From an uncultured Chloroflexia bacterium (GTDB lineage: Bacteria; Chloroflexota; Limnocylindria; Limnocylindrales; CSP1-4), in the NCBI GenBank assembly GCA_963828165.1, contig CAWHDR010000005.1:192001-256000 (forward strand): DNA of 64,000 nt. Direction: 5' to 3'. Positions 1 through 64,000 of the stretch are shown piece after piece. Under the pieces are notes generated by a model. That model had not been told where the DNA came from and searched no databases. It worked only from the letters and a program-made list of their open reading frames with translations. Both the position numbers and the translations under genes were made by a program. Every line of letters begins with the position of its first letter. Position 1 is the stretch's first letter.

Positions 1-6
1 TCGGCG

Positions 7-47
7 GGCTTATGAGTCCCCCTGCTCTACCACTGAGCTACTCCGCC
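7..47 (-). tRNA. tRNA-Met(CAT) 5' half (fragment, copy 1)
   Basis: Reverse complement reads GGCGGAGTAGCTCAGTGGTAGAGCAGGGGGACTCATAAGCC: acceptor 5' strand, D-arm and anticodon arm. Has one extra G versus the other copies. The few bases beyond it match copy 3's non-tRNA flank; the window edge hides the rest. Confidence 0.8.
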
Positions 48-127
48 GTGGCAATTCAAGATTACCGAGCGTAAACGGCCTCGGCAACCGCTGGAAATGC
101 AGCACATAACTATCGAACAGCACATAC
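9..127. repeat. att-like junction: tRNA half plus cassette left arm
   Basis: Near-identical to 1449-1567. Contains AGCACATAAC/AGCACATAC direct repeats at 101-110 and 119-127. Confidence 0.85.
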
Positions 128-1448
128 CTGTTCTCACGGATGTCAGCTTTTGCCGACGACACGGACGTACCATCAGGTGGACAGGGCACGATGTGCCATG
201 AGCTGGCACTCGGCGATTGAGCGACCCCGGAGGGCCTCCCAGATGCGAGCAATGGTGGCTGAGAGCTCGGCCCCCGGCAGGATCGCGTTGCGGGAGGTTC
301 GGGAGCCGGTGCCGGCGCCCGGTGAAGTGCTCGTGGACGTGCGTGCATTCTCGATCAATCGGGGCGAGATGAGGATGCTCGGAACGGCTAACGACGGCTG
401 GCGTCCCGGATGGGACTTCGCCGGCATCCTGCGGTCCGACGTCGAAAACGGCCTGAAAGCTGGCGCCCGGGTGGTCGGCATCCGGCGAGGCGGGAGTTGG
501 GCCGAGCAGGTGGCGGTTCACGAAGGATGGATCGCCGAGTTGCCTGGTGGAGTCTCCTTTGCTCAAGGGGCGACGCTACCAACGGCCGGCCTGGCAGCCC
601 TGCGCATGCTGAGAATGGGACCATCGATCCTCGGTCGCCGAGTCTTGGTGACGGGGGCCTCGGGCGGTGTCGGTCGGTTTGCCATCCAGCTGGCCCACCT
701 CGGTGGCGCGGAGGTAACGGCGATGGTCAGCAGCCGATCGGCGCGGGCCGGGGGCCTTCGCCAGCTCGGTGCCGATGACGTGGTCTCGGACGTCGACCAG
801 CTCCGGGGTCGTTTCGACCTCATCCTCGAGTCGGTGGGAGGCGAAACGCTCGGCCGACTCGTCACCAAAGTCGACGCCCGAGGGACGCTGATCATGTTCG
901 GCAACACCTCCGACGAACCAACCACGTTCAACGTCCGCGACGTCTACAACGATGCCCTCGTCCGTCTTCAGGGGTTCGAGTTGTTCTTCGGTGGCGATCC
1001 GTTCGGTCGCGACCTCGGGTACCTCGCCTCACTTGTGGCCGACGACAAGCTCGATCCTCAGCTCGGTGCTGAGCTGCCCTGGGAGGAGATCACCGGGGCG
1101 ATGGATCGGCTGCAGAATTGGGACGTCGCCGGGAAGGTCGCCCTCACGCTCGGCGAACCCGCGGGTTGAGCGTCAGTCGACGTACTGAAGAGGCACGACC
1201 AACCTGGAACCCGCCACGACATTCGAGGCCGCCGAAGCCGTCGCCGCGGCAGAACCGGGATCTTGGTTCGGGCGGACACGGTGCCAGATTACCGAGCGAC
1301 CGCTTGTGCCGTTAGGTGAGACGATGGCGAATCAGGTATGAGCTCTATCGGAGTTATGTGCTCTTGGCTCGACCGCCGATAGAGCCTATAAGTCACCCGA
1401 TTCGTGCTTGGGTCCCACTCGGGAAAGCACAGCGCATCGAAGAAGTGA
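48..1448. mobile_element. Non-autonomous cassette A (~1.44 kb) between tRNA-half repeats
   Basis: Bounded by repeated tRNA-half/arm sequences, one cargo gene, no recombinase. Confidence 0.6.
243..1169 (+). CDS. Zinc-binding dehydrogenase / quinone oxidoreductase (MDR family)
   Basis: GroES-like N-terminus (P.P.PGEVLVDV) and Rossmann VLVTGASGGVG. ATG 243 follows GGAGGG. Confidence 0.9.
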   Translation: MRAMVAESSAPGRIALREVREPVPAPGEVLVDVRAFSINRGEMRMLGTANDGWRPGWDFAGILRSDVENGLKAGARVVGIRRGGSWAEQVAVHEGWIAELPGGVSFAQGATLPTAGLAALRMLRMGPSILGRRVLVTGASGGVGRFAIQLAHLGGAEVTAMVSSRSARAGGLRQLGADDVVSDVDQLRGRFDLILESVGGETLGRLVTKVDARGTLIMFGNTSDEPTTFNVRDVYNDALVRLQGFELFFGGDPFGRDLGYLASLVADDKLDPQLGAELPWEEITGAMDRLQNWDVAGKVALTLGEPAG

Positions 1449-1567
1449 CTTATGAGTCCCCTGCTCTACCACTGAGCTACTCCGCCGTGGCAATTCAAGA
1501 TTACCGAGCGTAACCGCCTCGGCAACCGCTGCCCGTTGCAGCGCATGACTATCGAACAGCGCATGAC
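1336..1567. repeat. att-like junction (right arm + tRNA-Met 5' half + left arm)
   Basis: 1336-1487 matches 3836-3985 and 1449-1567 matches 9-127. Confidence 0.85.
1449..1486 (-). tRNA. tRNA-Met(CAT) 5' half (fragment, copy 2)
   Basis: GGCGGAGTAGCTCAGTGGTAGAGCAGGGGACTCATAAG, then diverges; no T-arm follows. Confidence 0.8.
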
Positions 1568-1636
1568 TCCCGACACGGTGCCAGGACGTCAGCGTCGCCC
1601 CCGGTGGACGGCGGAGGTGTGGCCTTTACCGAGTCG

Positions 1637-2368
1637 TCAGCCGGCGACGGCGAGTGTGGGCGCTTTGCGAGGCGTCGTCGCAGAGGCCGCTCGTGGCCTT
1701 GAGTCCTCAGGCCGGAACCAGCCCGGCATGTCCCGGACCAGGTCTGGATCGCCGTACAAGGCGACCGACGCATCGGCGATCGCCGAGCCCCACGTCTGAA
1801 GACCCCGCGAGATCGGATAGAGGGTCGTGGCGTCCGCCTCCACGTGGACATACCGCTCGGGTGGTAGGCCCGGATCGTCGAAGCAGATCGACGGCAGGGC
1901 GCCCCGCTCGAGCACGAGCCAGATCTTCTTGGCACGCAGCCCGCCGACCTCGAACTCGAGGACCGCGCGCCGCTCGGGCGCGGTCGACGGGTCGGCTCGA
2001 TGGGTCATCCACAACATGATCACGTCGGGATCGCGCTGCACCATCGCGGGATCCTCCGGGACCCAGCGCTCTGCCCAGCTGTGGAGCGACATGAGCGTCG
2101 GGACGAGCTGCTCGCCTGCCGGCGTGAGGCGGTGGGGTGCCGGGCGCGCCGGTGCAGAACGGCCGGTGCGCTCGATGATGCCGAGCTCCTCGAGCTTGCG
2201 CAACCGCCGCGCCAACACCGAGCGCGAGATGCTTGGAAGCGTGTCGGCCAGGGCGTTGAAGCCGAGCGACCCGTGGCTCGCCAGCTCGCGGACGATCAGG
2301 AGGCTCCAGCGGTCTCCGAGGTGTTCGACCGCCTTCGTGAAGCTGCAGTAGTCGCCTGACCCCTTCAT
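1637..2368 (-). CDS. HxlR-family winged-helix regulator with C-terminal SCP2-like domain
   Basis: YCSFTKAVEHLGDRWSLLIVREL...ISRSVLARRLRKLE, typical of HxlR. Confidence 0.9.
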   Translation of the reverse strand: MKGSGDYCSFTKAVEHLGDRWSLLIVRELASHGSLGFNALADTLPSISRSVLARRLRKLEELGIIERTGRSAPARPAPHRLTPAGEQLVPTLMSLHSWAERWVPEDPAMVQRDPDVIMLWMTHRADPSTAPERRAVLEFEVGGLRAKKIWLVLERGALPSICFDDPGLPPERYVHVEADATTLYPISRGLQTWGSAIADASVALYGDPDLVRDMPGWFRPEDSRPRAASATTPRKAPTLAVAG

Positions 2369-2398
2369 GGCTACATTCTCGCACCCACGGCAAAGCGC

Positions 2399-2421
2399 AA
2401 CAGTTCTTCGCGAGAACTGTT
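2399..2421. promoter_or_regulatory. Palindromic operator, probably for the HxlR regulator
   Basis: AACAGTTCT-N5-AGAACTGTT perfect inverted repeat in the divergent intergenic region. Confidence 0.65.
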
Positions 2422-2512
2422 CAGCTCGATGGCGGCGTGCCTATGGTCCCTCAAGAAGCGTACGGGTAGCGGCCGGTCGGACGGCGGGTGCGGCGTGCAG
2501 GAGGTCAACGAG

Positions 2513-3775
2513 ATGCAGATAACCACTTTGCCCGAATCGGTCGACACTCTGATCATCGGGGCCGGCCAGGCCGGGCTAGCGACGTCATGGATGCTGGGCG
2601 CTGCCCGCCAGGAGCACCTCGTGCTCGAGCGGCGCGACCGGCTCGGCGGAGGTTGGCAGGACCGCTGGGACGCGTTCACCCTCGTCACCCCAAACTGGAT
2701 TGCCTCGTTTCCGGGTTGGCCCTACGACGGCCCCGACCCGGACGGCTTCATGGGCCGCGATTCGATCGTCGAGCGCGTCGCCCGCTACGCGCATGTCGTC
2801 GACGCGCCGGTCGCGCTCGGGACCGCGGTCGAGCGGCTCACGCCGGCGAAAGGTGGCCCATTCCGAGTGAGGACGAATCGCGGCGACATCACCGCGCAGC
2901 GGGTCGTCGTCGCCACCGGCAGCTACCACGTCCCGCAGATTCCGCCGCCGGCTGCGCGCATCGCACCGAGAGTCACCCAGCTCCATTCGCACGACTACCG
3001 AAACGAGTCGATGCTGCCCGAGGGCGCTGTCCTCGTCGTCGGATCCGGCCAGACCGGCGTGCAGCTCGCGGAAGAGCTGTCCGACGCCGGACGCCGTGTC
3101 TACCTCTCGGTCGGGGCGGCCGGCCGAGCGCCGCGGCGGTATCGCGGGGTCGACATCTTCGGCTGGCTCGCCCAGATCGCGCGGCGGGGCCCAGAGTTCG
3201 GACTCGGCCTCCCGACGGTCGACGTGCTCCCGGACCCGAATCTGAAGTTCGCCGCCAACCCGCACGTCTCGGGACGAAATGGTGGCCACGATACGAACCT
3301 TCGGCGGTTCGCAGCGGACGGGATGCAGCTCGCCGGACGCCTCGTAGCGGCCGACGGCGAGCGCGTCACCTTCGCCGACGATCTGCCCGCGAAACTCGTC
3401 CACGCTGACCGGTTCTTCGACGATCACCTGCGGGACCTGATCGAGACCTTTATCGATAAGGCCGGCCTTGACATGCCGCCGGACGACCGCGTGCCATTCG
3501 ACTACGAGCCGCGTGCACTCACCGAGCTCGACCTGGAGAGTGCCGGGGTCTCGACGATCATCTGGGCGACCGGCTACGCCCTCGACTACGGCTGGATCGA
3601 TGCCCCGATCTTCGGCGAGCGCGGCTATCCACGGAACGAGCGTGGCGTGACCGAGATTCCCGGCCTCTTCTTCGTCGGCCTGCTCTGGCAGCACACCCAA
3701 GCGTCAGCGACCCTCGTCGGGCCGGCCCTGGACGGGCCGTACGTCGCGGAGAAGTTGACGATGGCGGCTGTGTGA
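2513..3775 (+). CDS. FAD/NAD(P)-dependent oxidoreductase (flavin monooxygenase, CzcO-like)
   Basis: IIGAGQAG, QLHSHDYRN, VVGSGQTG and IIWATGY motifs. AGGAGG precedes ATG 2513. Confidence 0.9.
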   Translation: MQITTLPESVDTLIIGAGQAGLATSWMLGAARQEHLVLERRDRLGGGWQDRWDAFTLVTPNWIASFPGWPYDGPDPDGFMGRDSIVERVARYAHVVDAPVALGTAVERLTPAKGGPFRVRTNRGDITAQRVVVATGSYHVPQIPPPAARIAPRVTQLHSHDYRNESMLPEGAVLVVGSGQTGVQLAEELSDAGRRVYLSVGAAGRAPRRYRGVDIFGWLAQIARRGPEFGLGLPTVDVLPDPNLKFAANPHVSGRNGGHDTNLRRFAADGMQLAGRLVAADGERVTFADDLPAKLVHADRFFDDHLRDLIETFIDKAGLDMPPDDRVPFDYEPRALTELDLESAGVSTIIWATGYALDYGWIDAPIFGERGYPRNERGVTEIPGLFFVGLLWQHTQASATLVGPALDGPYVAEKLTMAAV

Positions 3776-3835
3776 GTACGCGCAGTCACAGATCCATCCC
3801 GTTTCTAGGCTCGCTGGAGTGAAGGTACGGATTAG

Positions 3836-3985
3836 ATATGCGCTCTATCCGAGTTATGTGCTCCAGGGTCGACCACCGATAGAGCCGATAAGTCACCCTG
3901 TTCGTGCGTGGTCCCACTCGGGAAAGCACAGCGGATAGATCGGCGGGCTATGAGTCCCCTGCTCTACCACTGAGCTACTCCGCCG
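3836..3985. repeat. Cassette right arm plus tRNA half (array boundary)
   Basis: ~150 bp similar to 1336-1487 at an offset of ~2500; sequence beyond 3985 is unique. Confidence 0.85.
3945..3984 (-). tRNA. tRNA-Met(CAT) 5' half (fragment, copy 3; likely the displaced original 5' end)
   Basis: GGCGGAGTAGCTCAGTGGTAGAGCAGGGGACTCATAGCCC, with a distinct upstream -10-like TAGATT. Confidence 0.8.
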
Positions 3986-4055
3986 CACGTTGAATCTAAA
4001 CGAGGCGGGTCCAGAGCGGCAAACGCGGTCCCGATGGCCGACCGCCGGCGATCGC

Positions 4056-4382
4056 CTACTTGCCGGGCGCCTTGTACTTGATCGACTGGGCCTTCTCGAG
4101 CGCCGCCAGCGTCTCGTCGACGGTGAGCAGCACGGTCGTCTCGAACGAGCTCAGGGCTCCGCCCGCGCCGATGGCGACGGCGGCCGCGGCCATCGACACG
4201 TTGTCGGGGGCTTCCCAGAGGTTGTAGGCATCGTGGTCGCCAAAGGCGTACCAGAAGCCGTGCAGCTTGCCGCCCACCGATTCGATGTATTGCTGGGCGG
4301 CAGCCCGTCGATCCTCGGGCTTCTTGATGAGCCGCGCCCACGTTTCCGGGGTGTAGCTGAACCGCGTCAGGTACATCGGCAT
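4056..4382 (-). CDS. GYD domain-containing protein
   Basis: YTPETW...ESVGGKLHGFWYAFGDHD pattern; RBS GAGGAG. Confidence 0.85.
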   Translation of the reverse strand: MPMYLTRFSYTPETWARLIKKPEDRRAAAQQYIESVGGKLHGFWYAFGDHDAYNLWEAPDNVSMAAAAVAIGAGGALSSFETTVLLTVDETLAALEKAQSIKYKAPGK

Positions 4383-4426
4383 CGATGCCTCTCCTCTTCC
4401 TGTTTGCTGGAATGCCGGCCGACGAG

Positions 4427-6235
4427 CTAGCCCGTGCCCACCCGCGTGATGCCCACCATCCGATGGTAATGGGACACGAACACGTCCCGGTGGACCACGG
4501 CCCCAGCGGCGTTACGGACCGTCCGCGTGATCGACACGTCCTTTCCGTCGACGGGCCACTCGATGCGCTCGCTCTTCCCGCGTGGCAGGGACGACGTCTT
4601 CTGGACGGTGTCATAGCCGCCGACGACGTTGCTGACGCTGGGCCGACTCCAGGAGACGGTCCGACCGTTCGGGACGCTCCAGATCTCGAACCGGACCGTG
4701 CCCGGCGACGCGAAGGCCTTGATCAGGACCGGGTGCTTCGTGTCGTTGCGGAAGCGCATCGACTGCGATCCCGAGACCGTGGCATCCAGGCCGAGCGGAT
4801 AGCGGGTGATGTAGTACCAGTGCGGTGAACGGGTCACGATCTGGAGACCGGCTCGCGCGGCGGCATTGAAGAGCGTCGTCGAGGTGGCACAGATCCCACC
4901 CGCCAGGGCCTTGCCCTCGACCGAGTGACCGCCCACGATGGCCCCACCGAGGCGGTAGCCGGTCCGGAAGCTGACTTCGCCGATCGCGTCCCAGAAGTCG
5001 AACAGCGCCCCGGGTTGGACCACATAGCCATCGAGCCGACGCGCGGGGATCGAGATGTTCGCGGCGAACCCGTTGTGGGCACTCGGGGTGTAGTAGGTCG
5101 ACCAGCTGCCCATCAGGAGCACCATCGGTGCCTTCTTCTTCGCCTCTTCCGTCGACAGCTTCGGGGCGACCTGCATCGTCTTGACCTTGACCGCGTTGTC
5201 GGTCGCCGACCCCTCGAGCCGCGCGGCGAGCGCCGCCACGACGCCGCTGGCCGTGGCCTTCACGTCGAGCGCGCGTCCGAGCCGCGATGCCGTGACCCCG
5301 AAGACGCCACCGGCACGCGTCCGCAGGTAGCGTGCCTCGGTCGGGGCACGGTGGAGGTCCTTCGCGAAGCGCTTGACGACGGCCGGCACGCCGGCCGGAT
5401 CGAGGTTTGGCGCATAGGCCGCGCCCAGACCGTCGAACGTCATCCACATGCGGATGCGCGCCGCCCGGATCTCCCATCTCTGCTTGCCGTGGGTGAGGAC
5501 GAGCTTCGTGGCGATCCGCTCGGCGACCTCGTAGGCGCGCCGGGCGTCCGCGTCGCTGATGGCCGGGGGCACCGGGACGCTGTCAGCCGAGAAGTCGAGG
5601 GCCGCCGGCGACGCCGGATCGAGGAGGGCCGCCGTGATCGCCGGAGCGATCCCGCTCGTGTCGACTTCGACGCCGTCGACGGCCGTCGACATCGTCAGGG
5701 CCTCCCTGGTCGAGCTGACGCCGGCGTCCCGGGGCTGGCGGTATCCCCGCTCGGCGAACGCCGCCAGCTCGGCCGCGAGGCGATCCGCTTCGAAGCTCAG
5801 GAGCGTCGGCATCGAGACGGGTCGGGTCAGCTGCCGAACCCCTTCGAGCGCCTCATCGAAGCGCGTGCCATCGCGACCCACCGCAGCGGCCCGGTCGAGC
5901 ATCCCGTCGAAGTCGACCTCGCGAGCGACGACGGCGTACGGGATGACGGCGTAGCCGGTTCCCGAGCGCACGGTGACGGCCCCATCCTCGAGCTTGCCCA
6001 GCGCCGAGCCGAGCGCGAGACGGGCATCGGCGCGGGTCATGCCACCGATCGCGACGCCGCCGACCTGGACGCCCGGCAGGATCCGATCCACGTACGCCTG
6101 CCGGAACGCGATCACGCCCAAAGTCACCAGCAGGACGCCCAGCAACGCGCCGAACACGAATCCGCGGGCTGTGCGCCCCGGTCGCGGGATGCGCAGCGCT
6201 CGGACCACTGGTGCTAACGGACGGGTCACGGCCAT
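4427..6235 (-). CDS. VanW family protein with peptidoglycan-binding domains
   Basis: N-terminal TM, ILPGVQVGGV, C-terminal AGGICATSTTLFNAA...RYPLGLDATV. Confidence 0.85.
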   Translation of the reverse strand: MAVTRPLAPVVRALRIPRPGRTARGFVFGALLGVLLVTLGVIAFRQAYVDRILPGVQVGGVAIGGMTRADARLALGSALGKLEDGAVTVRSGTGYAVIPYAVVAREVDFDGMLDRAAAVGRDGTRFDEALEGVRQLTRPVSMPTLLSFEADRLAAELAAFAERGYRQPRDAGVSSTREALTMSTAVDGVEVDTSGIAPAITAALLDPASPAALDFSADSVPVPPAISDADARRAYEVAERIATKLVLTHGKQRWEIRAARIRMWMTFDGLGAAYAPNLDPAGVPAVVKRFAKDLHRAPTEARYLRTRAGGVFGVTASRLGRALDVKATASGVVAALAARLEGSATDNAVKVKTMQVAPKLSTEEAKKKAPMVLLMGSWSTYYTPSAHNGFAANISIPARRLDGYVVQPGALFDFWDAIGEVSFRTGYRLGGAIVGGHSVEGKALAGGICATSTTLFNAAARAGLQIVTRSPHWYYITRYPLGLDATVSGSQSMRFRNDTKHPVLIKAFASPGTVRFEIWSVPNGRTVSWSRPSVSNVVGGYDTVQKTSSLPRGKSERIEWPVDGKDVSITRTVRNAAGAVVHRDVFVSHYHRMVGITRVGTG

Positions 6236-6343
6236 CGGGCGAACACCTGCCTGGGACGCGGGCCATACCTGCGTCAGGTGTGGGAGCCTACGACACCCGC
6301 GTCCCGGCGAGAAGGGGGTAATCCGGGCGCGATCGCCCGCGCG

Positions 6344-7250
6344 TCACGAGGCGAACGTGTCGCAGTCGTCCGAGTTGCCGCTCCGGTAGCCCGCCGTGAA
6401 CCATTGGACGCGCTGCTCGGCCGAACCGTGGGTCCAGGATTCGGGGTCGATCCGGCCGGTCGTCGCCTCCTGGATCCGGTCATCGCCGACGGCCTGGGCC
6501 GCGCTCACGGCTTCCTGGACATCGCCGGCCTCGAGGTCCGACGCAGCCGAATGGGCCCACACGCCCGCCAGGCAGTCCGCCTGCAACTCCTGGCGCACGG
6601 AGAGGTCGTTCGCCTGGCTCGGGTCCTGCTGCGCGAGCTCCTGCACGCGCTGTGAGATCCCAAGGACCGTCTGGATGTGGTGGCCGTATTCGTGGGAAAT
6701 GACGTACGCCATCGCGAAGTCGCCGCCCGAGGCACCGAACCTCGACTCGAGCTCATCGAAGAAGCCGATGTCCAGGTAGACCTTCTGGTCCGCGGGGCAG
6801 TAGAAGGGTCCGGTCGCCGACGAGGCCGGGCCGCAGGCCGACTGCGTCGAGCTTTCGAACAGCACCAGCTTGGTCTCGGGATAGTCCTTGCCGGAGGTCC
6901 GAAACTGGTCCTCCCAGAACAGTTCGATCGACTCGACGATGTAGGCGATCTGCTGGTCGGTGTCGCTCTGGGGATTCAGCGTCCCGCCGGGCTCGGCCGC
7001 GCCCCCACCCAGGCCGCCCAGACCGGGGATCCCGCCACCGCCGCCACCGAGGATCCCGCTGAACAGCAGGAACAGCACGACGACCACGATGATGGTCCCG
7101 ATCCCGCCGCCGGCCTTGCCGCCCGGGATCGGGATGGGGATCGCCTCCGCCGCCTCCGCCGCCCCCGAAAACGTCGCCCAGGCCCCCACCCGTGCTCTGG
7201 CCACGCCGATCCTCGATCCGGCCGAAGCCGGTGTTCCGCTTCCATTTCAT
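6344..7250 (-). CDS. Neutral zinc metallopeptidase (YpfJ family), frameshifted near 7140
   Basis: N-terminus MKWKR..IEDRRG is in one frame; GPFYCPAD, HEYGHHIQ, ELQADCLAG and THGS are in another. Confidence 0.85.
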
Positions 7251-7374
7251 GACGTGCTGGGGTCTCCTCGACGCAAGTGCCGACAGCGTACGGCCGGCGG
7301 CCGCGACTGCGTGTCGCAATGCCGGCGGGCAGCCTTGCAGCAGCATCGCGTGGCGGTGCTCACGGAGGACGCGC

Positions 7375-7881
7375 TCAGACGACTTCGTGCAGGCGCCCGG
7401 TCAGGACGTCGAACACGAGTCCATGGACCGGCACCCGCCGCAGGAGCTGGTGTTCGCGCAGGAGTGCGACCTGGGCCCGCACGCTCGCGGCCAGGTCGCT
7501 GAATCCGCCGAACTCGAGCCCGATGTCCTCCGCCGTCACCCCGACGGCGGCGGCGAGTCGCTCGCGCAGGGCGGCCTCGTCGACGTCGTGGAGACCGCAG
7601 CCCGTGTGCTGGATCACGACGATCTCGTCCGTGCCGAGGAGCTGCTGGCTCACGATCAGCGAGCGGATGACGTCATCGGTCACGAGCCCGCCGGCGTTGC
7701 GGATGACGTGCGCGTCACCCGTCCGCAATCCGAGCGCCTCCCCGGTGTCGAGGCGCGCGTCCATGCAGGCCACGATCGCGAGACCACTCAGGGGCGCCGC
7801 GGTGAGCGCCGACCGATCGAACGCTTCCGAGTACCGCTCGTTCGCCTCCAGGAGCCGCGCGTACTCGGCACCGTCGGTCAT
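7375..7881 (-). CDS. Beta-class carbonic anhydrase
   Basis: CMDARL, RNAGG and HTGCG motifs. Confidence 0.92.
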   Translation of the reverse strand: MTDGAEYARLLEANERYSEAFDRSALTAAPLSGLAIVACMDARLDTGEALGLRTGDAHVIRNAGGLVTDDVIRSLIVSQQLLGTDEIVVIQHTGCGLHDVDEAALRERLAAAVGVTAEDIGLEFGGFSDLAASVRAQVALLREHQLLRRVPVHGLVFDVLTGRLHEVV

Positions 7882-7909
7882 GCCCGGTCAGCTTCCTGCG
7901 CGCCGCGGA

Positions 7910-9895
7910 TCAGGCCGACGGACCCTGGCCACCGGCGTAGCGCTCGATCAGCTCACCGATCGTGAGCCGGCCGTAACGCTCATCCAGCTGCTCCCGGGCG
8001 ATCCGCCACATCGTGCGGAGCGGCCGTGGACCGGATCGCTCGAGCTCATCGAGGCGGACCGCGGCGAAGCGCTCGATGCCGGGCACGGCACGCAGGTCGG
8101 CCGCCAGCCGGGTCGCGGCGTCGTCGACGGTCGATTCGCGGGTGATCCCGGCCGAGGCCGGTCGAGCCGGCCCGGCCGCCGTGTCGCTGCGCGGGGTGGG
8201 CGGCGCCGAGGCCGCACGGACGGCGCGCTCTGCGTCGGCGATCGCGGCGTCCACGGATTCGGGCGTGGTGAACCGCGGCGTCGAGGTACCGGCCGACGTC
8301 GGCGGCGTGGCCGGCGTTGCCGGCGTTGCCGCGCTCGCTGCCGGGCTGGTGGTCGAGGGGCTTGCACCAGTCGTCGCCGGACCTGCTGCGGGCGATGCGC
8401 CGCTCGCCGAGGCGGCACCGCCGGTCGCCGATGTCCCGCTCCCGGATGCGCCGCTCTTCGACCCGCTCGGCGGTCGCGTCTTCGAGCCACCAGATCCCGA
8501 CTGCGAGCCGCTGCCGGCGCCACCCATCGCCTGGCTGAGCATCTCCGGAATATCGATCCCGGTCAGGCCCTTCACGGTCGCGCCCGCCTCGGTGACGGTG
8601 CGGGTCACGTTCTTGACCATGTCGGACGCACCGTCGTTGGACAGGACCGTCAGGTGGTCGATGTTGCCCATCGGCTCCGCGGCCGCCCGGACGATGTCCG
8701 GCAGCTGGGAGAGGACGGTCTGGATGATGGCCGCCTCGTTGAACTGGCGGTAGGCGTCGGCGCGCAGCGCGAGGGCCTTGGCCTCCGCCTCGCCCTTGGA
8801 CAGCACGATCCCGGCCTCGGCGTTGCCCTCGAGCGTCGTCTGCTTGGCGACGGCCTCGGCGGTCACCTCGACCACGCGGGCCTGCGCCTCGCCGGCGAGC
8901 TTGACTCGCTCGGCATCGCCCTGGGCCTGGGCGATCGCGGCGCCCTTCGCGCCCTCGGCGCGGCGGATCTGTGCCGCGGCGTCTGCCTCGGCGGGTCGGA
9001 CGGTCGTCGCGACCAGTTCCTGTTCCTTGCGCGCCGCCTCGAGCTGGGCGAGCTCGGTCTGCTTGCGGGTGACTTCCTGCGTCGCCTCGGCCTCGGCCAG
9101 TGGCCCGGCCTGGGCGGCACGTGCCTGCGCCGCAGCGGTCTGGGTCTCGGTCTCGGCGCGTCGAAGCGCGACGTCCCGCGACGCATTGATCTTGACCTGC
9201 TCGGCCTCGGCCTCGCGAACGGCGGCCTCCTGGTCGGCCGACGCCTTGGCCATGCGCGCATCGCGCTCGCGGCGAGCCGTCTCCTGCTGGCCGATGAGCT
9301 CCATGTAGCCGGACTCGTCGCGGATCGCCTGGATCGTGAAGGAGTCGATCTGGAGGCCCGACGTCGCTAGGTCACCCTTCGCCGCGTCCTGGACGGCCTG
9401 CTGGAACTTCATCCGATCGAGGTTGAGCTCCTCGACGGTCAGCGTGCCGACGATCGAGCGAAGGGAGCCCTCGAGGACGTTCTTGACGATCGAGTCGACC
9501 TGCTCCTCCTGGGATTCGAGGAAGCGCTCGGCGGCGTTGCGGATGGACTCGTCGTCGGCACCGATCTTGAACGTCGCGACGCCCTGGACGGCGACCTTGA
9601 TGCCCTGCCGCGTGACCGCATCGGCCAGGTTCACGTTGATCTGGCGCGCCGTCAGCTTGAGCTTGCCGACCTTGTGGACCAGCGGCAGGACGATGACGCC
9701 GCCGCCACGCACGACCTTGAGGTTCTTGCGCCCGTCGGGCGATCGATCGCGCTGACCGCTGACGACGAGCGCCTCGTTGGCGCCCGCGACCTTGTAGCGG
9801 CTGCCGATGTAACTGATGATCAGGACGACGATGACGATGATCGCGAAGATCGGGATCACCCCTCCGCCGATGAACTCGAACACGCCGTCAAGCAT
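7910..9895 (-). CDS. Flotillin/SPFH family protein with long C-terminal extension
   Basis: TM plus SPFH (AAERFL, LEGSLRSIVG), EA-rich coiled coil, low-complexity tail. Confidence 0.9.
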   Translation of the reverse strand: MLDGVFEFIGGGVIPIFAIIVIVVLIISYIGSRYKVAGANEALVVSGQRDRSPDGRKNLKVVRGGGVIVLPLVHKVGKLKLTARQINVNLADAVTRQGIKVAVQGVATFKIGADDESIRNAAERFLESQEEQVDSIVKNVLEGSLRSIVGTLTVEELNLDRMKFQQAVQDAAKGDLATSGLQIDSFTIQAIRDESGYMELIGQQETARRERDARMAKASADQEAAVREAEAEQVKINASRDVALRRAETETQTAAAQARAAQAGPLAEAEATQEVTRKQTELAQLEAARKEQELVATTVRPAEADAAAQIRRAEGAKGAAIAQAQGDAERVKLAGEAQARVVEVTAEAVAKQTTLEGNAEAGIVLSKGEAEAKALALRADAYRQFNEAAIIQTVLSQLPDIVRAAAEPMGNIDHLTVLSNDGASDMVKNVTRTVTEAGATVKGLTGIDIPEMLSQAMGGAGSGSQSGSGGSKTRPPSGSKSGASGSGTSATGGAASASGASPAAGPATTGASPSTTSPAASAATPATPATPPTSAGTSTPRFTTPESVDAAIADAERAVRAASAPPTPRSDTAAGPARPASAGITRESTVDDAATRLAADLRAVPGIERFAAVRLDELERSGPRPLRTMWRIAREQLDERYGRLTIGELIERYAGGQGPSA

Positions 9896-10442
9896 CGGTC
9901 CCTCCCTCATGCGCCGAGGCCCCGGCCGGCGGCGTCGTCCATTCCACGATGAGTCCCGTACCGCCCACGCCCGTCACGCGGGCGACGGTGCCGGCCGGGA
10001 TGTCGCGCGCCGCGGTGGCGCTGAATTCGTGTGTCTGGCCCTCGGCCTTGACGAGCACGCTGCCGTTACGGCCCGCCGGGATGCCGACCTGGACGTAGGC
10101 GTCCTGACCGATGAGGTCGCTCGTAGAGAACGGCTGAGGCGCTTCGGCTCGTCGCAGGGCACTAAAGATGAAATACGCGATCGCGAGGCCGACGATGCCG
10201 AAGCCCGCACCCCACAGCGCGGCCTGGCCGCCGTGGACGTCGAGGACCTGCGTGGCGAAGAGCCCGCCGACGCCGAACATCGACACGAATGACAGCAGCA
10301 GCGGCATCAGGCTTACGCCGCCCACATCGAAGTCGAAGACCGCCCCGAGGATGTCGTCGACGAGGACGGTGATCAGCAGCAGCCCGCCACCCACCAGGAG
10401 GCAGACGACGAAGACGAAGTCCTCGACCGGGATGTCGATCAT
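9888..10442 (-). CDS. NfeD-family membrane protein (flotillin partner)
   Basis: TM helices plus OB-fold C-terminus; overlaps the flotillin start. Confidence 0.8.
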   Translation of the reverse strand: MIDIPVEDFVFVVCLLVGGGLLLITVLVDDILGAVFDFDVGGVSLMPLLLSFVSMFGVGGLFATQVLDVHGGQAALWGAGFGIVGLAIAYFIFSALRRAEAPQPFSTSDLIGQDAYVQVGIPAGRNGSVLVKAEGQTHEFSATAARDIPAGTVARVTGVGGTGLIVEWTTPPAGASAHEGGTDA

Positions 10443-10533
10443 CGGCGTCGCGGCCTCCCTCGTCCGGCGCGAGCGCGTCGGGAGGACAGGATAGCGACCC
10501 GCGAACCGGCTGCGCGTCCGAACGCGCGGATGG

Positions 10534-11022
10534 TCAGTCGGACGGGCCGAACAGCACCGTCAGCCAGCGTTCGAGCGGCGCGACATCGTCGGTCTGGGCA
10601 CCGATCCGGAGGGCCGCCGAGCCAGGCGCGTCCGGGGGCAGGGCCGGGGCATCCTTCTCGAGCGTGAAGGCGATCTCGCGCGCGCCGCCCAGGCCGTAGG
10701 CTCGGCCCTGCTGCTCGACGTAGCGCTGGCGGGCGATGAGATCGAGCTCTCGCTCGAGCGCACCGACCTCGATCCGGAGGGCGGCGTTCGCCGACGCGAT
10801 GTCGTCGGCGCGGGCCGTCGCGGCGGATGCTTCACCCACCTGACGAGCGAACGCGATCACGATCCAGGCGGCCAGCATCGCGCAGGCCAGGATCCCGATC
10901 CGCCGGCGCGTGATGCCCGCGATCGGCAGCGCGGCGAGGTCCGGAGCGGTGGTCTCGCGGTCCCGTGCGCCCGGATCCAGGTCGGACGCGTCGTCGGGTT
11001 CGAGGCTCGAGCGGCGGGACAT
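10534..11022 (-). CDS. Septum formation initiator (FtsB/DivIC-like) protein
   Basis: Single TM, coiled coil, YVEQQGRAYGL. Confidence 0.65.
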   Translation of the reverse strand: MSRRSSLEPDDASDLDPGARDRETTAPDLAALPIAGITRRRIGILACAMLAAWIVIAFARQVGEASAATARADDIASANAALRIEVGALERELDLIARQRYVEQQGRAYGLGGAREIAFTLEKDAPALPPDAPGSAALRIGAQTDDVAPLERWLTVLFGPSD

Positions 11023-11124
11023 GGCGGCGAGCGTAGCTACGTGCAGCTGGGGTGTCAACCGCGCTGGCGTGACAACCAAGCTGTCACACGAGCGCGGCAG
11101 CGTGGGCGTAGACTGCCGCCGATA

Positions 11125-11140
11125 CCGAACATCTGTTCGG
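11125..11140. promoter_or_regulatory. LexA SOS box
   Basis: CCGAAC-ATCT-GTTCGG just downstream of -10 TAGACT (11109-11114) and upstream of the helicase. Confidence 0.8.
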
Positions 11141-11162
11141 ATACAACTCGGGGAACCCGACG

Positions 11163-13481
11163 ATGCGCCTCTACGCCCCTGCCGATCCCACGACCGTCCT
11201 GAACGGCCTCCTCGAGGAGCCGTCCCTCGCTCGCGGCGTCGTCCATCACGCCGTCCTGCCGCCGCGCGAGGCGATCCATGCCCCGATGCCGCCATGGCTC
11301 GACCCGCGCATCGTGAACGGTCTCGCCGGCCGCGGGATCGAGCAGCTGTACTCGCACCAGGCCGAAGCGATCGATGCGGTCCATGCCGGCGAGGACGTCG
11401 TCGTGGTCACGCCGACGGCTTCGGGAAAGACGCTGTGCTACGCGCTGCCGGCGCTCCAGGCGATCGCCGAGGACCCGGCGGCGCGGGCGCTGTTCCTGTT
11501 CCCGACGAAGGCGCTCGGCCAGGACCAGGTCACGGAGTTCGGGGAGCTCTCGGCAGCGGCCGGGCTGTCGATCATCACCTCGACCTACGACGGCGATACA
11601 CCCGCCCCGATCCGATCCGCGGTGCGCGCCGCCGGGCAGGTCGTCGTGACCAATCCGGACATGCTCCATTCGGCGATCCTGCCGCACCACACGAAGTGGT
11701 TCCAACTGTTCGAGCAGCTCCAGCTCATCGTCATCGACGAGCTCCACACCTACCGCGGCGTGTTCGGCAGCCACGTCGCGAACGTGCTGCGGCGGCTCCT
11801 CCGGATCTGCGCGCACTACGGCAGCAAGCCGATCATCGTGTGCTGCTCCGCGACGATCGGGAACCCGGGCGAGCTCGCCACGATGCTGACCGGTCGATCG
11901 GCGCGGCTGGTGGACCGGAACGGGGCCCCGGCCGGCGAGCGCCACGTACTGCTCGTGGATCCGCCGGTCCTGGAGCCCGCGAGCGGCGCTCGCGGTTCGG
12001 CCGTGACGCTGGCGCAGCGATGGGCTTTGCCCTTCCTGCGCGCCGGCCGCCAGACGATCGTGTTCGGTCGCTCGCGCGTCGCCGTCGAGCTGCTGCTCAC
12101 CGGTCTGCGCGAGTCGTTGCGGGAGAGTTACGGCCCGCGCAGCCGCATCCGGGGCTACCGCGGCGGCTACCTGCCCACCGAGCGTCGGGCCATCGAGCAC
12201 GGCCTGCGCGACGGGGAGATCCTCGGGGTCGTCTCGACCAACGCGCTCGAGCTCGGCGTCGACATCGGACGGCTGGACGTGTCGATCCTGGCCGGCTATC
12301 CGGGTTCGGTAGCCGGAACGTGGCAGCAGTTCGGTCGGGCCGGCCGGCGGCAGGGAACGAGCGTCGCGATCCTGGTGGCGTCGGGCGCGCCCGTCGATCA
12401 GTACGTCATCCACCATCCCGAGTTCCTGCTCGAGGGGGCGCCGGAGGAGGCTCGGCTCGATCCGGACAACCTGCACGTCCTGCTCGCGCACCTGCGCGCG
12501 GCGACCTTCGAGCTGCCGTTCGAGCCGGGCGAGGTGTTCGGGCCCGGCCCGGCGGACGACCTGCTCGGCTTCCTCGCCGAGGAACGCCATGTCCGCCAGG
12601 CGGCCGACGGCCGCTGGTACTGGTCCAGCGAGAACTTCCCGGCATCGGAGATCTCGCTCCGGACCGCCGCGCCGGAGAACGTCGTGATCATCGACACGAC
12701 GCCGGACCGCCCACGGGTCCTTGGCGAGGTCGACCTGTTCAGTGCCCAGGTCCTCGTCCACGAGCGGGCGATCTACATCCACGAATCGGTGCAGTACTAC
12801 GTGGACCGGCTCGAATGGCACGAGCGCAAGGCGTACGTCCACAAGGTCGACGTGGACCACTACACCTATGCGAACCGGGCCGTCACGCTCAAGCCGCTCG
12901 AAATCTTCGCGGAGGCTCCCGCCACGGGCGGCCGGCGGATCCACGGCGAGGTCATGGTCGCGAGCCTCGTGACCCTGTTCAAGAAGCTCAAGTTCCTGAC
13001 GGACGAGAACGTCGGCTGGGGTCCCATCGACCTGCCGGAGCTCGAGCTCCAGACGACCGCTTACTGGCTGACCGCCGAGCGCGTCCGCGACCACTGGCGC
13101 CGGGACGATCTCGATGTCGCGCTGCTGGGCGCCGGGCGCGCGATCCAGACCATCGCCGCGGTCCTGCTGATGGTGGACCCGCGCGACCTCGGCCTGGTGA
13201 CGCAGGTCCGCTCGCCCCACGCCGAGGAACCCACGATCTACCTGTACGAGGCGGTACCGGGGGGCATCGGCCTCGCACCGCGCCTGTGGGACCGGCACGA
13301 CGAGCTGCTCGCCGGCGCAGCGGCGTTGATCACGGGCTGTGGATGCGACGGCGGCTGTCCGGCATGCACCGGTCCGCGGCTGGAGCCGAACGTTGATGCT
13401 CGGGCACTCGCGCTACGCCTGCTGCGCGAGCTGGGTGCCCGGGCTGATGCGGCCCCGCCCGTCCTCGCGACGCCGGCGTGA
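11163..13481 (+). CDS. DEAD/DEAH helicase with DUF1998 (MrfA/YprA/Hrq1-like)
   Basis: TPTASGKT, DELH, STNALELGVDIG, C-terminal CGCDGGCPAC. Confidence 0.92.
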   Translation: MRLYAPADPTTVLNGLLEEPSLARGVVHHAVLPPREAIHAPMPPWLDPRIVNGLAGRGIEQLYSHQAEAIDAVHAGEDVVVVTPTASGKTLCYALPALQAIAEDPAARALFLFPTKALGQDQVTEFGELSAAAGLSIITSTYDGDTPAPIRSAVRAAGQVVVTNPDMLHSAILPHHTKWFQLFEQLQLIVIDELHTYRGVFGSHVANVLRRLLRICAHYGSKPIIVCCSATIGNPGELATMLTGRSARLVDRNGAPAGERHVLLVDPPVLEPASGARGSAVTLAQRWALPFLRAGRQTIVFGRSRVAVELLLTGLRESLRESYGPRSRIRGYRGGYLPTERRAIEHGLRDGEILGVVSTNALELGVDIGRLDVSILAGYPGSVAGTWQQFGRAGRRQGTSVAILVASGAPVDQYVIHHPEFLLEGAPEEARLDPDNLHVLLAHLRAATFELPFEPGEVFGPGPADDLLGFLAEERHVRQAADGRWYWSSENFPASEISLRTAAPENVVIIDTTPDRPRVLGEVDLFSAQVLVHERAIYIHESVQYYVDRLEWHERKAYVHKVDVDHYTYANRAVTLKPLEIFAEAPATGGRRIHGEVMVASLVTLFKKLKFLTDENVGWGPIDLPELELQTTAYWLTAERVRDHWRRDDLDVALLGAGRAIQTIAAVLLMVDPRDLGLVTQVRSPHAEEPTIYLYEAVPGGIGLAPRLWDRHDELLAGAAALITGCGCDGGCPACTGPRLEPNVDARALALRLLRELGARADAAPPVLATPA

Positions 13482-14896
13482 CGACACCGGTCGCGGACGG
13501 GCCCTCGTCCGACCTGGCCCGCCGCCTCGAACGGTTCCGGGCCGCGGTCCGGGTCGCGCCCGGCAACGAGACCGATCCCCTCCCCCACGCGCCCATCCCG
13601 ACCGCCGACCTGGCGTCACGCCTTGCCTCGACGCTCGACGGCGAGATCGTGACCGCCCGCGGGGGCCGGTTCGTCCGGGTCGAGGGCCGCTCGGTCGACA
13701 TCCCGGTGGATCGGCCGCGATTGGCGGGACTGCCCGGTCAGCCGCCGGCGGACCGCCCGCTGGTCTGCCTCGACACGGAGACGACGGGCCTGGCGACGGC
13801 CGCGGGCACGGTGGCGTTCCTGATCGGGCTCGGCTGGTGGGAGCGCGAGCGGTTCCGGCAGGTCCAGCTGCTGCTGCCCGACCACGCGGACGAGGGGGTG
13901 CTGCTCGACGAGCTCGCCCGGCATATCCCGCCCGACGCCTGGCTCGTGACCTACAACGGCCGCGGATTCGACTGGCCGTTGCTCGTGGCCCGCTACCGGA
14001 TGGCCCGACGCGCCGCGCCCGTCCACGACGGGCACCTCGACCTGCTGCCCATCGTCCGGCGCCTGTTCCGCCACCGGATGGACGACGCTCGGCTGCAGAC
14101 GGTCGAGCGCGTGCTGCTGGGGGTCGAGCGCCACCACGACGTCGACGGCTGGGAGATCCCGGGGCGGTACCTCGGATTCCTGCGGGGCGGGCCCGCCGAG
14201 CCGCTGGCCGCCGTCGTGCGCCACAACGACGAGGACGTCCGATCCCTGGCTCGCCTCATCGCGTTGCTGGACTCGGGCTACACCTCGCCCGAGGCGCGCC
14301 GGGACGCCCCGATCGGCGACGTGGCGGGCCTCGCCCGGGCATTCGTGCGGGCACGGCGTCCCGAGGAGGCCCTGGCCTGTCTCGACGAGGTCATGGAGCG
14401 GGCCGATGCGCCGCTGCCGGCAGTGGTCGAGGTCACGAGACCCGTGGTCGCGATGACGCCACTGCGGACCGCGGTCCCCTGGTGGGCGCCGCAGGCGCGG
14501 GCCGACTTCGGCGGGCCGCCGCGAAACCGTGACCGCGGACCATCGAGCTGGCACCGGACGGCAGCCTTCGCCGCGACCTGGGACGCGCAACGGGTGGCGC
14601 TCGACCGGGCGCATCTCCTCCGCCGGCTCGGCCGGTTCGCCGATTCGGCCGAGGCGTGGGCGGGCGTCGCGGCCGGACCGGGACGCACCGCGATCGTCGC
14701 CTGGATCGAGATCGCGAAGCTCCGCGAGCACCGCCTGGGAGATCCCGCGGGCGCCCTCGAAGCCGCGCTCCGGGGCGTCGCCGCAGCCGACCGACGGCGT
14801 CACCTCGCGCTGCCGGAACCCGCGCTCGAGGCGGACCTGCGTCATCGACTGGCCCGGCTGCAGCGGCGGCTCGCTCCGCGTCGCACGGTCGCCTGA
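13478..14896 (+). CDS. RNase H-like exonuclease (MrfB/YprB-like) with TPR-like C-terminus
   Basis: LDTETTGL, TYNGRGFD, HLDLL, HNDEDV; GTGA overlap with the helicase. Confidence 0.88.
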   Translation: MTTPVADGPSSDLARRLERFRAAVRVAPGNETDPLPHAPIPTADLASRLASTLDGEIVTARGGRFVRVEGRSVDIPVDRPRLAGLPGQPPADRPLVCLDTETTGLATAAGTVAFLIGLGWWERERFRQVQLLLPDHADEGVLLDELARHIPPDAWLVTYNGRGFDWPLLVARYRMARRAAPVHDGHLDLLPIVRRLFRHRMDDARLQTVERVLLGVERHHDVDGWEIPGRYLGFLRGGPAEPLAAVVRHNDEDVRSLARLIALLDSGYTSPEARRDAPIGDVAGLARAFVRARRPEEALACLDEVMERADAPLPAVVEVTRPVVAMTPLRTAVPWWAPQARADFGGPPRNRDRGPSSWHRTAAFAATWDAQRVALDRAHLLRRLGRFADSAEAWAGVAAGPGRTAIVAWIEIAKLREHRLGDPAGALEAALRGVAAADRRRHLALPEPALEADLRHRLARLQRRLAPRRTVA

Positions 14897-14915
14897 CCCG
14901 TCGAGCTCGGGCTGC

Positions 14916-15902
14916 TCAGGCCTCCGCGTCGAGCGCGGCGCGGACCGGGCCGGCGAGCGCCTCGAGCGTGGGGCGATCGAACGGCGCCGGCCAGTCGAAC
15001 ATCACCGCGCCGAGGCCAGCGTCGCGATACCGGCGAAGCTCGGCGACGACCGTGTCTACCGGCCCCGTAAACGGCGAGCCCATCGCCATCCTCAGCGCGT
15101 CGTCGCGCGACATCGCCTGGTGCTGGAGGGTCGCGGTCAGCGCCTCGACGGCCTCCTCCCGGGTCGGGCGGATGCACGGCGCGGGCAAACCAGCGGTCCG
15201 CTCGATCGTCGCCGGATCGCGACCGACGACTCGACAGTGCTCGTCCAGGATCTCGCTCCGCCGGTGGAACGACTCGGGTGAGTCCTGGTCCGCGTTCCAG
15301 ATGTCCGCATACTCGGCCACGAACCGGAGCGTGCGCTTCTCCCCGCTCCCGCCGATGGCAAGCGGCAGCCGCTCCTGGATCGGTGGCGGATCGTTGCGGG
15401 CATCGACCGCCGAGAACCACTGGCCGTCCCGGGTCACCGACTCCCCGTCGAGAAGGCCGCGACAGATCGCGGCGGCCTCGCCCATCCGGTCGAGCCGCCG
15501 GCCAACGGGCGGGAACTCCCACCCGAACGCCTGGTGCTCCCGCTCGAACCAACCGGCTCCGAGACCCAGCGCGGCTCGGCCCCCGGTCGCGTGGTCCAGC
15601 GCCGTCGCCATCTTCACGAGCAGCCCCGGGTTCCGATACGCGGCGCCCGAGACGAGGCAGCCCATCCGCGCCCGGCTGGTCACGCAGGCCCAACCGAACA
15701 GGATCGACCAGCCCTCGAAGACCGGGCCGTCGAGGTAGCCCAGCTCGCCGACTCCCGCGGCGGCCTGCGGGAAGAAGTGGTCGTTGCTCCAGAGGTCGTC
15801 GAAGCCGAGCTCGTCGATGTCGTGGCCGATGGCCATCAGCTCCGGCCAGGTCACGTACTGCCCCCAGACCTGGAACCCGAGGCGAAGGCGCGGTGGAGCC
15901 AT
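14916..15902 (-). CDS. LLM-class flavin/F420-dependent oxidoreductase
   Basis: LWSNDHF, YRNPGLLVKMATALDH, GLGAGW, IGGSGEKRTL. Confidence 0.9.
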   Translation of the reverse strand: MAPPRLRLGFQVWGQYVTWPELMAIGHDIDELGFDDLWSNDHFFPQAAAGVGELGYLDGPVFEGWSILFGWACVTSRARMGCLVSGAAYRNPGLLVKMATALDHATGGRAALGLGAGWFEREHQAFGWEFPPVGRRLDRMGEAAAICRGLLDGESVTRDGQWFSAVDARNDPPPIQERLPLAIGGSGEKRTLRFVAEYADIWNADQDSPESFHRRSEILDEHCRVVGRDPATIERTAGLPAPCIRPTREEAVEALTATLQHQAMSRDDALRMAMGSPFTGPVDTVVAELRRYRDAGLGAVMFDWPAPFDRPTLEALAGPVRAALDAEA

Positions 15903-15904
15903 CG

Positions 15905-16963
15905 TCAGACCTCCGACACGCTGACGACGGCCCCGGTCCGGGCGGACTCCTCGGCGGCCTCCATGACGCGCAACCCGCGAACCGAGTCGAGCGGATCGAC
16001 CGGGCGTTCGCCGGTACCCCGGACCGCATCCCGGAAGCCCTCGTAGTACCAGCGGTAGTCGCCGCGGTCCGTCCGGACCGGCGTGACCGAGCCATCGCTC
16101 GCGTAGATGCGGCCCCATCGCTCGGGCGGGTCCTCCCCGAACCCGGGATCGTCCGGGCGCATGCCCGCGAGGAGCTGGTCCTCCTGGGGATCGGCGTCCT
16201 CCTTCACGTACTCGCCGCCAAGACCGCGGATCCGGAACCGCGGTCCGGTTCGCGCGGCGATCAGCGACGTCCACAGCCGCGACCGCACGCCGTCGGCGTG
16301 ATCGATGGCGAGAAAGGTGGAATCGTCCACCTGACTGCCGGCCCGGCGCCGGTCCATCTGGGCGAACACTCGGCGAGCCGCACCGAACAGGACCAGGCTC
16401 TGGTCCACGAGGTGCGCGCCCAGATCGCGATGCGGGCCACCGGCCTCCTCGGCGGCCTCGCGCCACTGGTCACCGACGACGCCCCATCGCTCGAACCGCG
16501 CCTCGAAGCTGTCGATCTCGCCGAGGGTGCCCGCCGCGAGGAGCGACCTCACGGTCAGGAAGTCACCGTCCCCGCGCCGGTTCTGGTAGACGGACAGGAT
16601 CCGGCCCGAGCGGTCCGCCGCCTCAAGCAGCGTCCCGGCTTCCGGGACATCCATCGCGATCGGCTTGTCGACCACGACGTGCCGCCCGGCCTCCAGCGCG
16701 CGGATCCCGATCGGCACGTGGGACCGGTTCGGGGTCACGACCACGACCATCTCGACGTCGCCGGAATCCAGGAGCTCGTCGACGGTCGCGACGACCGTCG
16801 CTCCGGGGTGCTCGGCCGCTGCCTGCGCCTGCCGTTCCGGGTTCGAGGTGGCGATGACGGCCAGCCGCAGGCCATCGACCGCGTCGATGTAGGGCGCATG
16901 GAACAGGCGGCCGGCCAGCCCGTAGCCGACCATGCCGACACCGATCGAGCCCCGCGACACCAT
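15905..16963 (-). CDS. Gfo/Idh/MocA oxidoreductase (scyllo-inositol dehydrogenase IolW-like)
   Basis: VGYGLAGRLFHAP, VVVDKP, YQNRRGDGDF, DLGAHLVDQ. Confidence 0.85.
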   Translation of the reverse strand: MVSRGSIGVGMVGYGLAGRLFHAPYIDAVDGLRLAVIATSNPERQAQAAAEHPGATVVATVDELLDSGDVEMVVVVTPNRSHVPIGIRALEAGRHVVVDKPIAMDVPEAGTLLEAADRSGRILSVYQNRRGDGDFLTVRSLLAAGTLGEIDSFEARFERWGVVGDQWREAAEEAGGPHRDLGAHLVDQSLVLFGAARRVFAQMDRRRAGSQVDDSTFLAIDHADGVRSRLWTSLIAARTGPRFRIRGLGGEYVKEDADPQEDQLLAGMRPDDPGFGEDPPERWGRIYASDGSVTPVRTDRGDYRWYYEGFRDAVRGTGERPVDPLDSVRGLRVMEAAEESARTGAVVSVSEV

Positions 16964-16972
16964 CGTTCGTGC

Positions 16973-18214
16973 CTAGCCGGCGAGGTAGGGCGTGGCGACC
17001 TCGCAGAAGCGCTCGGCGACTCGCCGCGCAGCGGCCTCGTCGTCGCTCATGCGCAACCCGAACGGCGCCAGGTTCGCGTCGAAGACGCCGATGCCGATGC
17101 TCAACGAACGTGCGAGCAGGGCGTCGGTCACCGGCAGCATCCCGCGATGGTATTCGGCGTCGCCGGCGCCGAAGCACGAGCAATCGAAGGGGCAGCCCTT
17201 GCCGCTGACCGTCCGCCGCTCGAGCAAGTGCTCCATGTTCGAATAGACGTGCCAACCGGACGCGTCGAGCGTGATCGAGCCGAGCTCCGTCGCGACGTTC
17301 CGCGCGATCTCCGCGGACGGGAAGGTCACGACGAGGTGCGTCGCGAGGTCGCCCTCGGGATCGACCACCGTCCGAAAGCCGAGCCCGGGAAGCTCCGCGA
17401 TCGTCGATTTGACGATCTTCTTGTTCGCGCGGAGATGTGACCGGATCAGGTCGAGCTTGCGGACCTGGGCCAGCAGGACCGCGCCCGACAGCTCCGTCAT
17501 CCGGAAGTTCATGCCGAGGAACGGACGCTCCGCGTACTTCGAGCCGAGGCGGTTCGGCGCGTGACCCTGGTCGTGGATCGCGAACAGCCGGCCATACAGG
17601 TCCTCGTCGTCGGTGACGATCATCCCGCCATCGCCGCAGGTGATGGTCTTGTACTCGTTGAAGCTGTAGACCCCCGTGGCGCCGATCCCGCCGACTCCCT
17701 GGCCCTGATACGACGCGCCAAAGGCCTGCGCGCAGTCCTCGATGATCGGGATGCCGTGGCGGTCCGCGACATCCTTCAGCTCGTCGAGCCGCGCTGGAGC
17801 CCCCAACATGTGGACGACGATGATCGCCCGCGTGCGGGGCGTGATCCGCGCCTCGACGTCGGCCGGATCGAGGTTGAACGAGTCGTCGATCTCAGCGAGC
17901 ACCGGCGTCGCCCGGGCGTAGACGATGGCGGAGATCGAGGCGACGAACGTGAAGCCCGGCACGATCACCTCGTCGCCGGGCCCGATGCCGAGGCCGAGCA
18001 GCGAGATCCACAGCCCGCCCGAACCGCCGCCGCTCAGGCCCAGGGCGAACTTGACCCCGGCGAGCGCCGCGATCTCCTGCTCGACGTGACGCACCTTCGC
18101 CCCGAAGTTCGGATCGTCGGCGCTGCCGTAACGGCTCAGGGAGCGGCTGGTGAGGACCTGCATGACCTCGGCGATCTCTTCCTCGCCGATCAGCTCGACA
18201 CCGGGTCCGGGCAT
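16973..18214 (-). CDS. DegT/DnrJ/EryC1/StrS PLP aminotransferase
   Basis: GDEVIVPGFTF, IEDCAQA, SFNEYKTITCGDGG. ATG 18214 follows GAGGGGAG. Confidence 0.9.
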   Translation of the reverse strand: MPGPGVELIGEEEIAEVMQVLTSRSLSRYGSADDPNFGAKVRHVEQEIAALAGVKFALGLSGGGSGGLWISLLGLGIGPGDEVIVPGFTFVASISAIVYARATPVLAEIDDSFNLDPADVEARITPRTRAIIVVHMLGAPARLDELKDVADRHGIPIIEDCAQAFGASYQGQGVGGIGATGVYSFNEYKTITCGDGGMIVTDDEDLYGRLFAIHDQGHAPNRLGSKYAERPFLGMNFRMTELSGAVLLAQVRKLDLIRSHLRANKKIVKSTIAELPGLGFRTVVDPEGDLATHLVVTFPSAEIARNVATELGSITLDASGWHVYSNMEHLLERRTVSGKGCPFDCSCFGAGDAEYHRGMLPVTDALLARSLSIGIGVFDANLAPFGLRMSDDEAAARRVAERFCEVATPYLAG

Positions 18215-18234
18215 GCCGGCTCTCCCCTCTTTCC

Positions 18235-18250
18235 GTGCAACCGATTGCAC
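18235..18250. promoter_or_regulatory. LacI-type operator between divergent operons
   Basis: GTGCAACCGATTGCAC near-palindrome; the same 14-mer occurs at 28434-28447. Confidence 0.75.
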
Positions 18251-18323
18251 GGCACCCTACCAGCACGATAATCTGACCGTCAACATCGGAGGCTGGCGAG
18301 ACGAGCGGAGGGTCGGGAGCGAC

Positions 18324-19217
18324 GTGAGCGATCTCCTCGAACGAGTGGCGGGCGCGCCGATCACGTGGGGCGTGGACGGTTCGCCGGGCTGGGGCTACCT
18401 GATGGGCCGGGACCGGGTCCTGCGCGAGATGGTCGAAAGCGGTCTGTCTGCGACCGAGCTGGGTCCCGACGGCTACCTGCCGACCGATCCGGCAGAACTC
18501 CAGGACTACCTCGCGCAGTTCGACCTGAGCATCGTGGGCGGCTTCGTGCCGGCCCTGCTCTACCGACCGGACCAGATCGAGGCCCAGCTCGAATACGTGA
18601 CGCGGGCCGCTCGGCAGCTGGCCAGCACCGGCTCCAAGGTCTTGGTGCTGGGACCGTCGTCGCATCACCCCGGGTACGACACGTCGGTCGACATGGACGA
18701 CGACGAATGGACGGCGTTCCTCACGAACCTGCGGCGCCTGGAAGACGTCGTCACCGACGCCGGCCTCGAGACCGCGCTCCATCCGCACTGGGGCATGGCG
18801 ATCGAGACCGGCACGCACATCGACCGATTGCTCGAGTCGTCCTCGGTCGGGCTCTGTCTCGACACGGGCCACGTCTACCTGGCCGGCAGCGATCCGGTCG
18901 ATGTCGCGCGCTCCGCGCGCGGTCGCGTCCTCCACGTCCACCTCAAGGACGTCGATCCGGCCAAGGCCGCCCTCGTCCGGAGCGGCGAGATGCCCTTTCG
19001 TGAGTCTGTCATCGACGGCCTGTTCGTGCCCCTCGGGCAGGGAGGCGTCGACATCGCCGGCGTGATCGCTGCACTCGAGGCCGACGGGTACCGCGGCTGG
19101 TATGTCCTCGAGCAGGACGTGTCGCTGAAGGGCGAGCCCCCGGTCGGCGAGGGCCCGAAGGCCGACGCGGTCGACAGCGTGGCGTACCTGAGCAGTCTGT
19201 CCGGGGCTCCTGCGTGA
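18324..19217 (+). CDS. Inosose dehydratase-like TIM barrel (IolE family)
   Basis: APITWG, TELGP, HPHWG, CLDTGH, VHLKD, LEQD. Confidence 0.85.
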   Translation: MSDLLERVAGAPITWGVDGSPGWGYLMGRDRVLREMVESGLSATELGPDGYLPTDPAELQDYLAQFDLSIVGGFVPALLYRPDQIEAQLEYVTRAARQLASTGSKVLVLGPSSHHPGYDTSVDMDDDEWTAFLTNLRRLEDVVTDAGLETALHPHWGMAIETGTHIDRLLESSSVGLCLDTGHVYLAGSDPVDVARSARGRVLHVHLKDVDPAKAALVRSGEMPFRESVIDGLFVPLGQGGVDIAGVIAALEADGYRGWYVLEQDVSLKGEPPVGEGPKADAVDSVAYLSSLSGAPA

Positions 19218-20137
19218 GCCAGCGGGCCCTGAGCGACCTCGAGGCGACCTGCGTCCTCCCGGCGCGGGCCCGACTGGGTGAGTGCCCGACCTGGAGTCCC
19301 GATGACGCGCGGCTCTACTGGATCGACATCGACGATCGGGCGATCCACCGCTACGACCCGCAGTCCGGGCTCGATGAGCAGCGTCCGACACCGGGACGCC
19401 CGGGCTCCCTGGCCCTCACCGCCACCCCGGGACGACTCCTCGTCGCGCTGGAGGGCCGGCTGGGGTTCTTCGACTGGCCATCGGGAGTCTGGCGCGATTG
19501 GATCGCGCTCGAGCCGGAGGGCTTCGGCAATCGCCTCAACGACGGGCGTTGCGATCCGGCGGGGCGCTTCTGGGTCGGCTCGATGTTCGATCCGGCTGTA
19601 GCGGGCAATGCCACGGGGATGCTCCATCGGATCGAGCCGGACGGGACGGCGGTCACGGTGCGGTCGGGGATCGGCGTGGCCAACGGCCTCGCATTCGCCC
19701 CGGACGGGCGAACCATGTACTTCGCCGACACCCCCAAGGAGACGGTCTGGGCGTACGACTACGACGTCGATACGGGCGAAGCCAGGAACGAGCGGGTCTT
19801 CCTCGATTTCGAGCCGTTGCCTGGCCGCCCGGACGGGGCAGCGGTGGACGAGGCCGGCTGCTACTGGATCGCGGCCGTCATGGGCGGGTTGGTCCTCCGG
19901 GTGACGCCGGCCGGGGACATCGATCGGCGGATCCGGGTGCCCGTCGAGAAACCGACGATGCCCGCGTTCGGCGGGCCGGGTCTGTCGACCCTGTACATCA
20001 CGACGATCGGTGGCGGCGGATCCCACGAGGTCGACCCGAGCCAGCCCGACGCGGGTGGCCTCTTCGCGCTCGAGCCTGGTGTCAGCGGGCTGGTAGAGCC
20101 GCGGTTCGGCGGCGGTACTGGCGCGGGGGTGATGTGA
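19214..20137 (+). CDS. SMP-30/gluconolactonase family protein
   Basis: LGECPTW, RLNDGRCDPAGRFW, NGLAF, PDGAAVD. Confidence 0.9.
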   Translation: MSQRALSDLEATCVLPARARLGECPTWSPDDARLYWIDIDDRAIHRYDPQSGLDEQRPTPGRPGSLALTATPGRLLVALEGRLGFFDWPSGVWRDWIALEPEGFGNRLNDGRCDPAGRFWVGSMFDPAVAGNATGMLHRIEPDGTAVTVRSGIGVANGLAFAPDGRTMYFADTPKETVWAYDYDVDTGEARNERVFLDFEPLPGRPDGAAVDEAGCYWIAAVMGGLVLRVTPAGDIDRRIRVPVEKPTMPAFGGPGLSTLYITTIGGGGSHEVDPSQPDAGGLFALEPGVSGLVEPRFGGGTGAGVM

Positions 20138-21132
20138 CCGCGACGACGCCGCCGGTCTGGTTCGAACGCCCCGTGCTCGCCGAGGTGGCGGCGAACGTGG
20201 CCGGCCGATGCACGATCCTCGGTCCCGCGACTGCGGACGACCCGTTCGCAGGCGTCGGCGCCGCTGCGGCGGCGGTCGTCGGGGCCGCGCCGTTCGGCGA
20301 GGTGGCGATGGAGCGCGCCCCGGGGCTGGTGGTCATCGCCCGGACCGGCATCGGCTACGACGCGGTCGACGTCGCCGCCGCGACCCGGCGCGGGATCCTG
20401 GTCTGCAACACGCCCGACGGCCCGACCATCTCGACAGCCGAGCATGCCGTGACGTTGATGCTGGTCGTGGCAAAGAACGTGAAGGCCGCCGAGGGCGCGC
20501 TCCGGACCGCCAGCGCGATCGGCTACTACAGCCGTCACGACGGCATCGAGCTCGACGGCAAGGTCCTGGGCCTGGTCGGCTTCGGCCGGATCGCGCGGCA
20601 TGTCGCCCGGATCGCCGGTGGCCTCGGGATGCGCGTCACGACCTTCGACCCTTACCTCCCCGCCTCCGCCCTACCCGCCGGGATCGACCGCATGGACACC
20701 TTCGACGCGCTCCTCGGGGTTGCCGATGTCGTGTCCGTTCATGTCCCGCTGACCGACGAGTCCCGCGGCCTCTTCGGCGCCGCCCAGTTCGCGGCGATGA
20801 AGCGTGGAGCCGTGTTCATCAACACCGCGCGTGGCGGACTGGTCGACCAGGATGCCCTCCTCGGAGCGCTCGACGACGGCCACCTGTTCGGGGCGGGGCT
20901 CGACGTCACCTCGCCCGAGCCGCTCCCCGCGGGCCACCCGTTGCTGGGCCGAGACGACGTCGTCGTCACTCCGCATGTCGCCTCAGCGACCGCGGACGGC
21001 AAGGCGCGCATCTTCCGGCTCGCGTTCGAGCAGGCGATGGCCGCCGTCCAGGGGCGGCGGCCCGAACACCTGGTCAATCCCGAGGTCTGGGAACGCAAGG
21101 CAGCGGTGCCGTACGCAGGGGTGGGCAAGTGA
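20134..21132 (+). CDS. D-2-hydroxyacid dehydrogenase family protein
   Basis: GIGYDAVD, GLVGFGRIA, FINTARG, TPHVA; GTGA-coupled start. Confidence 0.88.
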   Translation: MTATTPPVWFERPVLAEVAANVAGRCTILGPATADDPFAGVGAAAAAVVGAAPFGEVAMERAPGLVVIARTGIGYDAVDVAAATRRGILVCNTPDGPTISTAEHAVTLMLVVAKNVKAAEGALRTASAIGYYSRHDGIELDGKVLGLVGFGRIARHVARIAGGLGMRVTTFDPYLPASALPAGIDRMDTFDALLGVADVVSVHVPLTDESRGLFGAAQFAAMKRGAVFINTARGGLVDQDALLGALDDGHLFGAGLDVTSPEPLPAGHPLLGRDDVVVTPHVASATADGKARIFRLAFEQAMAAVQGRRPEHLVNPEVWERKAAVPYAGVGK

Positions 21133-22304
21133 CGAAGACGATCGGGATCGGCGTAGTCGGTTTCGGATGGATGGGCCAGGCGCACAGCCGCGCCTACCGC
21201 GACATCCCGGTCTACTTCCCGGAGACCGGGATCCAGCCCCGGCTGGTTGCGGTCGCGGACAACGTCCCCGCACGCCTCGACCTCGCCCGTGACAATTTCG
21301 GCTTCGAAACGGGGCATCTCGACTGGCGCGAGCTCATCGCCCGCGATGACGTCGATGTCGTCGACGTCACCGCGCCCAACGCCCTCCACCGCGAGATCGT
21401 GGAAGCAGCGGCGGCTGCGGGCAAGCACATCTCGTGCGAGAAACCGGTCGGCATCGATCCAGACGCGACCGCCGCCATCGAGTTGGCCGGACGGCGGGCC
21501 GGCGTCGTCACGGGCTGCGGCTACAACTACCGCTGGGCGCCGCTCGTCCAGCACACCCGCCAACTGGTCGCCGACGGGCGGCTCGGCGACCTGACCCACT
21601 ACCGCGGGCGGTTCTTCTCGATGTACGGACGCGACCGGCTCGGCCTGCTCTCGTGGCGATTCCTCCAGGAAGAGGCGGGCTACGGCGTCCTGAGCGACCT
21701 CATGTCCCACGCGATCGACATGGCCCAGTTCCTGTGCGGACCGATCAGCCGGGTCGTCGCGGTCAAGGAGACGTTCATCAAGCAACGGCCCCTGCCGACG
21801 CCCGGTTCCGGCACGCATTACGAACGGGGCAAGCCCGGCGACCCGACCGGCGCCGTGACCAATGAGGACTACGTCGGCGCGCTCGTCGAGTTCGAGAGCG
21901 GCGCGCGCGGCACCCTCGAGTGCGACCGTTCCATCGTTGGGCCGCAGAGCTCCATGGCTTTCGAGCTCAACGGCTCCAAGGGCGCCGTCGGGTGGGATCA
22001 CGAGAAGCTCAACCAGCTGCGGTTGTACCTTCCCGAGGAGCAGCCCAACGACGGGTTCATCGAGGTCCTCGGCGGCGACGCCTTCCCGAATCACGGGAAC
22101 ATCGTCCCGGGCGGCGGCAATTCGATCGGCTACGAGGACATGAAGCTGATCGAGGCGCTGGCGTTCCTCAAGTCCGTCGTCGCCGGGCAGCCCCACGACC
22201 CGGGGTTCACCCAGGCCCTGGCCAACGCTTCGGTCGCCGCCGCGATGGTGCGCTCGTGGTCGTCGGGGGCATGGGAAGACGTCGTCAGCCTGCGCATCGA
22301 TTGA
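21129..22304 (+). CDS. Gfo/Idh/MocA oxidoreductase (inositol dehydrogenase-like)
   Basis: GVVGFGWMG, CEKP, GYNYR, DLMSH. Confidence 0.88.
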   Translation: MTKTIGIGVVGFGWMGQAHSRAYRDIPVYFPETGIQPRLVAVADNVPARLDLARDNFGFETGHLDWRELIARDDVDVVDVTAPNALHREIVEAAAAAGKHISCEKPVGIDPDATAAIELAGRRAGVVTGCGYNYRWAPLVQHTRQLVADGRLGDLTHYRGRFFSMYGRDRLGLLSWRFLQEEAGYGVLSDLMSHAIDMAQFLCGPISRVVAVKETFIKQRPLPTPGSGTHYERGKPGDPTGAVTNEDYVGALVEFESGARGTLECDRSIVGPQSSMAFELNGSKGAVGWDHEKLNQLRLYLPEEQPNDGFIEVLGGDAFPNHGNIVPGGGNSIGYEDMKLIEALAFLKSVVAGQPHDPGFTQALANASVAAAMVRSWSSGAWEDVVSLRID

Positions 22305-22317
22305 GGTACGCGCCAGG

Positions 22318-23079
22318 ATGCTGAAGAACCTGACGAAGGCGAAGCTGGCCGAAGGAAAGGCCGTCTTCGGCTGCTTCGTCCGGACCGCCGAGCCGTCGCT
22401 GATCGAGTACGTCGCCATGCTCGGCTGGGACTTCCTCGTGCTCGACGCCGAGCATGGGACGCTCCTGCCGAACCATGTCGAGGACCTGTGCCGGGCCATC
22501 GAGCCGCGCGGCGTGACGCCGATGGTGCGGGTGACGACGAACGACCCGCCGACGATCCTGCGCTACCTCGACACGGGCGCCCACGGCGCCCACATCCCGT
22601 GGGTCAACAGCGCCGCCGAGGCCGAGCGTGCCGTGCAGTCCGTGAAGTACTCGCCCCGCGGCATCCGCGGGCTGGCCGGCAGCCGGGCGTCGGAGTGGGG
22701 GCTCCGCGAACCCCTGAGCGACTTCGTCGGGCGATCCAATCGCGAAACGCTGATCGTGATCCAGGTCGAGACCCAGGACGCCGTCGACGCCATCGACGAC
22801 TACCTGGCGATCGATGGCGTCGACGTCCTGTTTCTCGGGCCGACCGACCTCTCCCAGTCCCTGGGTCACCCGGGCGACCTGGGCCATCCCGACGTCCTGG
22901 CCGCCATGGACCGCGTCGCTGAGGCCGTCGTCGGATCGGACAAGGTCCTCGGGATCTACGCGGGCACCGCCGACATGACTCGTGAGTGGCTGGACCGCGG
23001 GGCGCGCTACTTCACGACGTCACTGGAGCCATTCCTACGGGATGGCATGACCCGGCACCTGCAGCACGTTCGAGGATGA
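22318..23079 (+). CDS. HpcH/HpaI class II aldolase
   Basis: LDAEHG, LDTGAHG, QVET, GPTDLS. Confidence 0.9.
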   Translation: MLKNLTKAKLAEGKAVFGCFVRTAEPSLIEYVAMLGWDFLVLDAEHGTLLPNHVEDLCRAIEPRGVTPMVRVTTNDPPTILRYLDTGAHGAHIPWVNSAAEAERAVQSVKYSPRGIRGLAGSRASEWGLREPLSDFVGRSNRETLIVIQVETQDAVDAIDDYLAIDGVDVLFLGPTDLSQSLGHPGDLGHPDVLAAMDRVAEAVVGSDKVLGIYAGTADMTREWLDRGARYFTTSLEPFLRDGMTRHLQHVRG

Positions 23080-23086
23080 CGAAGCC

Positions 23087-24931
23087 ATGAAGACGATCCG
23101 GCTGACCACCGCCCAGGCCATCGTGCGATGGGTGCTCGCGCAGCGGACGAGGATCGACGGTGAGGACGTGCCGATCTTCGCGGGCGTCTTCGCGATCTTC
23201 GGCCACGGCAACGTGACATCCCTCGGCGAGGCGCTCGAGCCGGTCCAGGACGAGCTGCCGACCTACCGCGGCCACAACGAGCAGTCGATGGCCCTCGCCG
23301 CGGTCGCCTACGCCAAGGCCATGCGGGGTCGGCGGATCATGATCGCGACCTCGTCGATCGGCCCCGGCTCGACCAACATGGTGACTGCCGCTGCCGTCGC
23401 CCACGCCAACCGCCTGCCGGTCCTGCTCTTCTCCGGCGACACCTTCCAGCACCGCATCGTCGACCCCGTGCTCCAGCAGGTCGAGCATTTCGACGACCCG
23501 ACGCTGACGGTCACCGACACGTTCAAGCCCGTGAGCCGCTACTGGGACCGGATCACGAAGCCCGCCCAGATCGTCCGGTCGCTGCCGCAGGCCCTCGCCG
23601 TGATGCTCGACCCGGCCACGCGCGGCCCGGCCTTCTTCGCCCTGCCACAGGACGTCCAGGCCGAGGCATACGACTTCCCGGAGCGGTTCTTCGAGCCGAA
23701 GGTCCACTACATCCGCCGGCCTGGCCCCGATCCGCGCGACGTCCAGGCGGCCGCCACCCTCATCAAGCACGCCCAGCGACCGCTGATCGTGGCCGGCGGA
23801 GGCGTCCATTACTCCGGCGCGGTCGACGTCCTGCGCTCCTTCGCGGAGCGCCATGCCATCCCGGTCGTCGAGACCGTCGCGGGCAAGTCGACACTCACGC
23901 ACGACCATCCCAACTACGCCGGCCCGATCGGGGTCACGGGATCGACCGCGGCGAACGCCGTGGCGGAACGGGCCGACGTCGTCATCGCGGTGGGGACGCG
24001 GCTCCAGGATTTCACGACGGGCTCCTGGTCCGTGTTCGCCGATCCGGATGTCCGGTTCGTGGCGGTGAACACGGCCTCGTGGGATGCGCACAAGCAGGGG
24101 GCGCAGCCGGTCGTCGGCGACGCCAAGGTCTCGCTCGAGGCGATCGACGCCGCCCTCGGCACGCACGCGGCACCACCCGAGTGGCTGTCGACGGCCGACG
24201 AGCGCATCGCCGAATGGCACGCCTATCTGGATTCCTGGTCCGGGCGAACGCATGACGGCCCGCCCGCCTATGCCGAGGTCATCCAGGTCATCAACACGGC
24301 CGCCGACCCCGCGGACTACATCGTCTCCGCGGCCGGTGGCCTGCCCGGCGAGCTGAGCATGGGCTGGCGCTCCAAGGGGATCGGGACGTTCGACTCAGAG
24401 TACGGCTACTCGACGATGGGCTACGAGATCGCCGGAGCGTGGGGCGCGCGGATCGCCCGGCCGACGGGTGAGGTCATCGCCTGGGTCGGCGACGGCTCGT
24501 ACCTGATGATGAACTCGGACATCTACTCGACGGTGATGACCGGTCAGAAGGTCATCTTCATGGTCTGCGACAACGGCGGCTTCGCGGTCATCAACCGCCT
24601 GCAGGTCAACACCGGCGGAGCCGAATTCAACAACCTGCTCCGCAACACCAATCACGAGCGCTACTTCCAGGTCGACTTCGTGAAGCACGCCGAATCGATG
24701 GGCGCGATCGCCGAGCGGGTCGAGACCATCGACGAGCTGCCGGCGGCGTTCGCCCGGGCAAGGGCCGCCGACCGGAGCTACGTCATCGTCATACCTGTGA
24801 GCGAATACACCTGGACCGAGGGCGGTGCTTGGTGGGAGGTCGGCGTGCCCGAGGTCAGCGAACGGGCCGCGGTCCGCGCGGCACGTGAGGACTGGGCCGC
24901 CAAGAAGCAGCGCCAGCGCGTCGGCGTCTGA
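23087..24931 (+). CDS. iolD: 3D-(3,5/4)-trihydroxycyclohexane-1,2-dione acylhydrolase
   Basis: RLTTAQA, FAIFGHGNV, HNEQSMA, EYGYSTMGYE, GDGSYLM. Confidence 0.95.
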   Translation: MKTIRLTTAQAIVRWVLAQRTRIDGEDVPIFAGVFAIFGHGNVTSLGEALEPVQDELPTYRGHNEQSMALAAVAYAKAMRGRRIMIATSSIGPGSTNMVTAAAVAHANRLPVLLFSGDTFQHRIVDPVLQQVEHFDDPTLTVTDTFKPVSRYWDRITKPAQIVRSLPQALAVMLDPATRGPAFFALPQDVQAEAYDFPERFFEPKVHYIRRPGPDPRDVQAAATLIKHAQRPLIVAGGGVHYSGAVDVLRSFAERHAIPVVETVAGKSTLTHDHPNYAGPIGVTGSTAANAVAERADVVIAVGTRLQDFTTGSWSVFADPDVRFVAVNTASWDAHKQGAQPVVGDAKVSLEAIDAALGTHAAPPEWLSTADERIAEWHAYLDSWSGRTHDGPPAYAEVIQVINTAADPADYIVSAAGGLPGELSMGWRSKGIGTFDSEYGYSTMGYEIAGAWGARIARPTGEVIAWVGDGSYLMMNSDIYSTVMTGQKVIFMVCDNGGFAVINRLQVNTGGAEFNNLLRNTNHERYFQVDFVKHAESMGAIAERVETIDELPAAFARARAADRSYVIVIPVSEYTWTEGGAWWEVGVPEVSERAAVRAAREDWAAKKQRQRVGV

Positions 24932-24936
24932 CGGCG

Positions 24937-25722
24937 ATGGGCGACTTCGACGACCGGGTGGTCGTGATCACGGGCGCCGCATCCTTCGTGGGCGAGGCGA
25001 TCGCCGCCGACCTGGTGGCCGCCGGCGCCCGCGTGGTCCTGGGTGACCGCGATGCGGACCACGGAGCGGCCGCGGCGGGGCGTCTGGCCGACGCGGCGCG
25101 TTTCGTGGCGACGGATGTGTCCCAGGATGCCGACCTGGACCGGCTCATCTCGACCGCGCTCGACGAGCACGGACGGCTCGATGGCGTGGTCGGGGTCGCC
25201 GCAGACTTCGAGGACCAGCTCCTCGGCAGCACGCGCGAGCTATGGGACCGCGTCCTCGACGCCAACGTCGGGTCGGCCGCGATGCTCACGACGAAGGGAG
25301 CCGCGGCGATGACCGCGGGCGGCGCGATCGTTCACATCGCCTCGGTGAGCGGACATGTCTCCCAGCCGGCCCACGTCGTGTACAACGTGTCCAAGGCGGC
25401 GTTGCTGATGCTCGTCAAGAGCTCGGCGCACCACCTCGCCTCGCGCCGCATCCGCGTCAACGCGGTCTCGCCCGGCTGGATGTGGAGCCGCAATATCGAG
25501 CGGCGCTACGGCACACGGGAACGGGCCGACGCCCTGGCTGCGGAGTTCCAGCCGCTCGGCCGGATGGCGGATCCCGAGGAAGTGGCCCACGCGGTGACGT
25601 TCCTGTTGTCGGACCGTTCGTCGTTCATCACCGGTGCCGAGCTGCTGGTGGACGGTGGCTACTCGACGATCGGTCCCGAGGCGCTCGGCCAGCCGTTCGA
25701 GAAGGTCCGGACGATCGTCTAG
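24937..25722 (+). CDS. SDR family oxidoreductase
   Basis: VITGAA, YNVSK, RVNAVSPGW, VDGG. Confidence 0.9.
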   Translation: MGDFDDRVVVITGAASFVGEAIAADLVAAGARVVLGDRDADHGAAAAGRLADAARFVATDVSQDADLDRLISTALDEHGRLDGVVGVAADFEDQLLGSTRELWDRVLDANVGSAAMLTTKGAAAMTAGGAIVHIASVSGHVSQPAHVVYNVSKAALLMLVKSSAHHLASRRIRVNAVSPGWMWSRNIERRYGTRERADALAAEFQPLGRMADPEEVAHAVTFLLSDRSSFITGAELLVDGGYSTIGPEALGQPFEKVRTIV

Positions 25723-25724
25723 CG

Positions 25725-28334
25725 TCAGCGGCGCGAGCGCGCCCGGACGAGGTCGTCGAGCTTCTCCCGACTCGCGGCCATGTAGGCGGCCAGCCGCGCC
25801 CGTTCGCCGGGTGAGCGGACCGTGGCGATCTGCTCGACCCACGTCCTCGCACCGTCGATGATCGTGCCGATCGCGGCCGCGTCGTCGGGCGCGAACGCCG
25901 GCTTGCCGGGGATGTCCACGTACACCGGGGAGCTGTGAGCGCCCATGCTCGTGGCAAAGCCCGAGTGGATCTGCTCGCGGCTGGTGACCCGCGCGGCAAG
26001 CCATCCGCTCGTCGAGATCGTGACGCGCTCCGCGAGGCTCGCCCGATCGCTCCCTCCCGCGGTCGTGGCCGCGATGACGACGCCATCGCGGATGAGCTCG
26101 AGGCGATCGATCACCGGTTGCGCGGCCGACGCGGCGGCACGCACCTCGACCGATCCCCCACTCCGCCCAAGCGTGATGACGTCGCCCGGCCCGCAGCCGT
26201 CGACCTCAAGGTCGACGAAGGATCCCGACGATACGAACGTCCGCCCCGCCCGTACGGCGGCCGCCCAGGTCTCGAACGAGATCGGCGCGCCGGGGTCCAG
26301 GCGGGCGTAGGTCCGGACGGCCCCGAGCGGGATCTCGGCCGACATCTTGTCCGTGCCACCCACGATCGGCAGCCGGAAGCCGCAATTGAGGAAGCGATAC
26401 CACTCGCGGATGGACGGACCGTCGATGTCCGGCGTGAGTGCCTGCATCTCGACCGCGTCGATCTTGCCCGAGACGATATCGGCGGCGACCTCTCCGTACG
26501 GCAACGGGAAGTGGACGGCGAGCGCCAACCCGCCCTGCTCGCGGGCCGCATCGGCCCAATCCGCGATCAGGCCGGTGAGCGGATCGCCCAGGCGGGCCTC
26601 CGGAGCTCCGGCGCTCGCCATCGGGAGCACCGCGTCCGATGCGCCGAGCAACCCGATGTGACCGAGCATGTTCTGGCGGTTTTCGCTGCCCATGACCACC
26701 ATGTGGCGGCCGGTCGGGTCGGTGACGACGGCGGCCGGGAGGTCCGCGCCGCTCGTGTGATGGTCGCCCCACTGCGTCGCGAGCAGGTTGACGATGGCCA
26801 CGCCCTCGGCCCGCGCCTGGAGCAGGGCCGAGGTCGGCGAGATGAAGTGGACGTGGCAGTCGACGGTGATCCAGTCTGGGCCGGCGGGGCCCGCGACCGG
26901 CTCCAGCGCCAGGACGAGCGGGGCGCGGCTGCGATCGCCGTTGCCGTCCGCGCCAACCTCGATGGAGCGACTGAGCGGGCGGTAGCCGAACCCGCGCACC
27001 ACCTCGACCTGCACGGCCCCTTCCGGTAGCTCGATGGGGAACCGGCCCGGGACGTAGGCGTAGGTCGCAGCGCCGAGGACCAGGTCCGCGCCGGTGTCCT
27101 CGTTGAGCCCCGGGTTGATCTCGTCGCGGTGGCCCATCGGAGGGAGATACCGCCCGTCCGCCGCCCGGAACCGGACACGAGCCGGCATGACGTCCCCGGT
27201 CGTCGCGTCGACGATCTCGACGTCCAGCCGGCGGGTCGGCGTCCGCAGCGATTCGATGGTGACGGCGCCGAACCGCTTGCGTGCGCCGTCCGCCGGCAGG
27301 CGGCCCGCCGGTACGAGATCCTCGCCGACGGCGATCGTGGCGTCGTCGGTCATCGCGAGGTCGACGAGCGTCGCGGTCGTTGAAGGCCCGTCATCCGCGA
27401 GCGGCGTCCCCCATCCCATGACCGCGCCCGACTGCCCACGGTCCGGCTCGAGCGTCGGCGGCGCGGGGCGCTTCCGGAACACCTGCCCGAGGTCCACGGC
27501 AACCTCGCCGGCTGCCACTGACTTGCCCTCGATCCGGAGCGTGCGCCGCGGCTCGAGGACCAGGGGCGAGGCGGCCCCGCGGAATGTCGTGACTGCGGCG
27601 ACGACGACCCCACCTCCGGCGTCGAGCGACGCGAGCGGTTCCATCCGCAGTCGGACGAGGTCGCCGGCACCGTCCGGGATCTCGATCGCGTGCAGCCACA
27701 GGGCGATGTCGCCCGTCGGGCTGGGCACCGAATCGGCTACTCCGGTCTGCGCGGGACCCCAGCTGCCCGGCAGGATCCCGAGCAACCCGGCGTGCCCGGG
27801 CTCTGCGTAGCCACCCACGGGCATCGCGGGATATGGCCCGCGCCAGTCGAGCGGCGTGTCGATCCTGTGCGCCACGGCGGCGAAGGCGCCCTGACCCCAG
27901 CCGATGATGCCCTCATTCACCTCGAAGCGGCGGCGCATGATTCCGGAGATCTCCCGCCCCGACGCGAGTTCCACGGTGTAGCGGGCCAGCGGCTGGCCGA
28001 CGGGCGTGACCCAGCCGATCGGCAGGTCCGCCGGACGACCCGCGACCGGGTCGCGCCACGCGTCGCAGAAATGGGCCACCACGACGTGACTGGCCGGACC
28101 AGCCGCGCGCAGGTCGACGACCACCTCACGGTCGAGCAGGAGCCAGCGGCGCTCGCTGGTCACAAGGGCGAGTCGGAACGGCAGGCCTCGGAAGACGGCT
28201 CGGCCCGCCGGCAGCCGTCCGATCGCCTCGCGATAGCCCGGATGGAGCCGCGCGCCCAGCTCGCGGTCGCTCGTGTTGCGCTTCCGTCGCAGGTCGACCG
28301 GGGTCGCCCGGGGCGTCGATCGCGGCAGTGTCAT
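25725..28334 (-). CDS. Large CehA/McbA-like metallohydrolase (PHP-like domain)
   Basis: DCHVHF, ENRQNMLGH, WYRFLNCG, GGTDKM, GRTFVSSG, AHSSPVY; start uncertain. Confidence 0.7.
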   Translation of the reverse strand: MTLPRSTPRATPVDLRRKRNTSDRELGARLHPGYREAIGRLPAGRAVFRGLPFRLALVTSERRWLLLDREVVVDLRAAGPASHVVVAHFCDAWRDPVAGRPADLPIGWVTPVGQPLARYTVELASGREISGIMRRRFEVNEGIIGWGQGAFAAVAHRIDTPLDWRGPYPAMPVGGYAEPGHAGLLGILPGSWGPAQTGVADSVPSPTGDIALWLHAIEIPDGAGDLVRLRMEPLASLDAGGGVVVAAVTTFRGAASPLVLEPRRTLRIEGKSVAAGEVAVDLGQVFRKRPAPPTLEPDRGQSGAVMGWGTPLADDGPSTTATLVDLAMTDDATIAVGEDLVPAGRLPADGARKRFGAVTIESLRTPTRRLDVEIVDATTGDVMPARVRFRAADGRYLPPMGHRDEINPGLNEDTGADLVLGAATYAYVPGRFPIELPEGAVQVEVVRGFGYRPLSRSIEVGADGNGDRSRAPLVLALEPVAGPAGPDWITVDCHVHFISPTSALLQARAEGVAIVNLLATQWGDHHTSGADLPAAVVTDPTGRHMVVMGSENRQNMLGHIGLLGASDAVLPMASAGAPEARLGDPLTGLIADWADAAREQGGLALAVHFPLPYGEVAADIVSGKIDAVEMQALTPDIDGPSIREWYRFLNCGFRLPIVGGTDKMSAEIPLGAVRTYARLDPGAPISFETWAAAVRAGRTFVSSGSFVDLEVDGCGPGDVITLGRSGGSVEVRAAASAAQPVIDRLELIRDGVVIAATTAGGSDRASLAERVTISTSGWLAARVTSREQIHSGFATSMGAHSSPVYVDIPGKPAFAPDDAAAIGTIIDGARTWVEQIATVRSPGERARLAAYMAASREKLDDLVRARSRR

Positions 28335-28400
28335 CGACGCAGGCCAGAGGTCGCGTTCGTTCGCCGTGGCACTCGCGATCACCCTCCGCGACAACCTGCG

Positions 28401-28447
28401 TTGACCCTCTCGCGTCGGTATGCTAGCGTCCGCGCAACCGATTGCAC
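28401..28447 (+). promoter_or_regulatory. Sigma70-type promoter with LacI operator
   Basis: TTGACC-17-TAGCGT followed by GCAACCGATTGCAC. Confidence 0.65.
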
Positions 28448-28577
28448 AAGTCACCGAATGCACGCGAAAGCGGAGGGGCATCGGTCAGTGGGTGCCTGCG
28501 CTACACCGTCCGGCGAGCAGCCCCGGACGGACGTGATCATCGTCGCGCCGCCCGTCTGGGCGGCTTAGACGGGCCGG

Positions 28578-29660
28578 ATGCGCCGACCCCCTGAACGTCG
28601 GGTCGTCCTCGCGGACGTCGCCCGGCTCGCCGACACCTCCGAGGCGACGGCGTCGCGCGCCCTCAAGCACGATCCCAGGATCGGCGAGGCGACCCGCGCC
28701 GCCGTGCATGCCGCAGCCGCAAAGCTCGGCTACGTCCCCAATGCCGCGGCTCGCAGCCTGCGGGCGCAACGCACCCACATCCTGGGGATCCTGCTCGACG
28801 ACCTTGCCGACCCGGTCCACGCCAAGGTCGCGGCGGGCTTCGAGGAAGCGGCCGCCAGCCAGGGCTACGCGGTCTTCATCATGACGGGTCTGCACGACGG
28901 GGCCCGCGAACAGCGGGCATTGACGGCCTTCGTCGAGCACCGCGCCGACGGGATCATCGTCGCATCCTGCGTCAGCGACCCTGCCGACGTGCTGGCCCGG
29001 GTCCGGGCCGATCGCGTGGTCTTCGTCCAGCCGGACTACCCGGCCCTCGCCGACGGCGCCGAGCCGCCAGCTCGCGGCGTCGTCCGGACGGACGACCGCG
29101 CGGGAGTGGCTGCGACCGTGCGACACCTCGCCGAACGTGGGTACCGGCGCCTGAGTTATGCCGGCCCGAGCGGCTGGTCCTCCAATGCGTGGCGGCGTGC
29201 AGCCGCCACCGCCACCGTCGAGGAGCTCGGACTCGGACCGCTCCGCTTCATCGACGTCGCCGTGGACGCCTGGCGGGATGCGTCGGGCCTGGCCCTGACC
29301 CTCGCCGCCGAGCCTCCCGACGCCGTGCTGTGCTACGACGACAAGCTCGCCCTCGGCCTGCTCGACGCGCTGCGCTCGACGAGCCTGGCGGTGCCCGAGG
29401 ACCTGGCGGTGGTTGGCTTCGACGGGATCCCGGCGGCTCGTCAGTCCTGGCCACGGCTGACGACCGTGGAGGTCCCATCCGTGGAGGTCGGCCGACACGC
29501 GGTCGAGATGTTGATCTCGTCGGTGCGCGATGGCCGGATGCCGGCCTCGGAGGTCCTCCCGGTGAGCCTGGTGGTCGGCGACAGCACGCCGCCGCGCGCT
29601 CCGCGGAGCGACGGCCGCAGCGGGCGGGCGGCGGTCGCCAGCACCCCCGGACGCGGATGA
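28578..29660 (+). CDS. LacI family regulator
   Basis: LADVARLADTSEATASRAL, YVPNAAARSL, VVGFDG. Confidence 0.93.
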   Translation: MRRPPERRVVLADVARLADTSEATASRALKHDPRIGEATRAAVHAAAAKLGYVPNAAARSLRAQRTHILGILLDDLADPVHAKVAAGFEEAAASQGYAVFIMTGLHDGAREQRALTAFVEHRADGIIVASCVSDPADVLARVRADRVVFVQPDYPALADGAEPPARGVVRTDDRAGVAATVRHLAERGYRRLSYAGPSGWSSNAWRRAAATATVEELGLGPLRFIDVAVDAWRDASGLALTLAAEPPDAVLCYDDKLALGLLDALRSTSLAVPEDLAVVGFDGIPAARQSWPRLTTVEVPSVEVGRHAVEMLISSVRDGRMPASEVLPVSLVVGDSTPPRAPRSDGRSGRAAVASTPGRG

Positions 29661-30811
29661 CCGGGCCCGGCGCCGCACCCGCGATCGAGCTCGTCAACGT
29701 GACGAAGCGCTACGGCGAGGCCGTCGCGCTCGATGGCGTCTCGCTCCAGATCGAGTCGGGCGAGTTCTTCTGCCTGCTGGGCCCGTCCGGGTGCGGGAAG
29801 ACCACCACGCTCAACCTGATCGGCGGGTTCATCCCGCTCACGTCTGGCGAGCTGCACATCGACGGGCAGCGGGTCAACGACCTGCCCCCGCACCAGCGCG
29901 ACGTGAACACCGTGTTCCAGAACTACGCGCTCTTCCCGCACATGTCCGTCGCCGACAACGTCGCGTTCGGGCTGCGGATGGAAAGCCTGCCGGACGACGA
30001 GATCGGCCGGCGCGTCGGCGAGTACCTCGAGCTGGTCGGCCTGGCCGAATACCGCGACCGGTACCCAGGCCAGCTGTCGGGTGGACAGGCGCAGCGGGTC
30101 GCCCTTGCCCGGGCGCTCGCGAAGCGACCGACCGTCCTGCTCCTCGACGAGCCGCTGGGAGCGCTCGATCTCAAGCTCCGCAAGCAGATGCAGGTCGAGC
30201 TGGCGCGGATCCACCGCCAGGTCGGTACGACCTTCGTGTTCGTGACCCACGACCAGGAAGAGGCCCTCTCCATGGCGACGCGGATCGCGGTCATGGCCGG
30301 CGGCCATGTTCGCCAGATCGGGACGCCGCGTGAGATCTACCTGGGGCCGGTCGACCGGTTCGTCGCCGACTTCATCGGCGAATCGAACTTCCTCGACGGT
30401 CGCGTCGCCTCGAACGGCCAGGGACCCGCCTTCCAGCTGAGCGACGGGACGGTCGTCCCCATCCCGACGGAGGCCGGAGGGACGCAGGACGATCGAGTGG
30501 CGTTGATGATCCGGCCCGAGTCGGTCGGCGTCGGCCGGGCGGCGCCTCGCGGAACGACGCCGAACGTCGTCATCGACGGCCGGGCAACGAACGTCGCATT
30601 CATGGGTAACCACACCAGGATCACGGTCCAGACCGACGCCGGGATCCTCGTCGCGCTTCGGTTCCATGGCGAGTCGGACGAGCAGGCTGTCGAGGAGGAG
30701 ATGTTGGATCAAGAGGTGCACGTTTGGTGGGATCCGCGCGAATCAACGGTCGTCGCAGCCGGCGACCTTCGGGGATCGAAGGAAGAGTCTCGAGGAGGTC
30801 CTGAGGGATGA
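29657..30811 (+). CDS. Polyamine-type ABC transporter ATPase (PotA-like)
   Basis: GPSGCGKT, VNTVFQNYALFPH, LSGGQ, DEPLGALD. Confidence 0.92.
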   Translation: MTGPGAAPAIELVNVTKRYGEAVALDGVSLQIESGEFFCLLGPSGCGKTTTLNLIGGFIPLTSGELHIDGQRVNDLPPHQRDVNTVFQNYALFPHMSVADNVAFGLRMESLPDDEIGRRVGEYLELVGLAEYRDRYPGQLSGGQAQRVALARALAKRPTVLLLDEPLGALDLKLRKQMQVELARIHRQVGTTFVFVTHDQEEALSMATRIAVMAGGHVRQIGTPREIYLGPVDRFVADFIGESNFLDGRVASNGQGPAFQLSDGTVVPIPTEAGGTQDDRVALMIRPESVGVGRAAPRGTTPNVVIDGRATNVAFMGNHTRITVQTDAGILVALRFHGESDEQAVEEEMLDQEVHVWWDPRESTVVAAGDLRGSKEESRGGPEG

Positions 30812-31926
30812 ACGCGATCGACAATCAACTGTCACGGCGTCGATTTCTCCAGGCGTCGGCGGCCGTCGGAGCCGCAGTCTCGCTGGGCGGGATCAGCGCC
30901 GCCTGCAATGCCATCGGCGGGCCGGCGGTGACGGGTGGGACGTTCAACTGGATGACCTGGGGCGACCACTACATCGACACGCAGCTCAAGGCCATCGAAA
31001 CGTCCGACAAGATCGTGGCCCAGATCAGTGAGCTCGCCGGCAACGCCGAGGGGTTCGCCAAGCTGAAGGAGGTCAAGGGCGAGCTGGACATGATCTCGGG
31101 CGACGCCCTGTGGGTGCCCGATGCCTACTTCGCCGAAGGGCTCATCGAGCCGTTCGACATCGGCTCGCTGAAGGTCTCCTCCCAGCTGTACTCGTTCGCG
31201 CGGGAGTTCGACATCTGGACGACACCCGACGGCTACCTCGGCTACCCGTTCGGCTGGTCGCCGATCAGCATCTACTACAACGTGGCTGAGGTCAGCCCGG
31301 CACCCGACTCGTGGGCCGTGCTCCTCGATCCCAAGTACAAGGGGCGCATCGTCATCGAGAACCAGCCCGAAGAGATCGTCGCGTACATGGGCAAGGCCTC
31401 CGGCGTCGACGACGTCTACAACATGACCGACGACCAGCTCGCGACGGTCAAAGGACTGCTCGAACAGCTCAAGCCCAACGTGCTGAAGTTCGCGCAGCAG
31501 GCCACCGACAGCGTCAACGCCATGACGACCGGAGAGGCGTGGCTCATCACCGGCAACCTCGGCAACGAGGACCGGGTGAAGGACGCCGGAGGGCCGGAGA
31601 TCAAGGGCTTCATCCCCAAGGAAGGCACCGTCGGCTGGATGGATGCCGAGATGATCGTCAAGGACGGTGCCAACAAGGCGCTGCTCTTCCCGTACCTGGA
31701 GAAGGCCGAGGTGGCCGAGAACATCGCCGCCAACTTCATCACTCATGGCCGACCACTCTTCAACGAGGCGGCCTACCAGGTCCTGGTCAATCAGGGTGAG
31801 CAGGACCGTGCCGACCGGTATCTCTACAACAAGGCCGAAGAGACCCTGGCCAAGACGACCCTGAAGGGCCCCGGTACCTCGACCGAGAAGTCGATCCAGC
31901 TCTTCAACGAAGTCTTCGGAGCGTAG
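30808..31926 (+). CDS. PotD-like solute-binding lipoprotein, Tat signal
   Basis: SRRRFLQ...SAAC, PKEGTVGWMD. Confidence 0.85.
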   Translation: MNAIDNQLSRRRFLQASAAVGAAVSLGGISAACNAIGGPAVTGGTFNWMTWGDHYIDTQLKAIETSDKIVAQISELAGNAEGFAKLKEVKGELDMISGDALWVPDAYFAEGLIEPFDIGSLKVSSQLYSFAREFDIWTTPDGYLGYPFGWSPISIYYNVAEVSPAPDSWAVLLDPKYKGRIVIENQPEEIVAYMGKASGVDDVYNMTDDQLATVKGLLEQLKPNVLKFAQQATDSVNAMTTGEAWLITGNLGNEDRVKDAGGPEIKGFIPKEGTVGWMDAEMIVKDGANKALLFPYLEKAEVAENIAANFITHGRPLFNEAAYQVLVNQGEQDRADRYLYNKAEETLAKTTLKGPGTSTEKSIQLFNEVFGA

Positions 31927-31936
31927 TCCGCCGACC

Positions 31937-32854
31937 ATGGCGACCGAGATCGTCGGCGGGACCGCACTGGCCCCGCCGACGGCGATCGGCTCGAGGCGGG
32001 GTGCCCGCCTGCGTCAGCTGGCGCCGTTCGTTCCGGCGGCGGTCATCATCGTCGGCCTGTTCCTGGTTCCCCTTGCCTTGATGTTCGCGTTCTCGTTCTG
32101 GTCGACGGACGAGAATCTCGATGTCATCCCCGTCTGGACGCTCGAGAACTACCAGAACTTCTTCACGAACCCGACCTACGTCCGAACGCTCTTCAAGACC
32201 ATGGTGATCGGGACCGGGGTCACCGCCGTGTGTCTCGCCGTCGCGTTCGCCGTCGCCTACTTCCTGGCTCGCTACGTTTCGCGGCAGTGGGCGCGGATCG
32301 CCCTCCTCGTGATCATCGTCCCGTTCTGGACGAGCTACCTGCTTCGCGTGTACTCATGGCAGGCGATCCTGGGTGAGCGCGGCGCCCTCAACCAGGTCCT
32401 CGTGGGGCTCGGGATCATCGATGAGCCGTCACTGCTGTTCGTCTACAACGACTTCGGGACATTCATCGTGCTGGTGTACCTGTACATCCCGTTCGCGGCC
32501 CTCGTCCTCTACGCGTCGCTCGAGCGGTTCGATTTCACGCAGCTGACGGCAGCGCAGGACCTCGGAGCGAGCCCGGTCGCCGCGTTCCGACACGTGCTGC
32601 TGCCGCAGATCCGGCCGGGCCTGATCACGGCCTGCATCTTCGTCTTCATCCCGATCCTGGGCGAGTTCCTGACGCCCTCGATGGTCGGGGGCGCCCAGGG
32701 CCTGCTGATCGCCAACCTCCTGGCCAACTTCTTCAAGAACGCGCTCATCCCCGAGGGTGCGGCCGTGGGATTCCTGATCGCGGCATTCGTCACGGTGCTG
32801 CTGATCGTGTTCCGTCGTTACCTCCGGGTCGAGGACGTGGTGGTCCGTGGCTAA
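31937..32854 (+). CDS. ABC permease (PotB-like)
   Basis: PFWTSYLLRVYSW, AAQDLGA. Confidence 0.9.
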   Translation: MATEIVGGTALAPPTAIGSRRGARLRQLAPFVPAAVIIVGLFLVPLALMFAFSFWSTDENLDVIPVWTLENYQNFFTNPTYVRTLFKTMVIGTGVTAVCLAVAFAVAYFLARYVSRQWARIALLVIIVPFWTSYLLRVYSWQAILGERGALNQVLVGLGIIDEPSLLFVYNDFGTFIVLVYLYIPFAALVLYASLERFDFTQLTAAQDLGASPVAAFRHVLLPQIRPGLITACIFVFIPILGEFLTPSMVGGAQGLLIANLLANFFKNALIPEGAAVGFLIAAFVTVLLIVFRRYLRVEDVVVRG

Positions 32855-33710
32855 CCGGGTCGATCCGCTCGAGACGATGCCCGTCAGCCGCCACGGGGGC
32901 ACGGTGCGTTGGTCGTTGCGGCTGGTCTTCGGGGCATTGATCGTGTTCCTGTACCTGCCGATCGTCTTCATGATCGTCTTCTCGTTCGACGAGGGCGCCA
33001 CTCCGGGCCTGCCGATCACGGGCTTCACGCTCCACTGGTACGAGGCGATGCTCAACAACCGGGTCCTGCTCCGGGCGGTGGGCAATTCGGTCATCGTGGC
33101 CGTCATCGTCTCGATCCTGGCGACGATCATCGGGACGATGGCCGCCTTCGTCCTGGTCCGCGCCCGCGTCCGCTTTCCGAACGCCATGCGGATCGCATTC
33201 ACCCTTCCGATCATGGTCCCAGGCGTCCTGATCGGCGTGTCGTTGCTGATCTACTTCGCGCGGGTGCTGGACCTGTCCCTGTCGCTGGCGACCGTGATCG
33301 CCGGGCACCTCGTCGTCACCGTGCCGTTCGTGGTCCTCATCGTCGCCAGCCGGCTGCAAAGCTTCGACCGGTACCTCGAGTGGGCAGCCGCGGACCTTGG
33401 GGCGTCACCCCGCCAGGCGATCCGGCACATCGTGCTGCCGCTCATCGCCCCGGCGATCCTGGCCGGCGCGCTCATCAGCGTGACGCTGTCGATCGACGAG
33501 TTCGTCATCACCTGGTTCACGGTCGGCTCCCAGCCCACCCTGCCGACCTTCATCTACACCAGGGTGAAGTTCGGAGTCACCCCGGAAGTCAACGCCGTTG
33601 CCACGGTCATGCTGGTCGCGACCCTCGGGACGCTCGGTCTGGCCGGGGTCGCGCTGGGACGCGCCCGGCGCGTGACCGGGCGGATGCGGCGGCGGCGGCA
33701 AGCCCCCTGA
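32847..33710 (+). CDS. ABC permease (PotC-like)
   Basis: FLYLPI, GFTLHWY, SIDEF, TPEVNA. Confidence 0.9.
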   Translation: MANRVDPLETMPVSRHGGTVRWSLRLVFGALIVFLYLPIVFMIVFSFDEGATPGLPITGFTLHWYEAMLNNRVLLRAVGNSVIVAVIVSILATIIGTMAAFVLVRARVRFPNAMRIAFTLPIMVPGVLIGVSLLIYFARVLDLSLSLATVIAGHLVVTVPFVVLIVASRLQSFDRYLEWAAADLGASPRQAIRHIVLPLIAPAILAGALISVTLSIDEFVITWFTVGSQPTLPTFIYTRVKFGVTPEVNAVATVMLVATLGTLGLAGVALGRARRVTGRMRRRRQAP

Positions 33711-34738
33711 TGCGGGCCGCGGTCTTCAAGGGCGCCGGCGTCCTCGCGCTCGAGGACGTCCCGGAGCCGGTCGTCGAGGCGGACGATGACGTGATCATCG
33801 AAGTCGAGGCGTGCGGGATCTGTGGCAGCGACCTCCAGATCCTCAACGTCCCGCCGGGTCACCCGGCGGACCCCGGCGTGATCCTGGGTCATGAGTTCAT
33901 CGGCCGCGTCCGCGCGTTGGGAAGCAGCGCGGGTGCCGGCGCGCTCGAGGTCGGCCAGCGCGTCGTCGTCGACCCCGACCCAAAGTGCGGCATGTGCGGT
34001 CCGTGCCGCGCGGGACGCCCGGCCAGCTGCGAGAACATCCGCGCGCTGGGCGTCTTCCAGCATGGCGCACTGGCGCCGCTGATCAAGGCGCCGGCCGAGT
34101 TCACGTTCCCGCTCTCGGACGCGCCGTCGTCGGCGATCGCGTCGCTCATCGAGCCGCTGGCGTGCGTGGTCAACAGTGTCAACAAGGCGAACCCACGGCC
34201 TGGTGAGTCGGCGATCATCTTCGGCGCGGGTGCGATCGGCTGCCTCTTCCTGGCGATGTTCAAGGCGGCCGGCGCAGCCCCGGTCATCGTGGTCGAGCCG
34301 CAGGCCCCACGCGCGGCCGTCGCGAGGGCGGTCGGAGCGGACCTCGTGGTCACGCCGGACGAGCTGGACGCCGCTCGCCGTGCGCTCTTGCCGCATGGCG
34401 CGGATGTCATCGTCGATGCCGTGGGCAGCCAGCTCGGGACGGCCATCGAACACGCGGCTCTCGGCGGGCGCATCGCCCTGTTCGGGATGAACCAGACGGC
34501 TCGACCAGCGGTCGAGCAGTACACGATCACCGAGCGCTCGCTGTCGGTCCTCGGCACCTACATCACGGCCTTCACCTTCCCGACCGCGATCCGGCTGGTG
34601 GAGGGCGGCACGCTGCCGCTGGAGCCGATCGTGACGCATGTCCTGCCGCTGGACCGCGTGAGTGAGGGGCTCGAGCTGTTGCGCTCCGGGACGGCGACCA
34701 AGGTGGTCATCACGCCCGCCGCTGCATCGGCTTCGTGA
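33710..34738 (+). CDS. Zn-dependent alcohol/polyol dehydrogenase
   Basis: CGICGSD, GHEF, CxxCxxC, GAGAIG; TGATG coupling. Confidence 0.9.
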   Translation: MRAAVFKGAGVLALEDVPEPVVEADDDVIIEVEACGICGSDLQILNVPPGHPADPGVILGHEFIGRVRALGSSAGAGALEVGQRVVVDPDPKCGMCGPCRAGRPASCENIRALGVFQHGALAPLIKAPAEFTFPLSDAPSSAIASLIEPLACVVNSVNKANPRPGESAIIFGAGAIGCLFLAMFKAAGAAPVIVVEPQAPRAAVARAVGADLVVTPDELDAARRALLPHGADVIVDAVGSQLGTAIEHAALGGRIALFGMNQTARPAVEQYTITERSLSVLGTYITAFTFPTAIRLVEGGTLPLEPIVTHVLPLDRVSEGLELLRSGTATKVVITPAAASAS

Positions 34739-34824
34739 GCGCGCGGATCCTGGAGTCAGCCTCCAGGCGGCCGTCCGGGGGGCCGCCCGGTTCAGGCGCT
34801 CCGTCCTGAACGGCTGAGCGCCGG

Positions 34825-36135
34825 TCAGGCGGGGATCGGCGGCGCCCCGACCGTCTCCATGATCCGCTCGGGATCCGCGAGCACCTCGCGGATGGTCGCT
34901 GCGTAGGCCTCGATCACCTCCATTGGCTGGACGAAGATCGGGTGCTTCATGTCGCAGATCACGAGCGACGAATCGAGCAGTGCCGTCGCCTCCGGGTAGT
35001 CCGCGACGTCATACGTGATGTCGCGGCCGGCCGGGGGCTGGGTCCACGGGAACTGGCCGCCGAAGCCCTCGCGGTTCTGGAAGACCGGGAAGGCCGGCGC
35101 CGGTTCGGTATGCCACAGCTCACAGCCGACGCCGAGCGCCTGCAGGGTCTGGCCGAGCGCATCCCGGAAGACGGTGGGCTCGAGGTGACCGAGACCGATC
35201 GCGGCGGGATCCAGGCGAACGCGGTACTCGTAGAAGCTCGATGTTCGATCCGGCGGGATGTACGGCGGCGTGATGCCCGGCAGGTCTGTCAGCTGCTCGG
35301 TCAGGTACGCGGCGTTCCGCTGACCAGTGGCGACGTACTCAGGCAGGCGCTGCAGCTGCGAGCGCGCCAACGCCGCGGGCATCTCCTGGTGGCGATAGTT
35401 CCAGCCGACCGAATGCACCGTGTAGGGCCGGAAGTTCCAGCCGGTCAGCTTGCCGAGCTCCGGGATGTCCTCGCCGAACGTGCGCAGCCGCCGCGCCCGC
35501 TGGATGATGTCCGGATCGTCGGCGACGAACAGGCCGCCCTCGCCACCGGTCAGGATCTTGCTCGAGTTCAAGCTGTAACAGCCGACCGTGCCCATGGACC
35601 CGACCTGGCGTCCCTTGTACGTGGCGCCGTGCGCCTGGCAGGCATCCTCGACGACGTGGAGCCCGTGTCGGCCGGCGATGTCCAGGATCTCGTCCATGTC
35701 GCAGGGCAGGCCCTGGATGTGGACCGCGATGATCGCCCGGGTCCGCGGGCTGATCTTGGCCTCGATCTGGCGGGCGTCGAGCGTGTACGTCCGCGGATCG
35801 ATGTCGACGAAGACGGGGATGCCGAGCTGCTGGAGGATCGGTTGCCACGTCCCGGCGAAGGTGAACGAGGTCGTGATGACCTCGTCGCCCGGCCGCAGGT
35901 CGATGCCGTAGAGAGCGGCATGGATCGCGGCCGTTCCGGAGTTGAAGAGGAGACCGGTGGAGCGCCCGACGAACGCGGCCCATTCGTTCTCGAGGGCCGT
36001 CGATTCTGGCGCGCCGACGCCACCGAGGATCTCACGGTCGAGCACCGCCATGACCGCGGCCTTGTCCTCAGGGCGGATGTCGGGCCAGCGGCGCTTCAGC
36101 CCCTCGGGGACACGGGTGCCGTTGCGGGATTCCAT
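34825..36135 (-). CDS. DegT/StrS-family aminotransferase (inosose aminotransferase-like)
   Basis: NSGTAAIH, EDACQAHG, SLNSSKILTGGEGG. Confidence 0.88.
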   Translation of the reverse strand: MESRNGTRVPEGLKRRWPDIRPEDKAAVMAVLDREILGGVGAPESTALENEWAAFVGRSTGLLFNSGTAAIHAALYGIDLRPGDEVITTSFTFAGTWQPILQQLGIPVFVDIDPRTYTLDARQIEAKISPRTRAIIAVHIQGLPCDMDEILDIAGRHGLHVVEDACQAHGATYKGRQVGSMGTVGCYSLNSSKILTGGEGGLFVADDPDIIQRARRLRTFGEDIPELGKLTGWNFRPYTVHSVGWNYRHQEMPAALARSQLQRLPEYVATGQRNAAYLTEQLTDLPGITPPYIPPDRTSSFYEYRVRLDPAAIGLGHLEPTVFRDALGQTLQALGVGCELWHTEPAPAFPVFQNREGFGGQFPWTQPPAGRDITYDVADYPEATALLDSSLVICDMKHPIFVQPMEVIEAYAATIREVLADPERIMETVGAPPIPA

Positions 36136-36217
36136 GGGTGGGGGTCCGTTCTGGTGCGGCGTGACGGTCGCTCGATCGTACAGCACGGCGCCCTCGCAGA
36201 AGGGGCCGTCCCGCCCC

Positions 36218-37099
36218 TTACGCGGTTCCGTTCCGGCCGAACGGCAAGCGCGGATCGACCGCCTGATCCGCCCAGCTCGCGCGGACCCAGGCATGTGCCG
36301 GGTCGTCGCAGGCACGCCATTCGCGCTCGCCCGGTCCCGCCATCACGTTGAGGTAGTAGAGGTCGTATCCCGGGGCGGCCATCGCCGGGCCGTGCCAGCC
36401 GTGCGGGACCAGGACGACGTCGCCGGTCCGGACCGTCGTGAGCAGGTCGATCGGGCGATCGGGCGTCCCGTAGACGTGCTGGTACGCGAGCCCGGGGCCC
36501 CCCGGACCATCCGCCACGACGTAGTGGTAGATCTCCTCGAGCTCGGTCTCGTCCGCGCGTTGCTCATCGTGCTTGTGGGGTGGATACGACCCCCAATTGC
36601 CGCCCGGGCTCAGCACTTCGACGGCGATGAGCCGGTCCGCATCGAATCCGTCCGGCCTGGCGAAGTTGCGGACCTCGCGGGAGCTGACACCCGCCCCGCG
36701 CAGCTCGATGCCGACCGCTGACGCCGGCACGTGGCGCACCGGATAGCGCGGCTCGGCGCGGGCGGTCGTGACCGCGAAACGGCCTCCCGCGGCGCTCTCG
36801 ACGTGGATCGCCGTCCCCGGGGGCGCGTACAGGAAGTCGGTCGGGCCGGCCCACACGCTGGGCCGCCCGGCCAGGCCATAGCGCTCACCGTCGGCCACGA
36901 CGTCGAACGTCCCCTCGAGCGGGAGCACGGCGACCTCGTCGACTCCGGTGTCGAACGCCAGCGAGCCGCCCGGTTCGAGGACACCGACGCGTAACCCCGA
37001 AAAGCTCCAGCCCGCCGACTCAGGTGTCAGGACCACAGACCAGCCGTCCGCCGCCAGCGATCCGGCGGGGCGGTAGAGGTCTGTCGCGACCTCGGTCAC
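36218..37099 (-). CDS. iolB: 5-deoxy-glucuronate isomerase
   Basis: GNWGSYPPHKHD, LEEIY, YDLYYLNVMAGP. Confidence 0.95.
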   Translation of the reverse strand: MTEVATDLYRPAGSLAADGWSVVLTPESAGWSFSGLRVGVLEPGGSLAFDTGVDEVAVLPLEGTFDVVADGERYGLAGRPSVWAGPTDFLYAPPGTAIHVESAAGGRFAVTTARAEPRYPVRHVPASAVGIELRGAGVSSREVRNFARPDGFDADRLIAVEVLSPGGNWGSYPPHKHDEQRADETELEEIYHYVVADGPGGPGLAYQHVYGTPDRPIDLLTTVRTGDVVLVPHGWHGPAMAAPGYDLYYLNVMAGPGEREWRACDDPAHAWVRASWADQAVDPRLPFGRNGTA

Positions 37100-38226
37100 G
37101 ACGGCGTCGCGAGATCCGGATTCGGGACGAGCGCGTCGGCGACGTGGTGGAGCAGATCGTGATACGACCCGACGAATGCCCGGAGCGTCCGAGCGCTGGG
37201 ACCGAACGTATCGAACTCATCGGGCGTCATGCCATCGGGCTCGTAGGCGCGGACGAAATCCGGGAAGCGGCTTTGCAGCTCGTCGAGGATCGCCGGATGA
37301 ATCGGGTCGTCCATCCGCGGCCGAACCTCGATCGACGATGCATTGAACCGGCGCTGCCAGGCGGCCGGCATGGTCAGCACGACGTCCCCGCCGATGAGCT
37401 CCGACCAATGCAGGTGGTGCCGGATCGCGGCCCCCAGCGGTCGGGCCCGGAGGCCGCGCGCCCGGAATTCGGCCACGGTGCGCTTGAAGACGGCGACGCC
37501 GGACCACGGGATAGCCGCTGGGTCCGCGACGATCCCATCACGTTCGGTCTGGACCTTCAGCCAGTCCTCGAGCCGGCCCATCATCACCGTGATGACCGGG
37601 CCCATGTCGTCCACCGGCAGGCCCTTGGCCTCGCGCCGTCGCAGACCGCGCTCGACGGCCTCGCCGGCCGCGACGGCCTGGGGGACGCTGAAGGACACCG
37701 TGGCGTTGACGTTGACACCGCGGTAGGTCGCCTCCTCCATGACCCGCACCCCGACCATGGTGGCCGGGAACTTGACGATGATGTTGGGCGCCAGCGAGGC
37801 GAAGTGCTCCCCCTGAGCGAGCATCCGATCGAACGAGCGGAACAGGGTGGGATCGGTCTGCATCGACAGCCGGCCCCCCCGCCCCCCGGACGCCTCGAAG
37901 GCGGGCAAGAGCAGGGGCGCTGCGCGGAGCGACATCTCCTCGACGATCGCCCAGGCCAGATCGATCTCGGTGGCATCCGGGAGCTGTTCGGCGAGTGTCC
38001 GGACCCGGCCGCGCCAGCGCTCCGGATCGGCCTTCCAGACGTCCACCACGATCGTCGGATTTGCGGTGGCGCCGACCGCCCCGAACGAGATCGCGTATTC
38101 AAGCTCGTCAACGGCGCAGGAATCGTTCCAGATGTCGGTTCCGGTCGTGGCGATCGTCCGCCCGAGCGGGCTGTCCGCGAGCGCCGACCCGGCGCCCTTG
38201 ACCATCGTCTCCGCAGGCCCTGCCAC
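37096..38226 (-). CDS. Transaldolase family protein
   Basis: WNDS, GATANP, IVKFPAT, NVNATVSF. Confidence 0.85.
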   Translation of the reverse strand: MAGPAETMVKGAGSALADSPLGRTIATTGTDIWNDSCAVDELEYAISFGAVGATANPTIVVDVWKADPERWRGRVRTLAEQLPDATEIDLAWAIVEEMSLRAAPLLLPAFEASGGRGGRLSMQTDPTLFRSFDRMLAQGEHFASLAPNIIVKFPATMVGVRVMEEATYRGVNVNATVSFSVPQAVAAGEAVERGLRRREAKGLPVDDMGPVITVMMGRLEDWLKVQTERDGIVADPAAIPWSGVAVFKRTVAEFRARGLRARPLGAAIRHHLHWSELIGGDVVLTMPAAWQRRFNASSIEVRPRMDDPIHPAILDELQSRFPDFVRAYEPDGMTPDEFDTFGPSARTLRAFVGSYHDLLHHVADALVPNPDLATPS

Positions 38227-38251
38227 GTTCCATCCTCCCGCCGATCCGGCA

Positions 38252-38305
38252 TTGACACTCGTTGGGGCCTACGATACCGTCCGCGGACAAGCGTAATCGA
38301 TTACG
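38252..38305 (+). promoter_or_regulatory. Promoter plus perfect palindromic LacI-type operator
   Basis: TTGACA-17-TACCGT, then CGTAATCGATTACG at 38292-38305. Confidence 0.75.
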
Positions 38306-38418
38306 TCGCACGCGCAAGGAGGGGCGTTGACCCGGTCGTCAGCGCGTCGCGCAGGCACCAGCCTCCCGTCCGCGGCCGCACGCACGTCGGTCCCAAGCAC
38401 GGCGGAGGGAGCCTGCGG

Positions 38419-39426
38419 ATGAGCACCGTCACCGCGTCCCGCGTCCAGCCGCGGCTGTCGCTCCGACGCCCTGGCGACGCCTTGCCACGTTCGTCGATCG
38501 GGACCGCGCCCATGCTCTGGAGCAACGCCGACGGAACCCCGCGCGACGGGACCGACGCGCTGGCGATCCTCGATGAGATCGCCCGGGTCGGGTATGAGGG
38601 CACCCAGCTCGGCGACGGCTTCCCGGAGGGTGCCCCGCTCCGGGAAGCCCTCCACGAGCGAAGGCTACGCCTGGCCGAGGTCTACGTCCCCATCCCCGCG
38701 ACCGTCGACGGCCCGGCTGCCGACGCGCTGGCCATCGCCGAGGAGCGGCTGCGGCTGCTGCACGACGGCGAAGGCGAGGTGCTGTGCCTGGCGATCGACG
38801 GATCCCCCGATCGCGACGCGGCAGCGGGCCGGGCGAGCGAGCCCGGCACGCCGGTCCTCACCGACGCTGGCTGGGCGTCGCTTGTCGAGCTCATCCACGC
38901 CATCGCGGACCGCGCGGCCCCGCTTGGCCACCCGGTCGTCTTCCACCCGCACGGCGGGACGTTCATCGAGACCCCGGCCGAGGTCGAACGGCTCGCGGCC
39001 TGCACCGACCCGGAACGGATGGGGATCTGCCTGGACGTCGGGCACTACCTGGTCGGTGGCGGCGATCCCGTGGCGGCGATCCGCGCCCTCGGCGATCGGG
39101 TCGCGCATGTGCACCTCAAGGACGTCGACCCAGCGGTTCTCATCGGGCTGCAGACCGGCGCCGTCGACGGACTCGGTCATGCCATCCGCGAGCGGGTGTT
39201 CACCGAGCTCGGGGCCGGGATGCTCGACCTCGACGGCGTCATCACCGCGCTCATGGAGCTCGACTACGCGGGCTGGCTCATCGTCGAGCAGGACACGACC
39301 TGGGCGCCACCGTCGGAGAGCGCGGCGATCGGACGGCGCGTGCTCGCGTCGACGTTGCGCCGGCTCGGCAAGGAGGCTCGGAGGCTCGGCGGGCTCGGCG
39401 GGCTCGGCGGGCTCGGCGGGCTCGGC
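38419..39426 (+). CDS. iolE: Inosose dehydratase (IolE-like); no stop, reads in frame into iolG
   Basis: APMLWSN, GYEGTQLG, HPHGGT, CLDVGH, HLKD, VEQD. Confidence 0.75.
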
Positions 39427-39427
39427 G
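39383..39427 (+). repeat. 9-bp tandem repeat (GGCTCGGCG)x5
   Basis: Directly visible; encodes an (LGG)n linker. Confidence 0.95.
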
Positions 39428-40425
39428 TGAGAGTCGCGCTTCTTGGTGCCGGGCGCATCGGCCGCCTGCACGCCCGACTCCTGGGCACGACCCCGGGCAT
39501 CGACGCCCTTCTCGTCGCCGACGTTGACGCCGCGCGTGCCGGCGAGGTGGCGAGGGAGGTCGGGGCCACGGTCGCCGCGTCGATGGACGCCGCCCTCGAC
39601 GCGGCGGACGCGGTCGTCATCGCGGCCGCCACCGGCGCCCATGCGGAGCTGATCCGCGCATCGATCGGCCGCGGCCTGCCGACGTTCTGTGAGAAGCCGC
39701 TGGCCGGCAACCTCGACGAGACGATCGCCCTCGCCGCGGACATCGAGCGGTCCCGAGCGGCGTTCCAGCTCGGGTTCCAGCGCCAATTCGACCCGGCGTA
39801 CCGCGAGGTCCACCGGCTGATCCACAGTGGCGAGCTCGGGACCCTCTACGCGGTCCGCCTCGCGGGCCATGACCCGGAGCCGGCGCACGAGGCGTACATC
39901 GCCCAATCCGGCGGGATATTCCGCGACTTCTCGATCCACGACTTCGACGTCCTGCGCTGGATGACGGGCTGCGAGGTCGAAGAGGTCTACGCGGACGGCG
40001 GCGTCCGCGAGTTCCCGGTCTTCGCGAAGTACAGCGACGTCGACACGGCGGTGGTCACGCTCCGCCTCGCCGATGGCCCATTCACGGTGATGACCGTGAC
40101 TCGTCACGATCCGCTGGGGTACGACATCCGGGCAGAGATCTTCGGCTCTCGCGACAGCGTCGCCGTCGGGCTCGGGCCGCAGACCCCGTTGCGCTCCGTG
40201 GAGCCGGGTGTTCCACCGCCTGCGGGACCGGCGTGGAAAGACTTCCTCATGCGCTTCGAATCGGCCTATGCTGCCGAATTCGTGGCGTTCCTCGCGATGG
40301 CTCGCGGCGAAGCCCCGAGTCCTTGCACGGCACAGGACGGCGTCGCCGCATTGCGCGTGGCGGAGGCGGCCGATCGAGCGCTCCACGAACACCGCCCCGT
40401 GCGGCTCGCGGAGATCCCCGGCTGA
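39427..40425 (+). CDS. iolG: myo-inositol 2-dehydrogenase-like (Gfo/Idh/MocA)
   Basis: [40 protein letters not shown]. Confidence 0.8.
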
Positions 40426-40561
40426 GGGGCCGGAGGAAGGAGGTGTCCATGGCGGCCCTCGGTGGCCGCGTCCAAGCAGCGTTCCATGGGACTCGCCCGC
40501 CGGGCGGGACTCGCACTGGGTCCGTGGCATCCGCCACGGTCATTGGAGGAGAACGAACGGC

Positions 40562-41569
40562 ATGAATCTGCGAACCAGGACGCTCGCGGCGCTCGCCGTC
40601 GGGGCGATGATCGTCGGAGCCTGTCAGGCGGGGACGCCGACCGGAAGCTCTGCGGCCGGAGGCCTCGATGGTGCGCTCGTCAAGCGCAGCGATATCAAGA
40701 TCGAGTACGTGACCCACGGCCAGGCCCAGGACGGCTTCTGGGGCGTGGTCCGGAACGGCGTGAAGGCCGGAGCGGCCGACATGGGCGTGACGGCGACCTA
40801 CAACGCTCCGAGCGCTGAGAGCGACATGCCCGGCATGGTCTCCCTCATCGACGCGGCCATCGCCAAGAAGCCCACCGGATTGGTCGTTTCGATCCCGAAC
40901 CCCGACGCGCTCGGGCCGGCCATCCAGAAGGCCGTCGACGCCGGTATCGCGGTCGTCTCGATGAACTCCGGTTCGGACGTGTTCCGGGAGCTCGGCGTGC
41001 TGGCCCACGTCGGTCAGACCGAGTACGAAGCCGGCCTGGGCGCCGGTGAGCGATTCAAGGAGGCCGGCGTGAAGAACGCCGTCTGCTTCAATCAGGAAGT
41101 CGGCAACCAGGCGCTGACCCTCCGCTGCAACGGGTTCTTCATGGGCCTGACCGGCAGCGAGGAAGGCGAGGTCCTGACCGGCAACATCTCCGACCCGGCC
41201 GGCATGCAAGCCTCGATCGAGGCGGCCCTCCAGGCCGATGCGACCATCGACGGCATCCTGACCCTTGGACCCTCCGTGGCCAAGCCGGCGCTCGACGCCG
41301 TCACGGCGTCAGGCAAGACCGTCCATCTCGCGACCTTCGACCTCAGCGCCGACGTGCTGACGGCGATCAAGGACGGGAAGATGGACTTCGCCATCGATCA
41401 GCAGCAGTTCCTCCAGGGCTACCTGCCGATCGTCATCCTCACGAACTACGCGGAGACGCGGAACCTGCCGACCGGTAACGGCCAGGGGCTGGTCATGACC
41501 GGCCCGGGCTTCGTCACCGCGGAGAACGCCGAGGCCGTCATCGGGCTCGCCGCCAAGGGTCTCCGCTGA
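40562..41569 (+). CDS. Sugar (inositol-type) ABC substrate-binding lipoprotein
   Basis: Lipobox [26 protein letters not shown]. Confidence 0.9.
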
Positions 41570-41649
41570 CGTAGTGCTTGCGGCCGGCGTACCGGCGCAA
41601 AGGGAGGGACCGGCACGGTCGGTCCCTCCCGAACACCTCGGAGGGAACC

Positions 41650-42729
41650 ATGGCGAGCACGACGACCACGGCCCCGCGAGCCCCGGGCTCGGACCGACTT
41701 CGAACCGTCTCCCTGACCCAGCGGATCCTCGCCCGCCCGGCGGCGGGCGCATTGATCATCGTCGTGTTCGTGTGGGTCGTCTTCGCGGCGATCTCTTTGG
41801 CCCGTGGGAACACCGCCTTCATGGGCATCCCGGGCACGCTCAACTACCTGGACGTCGCGGCCCAGGTCGGGATCGTCGCGACCGCGGTCGCCCTGCTCAT
41901 GATCGCGGGCGAGTTCGACCTGTCGATCGGATCGATGGTCGGCTTCGGCGGGATCCTGATCGGCATCGGGGTCACCATCTGGGGCCTGCCGGTCTGGCTG
42001 TCGATCATCATGGCGATGATCGCGACCACCGTTCTCGGCGTGATCAACGGCCTGATCGTGGTGCGGACCGGGCTCCCGTCGTTCATCGTCACGCTGGCCA
42101 CGCTCTTCATCATCCGTGGCGCCTCGTCGGTCCTGACGTCGACGGTGACCAACATCACGTACATCCCGATCGACCCGACGCGCATCGAGGGTGACCCTCT
42201 TGCGGAGATCTTCGGTTGGAGCATGCCGGTAACCATCGGTGATCAGACCGGGACCCTGCAGGTATCGATCATCTTCTGGATCCTCATCGCGATCGTGGGC
42301 ATCTACGTGCTCGGCCGAACGCGATTCGGCAACTGGATCGCGGGCGTGGGCGGCTCGGCCGGAGCGGCGCGCAACCTCGGTGTCCCCGTGGCTCGCGTCA
42401 AGATCGCGCTCTTCGCCATGACGGCGTTCTCGGCATCCATCCTGGCGGCGATCCAGAGCGTACGGTTCAACTCGGCCGACATCCTGCGCGGCACTGGCAT
42501 CGAGCTCGACGCGATCACCACCGCGGTCATCGGCGGATCGCTGTTGACGGGCGGCTACGGCTCGGTCGCGGGCACCGCGCTCGGTGCACTCGCGCTGGGG
42601 ATGGCCCGCCAGGGCATCGTCTTCGCCGACATCAATGCCGACTGGTACAAGATCGCGATCGGCACGCTGCTGCTGGTGGCGGTCGTCCTCAACAACTGGA
42701 TCCGGCGTCGGTTCGCCGGACTGACCTAG
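41650..42729 (+). CDS. Sugar ABC permease
   Basis: [28 protein letters not shown]. Confidence 0.92.
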
Positions 42730-42740
42730 GAGGGCTGACC

Positions 42741-43628
<888 letters not shown>

Positions 43629-43653
43629 GCGGGAGGCGCGCGCACCCGACCTC

Positions 43654-44724
43654 ATGACGGCGACGATCGGCGACGTCGCGCGTCGGGCGGGCGTCTCGAC
43701 CGCGACGGTCAGCCGGGTGCTGGCCGGCCTCGGTGGAGCGCGCGCGGAGACACGCGAGCGCGTGCTTGATGCGGCCCGCGCGCTCGACTACCGGCCGTCG
43801 GCGGTCGCCCGCTCGTTGAAACTGCGGACCACCAAGACCCTCGGGCTCATCATCACCGATATCGAGAACCCCTTCTTCCCGCAGCTCGTGCGCGCCGTGG
43901 AGGACGTCGCCCGGGAGCATGGGTTCGTGCTCCTGCTGTGCAACGCCGCCGACGACCCGGATCGGGAGGCGTCGTATCTCGACCTGCTCGTCGACCGGCG
44001 GGTCGATGGCGTCGTGATCGCCGTGAGTGGCCTGGGCGTCCGCCACCGGGAGTGGCTGGCCGAGCCACCGCTGCCGGTGGTCCTCGTCAACACGACGGCG
44101 CCGGGGCTCCCCCACCCATCGATCGCGTCCGACAACGTCGACGGTGGGCGACAGGCCGCGGCGCATCTGCTCGACCTCGGCCATCGGCGGATCGGTGTCC
44201 TGACCGCGGGTGCCCGGCACGCCGCCGCCCCGGAACGTGTGGCCGGCGTGCAACGAGCCTTCCAGGATCGCGGGCTGGACCCGGCGTCGGTCCCGATCGT
44301 CGTCGGGGAGCCGGACGTCCATGGTGGTGAGTCGGGGCTGGGCCGACTGCTGGTCGAGGCACCCGACACGACCGGGGTCGTCGCCTACAACGACCTCATG
44401 GCCATCGGGGCGATGCGTGCGATCCGCGCGTGTGGGCGCACCGTTCCGGACGACGTCAGCGTCGTCGGCTTCGATGATGTCGCGATCGCTGCCTACACCG
44501 ATCCACCGCTGACGACCATCGCCCAGGCCATCGGCGAGCTCGGGCGTTGGGCGGTCGAGCGATTGGTAGAGCGTCTCTCGGATGGCGGAGCGGCGTTCGA
44601 TGGGCACGAGCCGGCGGGGGGCGAGCCCAGAGGCTCGGCACTGCCTGGGGCTGTGTTGGCGGTCCGGCTGGTGGCGCGCGGCTCCAGCGGTCCGCCGCGC
44701 GAGGCTTTCACGCTGCGGGTCTGA
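43654..44724 (+). CDS. LacI family regulator
   Basis: TIGDVARRAGVSTATVSRVL, NPFF, VVGFDD. Confidence 0.95.
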   Translation: MTATIGDVARRAGVSTATVSRVLAGLGGARAETRERVLDAARALDYRPSAVARSLKLRTTKTLGLIITDIENPFFPQLVRAVEDVAREHGFVLLLCNAADDPDREASYLDLLVDRRVDGVVIAVSGLGVRHREWLAEPPLPVVLVNTTAPGLPHPSIASDNVDGGRQAAAHLLDLGHRRIGVLTAGARHAAAPERVAGVQRAFQDRGLDPASVPIVVGEPDVHGGESGLGRLLVEAPDTTGVVAYNDLMAIGAMRAIRACGRTVPDDVSVVGFDDVAIAAYTDPPLTTIAQAIGELGRWAVERLVERLSDGGAAFDGHEPAGGEPRGSALPGAVLAVRLVARGSSGPPREAFTLRV

Positions 44725-44787
44725 GCGCAGTCCGCGAGCCTCCGCCGGGACGTGCCACACGGGTTCCCGCGGACACGCCGAGCCCGA

Positions 44788-45795
44788 TCACGCAGCCGGC
44801 GGGCCCTCCGACCAGAACCTGCTGGCATCCTCAGTCGGGATCTCGCTGACCGTTCCGGGCGCCGCATCGCGCTCCAGGCGAGTCCTGACGGCCACCAGGT
44901 CCGGCACACCGTCGAGGCCCCAATCCTCCACGACCAGCGAGCCGGCCGCCGCCGCGAATCGCAGGTCCAACGCGTCGCGGATCGCCCGACGCATCGTCGT
45001 GTGCACGCCCCCGGCAGCCTCGCTGCCGGCCGCCCGGATCCCCGAGGCGTGGAGCGCGGCGAGGAACGTGTCCCCTGCCCCGGTGGGATCGACCTCATCG
45101 CCGCTGGCGGGTGGGCGGTAGCGGAGCATCTTCGGCGGGTCGACCGGGCCGAGCCGGACCAGCAGGCCGCCCGCGGCGCCCTCGGTCACCAGCAAGTCGG
45201 CTCCCGGTCGCAGGAGGCGCTCCAGGGCCAGCAGCGGGACGTCTCGCGGAACGTCGTGGCGGCTGACACCGATGAGATCGGCGCGCTCGAGGATCGGCGA
45301 CGGACGCGGCGCCAGCCGGCGCACCTGCTCGCCGGGGCGCAGGTCGCGCAGGAACCCTTGCCACGCGACCGCGACGTGCGCCCCTGGTGGGACGACCCGC
45401 GCCCAGTCGTCGCGGACCTCGCCGGCAACCGGCACGACGGACCAGCCGGGCGCAGCCATCCATGCCGGTGGCAGGATCGCAAGGGGCAGCGGGACGCCGG
45501 GCTGGACGCACGTCTGCACGCGACCGTTCTCGGTTTCGACGTTGTGGTAGATGGGGCCCTCGGGCAAGTCCACGCGAAGGATGTCGACCCCGGCCGCCCC
45601 CAGCATCGTCAGTTCGGCCGCATCGGCGGCGTCACGGTCGACGCCGACCACCGCGGCGGTCCGCAGCCCGAGCCTCGCCGTCGTGAGCGCCGCGTACATG
45701 ACGCCACCGCCGATGCGCCACCCACGCGGGTCCTCGGGCGCGACGTCGCGACAGGCCGAACCGACGTGTACGACCTCGATATCGGGTCGAGTCAT
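44788..45795 (-). CDS. PfkB family carbohydrate kinase
   Basis: VTEGAAG, DPTGAGDTF. Confidence 0.85.
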   Translation of the reverse strand: MTRPDIEVVHVGSACRDVAPEDPRGWRIGGGVMYAALTTARLGLRTAAVVGVDRDAADAAELTMLGAAGVDILRVDLPEGPIYHNVETENGRVQTCVQPGVPLPLAILPPAWMAAPGWSVVPVAGEVRDDWARVVPPGAHVAVAWQGFLRDLRPGEQVRRLAPRPSPILERADLIGVSRHDVPRDVPLLALERLLRPGADLLVTEGAAGGLLVRLGPVDPPKMLRYRPPASGDEVDPTGAGDTFLAALHASGIRAAGSEAAGGVHTTMRRAIRDALDLRFAAAAGSLVVEDWGLDGVPDLVAVRTRLERDAAPGTVSEIPTEDASRFWSEGPPAA

Positions 45796-45847
45796 CCCAC
45801 CTCCCCGCGTATACTGCCGGACCCAGCCAGCGAGGACCGAGCGAGCC

Positions 45848-46237
45848 GTGTTCTTCTACGAGCTGCACGAGGGCGACACCGAGATCTACTCGGATGTCCT
45901 GGTCGTCAGCGAATCCGAATGGGAGCCGCAGGAGTTCTTCGAGCTCGTCCAGCGCATCCGCCACGATCTCAAGGAATACTCCGAGGACACGCTCATCGAG
46001 GCGATCGCCATGATCCTCGAACGTGACCATGGCTTCGTGTTCGTCAACGACGAGCGCCTCGTCGCAGCCGTGAACGTCTCTACCGAGGACGCCGACAACT
46101 TCCTGGCCGACCTCGATGCCGCCTACGGCGACGAGGATGACGACGACGACGATGACGATGACGACGCGGAACCGCGCGGCGACTACCGAACGCTGCTGGC
46201 GGAGCTCGACCTGGACGACAAGAGCCGCTCGAACTAG
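45848..46237 (+). CDS. Acidic hypothetical protein
   Basis: GC3-biased coding pattern from GTG 45848; poly-Asp tract. Confidence 0.7.
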   Translation: MFFYELHEGDTEIYSDVLVVSESEWEPQEFFELVQRIRHDLKEYSEDTLIEAIAMILERDHGFVFVNDERLVAAVNVSTEDADNFLADLDAAYGDEDDDDDDDDDDAEPRGDYRTLLAELDLDDKSRSN

Positions 46238-46280
46238 CGGCCGCCGGACCGAGGCACGCACGGCAACCCGGCCCCAACAA

Positions 46281-46653
46281 CCTGCCAAAGGTGCACTCCC
46301 TGCACTTTCGGAGGCCAGCCCGTCCCTGACGGCCGGCTCGGGATCGTTCCGGAGCCTCCGTCGAGCCGGGCCCCCGCACGAAAGGCCGAGTCCGGTCGCC
46401 CGCCGGCGCCACCGAATTCGCACGAAGGTGCATCCCATGCACATCTGTCAGTGCGCGACGTGTTTGTGGGCGGCCTACCCCGCTGTTCCTGCCGGATCGG
46501 CATTGAGTGGCGGCGAGGACCACGCCACCCGGGAGGCAATGCCGCCTGCATATCACACGCGGCGGCCCATCCCGCCGGGCTTGAATCGGCACTGATCCGC
46601 CCATCGTGCCCGAGCGTCATGTGGTGACGATCTGGCAGGAGGACGGGCTGGCT
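46281..46653. ncRNA. Candidate structured ncRNA
   Basis: Several perfect stems, including a 12-bp long-range pair 46314-46325/46641-46652; family not recognised. Confidence 0.4.
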
Positions 46654-46672
46654 GGCGCGCCCCGCCCGGACC

Positions 46673-47776
46673 TCAGCGGCTGAACAGGATCTCGAGCACG
46701 TCCCCGTCCTTGACCCGGTAGGTCTTTCCCTCCGACCGCAGGCGCCCCGCCTTCTTCGCCTCGCCCATCGAGCCGAGCTTGAGCAGGTCCTCGTAGGCGA
46801 CGGTCTCGGCACGGATGAACCCGCGGGCAAGATCGGTGTGGATGGCGCCGGCAGCGTCCACGGCCGTGGAACCGTCCGGGACCGGCCAGGCACGGACTTC
46901 GTCAGGGCCTGCGGTCAGGAACGAGACGAGCCCGAGCAGCCGATAGGACAGGGCGATCACGCGATCGAGGCTCGACCCGGCGATACCGAGCTCTTCCATG
47001 AACGTCGCCGCCTCGTCGGGCTCGAGCTCACCGAGCTCCATCTCGATCTTCGCCGACAGCGCATCGACCATCGCGTGCTGGTGCGGGTAGCTCGCGACGA
47101 TGCGCTCGACGAGCGCGGGCGCGGTCGCGAGGTCGCCCTCCCCGACGTTGAGCAGCACGAGCACGGGCTTCTCGGTCAGGAATCGGAACCCGCGGATCGC
47201 CTTCGCGTCGTCGGCATCGAGCCCCAGGTCCCGGATCGGCGTTCCCGCCTCGAGACCTTCGTGGATCCGGCGCAGCACGACCTCTTCGCGCCCCGCCGCC
47301 TCGCGTTCCGCCTGGGTGCCGTGCTGGCCGCTGCCCTTGAGCCGCTCCAGCCGGCGTTCGGTCATCGCGAGGTCGGCGAGCGTGAACTCGAGGTCGAGCT
47401 GCTCGAGGTCGCGTGCGGGATCGACGCTGCCGGCCGGATGCGGATTGGCCGGATCCTCGAACGCGCGGACGACGTGCAGCAACGCGTCCGAGTCGCGAAG
47501 CCGCGCGAGGTGGTCGGCGGGTAGCTCCTCAGTGCCCACCCGGCCCTCGGACGAGGCCGGCGGGGCCGGCAGGTCCACATAGGTGACGTCGGCCTGGACG
47601 ATCTTCTTGGGCTTGAAGATCTCGGCGAGCCGGTCGAGCCGAGCGTCGGGCACCTTGACGACCCCGACATTGAGCGTGACCCCACCATAGCCCCCGGTTT
47701 CCGCGTGGCCGCGGGTCAGCGTATTGAACACGGTCGTCTTGCCCGAACCGGCAAGGCCGACGATGGCGATCTGCAT
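46673..47776 (-). CDS. ychf: Redox-regulated ATPase YchF
   Basis: GLAGSGKTT, VKVPDARL, LLHVVRAF, GAIHTDLARGFIRAE, EGKTY.VKDGD. Confidence 0.93.
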   Translation of the reverse strand: MQIAIVGLAGSGKTTVFNTLTRGHAETGGYGGVTLNVGVVKVPDARLDRLAEIFKPKKIVQADVTYVDLPAPPASSEGRVGTEELPADHLARLRDSDALLHVVRAFEDPANPHPAGSVDPARDLEQLDLEFTLADLAMTERRLERLKGSGQHGTQAEREAAGREEVVLRRIHEGLEAGTPIRDLGLDADDAKAIRGFRFLTEKPVLVLLNVGEGDLATAPALVERIVASYPHQHAMVDALSAKIEMELGELEPDEAATFMEELGIAGSSLDRVIALSYRLLGLVSFLTAGPDEVRAWPVPDGSTAVDAAGAIHTDLARGFIRAETVAYEDLLKLGSMGEAKKAGRLRSEGKTYRVKDGDVLEILFSR

Positions 47777-47816
47777 GGCCGCGATCGTAACGGCCGGGGC
47801 GCGATGACGGGTGGGA

Positions 47817-48915
47817 CTAGTACCCGGCCTCGGGGTCCACCACGTTGAGCAGCGGCTCGCCCCTTGCGAACCGGCGCAGGTTGTCGCAGAACAGCTCGAC
47901 GCTGCGGTCCAGCACGCGGCCGCTCGACCAGGCGGTGTGGGGCGTGACGATCACGTTGTCGAGGTCGTAGAACGGCGACGTGGCTGGCAGCGGCTCGTCG
48001 CGGAACGTGTCGAGCACCGCGCCGCCGAGCGGGCCGTCGTGCAGGGCACGGAGCAGCGCGCGCTCGTCGATGAGCCGGCCGCGCGCGACGTTGATCAGCC
48101 ACGCCCCGGGCTTGACCATGGCCAGCGTCTCGTCGTTGATCATCGAGTCGGTCTCGGACGTGAGCGGGGCCGCCAGGACGATGAAATCGGACTCACCCAG
48201 GAGCTCCGGCAGCGTGTCGGGCCCACCGACCCGGTCGAGCATCGCCTCTCCGAATGAGCGCTCGTCCTGATCCCCCGCTGAGACGCTCGCGTCCTCCGCC
48301 CTGGCTGTGTCCGCGACCGTGTCCGGTGCCGCGCGCGCTGCCGCTGCCCGGCGATCGGCGCACGGCGACGACGCGGCAGCCAAAGGCGGTCGCCAAGGCC
48401 CCGACGGCGCGCCCGATCGAACCAAGCCCCACGATGCCAACCGTCACGTCGCGCAGCTCCGCTCCCTCGAGCGGCTGCCAGGTCCGCTCTTGTTGGAGAT
48501 CGAGGAGCTGTGGCAACCGCCGGCTCACCGACAGGATCATCATCAGGACGTATTCCGCGATGGGCCGGCTGAACACCCCGCGGGCGTTCGTCACGACCAC
48601 GCCGCGTTCGAGTGCCGCCGGGGTGAGGGCGCCCTCGACGCCCGAGGTCGCCGAGTGCACCCAGGCGAGCTGTGGCGCCCGCGCGAGCAGCCGGTCGAAT
48701 GCGTCCGGTTTCAGCCAGCCGCGGAGCATGACCTCGACGTCATCGACCGGGCCGTCGGCGAGGCCTTCGACGGACACCGTCACCAACCGGGCGCCGGGAG
48801 CCGCAGCACGGATCCGCTCGAGGTCGCGCGACCGGTAACGGGCGGACAGGATCGGGCTCAGCGCGATAGCCGCGGGCGCACCGCCCGGACCGCGGCCGGG
48901 TCCCGCGCCGGTCAC
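47817..48915 (-). CDS. D-2-hydroxyacid dehydrogenase, frameshifted near 48350
   Basis: N-half (TNARG, GIVGLGSIG) and C-half (INVARG, TPHTAW) lie in different frames; GTGA overlap at 48912-48915. Confidence 0.82.
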
Positions 48916-50132
48916 GAAGCGCTCGAGGGAGCCGCCGGCGGGCCATCGAGGACCCGCGTGATCCAGCGCTCGGGCTGCTCGATCTCCCCGTCGCGCGGTA
49001 AGGTCTCGGGTCCCTCCCAGAGGCGCGCGAGCGCTGCCTTCCCGCGAGCGTCGGCGATGGCGCGGACGAAGATCTCGCCCTTCTTGTACTGCTCGAGCTT
49101 GAGGTCCATCCCGGTCAATCGGAGCATCGCCCGCTCGAATGGCGTGCGACGGGTGCGCCGCTCGTGGAAACGGGAGCTGATCTGTTCGACCCCGGGCACG
49201 AGATCGCGACCGACCTCGTCCATGACGTAGTCGCTGAAGCCCTCGAGCAGGCTCATCACGGCCTGCGTCTCGCGGAACAGGCGGCGCTGCTCCTCGCCCA
49301 TCAGCCGTTCCATCCAGTGCTCGCCGCCGCCCTCTCCGCGAAGGGCACGTCCGACCCCGTGCATCGCCTCGCGGCCGAAGCCCCGGACGTCGCTGCCGAA
49401 CAGGCTCAGCTGCCGCTCCAGGCGGGACGCAAGGTATGGCCGCAGCCACGGGTGCGCCTCGAATTCGAAGGCGTGGGTCGTCTCGTGGAGGGCGATCCAC
49501 GTCCGGAACGGCCCGAGTGGCACGCCGAGGGCACGCGCGGTCTCGCGGATGTTCTCCTCCACGAACAGCAGTCGGCCCGGTGCCGCCTCCGCCGACAGCA
49601 ACGCGATGTCGTACTGGCCGAGCACGCGCCGGCCCATGAAACCCAGCAGCAGGCCCAGTTGGCGGGTCGTGATCCAGCGATTCGCGAGCGCCATGGTCGC
49701 CTTGGCGAGGCCACCACCGGGCGGGATCACCTGGTCGAGCAGGTCCTTCTCGAGCTTTCCGATGAGCGACGCGAACGACGCCGTGTTGGCCCGCACCCAA
49801 CCCGCCCGATCGACCACCCCGGAACGCTCCACCACGCCGGGGAGCTCCGTCCCCAGGGCGCTCGACAGCGCCGGCACGATCCGGGTCATCGCCTCGGCGT
49901 ACGCCGGCTCGGCGGCACGAAGCTCGGCAGTGCCGAGCGCGCCCGGCGCCCCCTCCAGTCGCCCGATCGCGAAGCGTTCCACGGCCGGCCAATCGACGAG
50001 GCCCTCGCGCGCGGTCCGCTCCATGCGCCGGCCGACCACGGTCGCGGCCGCCCCGAGCGCCGAACCGATGAGGATGCCGGCCTGCCAGGCACGGTCGTCG
50101 CGCCAGGACGGTCGGCGCTCTCGCCGCGTCAT
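48912..50132 (-). CDS. Zinc-dependent metalloprotease (DUF2342-like)
   Basis: VLGQYD, HETTH, MSLLEG, QYKKG. Confidence 0.85.
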   Translation of the reverse strand: MTRRERRPSWRDDRAWQAGILIGSALGAAATVVGRRMERTAREGLVDWPAVERFAIGRLEGAPGALGTAELRAAEPAYAEAMTRIVPALSSALGTELPGVVERSGVVDRAGWVRANTASFASLIGKLEKDLLDQVIPPGGGLAKATMALANRWITTRQLGLLLGFMGRRVLGQYDIALLSAEAAPGRLLFVEENIRETARALGVPLGPFRTWIALHETTHAFEFEAHPWLRPYLASRLERQLSLFGSDVRGFGREAMHGVGRALRGEGGGEHWMERLMGEEQRRLFRETQAVMSLLEGFSDYVMDEVGRDLVPGVEQISSRFHERRTRRTPFERAMLRLTGMDLKLEQYKKGEIFVRAIADARGKAALARLWEGPETLPRDGEIEQPERWITRVLDGPPAAPSSAS

Positions 50133-50989
50133 CCTGCGAGCACCCCGAGCTCGACGGATTCCACGTCGGGAAAGTCCGTGCCGAACAGGCGGCCGGCCAG
50201 GGTCCCGAATCGCTCGGCGTCGCCGGTCGTCAGCTGGCGATGCGTAGCCGGCTCGTCGGCGCTCCCCTCCAGCCCGTTCACGCTGAGCAGCTCGGCCAGG
50301 GCCGAGGCGGTGGCGGTGGCCGAATCCACGATGGCCACGCCCTCGCCGACGATGCCCGCGATGATCGGGCTCAGCAGCGGGTAGTGGGTGCAGCCCAGCA
50401 GCAGCGTGTCGATCGTGGCGCCGGGCGGGCGGGGAAAGATCGACTCGCCGTCGGCATCGCGCTCGCCGAGCAGCGCCGCCAGGCTCGCTGCCACGGTCGC
50501 CTCCGCTGACGGCCCGGACAGATCGCCCGCCTCCACCATCGGGACCAGGTCGGGCGTGGCGTGCTCATAGACCTCGACGGCCGGGTTCTCGTCCTTGATC
50601 GCGTTGAAATACGCGTGGGAGCGGATCGTGGCCGGCGTCGCGATGACCCCGACACGGCGGTTGCGGGTCGCCAGGGCCGCCGCCGACGCGCCCGGGCGGA
50701 TGACGCCCAGGACCGGCAGGTCGTAGCGCCGCCGGAACGCCGCGATGCCGACCGCCGTGGAGGTGTTGCACGCCACGACGAGCGCCTTGACGTCGCGCTC
50801 GACGAGGGCATCGAGCGATTGGGTCGAGAAGGTCAGGACCTGCTCGTCGGGCCGGACGCCGTAGGGCGCCCTGGCATTGTCGCCGAGGTAGATGGTCGAC
50901 TCGTGCGGTGAGCGCCGGACGATCTCACGCAGGACCGTCAGACCGCCCACCCCCGAGTCGAAGACACCGATCGGTCGGGGATCGGACAC
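50129..50989 (-). CDS. murI: Glutamate racemase
   Basis: IGVFDSGVGGLTV, ACNT, LGCTHYP. Confidence 0.96.
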   Translation of the reverse strand: MSDPRPIGVFDSGVGGLTVLREIVRRSPHESTIYLGDNARAPYGVRPDEQVLTFSTQSLDALVERDVKALVVACNTSTAVGIAAFRRRYDLPVLGVIRPGASAAALATRNRRVGVIATPATIRSHAYFNAIKDENPAVEVYEHATPDLVPMVEAGDLSGPSAEATVAASLAALLGERDADGESIFPRPPGATIDTLLLGCTHYPLLSPIIAGIVGEGVAIVDSATATASALAELLSVNGLEGSADEPATHRQLTTGDAERFGTLAGRLFGTDFPDVESVELGVLAG

Positions 50990-50995
50990 GACGGC

Positions 50996-52150
50996 CTATT
51001 GCTGCCCGGCGCCCACGGGCATGCGCGCGGCGCCCATGAGCTCGGTGGCGACCCTGGCGATGTCCCGGCTCACGGCGGCATTCGGGTCGGCGAGGACGAA
51101 CGGCACGCCTTCGTTGTTCGAGCGGACGACGAGCTGGCCGTCGGATACGACGCTGTGCTCGGGCACGCGTCCGAGGGCCTTGTTGAGGTCGTCGGGCGCG
51201 ATGCCGCCGGCGCTGTCGGCCCGGTTGATGAGGTAGCGCACCTTGGAGGCGGGGTAGCCGATCGAACGGAACGTGTCGGCCATCGCGATCGTATTGTGGA
51301 TCGTCGTCGAGTCGTACGTGACGATCTCGACGATCGTGTCACTCGCGTCGAGGAACGCGAGGTTGATGTCGTTGATCTGGCTCGACATGTCGATCACGAT
51401 CGAGGTGTACACGCGGCGCAGAAGCGACAGGATCTTGTCGAGGTCCCGCGCGGTGATCATCTCGGCCATCTCGATGCGCGGCGGCGCCAGCAGGATGTCG
51501 ATCCCGGACGGGTCGCGCCAGAGCACGTCGGACAGGTCCAATTCGGAGATCCGGTCCGTCGGCAGGTCGAGGATCGACGGTGCGTCGTGGGGGACCTTGA
51601 GCAGCGAGCGCAGGTCGCCGAACTGGACGCTGCCGTCGATGAGCACGGTCTTCTGGCCGAGCTGGCCCATCGCGACGGCCATGTTGAACGCGATCGTCGT
51701 CTTCCCGACACCACCTTTCGGGGCGAAGATCGAGAACACGCGGTTCGACTCCGTCGAGGAGGTCGCGTCGAACTCCTTGCGGACCCCGGAGATCCGGTTC
51801 ATGAGGTCGAACCCTGAGAACGGCATCGCGAGGACGCCGTGGATCCCATTGGCGGGGTCGACCTCGACCGGGTTCTGCGGAACGGTCAGCACGATCACCG
51901 GCACGTTGAGCTTGGCCTCGTGGATCTTGTCCACCAGCTGCGGGCCCTTGATCCGGCCCTGGAGCAGGTGATCCACGAGCACGACGTCGGGGCGCAGCTC
52001 GCCGATCTGGGTGAGCGCCTTGCCTCCGTCCGTCAGGACATCGAGGACCTTGACCGTCTGCTGCGCGTTGAGCAGGCCGCGGATGTACTGGGCGACCTGC
52101 GGGACGTCCTCGACGATCAGCAGCCGGGTCTGGTCAGTGCGGTTCGACAT
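50996..52150 (-). CDS. Receiver-domain MinD/ParA ATPase (CpaE/TadZ-like)
   Basis: REC domain plus KGGVGKTT, SNNEGVP. Confidence 0.85.
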   Translation of the reverse strand: MSNRTDQTRLLIVEDVPQVAQYIRGLLNAQQTVKVLDVLTDGGKALTQIGELRPDVVLVDHLLQGRIKGPQLVDKIHEAKLNVPVIVLTVPQNPVEVDPANGIHGVLAMPFSGFDLMNRISGVRKEFDATSSTESNRVFSIFAPKGGVGKTTIAFNMAVAMGQLGQKTVLIDGSVQFGDLRSLLKVPHDAPSILDLPTDRISELDLSDVLWRDPSGIDILLAPPRIEMAEMITARDLDKILSLLRRVYTSIVIDMSSQINDINLAFLDASDTIVEIVTYDSTTIHNTIAMADTFRSIGYPASKVRYLINRADSAGGIAPDDLNKALGRVPEHSVVSDGQLVVRSNNEGVPFVLADPNAAVSRDIARVATELMGAARMPVGAGQQ

Positions 52151-52236
52151 GCGTTTCGACGATACCATGCAGCCCGAGCACGGCGGGCCGGTCCTGCCGG
52201 TCAGGTCGGGAGCTCACGACGCGGGGCTCGGGACGT

Positions 52237-53026
52237 TCAGTTCCGCTCGGCAACGAGCACCGCCCGCTCCGATCCCGGACCGATCGGCGAGAGGTCGTAG
52301 CCGCCGGCCACGATCTCCACGCGCAGGCCGGCCTCGCCGGCGAAAGCCGCGAGCTCGTCCGCCGAGACGAGCCGGAGGCGGTCGTGCCGCACCCATCGAC
52401 GGGGCGCCTCACCCTGACGGCCCTCCTCGTAGATCGCGCTGAGGTTGACCGTATTCGTGGCAGCGTCGTGCTGGGCGGAGCCGGCCTTCGTCACCACCGC
52501 GCCCGTGTCGGGGTCCGTCCGCGGCCACTCGAGCATGATCCGGCCGTCGAAACGGGCGAGATCGTCGGCGTCGGGCAGCCAGGCGTCGACCGCGGCGAGC
52601 CCGCCCGGAGCCAGGTGCGCGGCGAGGGTGCGGAAGGCAGCCCGCTGGGCATCGCGGCTGGCCAGCAGCATGATCGAGTTCAGGGCGATGAACGCGAAGG
52701 CGTATCGACCGGCGTCGGGCAGGCTGCAGATCGAGCAGGTCCGCCTCGACGAAGGCCAGGCGGTCCGGCAACACCCCGGCCGCCTCGGCACGGGTCCGGC
52801 CACGGTCGACCATGGCAGGGTCGATGTCGACGGCCGTGACCTGGTGACCGGCGCGCGCCAGCGGCACGGCGAGACGACCGGTCCCGGCCGCGAGCTCGAG
52901 CACGGGACCGTCCGCCCGGTCGGCGAGCGCGAGATACAGGTCGAGGTCGCCCGGATCGTCCTGGAGATCGAGATCGTAGAGACGGGCGAGGGCGGCCGCC
53001 GTGGCGGGATCGGGCCGGTCGAGCAT
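52237..53026 (-). CDS. Class I SAM methyltransferase, frameshifted near 52725
   Basis: VLELAAGTGR in one frame; ALNS...HLAPGG...AGGYD in another. Confidence 0.82.
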
Positions 53027-53037
53027 GATCCCCGATG

Positions 53038-54114
53038 CTAGCGGGTCGCCCGCTCCACGGGCGGGTCCCATCGGACCGAGGTCCCATCACGGCGGCGGAC
53101 GGCGAGGGCGCTGATCGCCTCGAGCGCCGCCCGGTTGGCGGCCATCGCCGTCGTCTCGGCGTGGTCGTATGGCGGCGACACCTCGACGATGTCCATGCCG
53201 ACGAGATCCACCGCCGCGACGATCTGGCGGATGGCCCGGAGCACTTCGCGCGTGAGCATGCCGCCCGGCTCGGGCGTGCCCGTGCCCGGAGCAAGGCCCG
53301 GATCGATCACGTCGATGTCCACGCTCAGGTAGATGAAGTCGGGGCCGTCCAGGGCTTCCTCGATCGCCTGGGCGACGACGGATTCCGCGCCACGCTCCTC
53401 GATCTCGTGCATGAAGTGGTAGCGGAGGCCCTGCTGCTGCATCCATTCGAACGTCTCGACCGGCGGCCAGTAGCCGCGCAAGCCGACCTGCACGAAGTTC
53501 TTGCCGTTGACCGCACCGGATTCGATCAGACGGCGCATCGGCGTGCCGTGTCCCGCCAGGACCCCCCAGTCGTCGTTCGCCGTGTCGGCATGGGCGTCGA
53601 AGTGGACGATGCCGATGCTCCCGGGGCTGCGCACCTCGGCCACGGCCGTGGCGCTCGGCCACGTGATCGAGTGGTCACCACCGAGCACGATCGGGATCGC
53701 CCCGGTGGCGGCCACGTCACGGACCTTGCGATAGATGAACGCGTGTGCGCGCTCGATCCAGGCGGGCACGATGTTGGCGTCGCCGGCGTCGACGACCTTC
53801 AGGACCTCGAAGGGCTCCACGCCAAGCTGAAGGGAGTTGATCGAGCCTGACGTGTACTGCGCCTCACGGATGGCGCGCGGGCCGAACCGAGCGCCCGGCC
53901 GGTGACTCACGGCGTCGTCGAACGGCGCGCCGATGATCGCGACGTCGACGCCCTGGCGGCGCAGCTCGGCGGGATCGGTGATCCACGGCAGGTTCATGAA
54001 GGTCGTCGGCCCGACGTAGGTCGGCAGCTCGTAGTCGCTGAACTCCTCGAACGGCTGGTCCCAGCCGTTGGCGGCGGCGAAGCCGCGATCGGGGTCGTGG
54101 GGGCGCTCGGCCAC
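53038..54114 (-). CDS. speB: Agmatinase / ureohydrolase
   Basis: GARFGP, GGDHS, DAHAD, SVDIDVIDP..APGTGTPEPGG. Confidence 0.85.
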   Translation of the reverse strand: MAERPHDPDRGFAAANGWDQPFEEFSDYELPTYVGPTTFMNLPWITDPAELRRQGVDVAIIGAPFDDAVSHRPGARFGPRAIREAQYTSGSINSLQLGVEPFEVLKVVDAGDANIVPAWIERAHAFIYRKVRDVAATGAIPIVLGGDHSITWPSATAVAEVRSPGSIGIVHFDAHADTANDDWGVLAGHGTPMRRLIESGAVNGKNFVQVGLRGYWPPVETFEWMQQQGLRYHFMHEIEERGAESVVAQAIEEALDGPDFIYLSVDIDVIDPGLAPGTGTPEPGGMLTREVLRAIRQIVAAVDLVGMDIVEVSPPYDHAETTAMAANRAALEAISALAVRRRDGTSVRWDPPVERATR

Positions 54115-54378
54115 GTGATTCCTCCGGAGACGGGCGCGGGCCGACGGTCGTGGCCGCGTCAGGGATCCATCTCGCTGGGGGCGCCGCCGGTTCGAAACGA
54201 GCGTCCAGCGGGGCGCGCCGGACTCGATGGTAGCACCGGCCCGGAGTGGTGATGTTGGCCGAGTTCAGGCCTGGTGAGGCTTGTTGATAGTCGCCTGCAA
54301 CCAAGGACCAGCCGGGTGGCGTTCGTCCCTCGCGCATGGGTGGCTATGGTGGAGGCCCCCCTGACAAGGAGATGCTCG

Positions 54379-54594
54379 ATGCAAGCGACACAGCCGGGCC
54401 GGACCGCCTCGCCGGTCGACAACCGCACCTACAACGTCATGCAGGCGCTGGTCTCGAAGCTCGAGGCCATCGAGGCGTATCGGAAGTACTCCATGGACGA
54501 CGGCGGCGAGCTGTTCACCCAACTCATCGCAGACGAGGAGCGCCACGCGCAGCAGCTCCTGGACGAGCTCCGGGGCTGCCTGAACGCGTCCTGA
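54379..54594 (+). CDS. Small ferritin-like four-helix protein
   Basis: AAGGAG RBS; YN...L..KLEAI..Y..Y..D...DEERH. Confidence 0.7.
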   Translation: MQATQPGRTASPVDNRTYNVMQALVSKLEAIEAYRKYSMDDGGELFTQLIADEERHAQQLLDELRGCLNAS

Positions 54595-54889
54595 CTTCGG
54601 GCCGCACCTGTGGCGTCGACGGCATCAGCAAATCGGGGAGTCGCTGCGCCTCCGGATGGCTGCGAGATCCTGTGAAGCTGTTGGGTCATCCGGAGTTCGA
54701 TAGCGCGGCTTGCACCGCCCTCCCCGAGGTCGTCATCGCTTGGGCCGGTCAACGTGACGTCAGCTGGTCGGTACAGGTAGGCGCCACCGCGTGTTCGGTC
54801 GGTTTCCGCGATGCGCCCGAGTACAACACGAGGTCGCGTCTCATGGGATCTCGAGGCGGCCATCGACCGGATTCGGCGGCAGCGTATCG

Positions 54890-56092
54890 TCAAGTCGTCG
54901 AGCGGAACTCCGCCCAGGCCGCCTCGACGAGGGCCGGATCGCAGAACAGCTCGACCGCGGTCTGGGCCACGAGCGTCGCTGCGAGCAGCGTCGTCTCGTC
55001 CGCGCGCGGCGTCGCAGCCGCGTCGCGGAACAGGATCGAATGCCCCGGGACGCCCTCGTCGCAGATGGCGAGATCCGGGTGGATCGCCGGGCAGACCCAG
55101 CTGACGTTGGCCATATCCGTGCTGCCGGCGTTGGGGTCGTCGCCCATGTCGTCGATGCCGTAGGCGGCCATGTTCGCCCGAAATCGATCGGCGAGGACCA
55201 GGTTGTTGCGCATCGTCGTCGCGCCCCCCGACACGGTGACCTCGACCGTCGTCCCGGTGGCCAGGGCCGCGGCCTCGCACATCTCCCTGAAGCGGGTCTT
55301 GATCTCGTCGTAATAGGTTTGGTCGTCGCTGCGCAGCATGAACCACGCCGAGGTCCGGTCCGGGATGATGTTGGCGGCCGTCCCGCCTTCCCGGATGATG
55401 CCGTGGACCCGCGAGGTCGGCTTGAGCTGCTGTCGCCACAGTCCGACCGAGCTGAACAGCGTGATCATGGCATCGAGGGCGTTCCGCCCCTTCCACGGAT
55501 CGGCGGCCGCGTGGGATTGCAGCCCGCTGAACACCACCTCGACGTCCTCGGACGCGAGGGGGTGGCTCTCGACGTGGTTCCGGTCGCACGGGTGGTACAG
55601 AAGGGCGGCATCGAGACCGGCGAACAGGCCGTCGTCGATCATGATCTGCTTGCCGCTCCCCCGTTCCTCGGCCGGTGTCCCGAGGAACACGATCTCGCCC
55701 GCGAGGTCGTCGGCGACCGCGGCCAGGGCGATCGCCGCGCCGATTCCCGACGCGGCCATCGTGTTATGGCCGCAGCCGTGGCCGAGACCCGGCAGGGCGT
55801 CGTACTCAGCGAGGATCCCGATGCGTGGGCCGTCGCCGCGACCACCGGGGAACGTCGCCCGGACCGCCGTAGCGAGGCTGCCCGCCGGGTGTTGGACCTC
55901 GAACCCGTGTTCCCGGAGGACCTCGGCGACCCAGGTGGCCGCCCGGTGCTCCTCGAAGGCCGGCTCCGGGTTGGCGTGGATGCGGTGGGAGAGGTCGATG
56001 ATCTCGGCGCGGGCGCTTTCCACGGCGGCCGCGATCCGGGCCTTGAGATCGACGTGTGGCTCGGCGGGTCGAACCGCGGTGCGGTCAGGCAC
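54890..56092 (-). CDS. M20 family amidohydrolase (ACY1L2-like)
   Basis: HANPE, AEYDALP, HGCGHN, GTPAEE, GSTDMANVS. Confidence 0.9.
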   Translation of the reverse strand: MPDRTAVRPAEPHVDLKARIAAAVESARAEIIDLSHRIHANPEPAFEEHRAATWVAEVLREHGFEVQHPAGSLATAVRATFPGGRGDGPRIGILAEYDALPGLGHGCGHNTMAASGIGAAIALAAVADDLAGEIVFLGTPAEERGSGKQIMIDDGLFAGLDAALLYHPCDRNHVESHPLASEDVEVVFSGLQSHAAADPWKGRNALDAMITLFSSVGLWRQQLKPTSRVHGIIREGGTAANIIPDRTSAWFMLRSDDQTYYDEIKTRFREMCEAAALATGTTVEVTVSGGATTMRNNLVLADRFRANMAAYGIDDMGDDPNAGSTDMANVSWVCPAIHPDLAICDEGVPGHSILFRDAAATPRADETTLLAATLVAQTAVELFCDPALVEAAWAEFRSTT

Positions 56093-56169
56093 GGATCCTC
56101 CGAAGCGATGGGTGGGTGCGGCGCGCCAGGGCCGCCGGCCGATGGTAGCGTCGCTCGGAGGACCAGGTG

Positions 56170-56544
56170 TCAGCGTTCCGCCGAGAGCGTCGCCTCCGCC
56201 ACCGACGCGAGCGCGAGGATGAACAGCGCGATCGGCAGCTCGAGCGCTCCCTGCAGGCGAAGCACGATGAAGATCGCCACGATCAGCCCGACCCAGCCGC
56301 CACGGCGTGCCGCTCGGGTCCAGTCGCCCTGGTAGGCGATCCGGCGGTGTCGTCCGAAGACCAGGAGCCAGGCCACCGGGGTCGTCGTGAGGCCCACCGC
56401 CAGCCCGATGAGCACCGCCCCGATGAACCCTGCCACGGGATCGGCGATGGGATCGCGGGTCGTGACGATCAGGCCAACCAGCAGCCACACGACACCGGCC
56501 GCAGCGAAGATCGCGAGGTTGAGCAGCCGGTCGCGGGATTCCAT
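56170..56544 (-). CDS. Hypothetical 4-TM membrane protein
   Basis: Four hydrophobic segments; -10 TAGACT 8 nt before the ATG. Confidence 0.75.
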   Translation of the reverse strand: MESRDRLLNLAIFAAAGVVWLLVGLIVTTRDPIADPVAGFIGAVLIGLAVGLTTTPVAWLLVFGRHRRIAYQGDWTRAARRGGWVGLIVAIFIVLRLQGALELPIALFILALASVAEATLSAER

Positions 56545-56710
56545 GCGCAGCGAGTCTAGGGTGTCGGCTCCGTCCCATGCCCATGGCCGCAGGAAGCGCT
56601 CGAGTCGCATGATCGATCCGTGCCCTCCATCAGCGCGAGCGAGCGTGGGCGCTCCCCCGGACCGGGCACGATGGCGGCCCTCGTCCGGCCTGTCACCTTG
56701 GGCGAATGAC

Positions 56711-59700
56711 CTATCGGGCGCCGGCCACGCTCGATGGGCAGATGTCGCGGAACGGGCACCACGAGCAGGCCATCGCGTCCGGCGTAGCCGTGTAGTCGCG
56801 AGCCCGGATTCCAGCGGCTGCCGTGGCGATCCGCTCGCGCGCCTTGGCGAGCCGCTTCGGGTCCACGTCCACCTTCCCGACGAGCCCCGAATCGAGGAAA
56901 TGAAGCGCGACCTTGTCCGGCAGCCGGCCCGTCATCGCCTCGTACCCCATCGCGTAGATCTGCAGCTGCAGCGATTCTCGGGCACGCTGGCGGGCACGAG
57001 CGGGGTCGCGCAGGTCGGACGACTTGTAATCCGTGATCGTCACGTGCTCACGGCCCAGGATCCCCAGGGTCGGGGTGACGTGGTCGGCGGATGGCGCTGT
57101 CACGTCGAGATCGGCGGGAGCCTCGCCGGTGCAGCGGCTCGACGTCGACCCGGTCCCACCGGCCGCGGACGCGGTCGCCGCCCAAAGAGAAGCTGAACTC
57201 GCGCTCGACGTAGGTCGGGATGACCGCGCCCGGAAGCATCTGCTCCTCACGGAACCGGCGCAGGGCCACTCGGGCCCCGGCCAGACGTGCCTCCTCGTGT
57301 TCGCGGCTCACGAATCCCTCGTTCGACCAGGCCGAGTCCAGGACGTCGTCGAGCTCGGCCTCCGACATCACGTGCCCGCGGGCATGGCGGTGGTGAAAGA
57401 GCTGGACCACCTTGTGCATGGCCGACCCGTACACGAGCGCGTGATGCGGGGCCGTCGGGACCCGCAGGACGTGGCCGTACTTGTACTTGAGCGGACAGGT
57501 CAGGTACGCGTCGATCTGGCCGAAGCTGAGGCTGAGCGGCTCGTCGATCGGGCCGCGTTCCGCCTCGACCGGGGCATCCACGGCGGCGAACGACGCGAGC
57601 CGCTCCTCCGCGGAGGCCGGGGTGAGGCCCGCACCCGGCGTCGAGGCAGCGGGCAGGTCGAGCGCCTCCAGGACGAACGGTGAGACTCGGCGCGCACGGG
57701 CGCCTCCGTAGTCCGCGGCGTGCGACAGGATCAGTTCGTCCCGGGCCCGGGTCATCGCCACGTAGCACAGGCGCCGTTCCTCGGCGAGGGACCGCTCCGC
57801 GGTCGGCGGATCGCCACGGCCCAGACCGGCCGGCAAGGTCAGTGCCTCCCCTCGGCCGTTGCCGGGGAAGCGACCCGCCACCATCCCCGGGAGATAGACG
57901 ACCGGGAACTCCAGGCCCTTCGCCTTGTGGATCGTGAGGACCGCGACCGCATCCGCGTCAGGGTCGAGATCGGCGGTCGCCGGGTCGTCGCCCGCTTCGA
58001 TGAGCGTCTGCAGGTGGCCGGCCACGAACATCGCCCGGTCGTCCGCAAGGAGCGCCGACTGGGCCCGGATGATGTCGAAGAATCGGGCGACGTTGCCGAG
58101 GCCCTCTTCGGCGGCAGTGGTCGGGGTCCGGGCCAGGCGGGCGAGCATCCCGCTGTCGCGAAGGAACGCGTAGAGGACCTCCCCGGCCGGGCGGTCGTGG
58201 GCCATCGCGGTGTAGCGGGTCACGTCCACGACCAGCCGATGCACGCCCGCGCGGGTCACCGGCGAGACTCGCAGGATGCCGGGCTGCCGCTCGAGTTCGT
58301 CGAGGGTCGCCCAGACCGAATGGTGGCGTCGTCGCGCGGTGTTCACGATCGCCGTGAGGTCCTCGCCACCCAGGCCGTAGACCTCTGACGATGCGAGCGC
58401 GTACAGGTCCACGCTCGATTCGGGGTCTGCCACCGCTCGGAGGAATGCCATGAGCAGGCGCACCTCCGGGCGAGCGTACAAGCCGGACGAACCGGAGAAA
58501 CGCCACGGGATCCCGGCCACGTTCAGCGCCCGCAGGACCGGGTCGGCGTGGCCGTTGGCGCGGACGAGGACAGCGTGGTCGCGTGGTCTTGCGCCGGCGG
58601 CGATCCGAGCCGCGATGTCCGACGCGATCCAGTCCGCCTCCTCCGACCCGGTGGTGAATGCCTCCAGCCGGACCGGCGCCGCGCCCGGTTCGCGCCGCTC
58701 CGGCTTCAATCGCTTGCTGATGCTGGTCCGGACCTCGAGGCGATCCGGATCGTTGAACCGAACCAGCCGGTACGAGGCGTCGAGGATCGGCGCGAGCGAC
58801 CGATAGTTCCGTCGCAGCACGACGGTCCTCGCGCTCCCGTATCGCGCCTCGAAGTCGAGGATGTTGTCCACCGCCGCCCCGCGGAACGCATAGATCGCCT
58901 GGTCGTCGTCGCCGACGACCGTGACGTTGCGGTGGGGCTCCGCGAGCAGCGAGACGAGCTCCGCCTGGGCCCGGTTGGTGTCCTGGAACTCGTCGACCAG
59001 GATGTACCGGAAGCGGCCGGCGATGGCCGTGCGTGCCGCCGCGGAGTCCCGCACGAGTCGCAGCGCGAGCGCCACCTGGTCCCCGAAATCGATGAACCCG
59101 TTGGCGGCCAGCAGCTCCTGGTACCGGCCGAACGCCCGCGCGAGCTCCAGCTGCCGGCGACTGTCCTCCGCTAGCGCGGCTGCAGCCTCAGCCCCCGAGC
59201 CTCCGGGCTCGCTCATCCCGGCGAGTGCCTGCGCCTCCGCGGCGACACGGTCCGCATACGTCGAATAGGTCGACGGGGTGATGTCTTCGTCCTTGCAGCG
59301 GCTGAAGAGTGTTGCGAGGGCGCCCAGGAACCGCGTCGGGTCGCCGAGCGGCCGGTACTCCTGCAGATCGAACTCGTAGAGATGCTCGCGCAGGAAGATC
59401 ACGACCTCCGCCCGCGACAGGACGCGGACATCCGGCGCCAGCCCGAGCTCGAGCGCGTACTCGCGGATGAGCCGGTCGCCGAAGGCGTGGAAGGTGGCGA
59501 TGGAGGTGTCCGTGTAGCCATACGGGACGAGCTGGTCCACCCGGACCGCCATCTCGTCCGCCGCCTTGTCCGTGAAGGTCAGTGCGAGGATCTCCGAGGG
59601 CTTCGCCCGACGCGAAGCGATCAACCACGCGATCCGGCGCGTGATGACCTGGGTCTTGCCGGTTCCGGCCCCCGCGACCACGAGCATGGGCCCATCTCCG

Positions 59701-59924
59701 TGCGTCACCGCGCGGAGCTGATCTGGGTTCAGCCCGCCGAGCAACGCCTCCATGCCGCTCTGGCCCTCCGTCACGCCCGTGGCGGGCGGGTCCATGACCG
59801 GGACGAGCTCGCGCCAGGCGGGGATCTGCTCGAGCGGCATCGGCCCGCGCCGGCGAGCGCGGACGACCGGTCGGGTCACGGTGATGGGGATCCGGGCGGG
59901 CGTCGGGTCAGCGATGGGGGCCAT
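56711..59924 (-). CDS. UvrD/PcrA-like helicase fused to PD-(D/E)XK nuclease, frameshifted near 57130
   Basis: AGAGTGKT, DEFQDTN, TIHKAKGLEF, EERRLCYVAMTRA. Nuclease GRWDRVD and DYKS, QLQIY, CSWCPFRDIC are split over two frames. Confidence 0.88.
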
Positions 59925-59961
59925 GTGCGCACCTTCGCCGACCGCTGTGACACCTAGGCTG

Positions 59962-60453
59962 TCAGGCGCTGGCCTGACGGATGGCCGCGCTCTCTTCCTC
60001 GGACAGGGCCGCATCCGAGCGGCCCGCGCGGATCGACTTCGCGTACACGCGGGTGCCCTGCCGGGCGTGAAGGCTGGACAGGACCCAGCCGTTCCCCTCG
60101 GCGTCGAGAAGGGCCAGGGCGAAGCTCTGATTCCCGCCGGTCTCCTCGAACGGGTTGTAGCGCACGAGCCCGACCCGCTGGAAGGCGCGCAGCCCCGCTG
60201 TCTCCAACGCCTCGGTCCGGGCCGTCAGTCGTTCGACCTCCCGGGCGACGCCGTGGACCTTCTCGAGGTGCGCCCCGAGCACGTCCTCCAGGCTCTGCCC
60301 TTCCTCCCCGCGGGTGATGCCGCGGAGCCGTCCGTCCACGCGGCCGACGCGCCTTGCCAGAAGGATCACCAGCAGGAGGAGTAGGAGCATCGCAACGGCG
60401 AATGCCGCGACCACCGGGCCGAGATATGGCTGAACAAGGGCGTTCAGATCGAT
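59962..60453 (-). CDS. DUF4446 family protein
   Basis: VGLVRYNPF..TGGNQSFALALLD...LSEEE; start uncertain. Confidence 0.82.
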   Translation of the reverse strand: MDLNALVQPYLGPVVAAFAVAMLLLLLLVILLARRVGRVDGRLRGITRGEEGQSLEDVLGAHLEKVHGVAREVERLTARTEALETAGLRAFQRVGLVRYNPFEETGGNQSFALALLDAEGNGWVLSSLHARQGTRVYAKSIRAGRSDAALSEEESAAIRQASA

Positions 60454-60614
60454 GGGGTGGGTCCTCCAGGAAGGGTCGTCCGAGTCTAGCAGGGCCTCCT
60501 CACCCGCCACGCACCCCGCGGCCGACGCCGGAACGGGGTGCTATCCTCTGCCGCTGGCGGATGCGTTCGCGCGCTCTCTTCGATCCGACCGCCACCAGGA
60601 GGCCCTTCGAACCC

Positions 60615-61028
60615 ATGGCCAAGCGTGCCCGCGGCACCACCCGACCCGGCCAGCGCGCCCCGCTCCAGCGCTCGAGCTCGTCGGCCCGCCAGCCCCTCGC
60701 CGTTCCCCCGCTCGGGAGCCCGACGGCTACGCCTCGCCCAGCGACGCTGACCCCGGAGGAGGAGGCGCGCGCCGCCGAGATCGAGGCACGACTCGTCGCC
60801 GCCGAACGCTCGGCCGAGGAGGCGGCCCGCCGCCAGGTCCGCGGGCGACGCGTCACGGAACGTGAGGTCCCGGTCCGTACCGGCTCGATCGCGGTGCGCG
60901 CCTCAGAGGAGTACGCCTACGTCATCCGCGACGTCAAGCGGATCGCGCTGATCGGTGGCTCGATGCTGGTCCTGCTGATCGTGCTCTGGGTCCTGAGCCA
61001 GGCCGGCGTCGCACCCATCGCGGCCTGA
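60615..61028 (+). CDS. Hypothetical protein with C-terminal TM
   Basis: EEYAYVIRDVKRI plus TM; -10 TATCCT upstream. Confidence 0.7.
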   Translation: MAKRARGTTRPGQRAPLQRSSSSARQPLAVPPLGSPTATPRPATLTPEEEARAAEIEARLVAAERSAEEAARRQVRGRRVTEREVPVRTGSIAVRASEEYAYVIRDVKRIALIGGSMLVLLIVLWVLSQAGVAPIAA

Positions 61029-61088
61029 TCCCCGGGGACGTTCCGGCGGCCGGATCCTCAGGCCGTCGCGGCGGCCCGCCGCGCCACG

Positions 61089-61496
61089 CTAGCGGTTGCG
61101 TCGCAGCCATTCCTCCGCCATCGCCACGTAGGCGTCGATCGCGGCGCCAATCGCTTCCGAGGATGGGGTCCATGTCGCTTGATCGGGATCGGCCAATCCG
61201 TCCAATTCTCGTTCGAGCCGATGGAATTCCGTCCAAACAGAGCCGCCGCGCACCCTGGCAAACACGGCTTCGCCAGCGTCGGTCAGGTCGAAGGCTGATC
61301 CCTGCTCGGACACCAAACCGGCGTAGATCAGCCGGTTGAGGCCGCCTCGCAACTCGTCCTCTGTCGGGATCGCGTGGTTGACCCCGTCGGCGGCGGCCAC
61401 GAGATCCGACAGGCCGACCGGGTCGGGATCTCTCGGCGAGACGGCGATCGCCTGGAACATCCATGCGTCCACGGTTCGCTGCTTCATCGCGGGCAT
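61089..61496 (-). CDS. Hypothetical protein (possible winged-helix fold)
   Basis: Plausible ORF (DLVAAADGVNHAIPT..EL..GL.RL...GLV); start uncertain. Confidence 0.6.
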   Translation of the reverse strand: MPAMKQRTVDAWMFQAIAVSPRDPDPVGLSDLVAAADGVNHAIPTEDELRGGLNRLIYAGLVSEQGSAFDLTDAGEAVFARVRGGSVWTEFHRLERELDGLADPDQATWTPSSEAIGAAIDAYVAMAEEWLRRNR

Positions 61497-61539
61497 TGTG
61501 ACCCTGAGCGCGGGCGTCCATCGCATCTAGACTGGCCGC

Positions 61540-63036
61540 ATGCCCACCAACCGTCCCAAGGCAGGCGGCGCGAAGCCCCAAACGCTGTTCCAACCGCCGC
61601 CTGGCGCGCAGCCGCTGGCCGCCCGGATGCGTCCGCGAAGCCTCGATGAGTTCGTCGGCCAGGGGCACCTCGTCGGCGAACGCGGTCCCTTGCGGCGCAG
61701 CATCGCGCGCGGTCATCTCGCGAGCCTCCTCCTGTGGGGTCCGCCCGGAACCGGCAAGACGAGCCTCGCGCGACTGCTGGCCGGCGAGATCGGCGCCCAT
61801 TTCTCGACCGTCTCCGCCGTCATGGCCGGTGTCGCCGACGTCCGCTCACTGATCGCCGAGGCACAGGATCGGATCGCCCTGCATGGCACTCGCACCGTGC
61901 TCTTCCTCGACGAGATCCATCGGTTCAACAAGGCTCAGCAGGACGCCCTCCTCCCCCATGTCGAGGACGGCACGATCACGCTGGTTGGCGCGACGACCGA
62001 GAACCCGTACTTCGAGGTCAACTCGGCGCTCCTGTCGCGGATGCGGGTATGGCGGCTGGAACCACTGAGCGACGAGGACGTCGCGACCGTCGTGCGCCGC
62101 GCGCTCGACGACGAGGAGCGCGGCCTCGCCGGATCCCTCGGACCTGAAGGTGGCGTCAGCCTCGGCCAAGACGCGTTCGATCATCTCGTCAGCCTGGCCG
62201 GTGGCGACGCGCGTGCGGCCTTGAATGTCCTGGAGGGCGCGACGGCTCTGGCGGAAGGCGAGGAGATCCGTGACAACGACGGCAAGGTTGCCCCGCGTCT
62301 CGAGGACATCGAGTCGGCCGCGCAACAGCGCGTCCTCGCCTACGACCGCGCCGGTGACGGTCACTACGACACCGTGTCAGCGTTCATCAAGAGCCTGCGC
62401 GGCAACGACCCGGACGCCGCGCTGTACTGGCTCGCGGCCATGATCGCGGCCGGCGAGGATCCTCGATTCATCGTCAGGCGGCTGATCATCAGCGCGTCGG
62501 AGGATGTCGGGAACGCCGATCCCAGGGCGCTCCAGGTGGCCGTCGCCGCGGCGCAGGCCCTCGACCACATCGGCCTGCCGGAGGCGCAGTACGCCATGGC
62601 CCAGGCGACCGTGTTCATCGCGCTATCGCCCAAGAGTGACTCCGTGGGACGCGCATACCTCGCCGCGATGGCCGACGTCATGCGGCTAGGGTCTCTGGCG
62701 GTGCCGAACCACCTGCGCACCGCGGGGGACCGGCGGATGAAGACCCACGGGATCGGTGTCGGCTACCTCTTCCCCCACGACTTCGAGGGCGATGACGTCG
62801 CGCAGCAGTACCTGCCCGACGAGCTGAAGGGCCAGCGCTACTACGTCCCGAACGACCAGGGTCACGAGGTCGCGATCGCGGCCAGGATGGCCGAGCGGGA
62901 GGCCGCACGGCAGGACAAGCCACGACGCAAGAAGCGATCGGATCCGCCAATGGCGTCGATGAGCGACGGCGTGAAGGGCAGCATGGAGAGCCGCAAGAAG
63001 CTGGCCGAGACCCAGAAGAAGGACGCGGGCACATAG
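61540..63036 (+). CDS. rarA: Replication-associated recombination protein A
   Basis: [45 protein letters not shown]. Confidence 0.95.
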
Positions 63037-63129
63037 ACAGGCCCCGATGCCTCGACCTCGTCGCTTTGTAGGTAGGGTTTGAGTGCGGCGCGATCAGCTC
63101 GTCGTGTGTCGGGCCGCCGACCGACGCGC

Positions 63130-64000
63130 TCATTGTGGATCGTCGATCCCGATCCGCCACAGCGTGTCATCCGCGAAGTTCGCCACCCAGAGCGATCCGA
63201 ATGCCAGGGCCATGTCACCGCCACCTCCGGACGCGGGATACGTCGCCACGACCTCTCTCGTTCGTGTGTCGATCCTGGCGATGCTGTCGTCGGACGTTCG
63301 CAGCCAGATCGCGCCGTCCGCGGCGTCGATGTACAGATCCCAGTTCTGCGTCTGCTTGGTCAAGCCAAGATCTATCCGTTCCACGGCGTCGGTCGCCGGA
63401 TCGATCCGATAGACGCTGCCATCGGCGACGCTGCCGACCCAGATGGCGTCCTCACCGACAGCCATCATTCCTGAACCCTCGGTAGGCGGTCCGACCAGAA
63501 GCGTCGCTACGACCTCGTTCGTCTCGGGATCGATCCGCTGGACCGTCCCATCCGTCACGTTGCTCACCCACGCCGATCCGAATCCGTACGCCAGGTACGT
63601 AGGTCCCGCTCCCACGGGAATTCGCTCTGCAAGCTCGTACGTACCAAGGTCGAATCTGCCAATCGCACCCGGGGTCGAATATTCGAGGACGGCCCAGAGG
63701 GACTCGGCCCCGAACGCGACGGACAAGCCCGGCCACCGTTCAGAGCCAACCACCGCGTTGGTCAGCGGATCAACGCGGAAGGTGCTGTTGAAGTTGCCGC
63801 ACGAACTGACCCAGATCAGTTCGTCGCCGAAGGCCAGCTCGCCGCATTGCTCGGTCCCCATGACGATCTGTTCCTCGATCGCATTCGTGTGGGGGTCGAT
63901 GCGGTACAGGAGCGAGCCACGGTGCGATGCAACCCAGACGGACCCGTATCCGACGCCGACGGCGGTCGGCGCCCCACTCAACCTGATGACCTGGTCAACG
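63130..64000 (-). CDS. YncE/Vgb-like beta-propeller repeat protein (5' end beyond the window)
   Basis: Repeated G.GSVWV...RIDP.TN.V blades; frame appears open to the window edge. Confidence 0.75.
   Translation of the reverse strand, partial: VDQVIRLSGAPTAVGVGYGSVWVASHRGSLLYRIDPHTNAIEEQIVMGTEQCGELAFGDELIWVSSCGNFNSTFRVDPLTNAVVGSERWPGLSVAFGAESLWAVLEYSTPGAIGRFDLGTYELAERIPVGAGPTYLAYGFGSAWVSNVTDGTVQRIDPETNEVVATLLVGPPTEGSGMMAVGEDAIWVGSVADGSVYRIDPATDAVERIDLGLTKQTQNWDLYIDAADGAIWLRTSDDSIARIDTRTREVVATYPASGGGGDMALAFGSLWVANFADDTLWRIGIDDPQ

Follow-up and report, generated by a model that had tools for sequence, protein, structure and literature searches.

What process leaves three front halves of one tRNA gene in a row, accompanied by conserved arms and separated by unrelated genes, at a locus that encodes no recombinase? 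The array reaches into the window, the whole 64,000-nt stretch of DNA analysed here, which belongs to the MAG of a soil Chloroflexota bacterium (G000, 6 contigs, 3.3 Mb, 88% complete). All relatives compared are MAGs or metagenome contigs. Our reading, to which we assign a probability of about 0.7, is that the locus arose by tandem accretion of three integrase-less, CIME-like mini-islands at tRNA-Met, through anticodon-loop recombination with reversed (5') polarity.

Organization of the array

The tRNA-Met(CAT) gene is encoded on the minus strand, and its intact copy lies at C5 c[185104-185178], 6.8 kb left of the window. This is the single elongator tRNA-Met gene in the G000 assembly; judged from its sequence, the second CAT tRNA of the genome appears initiator-like. 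Outward from the intact gene, upstream and on the same strand, lie three orphan 5' halves (junctions J1, J2 and J3), and three integrase-less cassettes of 6.9, 1.4 and 2.5 kb were delimited. From the chromosome towards the intact tRNA, the order is J3, the FMO and HxlR genes, J2, the QOR gene, J1, and the RR, Bmp, HK and SpoIIE genes. Read in the tRNA orientation, a unit consists of a P' arm, a cargo of 1-4 ordinary genes, a P arm and tRNA nt 1-38/41. The features of this part of the window are as follows.

1-5, minus strand: core-proximal end of the J1 P' arm (whole arm C5:191890-192005, the remainder, C5:191890-192000, lying left of the window)
6-47, minus strand: J1 orphan tRNA-Met(CAT) 5' half, tRNA nt 1-41, with an extra G in the anticodon stem
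48-130, minus strand: cassette-type P arm of the QOR cassette, direct S sites at 99-109 and 117-127
150-1169, plus strand: QOR-like / Zn-dependent dehydrogenase, cassette 2 cargo (Pfam ADH_zinc_N, ADH_N)
1168-1201, no strand assigned: msrA 3'-end repeat, ~34 nt, travelling with the QOR gene (comparison with congeners)
1336-1448, minus strand: J2 P' arm, outer end of the QOR cassette, S sites at 1336-1346, 1354-1364 and 1381-1391
1449-1486, minus strand: J2 orphan tRNA-Met 5' half, nt 1-38, exact
1487-1567, minus strand: cassette-type P arm of the HxlR/FMO cassette, S site at 1556-1566 and a weaker second copy 18 nt inward
1637-2368, minus strand: HxlR-family winged-helix regulator, cassette 3 cargo (Pfam HxlR)
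2429-3775, plus strand: FAD-dependent monooxygenase (Pyr_redox_3 / FMO-like), cassette 3 cargo (Pfam)
3836-3944, minus strand: J3 P' arm, S sites at 3836-3846, 3854-3864 and 3881-3891
3945-3984, minus strand: J3 orphan tRNA-Met 5' half, nt 1-41, one base lost in the anticodon loop
3985-4055, minus strand: upstream region of the original tRNA gene, chromosomal, with no S sites
4056-6235, minus strand: chromosomal flank, with a GYD-domain gene at 4056-4382 and a VanW-like gene at 4427-6235 (Pfam and synteny)

This layout agrees with the original prediction in its three tRNA-Met 5' halves, the arms to their left and the right-hand arms of copies 1 and 2 only. The array also continues left of the window, as had been expected, with the rest of the J1 P' arm and the intact gene lying there. 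A search on that side for a junction, an intact tRNA-Met and a tyrosine recombinase recovered the first two; the third failed to appear, none being found within 24 kb of the array.

ARAGORN called zero tRNAs inside the window and Rfam matched only the intact tRNA-Met gene outside it, which implies that the orphan halves are fragments. The intact gene and its cognate fragments have the same orientation, with the fragments on the correct side, as Islander expects of a tDNA island. The halves with their arms might instead be functional RNA genes, either split tRNA halves for trans-splicing or a source of tRNA-derived small RNA, and each half does have promoter-like hexamers upstream, while the P' arm is conserved and holds inverted repeats. 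However, two of the three halves carry indels, the Rfam match is to the intact tRNA alone, and the 15 P' arms folded together with RNAalifold give only a weak consensus (-10.8 kcal/mol, covariation term +0.36, double changes at 3 of 19 pairs), which makes such genes very improbable. The locus does not fit split tRNA genes, as an intact tRNA-Met is present and no orphan 3' half of it occurs in the G000 genome.

The P' arm (about 110-120 nt) is found at all three junctions, with 85-88% identity between 1336-1448 and 3836-3945. The P arm (~80 nt) is found at two, with 87-91% identity between 48-130 and 1487-1567, and is absent at copy 3. Both arms stop sharply at the same bases in all copies, and P arm, 5' half and P' arm together form a module of ~235 bp bounded by inverted repeats. 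Beyond the array, the 3.3-Mb assembly contains no further copies of the arms. Scanning 19 kb for the 11-nt S motif (TTATGTGCTST, up to 2 mismatches allowed) gave 12 matches against 1.75 expected, a number that 0 of 200 shuffles reached, and 12 of 12 fall inside the three junctions; these sites may be bound by a protein. The cassette-type P arm also carries conserved hexamers, TTGCCG and TAATCT with a 17-18 nt spacer in the QOR cassette arm, that could serve as the tRNA promoter; a sigma-70 scan did not flag them. The P-arm S sites are absent from the 6.9-kb unit beside the intact tRNA, which the accretion model makes the youngest, and likewise from the single cassette of G065, implying either fast arm decay or another entry route. 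In G020, the P' arm is cut after 57 nt.

Could the repeats stem from a duplication at the locus, or from misassembly in a part of the MAG that is rich in repeats? The MAG is in 6 contigs, and repeats of 40-230 bp can mislead assemblers. The three junctions nonetheless diverge from each other (76-88% arm identity, with an insertion in J1 and a deletion in J3), unlike collapsed or duplicated reads, and the same arrangement is seen again in 27 metagenome contigs and at least 14 independent genomes. The chance of either is therefore close to negligible.

Chromosomal boundary and cargo

Copy 3, which the original prediction had taken for the chromosomal end of the array, indeed abuts the chromosomal flank (GYD, VanW). 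In three relatives (G024, G021 and G077) this flank lies directly beside the tRNA, and the empty site that had been anticipated is seen there, with FtsH, tRNA and VanW contiguous; this is the unoccupied site that Islander looks for.

The QOR gene, which probably starts at the ATG at 243, is 92-94% identical at the nucleotide level to a chromosomal copy beside msrA in five congeners. We read the msrA-end repeat that travels with it as a probable trace of its source site, from which the cargo would have been captured. Of 27 metagenome contigs, 5 have a homologue of the HxlR regulator (55-56% identical) next to the P arm, as does G122. Cargo genes lie on both strands, and Pfam analysis of the cargo ORFs found no phage or conjugation gene remnants.

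A cognate integrase in congeners

That the array encodes no recombinase was borne out. Searches of G000 with PF00589 and PF00239 gave no match within 24 kb of the array, and the Pfam analysis of cargo ORFs gave none either, so that 3 of 3 units are without the integrase of their own that Islander asks of each island. The PF00589 matches in the genome are at C5:119473, C5:160719 and C1:454536 only, and the PF00239 match is at C5:10244 only. The two nearest tyrosine recombinases, ~25 and ~67 kb away, have conserved synteny across all relatives and resemble housekeeping XerC/XerD.

A tyrosine recombinase with anticodon-loop crossover and duplication of the 5' part of the tRNA, as the original prediction had supposed, exists in congeners. 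This Xer-like integrase is encoded by elements of 4-6 kb that displace a 5' fragment of the tRNA; its gene lies 106 nt upstream of the intact tRNA-Met and points away from it. It adjoins the intact tRNA-Met in G022, G070, G045, G018, G064 and G147, and tRNA-Met in 14 GTDB representatives, in 11 of the 14 at 105-108 nt. The reversed polarity, with the tRNA divergent from the integrase gene, is seen at 30 of 67 loci of the integrase clade. G000 itself holds no close copy; its best match, at C1:454.5 kb, is 38-40% identical and has no S motifs around it.

Two integrase elements are complete. That of G085 (6.07 kb) lies at tRNA-Gly with a tRNA 5' fragment at its boundary, and that of G147 (4.81 kb) lies at tRNA-Met, encodes the integrase with HTH_17, PIN, AbiEi and RES, and likewise ends in a 5' fragment. 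The G147 P' arm is of the same type as the cassette P' arms, and the cassettes have S motifs in common with the integrase-type P arms. Both integrases have the SAM-like core-binding and Phage_integrase domains (Pfam) expected of an Xer-like recombinase. The closest solved structures are XerD (1a0p) and XerA (5hxy/4a8e), with E about 1e-20, and Pfam and structure comparison point to a two-domain, Xer-like enzyme with no recognisable arm-binding domain. From the translation, R, K, HxxR, W and Y of the G070 integrase would be the catalytic positions.

The likeness to an integron drawn in the original prediction did not extend to structure, as G000 has no resident integrase or attI and the integrase is carried by a small element. 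A true integron platform would consist of a resident recombinase acting at a fixed site on promoterless cassettes via folded attC-like sites. Such a platform would fit the make-up of the array, in which small, unrelated gene units are joined by a conserved recombination module, and the inverted repeats in the arms. We nonetheless give it hardly any weight: neither a tyrosine nor a serine recombinase lies within 24 kb of the array, and the two closest tyrosine recombinases resemble XerC/XerD; the integrase, where found, belongs to the newest unit; the cargo is on both strands; and the consensus fold of the P' arm offers no hairpin support.

Distribution and origin of the cassettes

Among 131 genus genomes, the P' arm occurs in 12 and orphan tRNA-Met 5' halves in at least 14. 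As predicted, the same arms enclose unrelated cargo in different genomes (Ser/Thr kinase, two-component system, LuxR, monooxygenases, cyclase, toxin-antitoxin, PEP-utilising enzyme). Like CIMEs, the units have no integration or transfer genes and keep attL and attR, related to those of the autonomous element at the same target. The proposal that insertion takes place at the intact tRNA and moves older cassettes outward gains support from three cases in which a shared cassette is next to the tRNA in one genome but lies farther inside the array in another: G065 versus G070 (95-96% over 2.2 kb), G069 versus L150 (88% over 1.3 kb) and G122 versus L149 and L153 (90% over 0.9-1.9 kb). The G070 and G147 arrays, which are static arrays, terminate in an integrase element. 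Of 9 genomes compared, only 5 had a best arm identity higher than that of ftsH.

The cassette-type P arm, with S sites 19 nt apart and a promoter-like pair different from that of the integrase-type arm, was found at 9 junctions in 8 genus genomes and in 29 copies on 27 metagenome contigs. An integrase is adjacent to 0 of the 9 and 0 of the 29 copies, and none is encoded on the 27 contigs; the integrase-bearing tRNA-Met loci have the other P arm in 14 of 14 cases. Since this distinct P-arm type was in no case seen with an integrase, these comparisons of sequence suggest that the cassettes form a non-autonomous lineage of their own.

Under decay alone, each cassette would once have been a full integrase element that lost its integrase and most genes by deletion and was never mobile without an integrase, the classical CIME origin. 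Integration, then decay, then accretion is the published paradigm as outlined in PMC5704250. Integrase-less units with integrase-type P arms in G106 and G122 indicate that decay of autonomous elements also occurs, and a 29-aa C-terminal integrase piece inside the G070 element is the sole integrase remnant in the cassette loci examined. The shortened P' arm of G020 and the loss of P-arm S sites from the 6.9-kb unit and G065 also speak for decay. However, the integrase gene starts ~106 nt from the tRNA, at the outer P-arm edge, so that repeated deletions would have had to remove the gene yet spare both S sites. The cassette P arm also differs, with none of its 9 + 29 copies beside an integrase and 0 of 14 integrase loci having it; the cargo is free of phage or conjugation remnants; and both arms end at identical bases in every copy. 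We consider decay alone unlikely.

Proposed mechanism and significance

In the favoured reading, accretion of integrase-less mini-islands, a circle with P arm, 5' half and P' arm (attP, ~235 bp) would recombine with the intact tRNA (attB). In short contigs of other samples, which served as the read data, no circular form, excision joint or population polymorphism was observed. The working, essential tRNA would then owe its promoter and 5' half to the incoming unit, which would displace the older 5' half outward; repeated rounds would yield the observed cassette order, with the J3 half as the presumed original chromosomal 5' half. The probable catalyst is the Xer-like tyrosine integrase clade of the congeners. 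With the integrase missing from G000, the array is probably frozen at present. Integrase-less units most likely travel with, or are served by, an integrase element, in cis by accretion or with integrase in trans, and after excision of such a helper the tRNA-adjacent cassette would itself have to drive the tRNA.

More tentatively, Limnocylindrales-type Chloroflexota may possess a dedicated family of non-autonomous cassettes, each carrying ordinary chromosomal-type genes (1-10 kb) flanked by a P' arm that is conserved and by a P arm, specific to the cassettes, with tRNA promoter and tRNA-Met 5' half. These would be shuttled in cis or trans by 4-6 kb, toxin-antitoxin-stabilised Xer-like integrase elements and left behind when the helper goes, with cargo drawn from other chromosomal hot spots, as for QOR. 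We regard this as possible, at somewhat less than even odds. If true, it would be distributed gene capture on an essential tRNA, a functional parallel to integrons built from attP/attB recombination.

The locus indicates that 5' polarity, though rare, is compatible with tandem accretion at tRNA genes; each arriving unit then has to provide an essential tRNA with both a working promoter and its front half. The locus also suggests that an integrase-less lineage can persist beside very small helpers in abundant uncultured soil bacteria. Such arrays escape any island finder that, like Islander by design, expects an integrase in every island, and gene flux of this kind is therefore probably under-counted. 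With its compact attP (~235 bp), an attB in the tRNA-Met anticodon arm and a small Xer-like integrase, the system would also be a simple one in which to study how arm sites function when no arm-binding domain is present.

Comparison with known systems

Tandem accretion of att-bounded integrase-less islands, and 5' tDNA fragments, have already been published (PMC5704250, PMC3146451, PMC4383910, PMC6563490). The CIMEs of the ICESt1/ICESt3 family, as described in PMC5704250, resemble the present units in lacking integration and transfer genes, keeping attL and attR, and standing in tandem at one target, in some genomes with a functional integrase element at the target-proximal end. They differ in that here the target end is the 5' part of the tRNA, so that each unit must carry a promoter and 5' half. 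The units here are also 1.3-10 kb with 1-4 housekeeping-type genes and no ICE remnants, the cassettes share a distinct type of P arm that was in no case accompanied by an integrase, and the helper, an element of 4-6 kb, encodes no recognised conjugation genes.

The Dehalococcoides ssrA islands, as presented in PMC3146451, are from the same phylum and also stand in tandem at a t(m)RNA gene with direct repeats of that gene; some are without an integration module, and the authors propose CIMEs moved by accretion. In contrast, the present system has an Xer-like tyrosine enzyme, duplicates ~200 nt of arms along with 38-41 nt of the 5' half, and consists of much smaller units. Islands with a 5' tDNA fragment (PMC4383910; Zhao and Williams 2002 via PMC6563490) share the anticodon-region crossover, the upstream displacement of the 5' fragment and restoration of the gene by the element. 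Islander lists 159 of 3919 islands with such a fragment and admits an array only when each member carries an integrase of its own (PMC4383910), so that integrase-less arrays such as that of G000 are filtered out by design. Insertion at the 5' end of a gene, whose front part must be replaced, is also known for the dusA-specific integrases (PMC4482086); unlike here, that target is protein-coding and the islands are large with their own integrase.

Integron cassettes are alike in function only, as small unrelated units pile up at one site with the newest next to it. The present array has no intI/attI platform, no Pc-linked intI and no attC; in their place are double-stranded, attP-like arms of ~235 bp containing a tRNA half, larger units, and cargo on both strands that presumably has its own promoters. 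The G000 array is a rare, reversed-polarity form of a known mode of gene capture.

Layout of the array at tRNA-Met

The three tRNA-Met(CAT) 5' halves and both conserved arms were confirmed by re-reading the sequence and lie where the original prediction had placed them. The tRNA-Met strand is minus, and each copy, in tRNA orientation, runs from the acceptor stem to the anticodon loop; ARAGORN reported no tRNA gene in the whole window. The array had also been expected to continue to the left, and on contig C5 of the source assembly (G000; 3.3 Mb, 6 contigs, 70% G+C) the arm indeed runs on past the window edge and an intact elongator tRNA-Met gene was found. The array therefore consists of three units of 6.87, 1.44, and 2.50 kb. 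No further copies of the arms occur elsewhere in the G000 assembly.

Array features (window coordinates unless C5 is given; J0 to J3 denote the junctions)
C5 c[185104-185178]: intact tRNA-Met, junction J0
C5:191890-192005: continuation of the arm left of the window
6-47, minus strand: J1 half, matching the intact gene to nt 41 with one inserted G
48-130, minus strand: P arm, ~80 nt
1336-1448, minus strand: P' arm, ~110 nt
1449-1486, minus strand: J2 half, exact match to nt 1-38
1487-1567, minus strand: P arm, ~80 nt
3836-3944, minus strand: P' arm, ~110 nt
3945-3984, minus strand: J3 half, matching to nt 41 with one loop base lost

An assembly artefact was ruled out by the differences among the copies and by their recurrence in independent assemblies. 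A reading as an RNA gene or split tRNA fails, as Rfam finds the intact tRNA only; a consensus fold of 15 P' arms had no covariation support.

Cargo and flanks of the array in G000
Flank past the intact tRNA: FtsH
Unit adjoining the intact tRNA, left of the window: response regulator, Bmp-type binding protein, HAMP-GAF histidine kinase, GAF-SpoIIE phosphatase
Middle unit, J1 to J2: a single Zn-dehydrogenase/quinone-oxidoreductase-like (QOR) gene
Outer unit, J2 to J3: HxlR regulator and FAD monooxygenase
Flank past J3: GYD-domain gene and VanW

No close relative of the monooxygenase turned up in the genus (best identity 64%). HxlR-family regulators 55-56% identical to window 1637-2368 are found repeatedly on the immediate upstream side of the cassette-type P arm and in the same orientation as the tRNA, with six occurrences in five of 27 metagenome contigs (L153, L142, L161, L136, L149) and in the congener G122 (L055). 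Shared ancestry within a single cassette family, or a function at the arm, may account for this recurrence.

Anatomy of the junctions

Alignment in tRNA orientation shows every internal junction to be a module of ~235 bp. The P arm carries two direct S sites (an 11-nt motif, TTATGTGCTST) 19 nt apart, then the hexamers TTGCCG and TAAKCT separated by a 17-18 nt spacer, with the tRNA 5' half next; the P' arm has a core-adjacent S-like site, one direct S site, and two inverted S sites. Allowing up to 2 mismatches, 12 copies of the S motif are found in 19 kb where 1.75 would be expected, every one of them within J1-J3. The module edges are sharp and marked by inverted sequences (…CATACCTGA at one edge, AGGTATG… at the other), outside which all copies diverge completely. 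Identity to the intact tRNA gene ends at nt 38 (J2 and the congeners G020 and G115) or at nt 40-41 (remaining copies), so the crossover must fall within the anticodon loop or ahead of it. Upstream of J0 the proximal hexamers are present and S sites absent, and upstream of J3 there is chromosomal DNA only. Since scanning for the sigma-70 consensus picked out no conserved hexamer pair, we only infer that these unit-borne pairs act as a promoter.

Occupied and empty sites in the genus

The site is empty in three congeners (G024, G021, and G077), where FtsH, tRNA, and VanW are contiguous. The P' arm is present in 12 of 131 genus genomes and orphan 5' halves in at least 14 of the 131, G000 having the largest array among them. 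Units range from 1.25 to 6.9 kb and their cargo is unrelated: a Ser/Thr kinase, an OmpR/HisK pair, LuxR-TPR with a monooxygenase, adenylate cyclase with RibD_C, a Phd/HicA-like pair, a PEP-utilising enzyme with TetR, and a luciferase-like fragment. Arms beside different DNA in G115 and G106 are 96% identical to the J2 arm; the three arms of G000 share only 76-88% identity. The best arm identity was higher than ftsH nucleotide identity in five of nine genomes compared and lower in four.

One locus has a different order. In G106 (L032, tRNA orientation, 5700-16630), an integrase-type P arm, a 5' half, a P' arm, and a VanW C-terminal fragment are followed by a 5.7-kb repeat-protein gene, a chromosomal-type upstream region, and the intact tRNA. 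In G103 that gene is outside the array; the G106 order does not readily follow from simple integration.

A tRNA-Met integrase and its small elements

No tyrosine or serine recombinase was found within 24 kb of the array in PF00589/PF00239-type searches of G000. The two nearest tyrosine recombinases, ~25 and ~67 kb away at the same distances in every relative examined, look like housekeeping Xer genes. The sole serine recombinase of G000, 175 kb distant, was rejected as the enzyme of the array. Congeners carry a Xer-like tyrosine integrase of 314-339 aa, with SAM-like and catalytic domains and XerD and XerA as nearest structures, upstream of and divergent from the intact tRNA-Met (G022, G070, G045, G018, G064, and G147); the frameshift in the G022 gene is probably due to assembly errors. 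The integrase also stands beside tRNA-Met in 14 GTDB representatives, at 105-108 nt in 11 of them. The best relative of this clade in G000 is a third tyrosine recombinase (C1:454497-455153; 38-40% identical), which has no adjoining tRNA and neither S motifs nor flanking repeats within ±55-65 kb and was likewise rejected.

Members of the clade are likewise placed at tRNA-Gly, -Lys, -Arg, -Val, and -Pro. Across 67 clade loci the tRNA is divergent (reversed polarity) in 30, co-directional (conventional) in 26, and missing within 250 bp in 11. A search of a viral collection gave only two loci related to the integrase. Complete integrase elements are tiny and bounded by a displaced tRNA 5' fragment.

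Integrase elements
G085: 6.07 kb, at tRNA-Gly; fragment nt 1-39
G147: 4.81 kb, at tRNA-Met; integrase, HTH_17 protein, PIN, AbiEi-like, and RES genes

The P' arm of the G147 element is of the cassette type. At the same locus (L126, tRNA orientation, 2330-2455) a decayed cassette-type P arm precedes the displaced 5' half ahead of the 4.8-kb element, so an older cassette lies further out there too.

The units could be decayed integrase elements, and decay does happen: integrase-type arms stand without an integrase in G106 and G122, and arms are damaged in G020, G065, and unit 0 of G000. However, the P arm's outer edge is where the integrase gene begins, so this reading calls for repeated clean deletions, which are unlikely. 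The P arms of integrase-bearing loci are also different, with 40-50 nt separating the S sites and a different set of hexamers (14 of 14 GTDB tRNA-Met loci), and the cassette-type P arm is found in none of those 14. It occurs at nine junctions in eight genomes of the genus (G020 adds a decayed tenth copy) and as 29 copies in 27 metagenome contigs, where it is followed by an intact tRNA (7), a 5' half (16), a contig end (3), or no detectable half (3). No integrase gene was found in these 27 contigs, and the cassette-specific P arm lacks an integrase in every copy found. By tblastn, the only integrase remnant in genus cassette loci is a 29-aa piece in G070. This copy of the integrase C-terminus (L038, tRNA orientation, 10054-10140; 83% identical) and the intact integrase gene are 1.2 kb apart within the same small element.

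Insertion order and possible mobilisation in cis

Three shared cassettes differ in position between genomes, each being proximal to the tRNA in one and internal elsewhere.

Shared cassettes
Proximal in G065; internal in G070, behind the integrase element; 95-96% over 2.2 kb
Proximal in G069; internal in metagenome contig L150; 88% over 1.3 kb
Proximal in G122; internal in L149 and L153; 90% over 0.9-1.9 kb

These shifts are comparative evidence that cassettes would insert at the intact tRNA. An HxlR-type cassette has a chromosome-side neighbour in G122 and another cassette as neighbour in L136; its two contexts need independent integration or precise loss. Arrays that terminate in an integrase element (G070 and G147) fit cis-mobilisation by that element. 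Should such a helper later excise, the working tRNA would be formed with the P arm and 5' half that the neighbouring cassette itself carries. A cassette left driving the tRNA in this way would account for the retention of a complete upstream module in the cassette lineage.

Of the words sampled from window 1-4300, at most 23% were present in any one public sequencing run. Contigs from four runs were short and from other organisms, one run (X18) yielding near-identical QOR-cassette contigs. One X18 contig may connect the QOR P arm with the region of the intact tRNA, but its joints are short and we draw no inference from it.

Origin of the QOR cargo and other hot spots

The QOR gene is 92-94% nucleotide-identical to the chromosomal QOR of five congeners (G093, G015, G113, G100, and G125), where it lies between two ~95-nt direct repeats of the msrA 3' end. 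The only QOR of G000 is the tRNA-Met cassette copy, with ~34 nt of the msrA-end repeat still attached, so cargo appears to move between hot spots and to take scraps of its former flanks along. In G000 the insert at the msrA 3' end is a different one, 1.25 kb long (C1:about 311,150-312,500). This second insertion hot spot is also seen at L128:3864-5051.

G000 contains conventional 3' fragments of tRNA-Gln(CTG) (C1:159890-159938 and 163414-163461, 20.6 and 24.2 kb downstream of the gene) and of tRNA-Lys(CTT) (C1:21646-21690, 1.9 kb downstream), and therefore also has islands of ordinary polarity, two of them in tandem. ARAGORN reported no tmRNA gene in the assembly. It gave several over-long tRNA calls of 92-100 nt, for Arg, Pro, His, and a tRNA whose anticodon has 4 bases, which may be spurious or represent genes with introns.

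Comparison with known systems

The original prediction thus holds as an observation, and its interpretation, successive insertion of integrase-less cassettes in an integron-like system, is supported in part: the shared cassettes point to insertion at the intact tRNA, and a true integron platform is absent, with no recombinase within 24 kb. A search of a limited literature collection found no description of a Limnocylindria cassette system. Recombination at the 5' part of a tRNA gene is known but uncommon: it is reported as considerably less frequent (PMC6563490), and a 5' fragment occurs in 159 of 3919 Islander islands (PMC4383910). Tandem accretion and integrase-less att-bounded units (cis-mobilisable elements, CIMEs) have been described (PMC5704250), and CIME-type accretion was proposed for Dehalococcoides ssrA islands (PMC3146451). 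Tandem accretion, CIMEs, and 5' tRNA recombination are thus known already; in contrast to the described cases, the polarity here is reversed, at an essential single-copy tRNA, the units are very small, the cassette-specific P arm is linked to an integrase in no copy, and the helpers are tiny and carry toxin-antitoxin genes.
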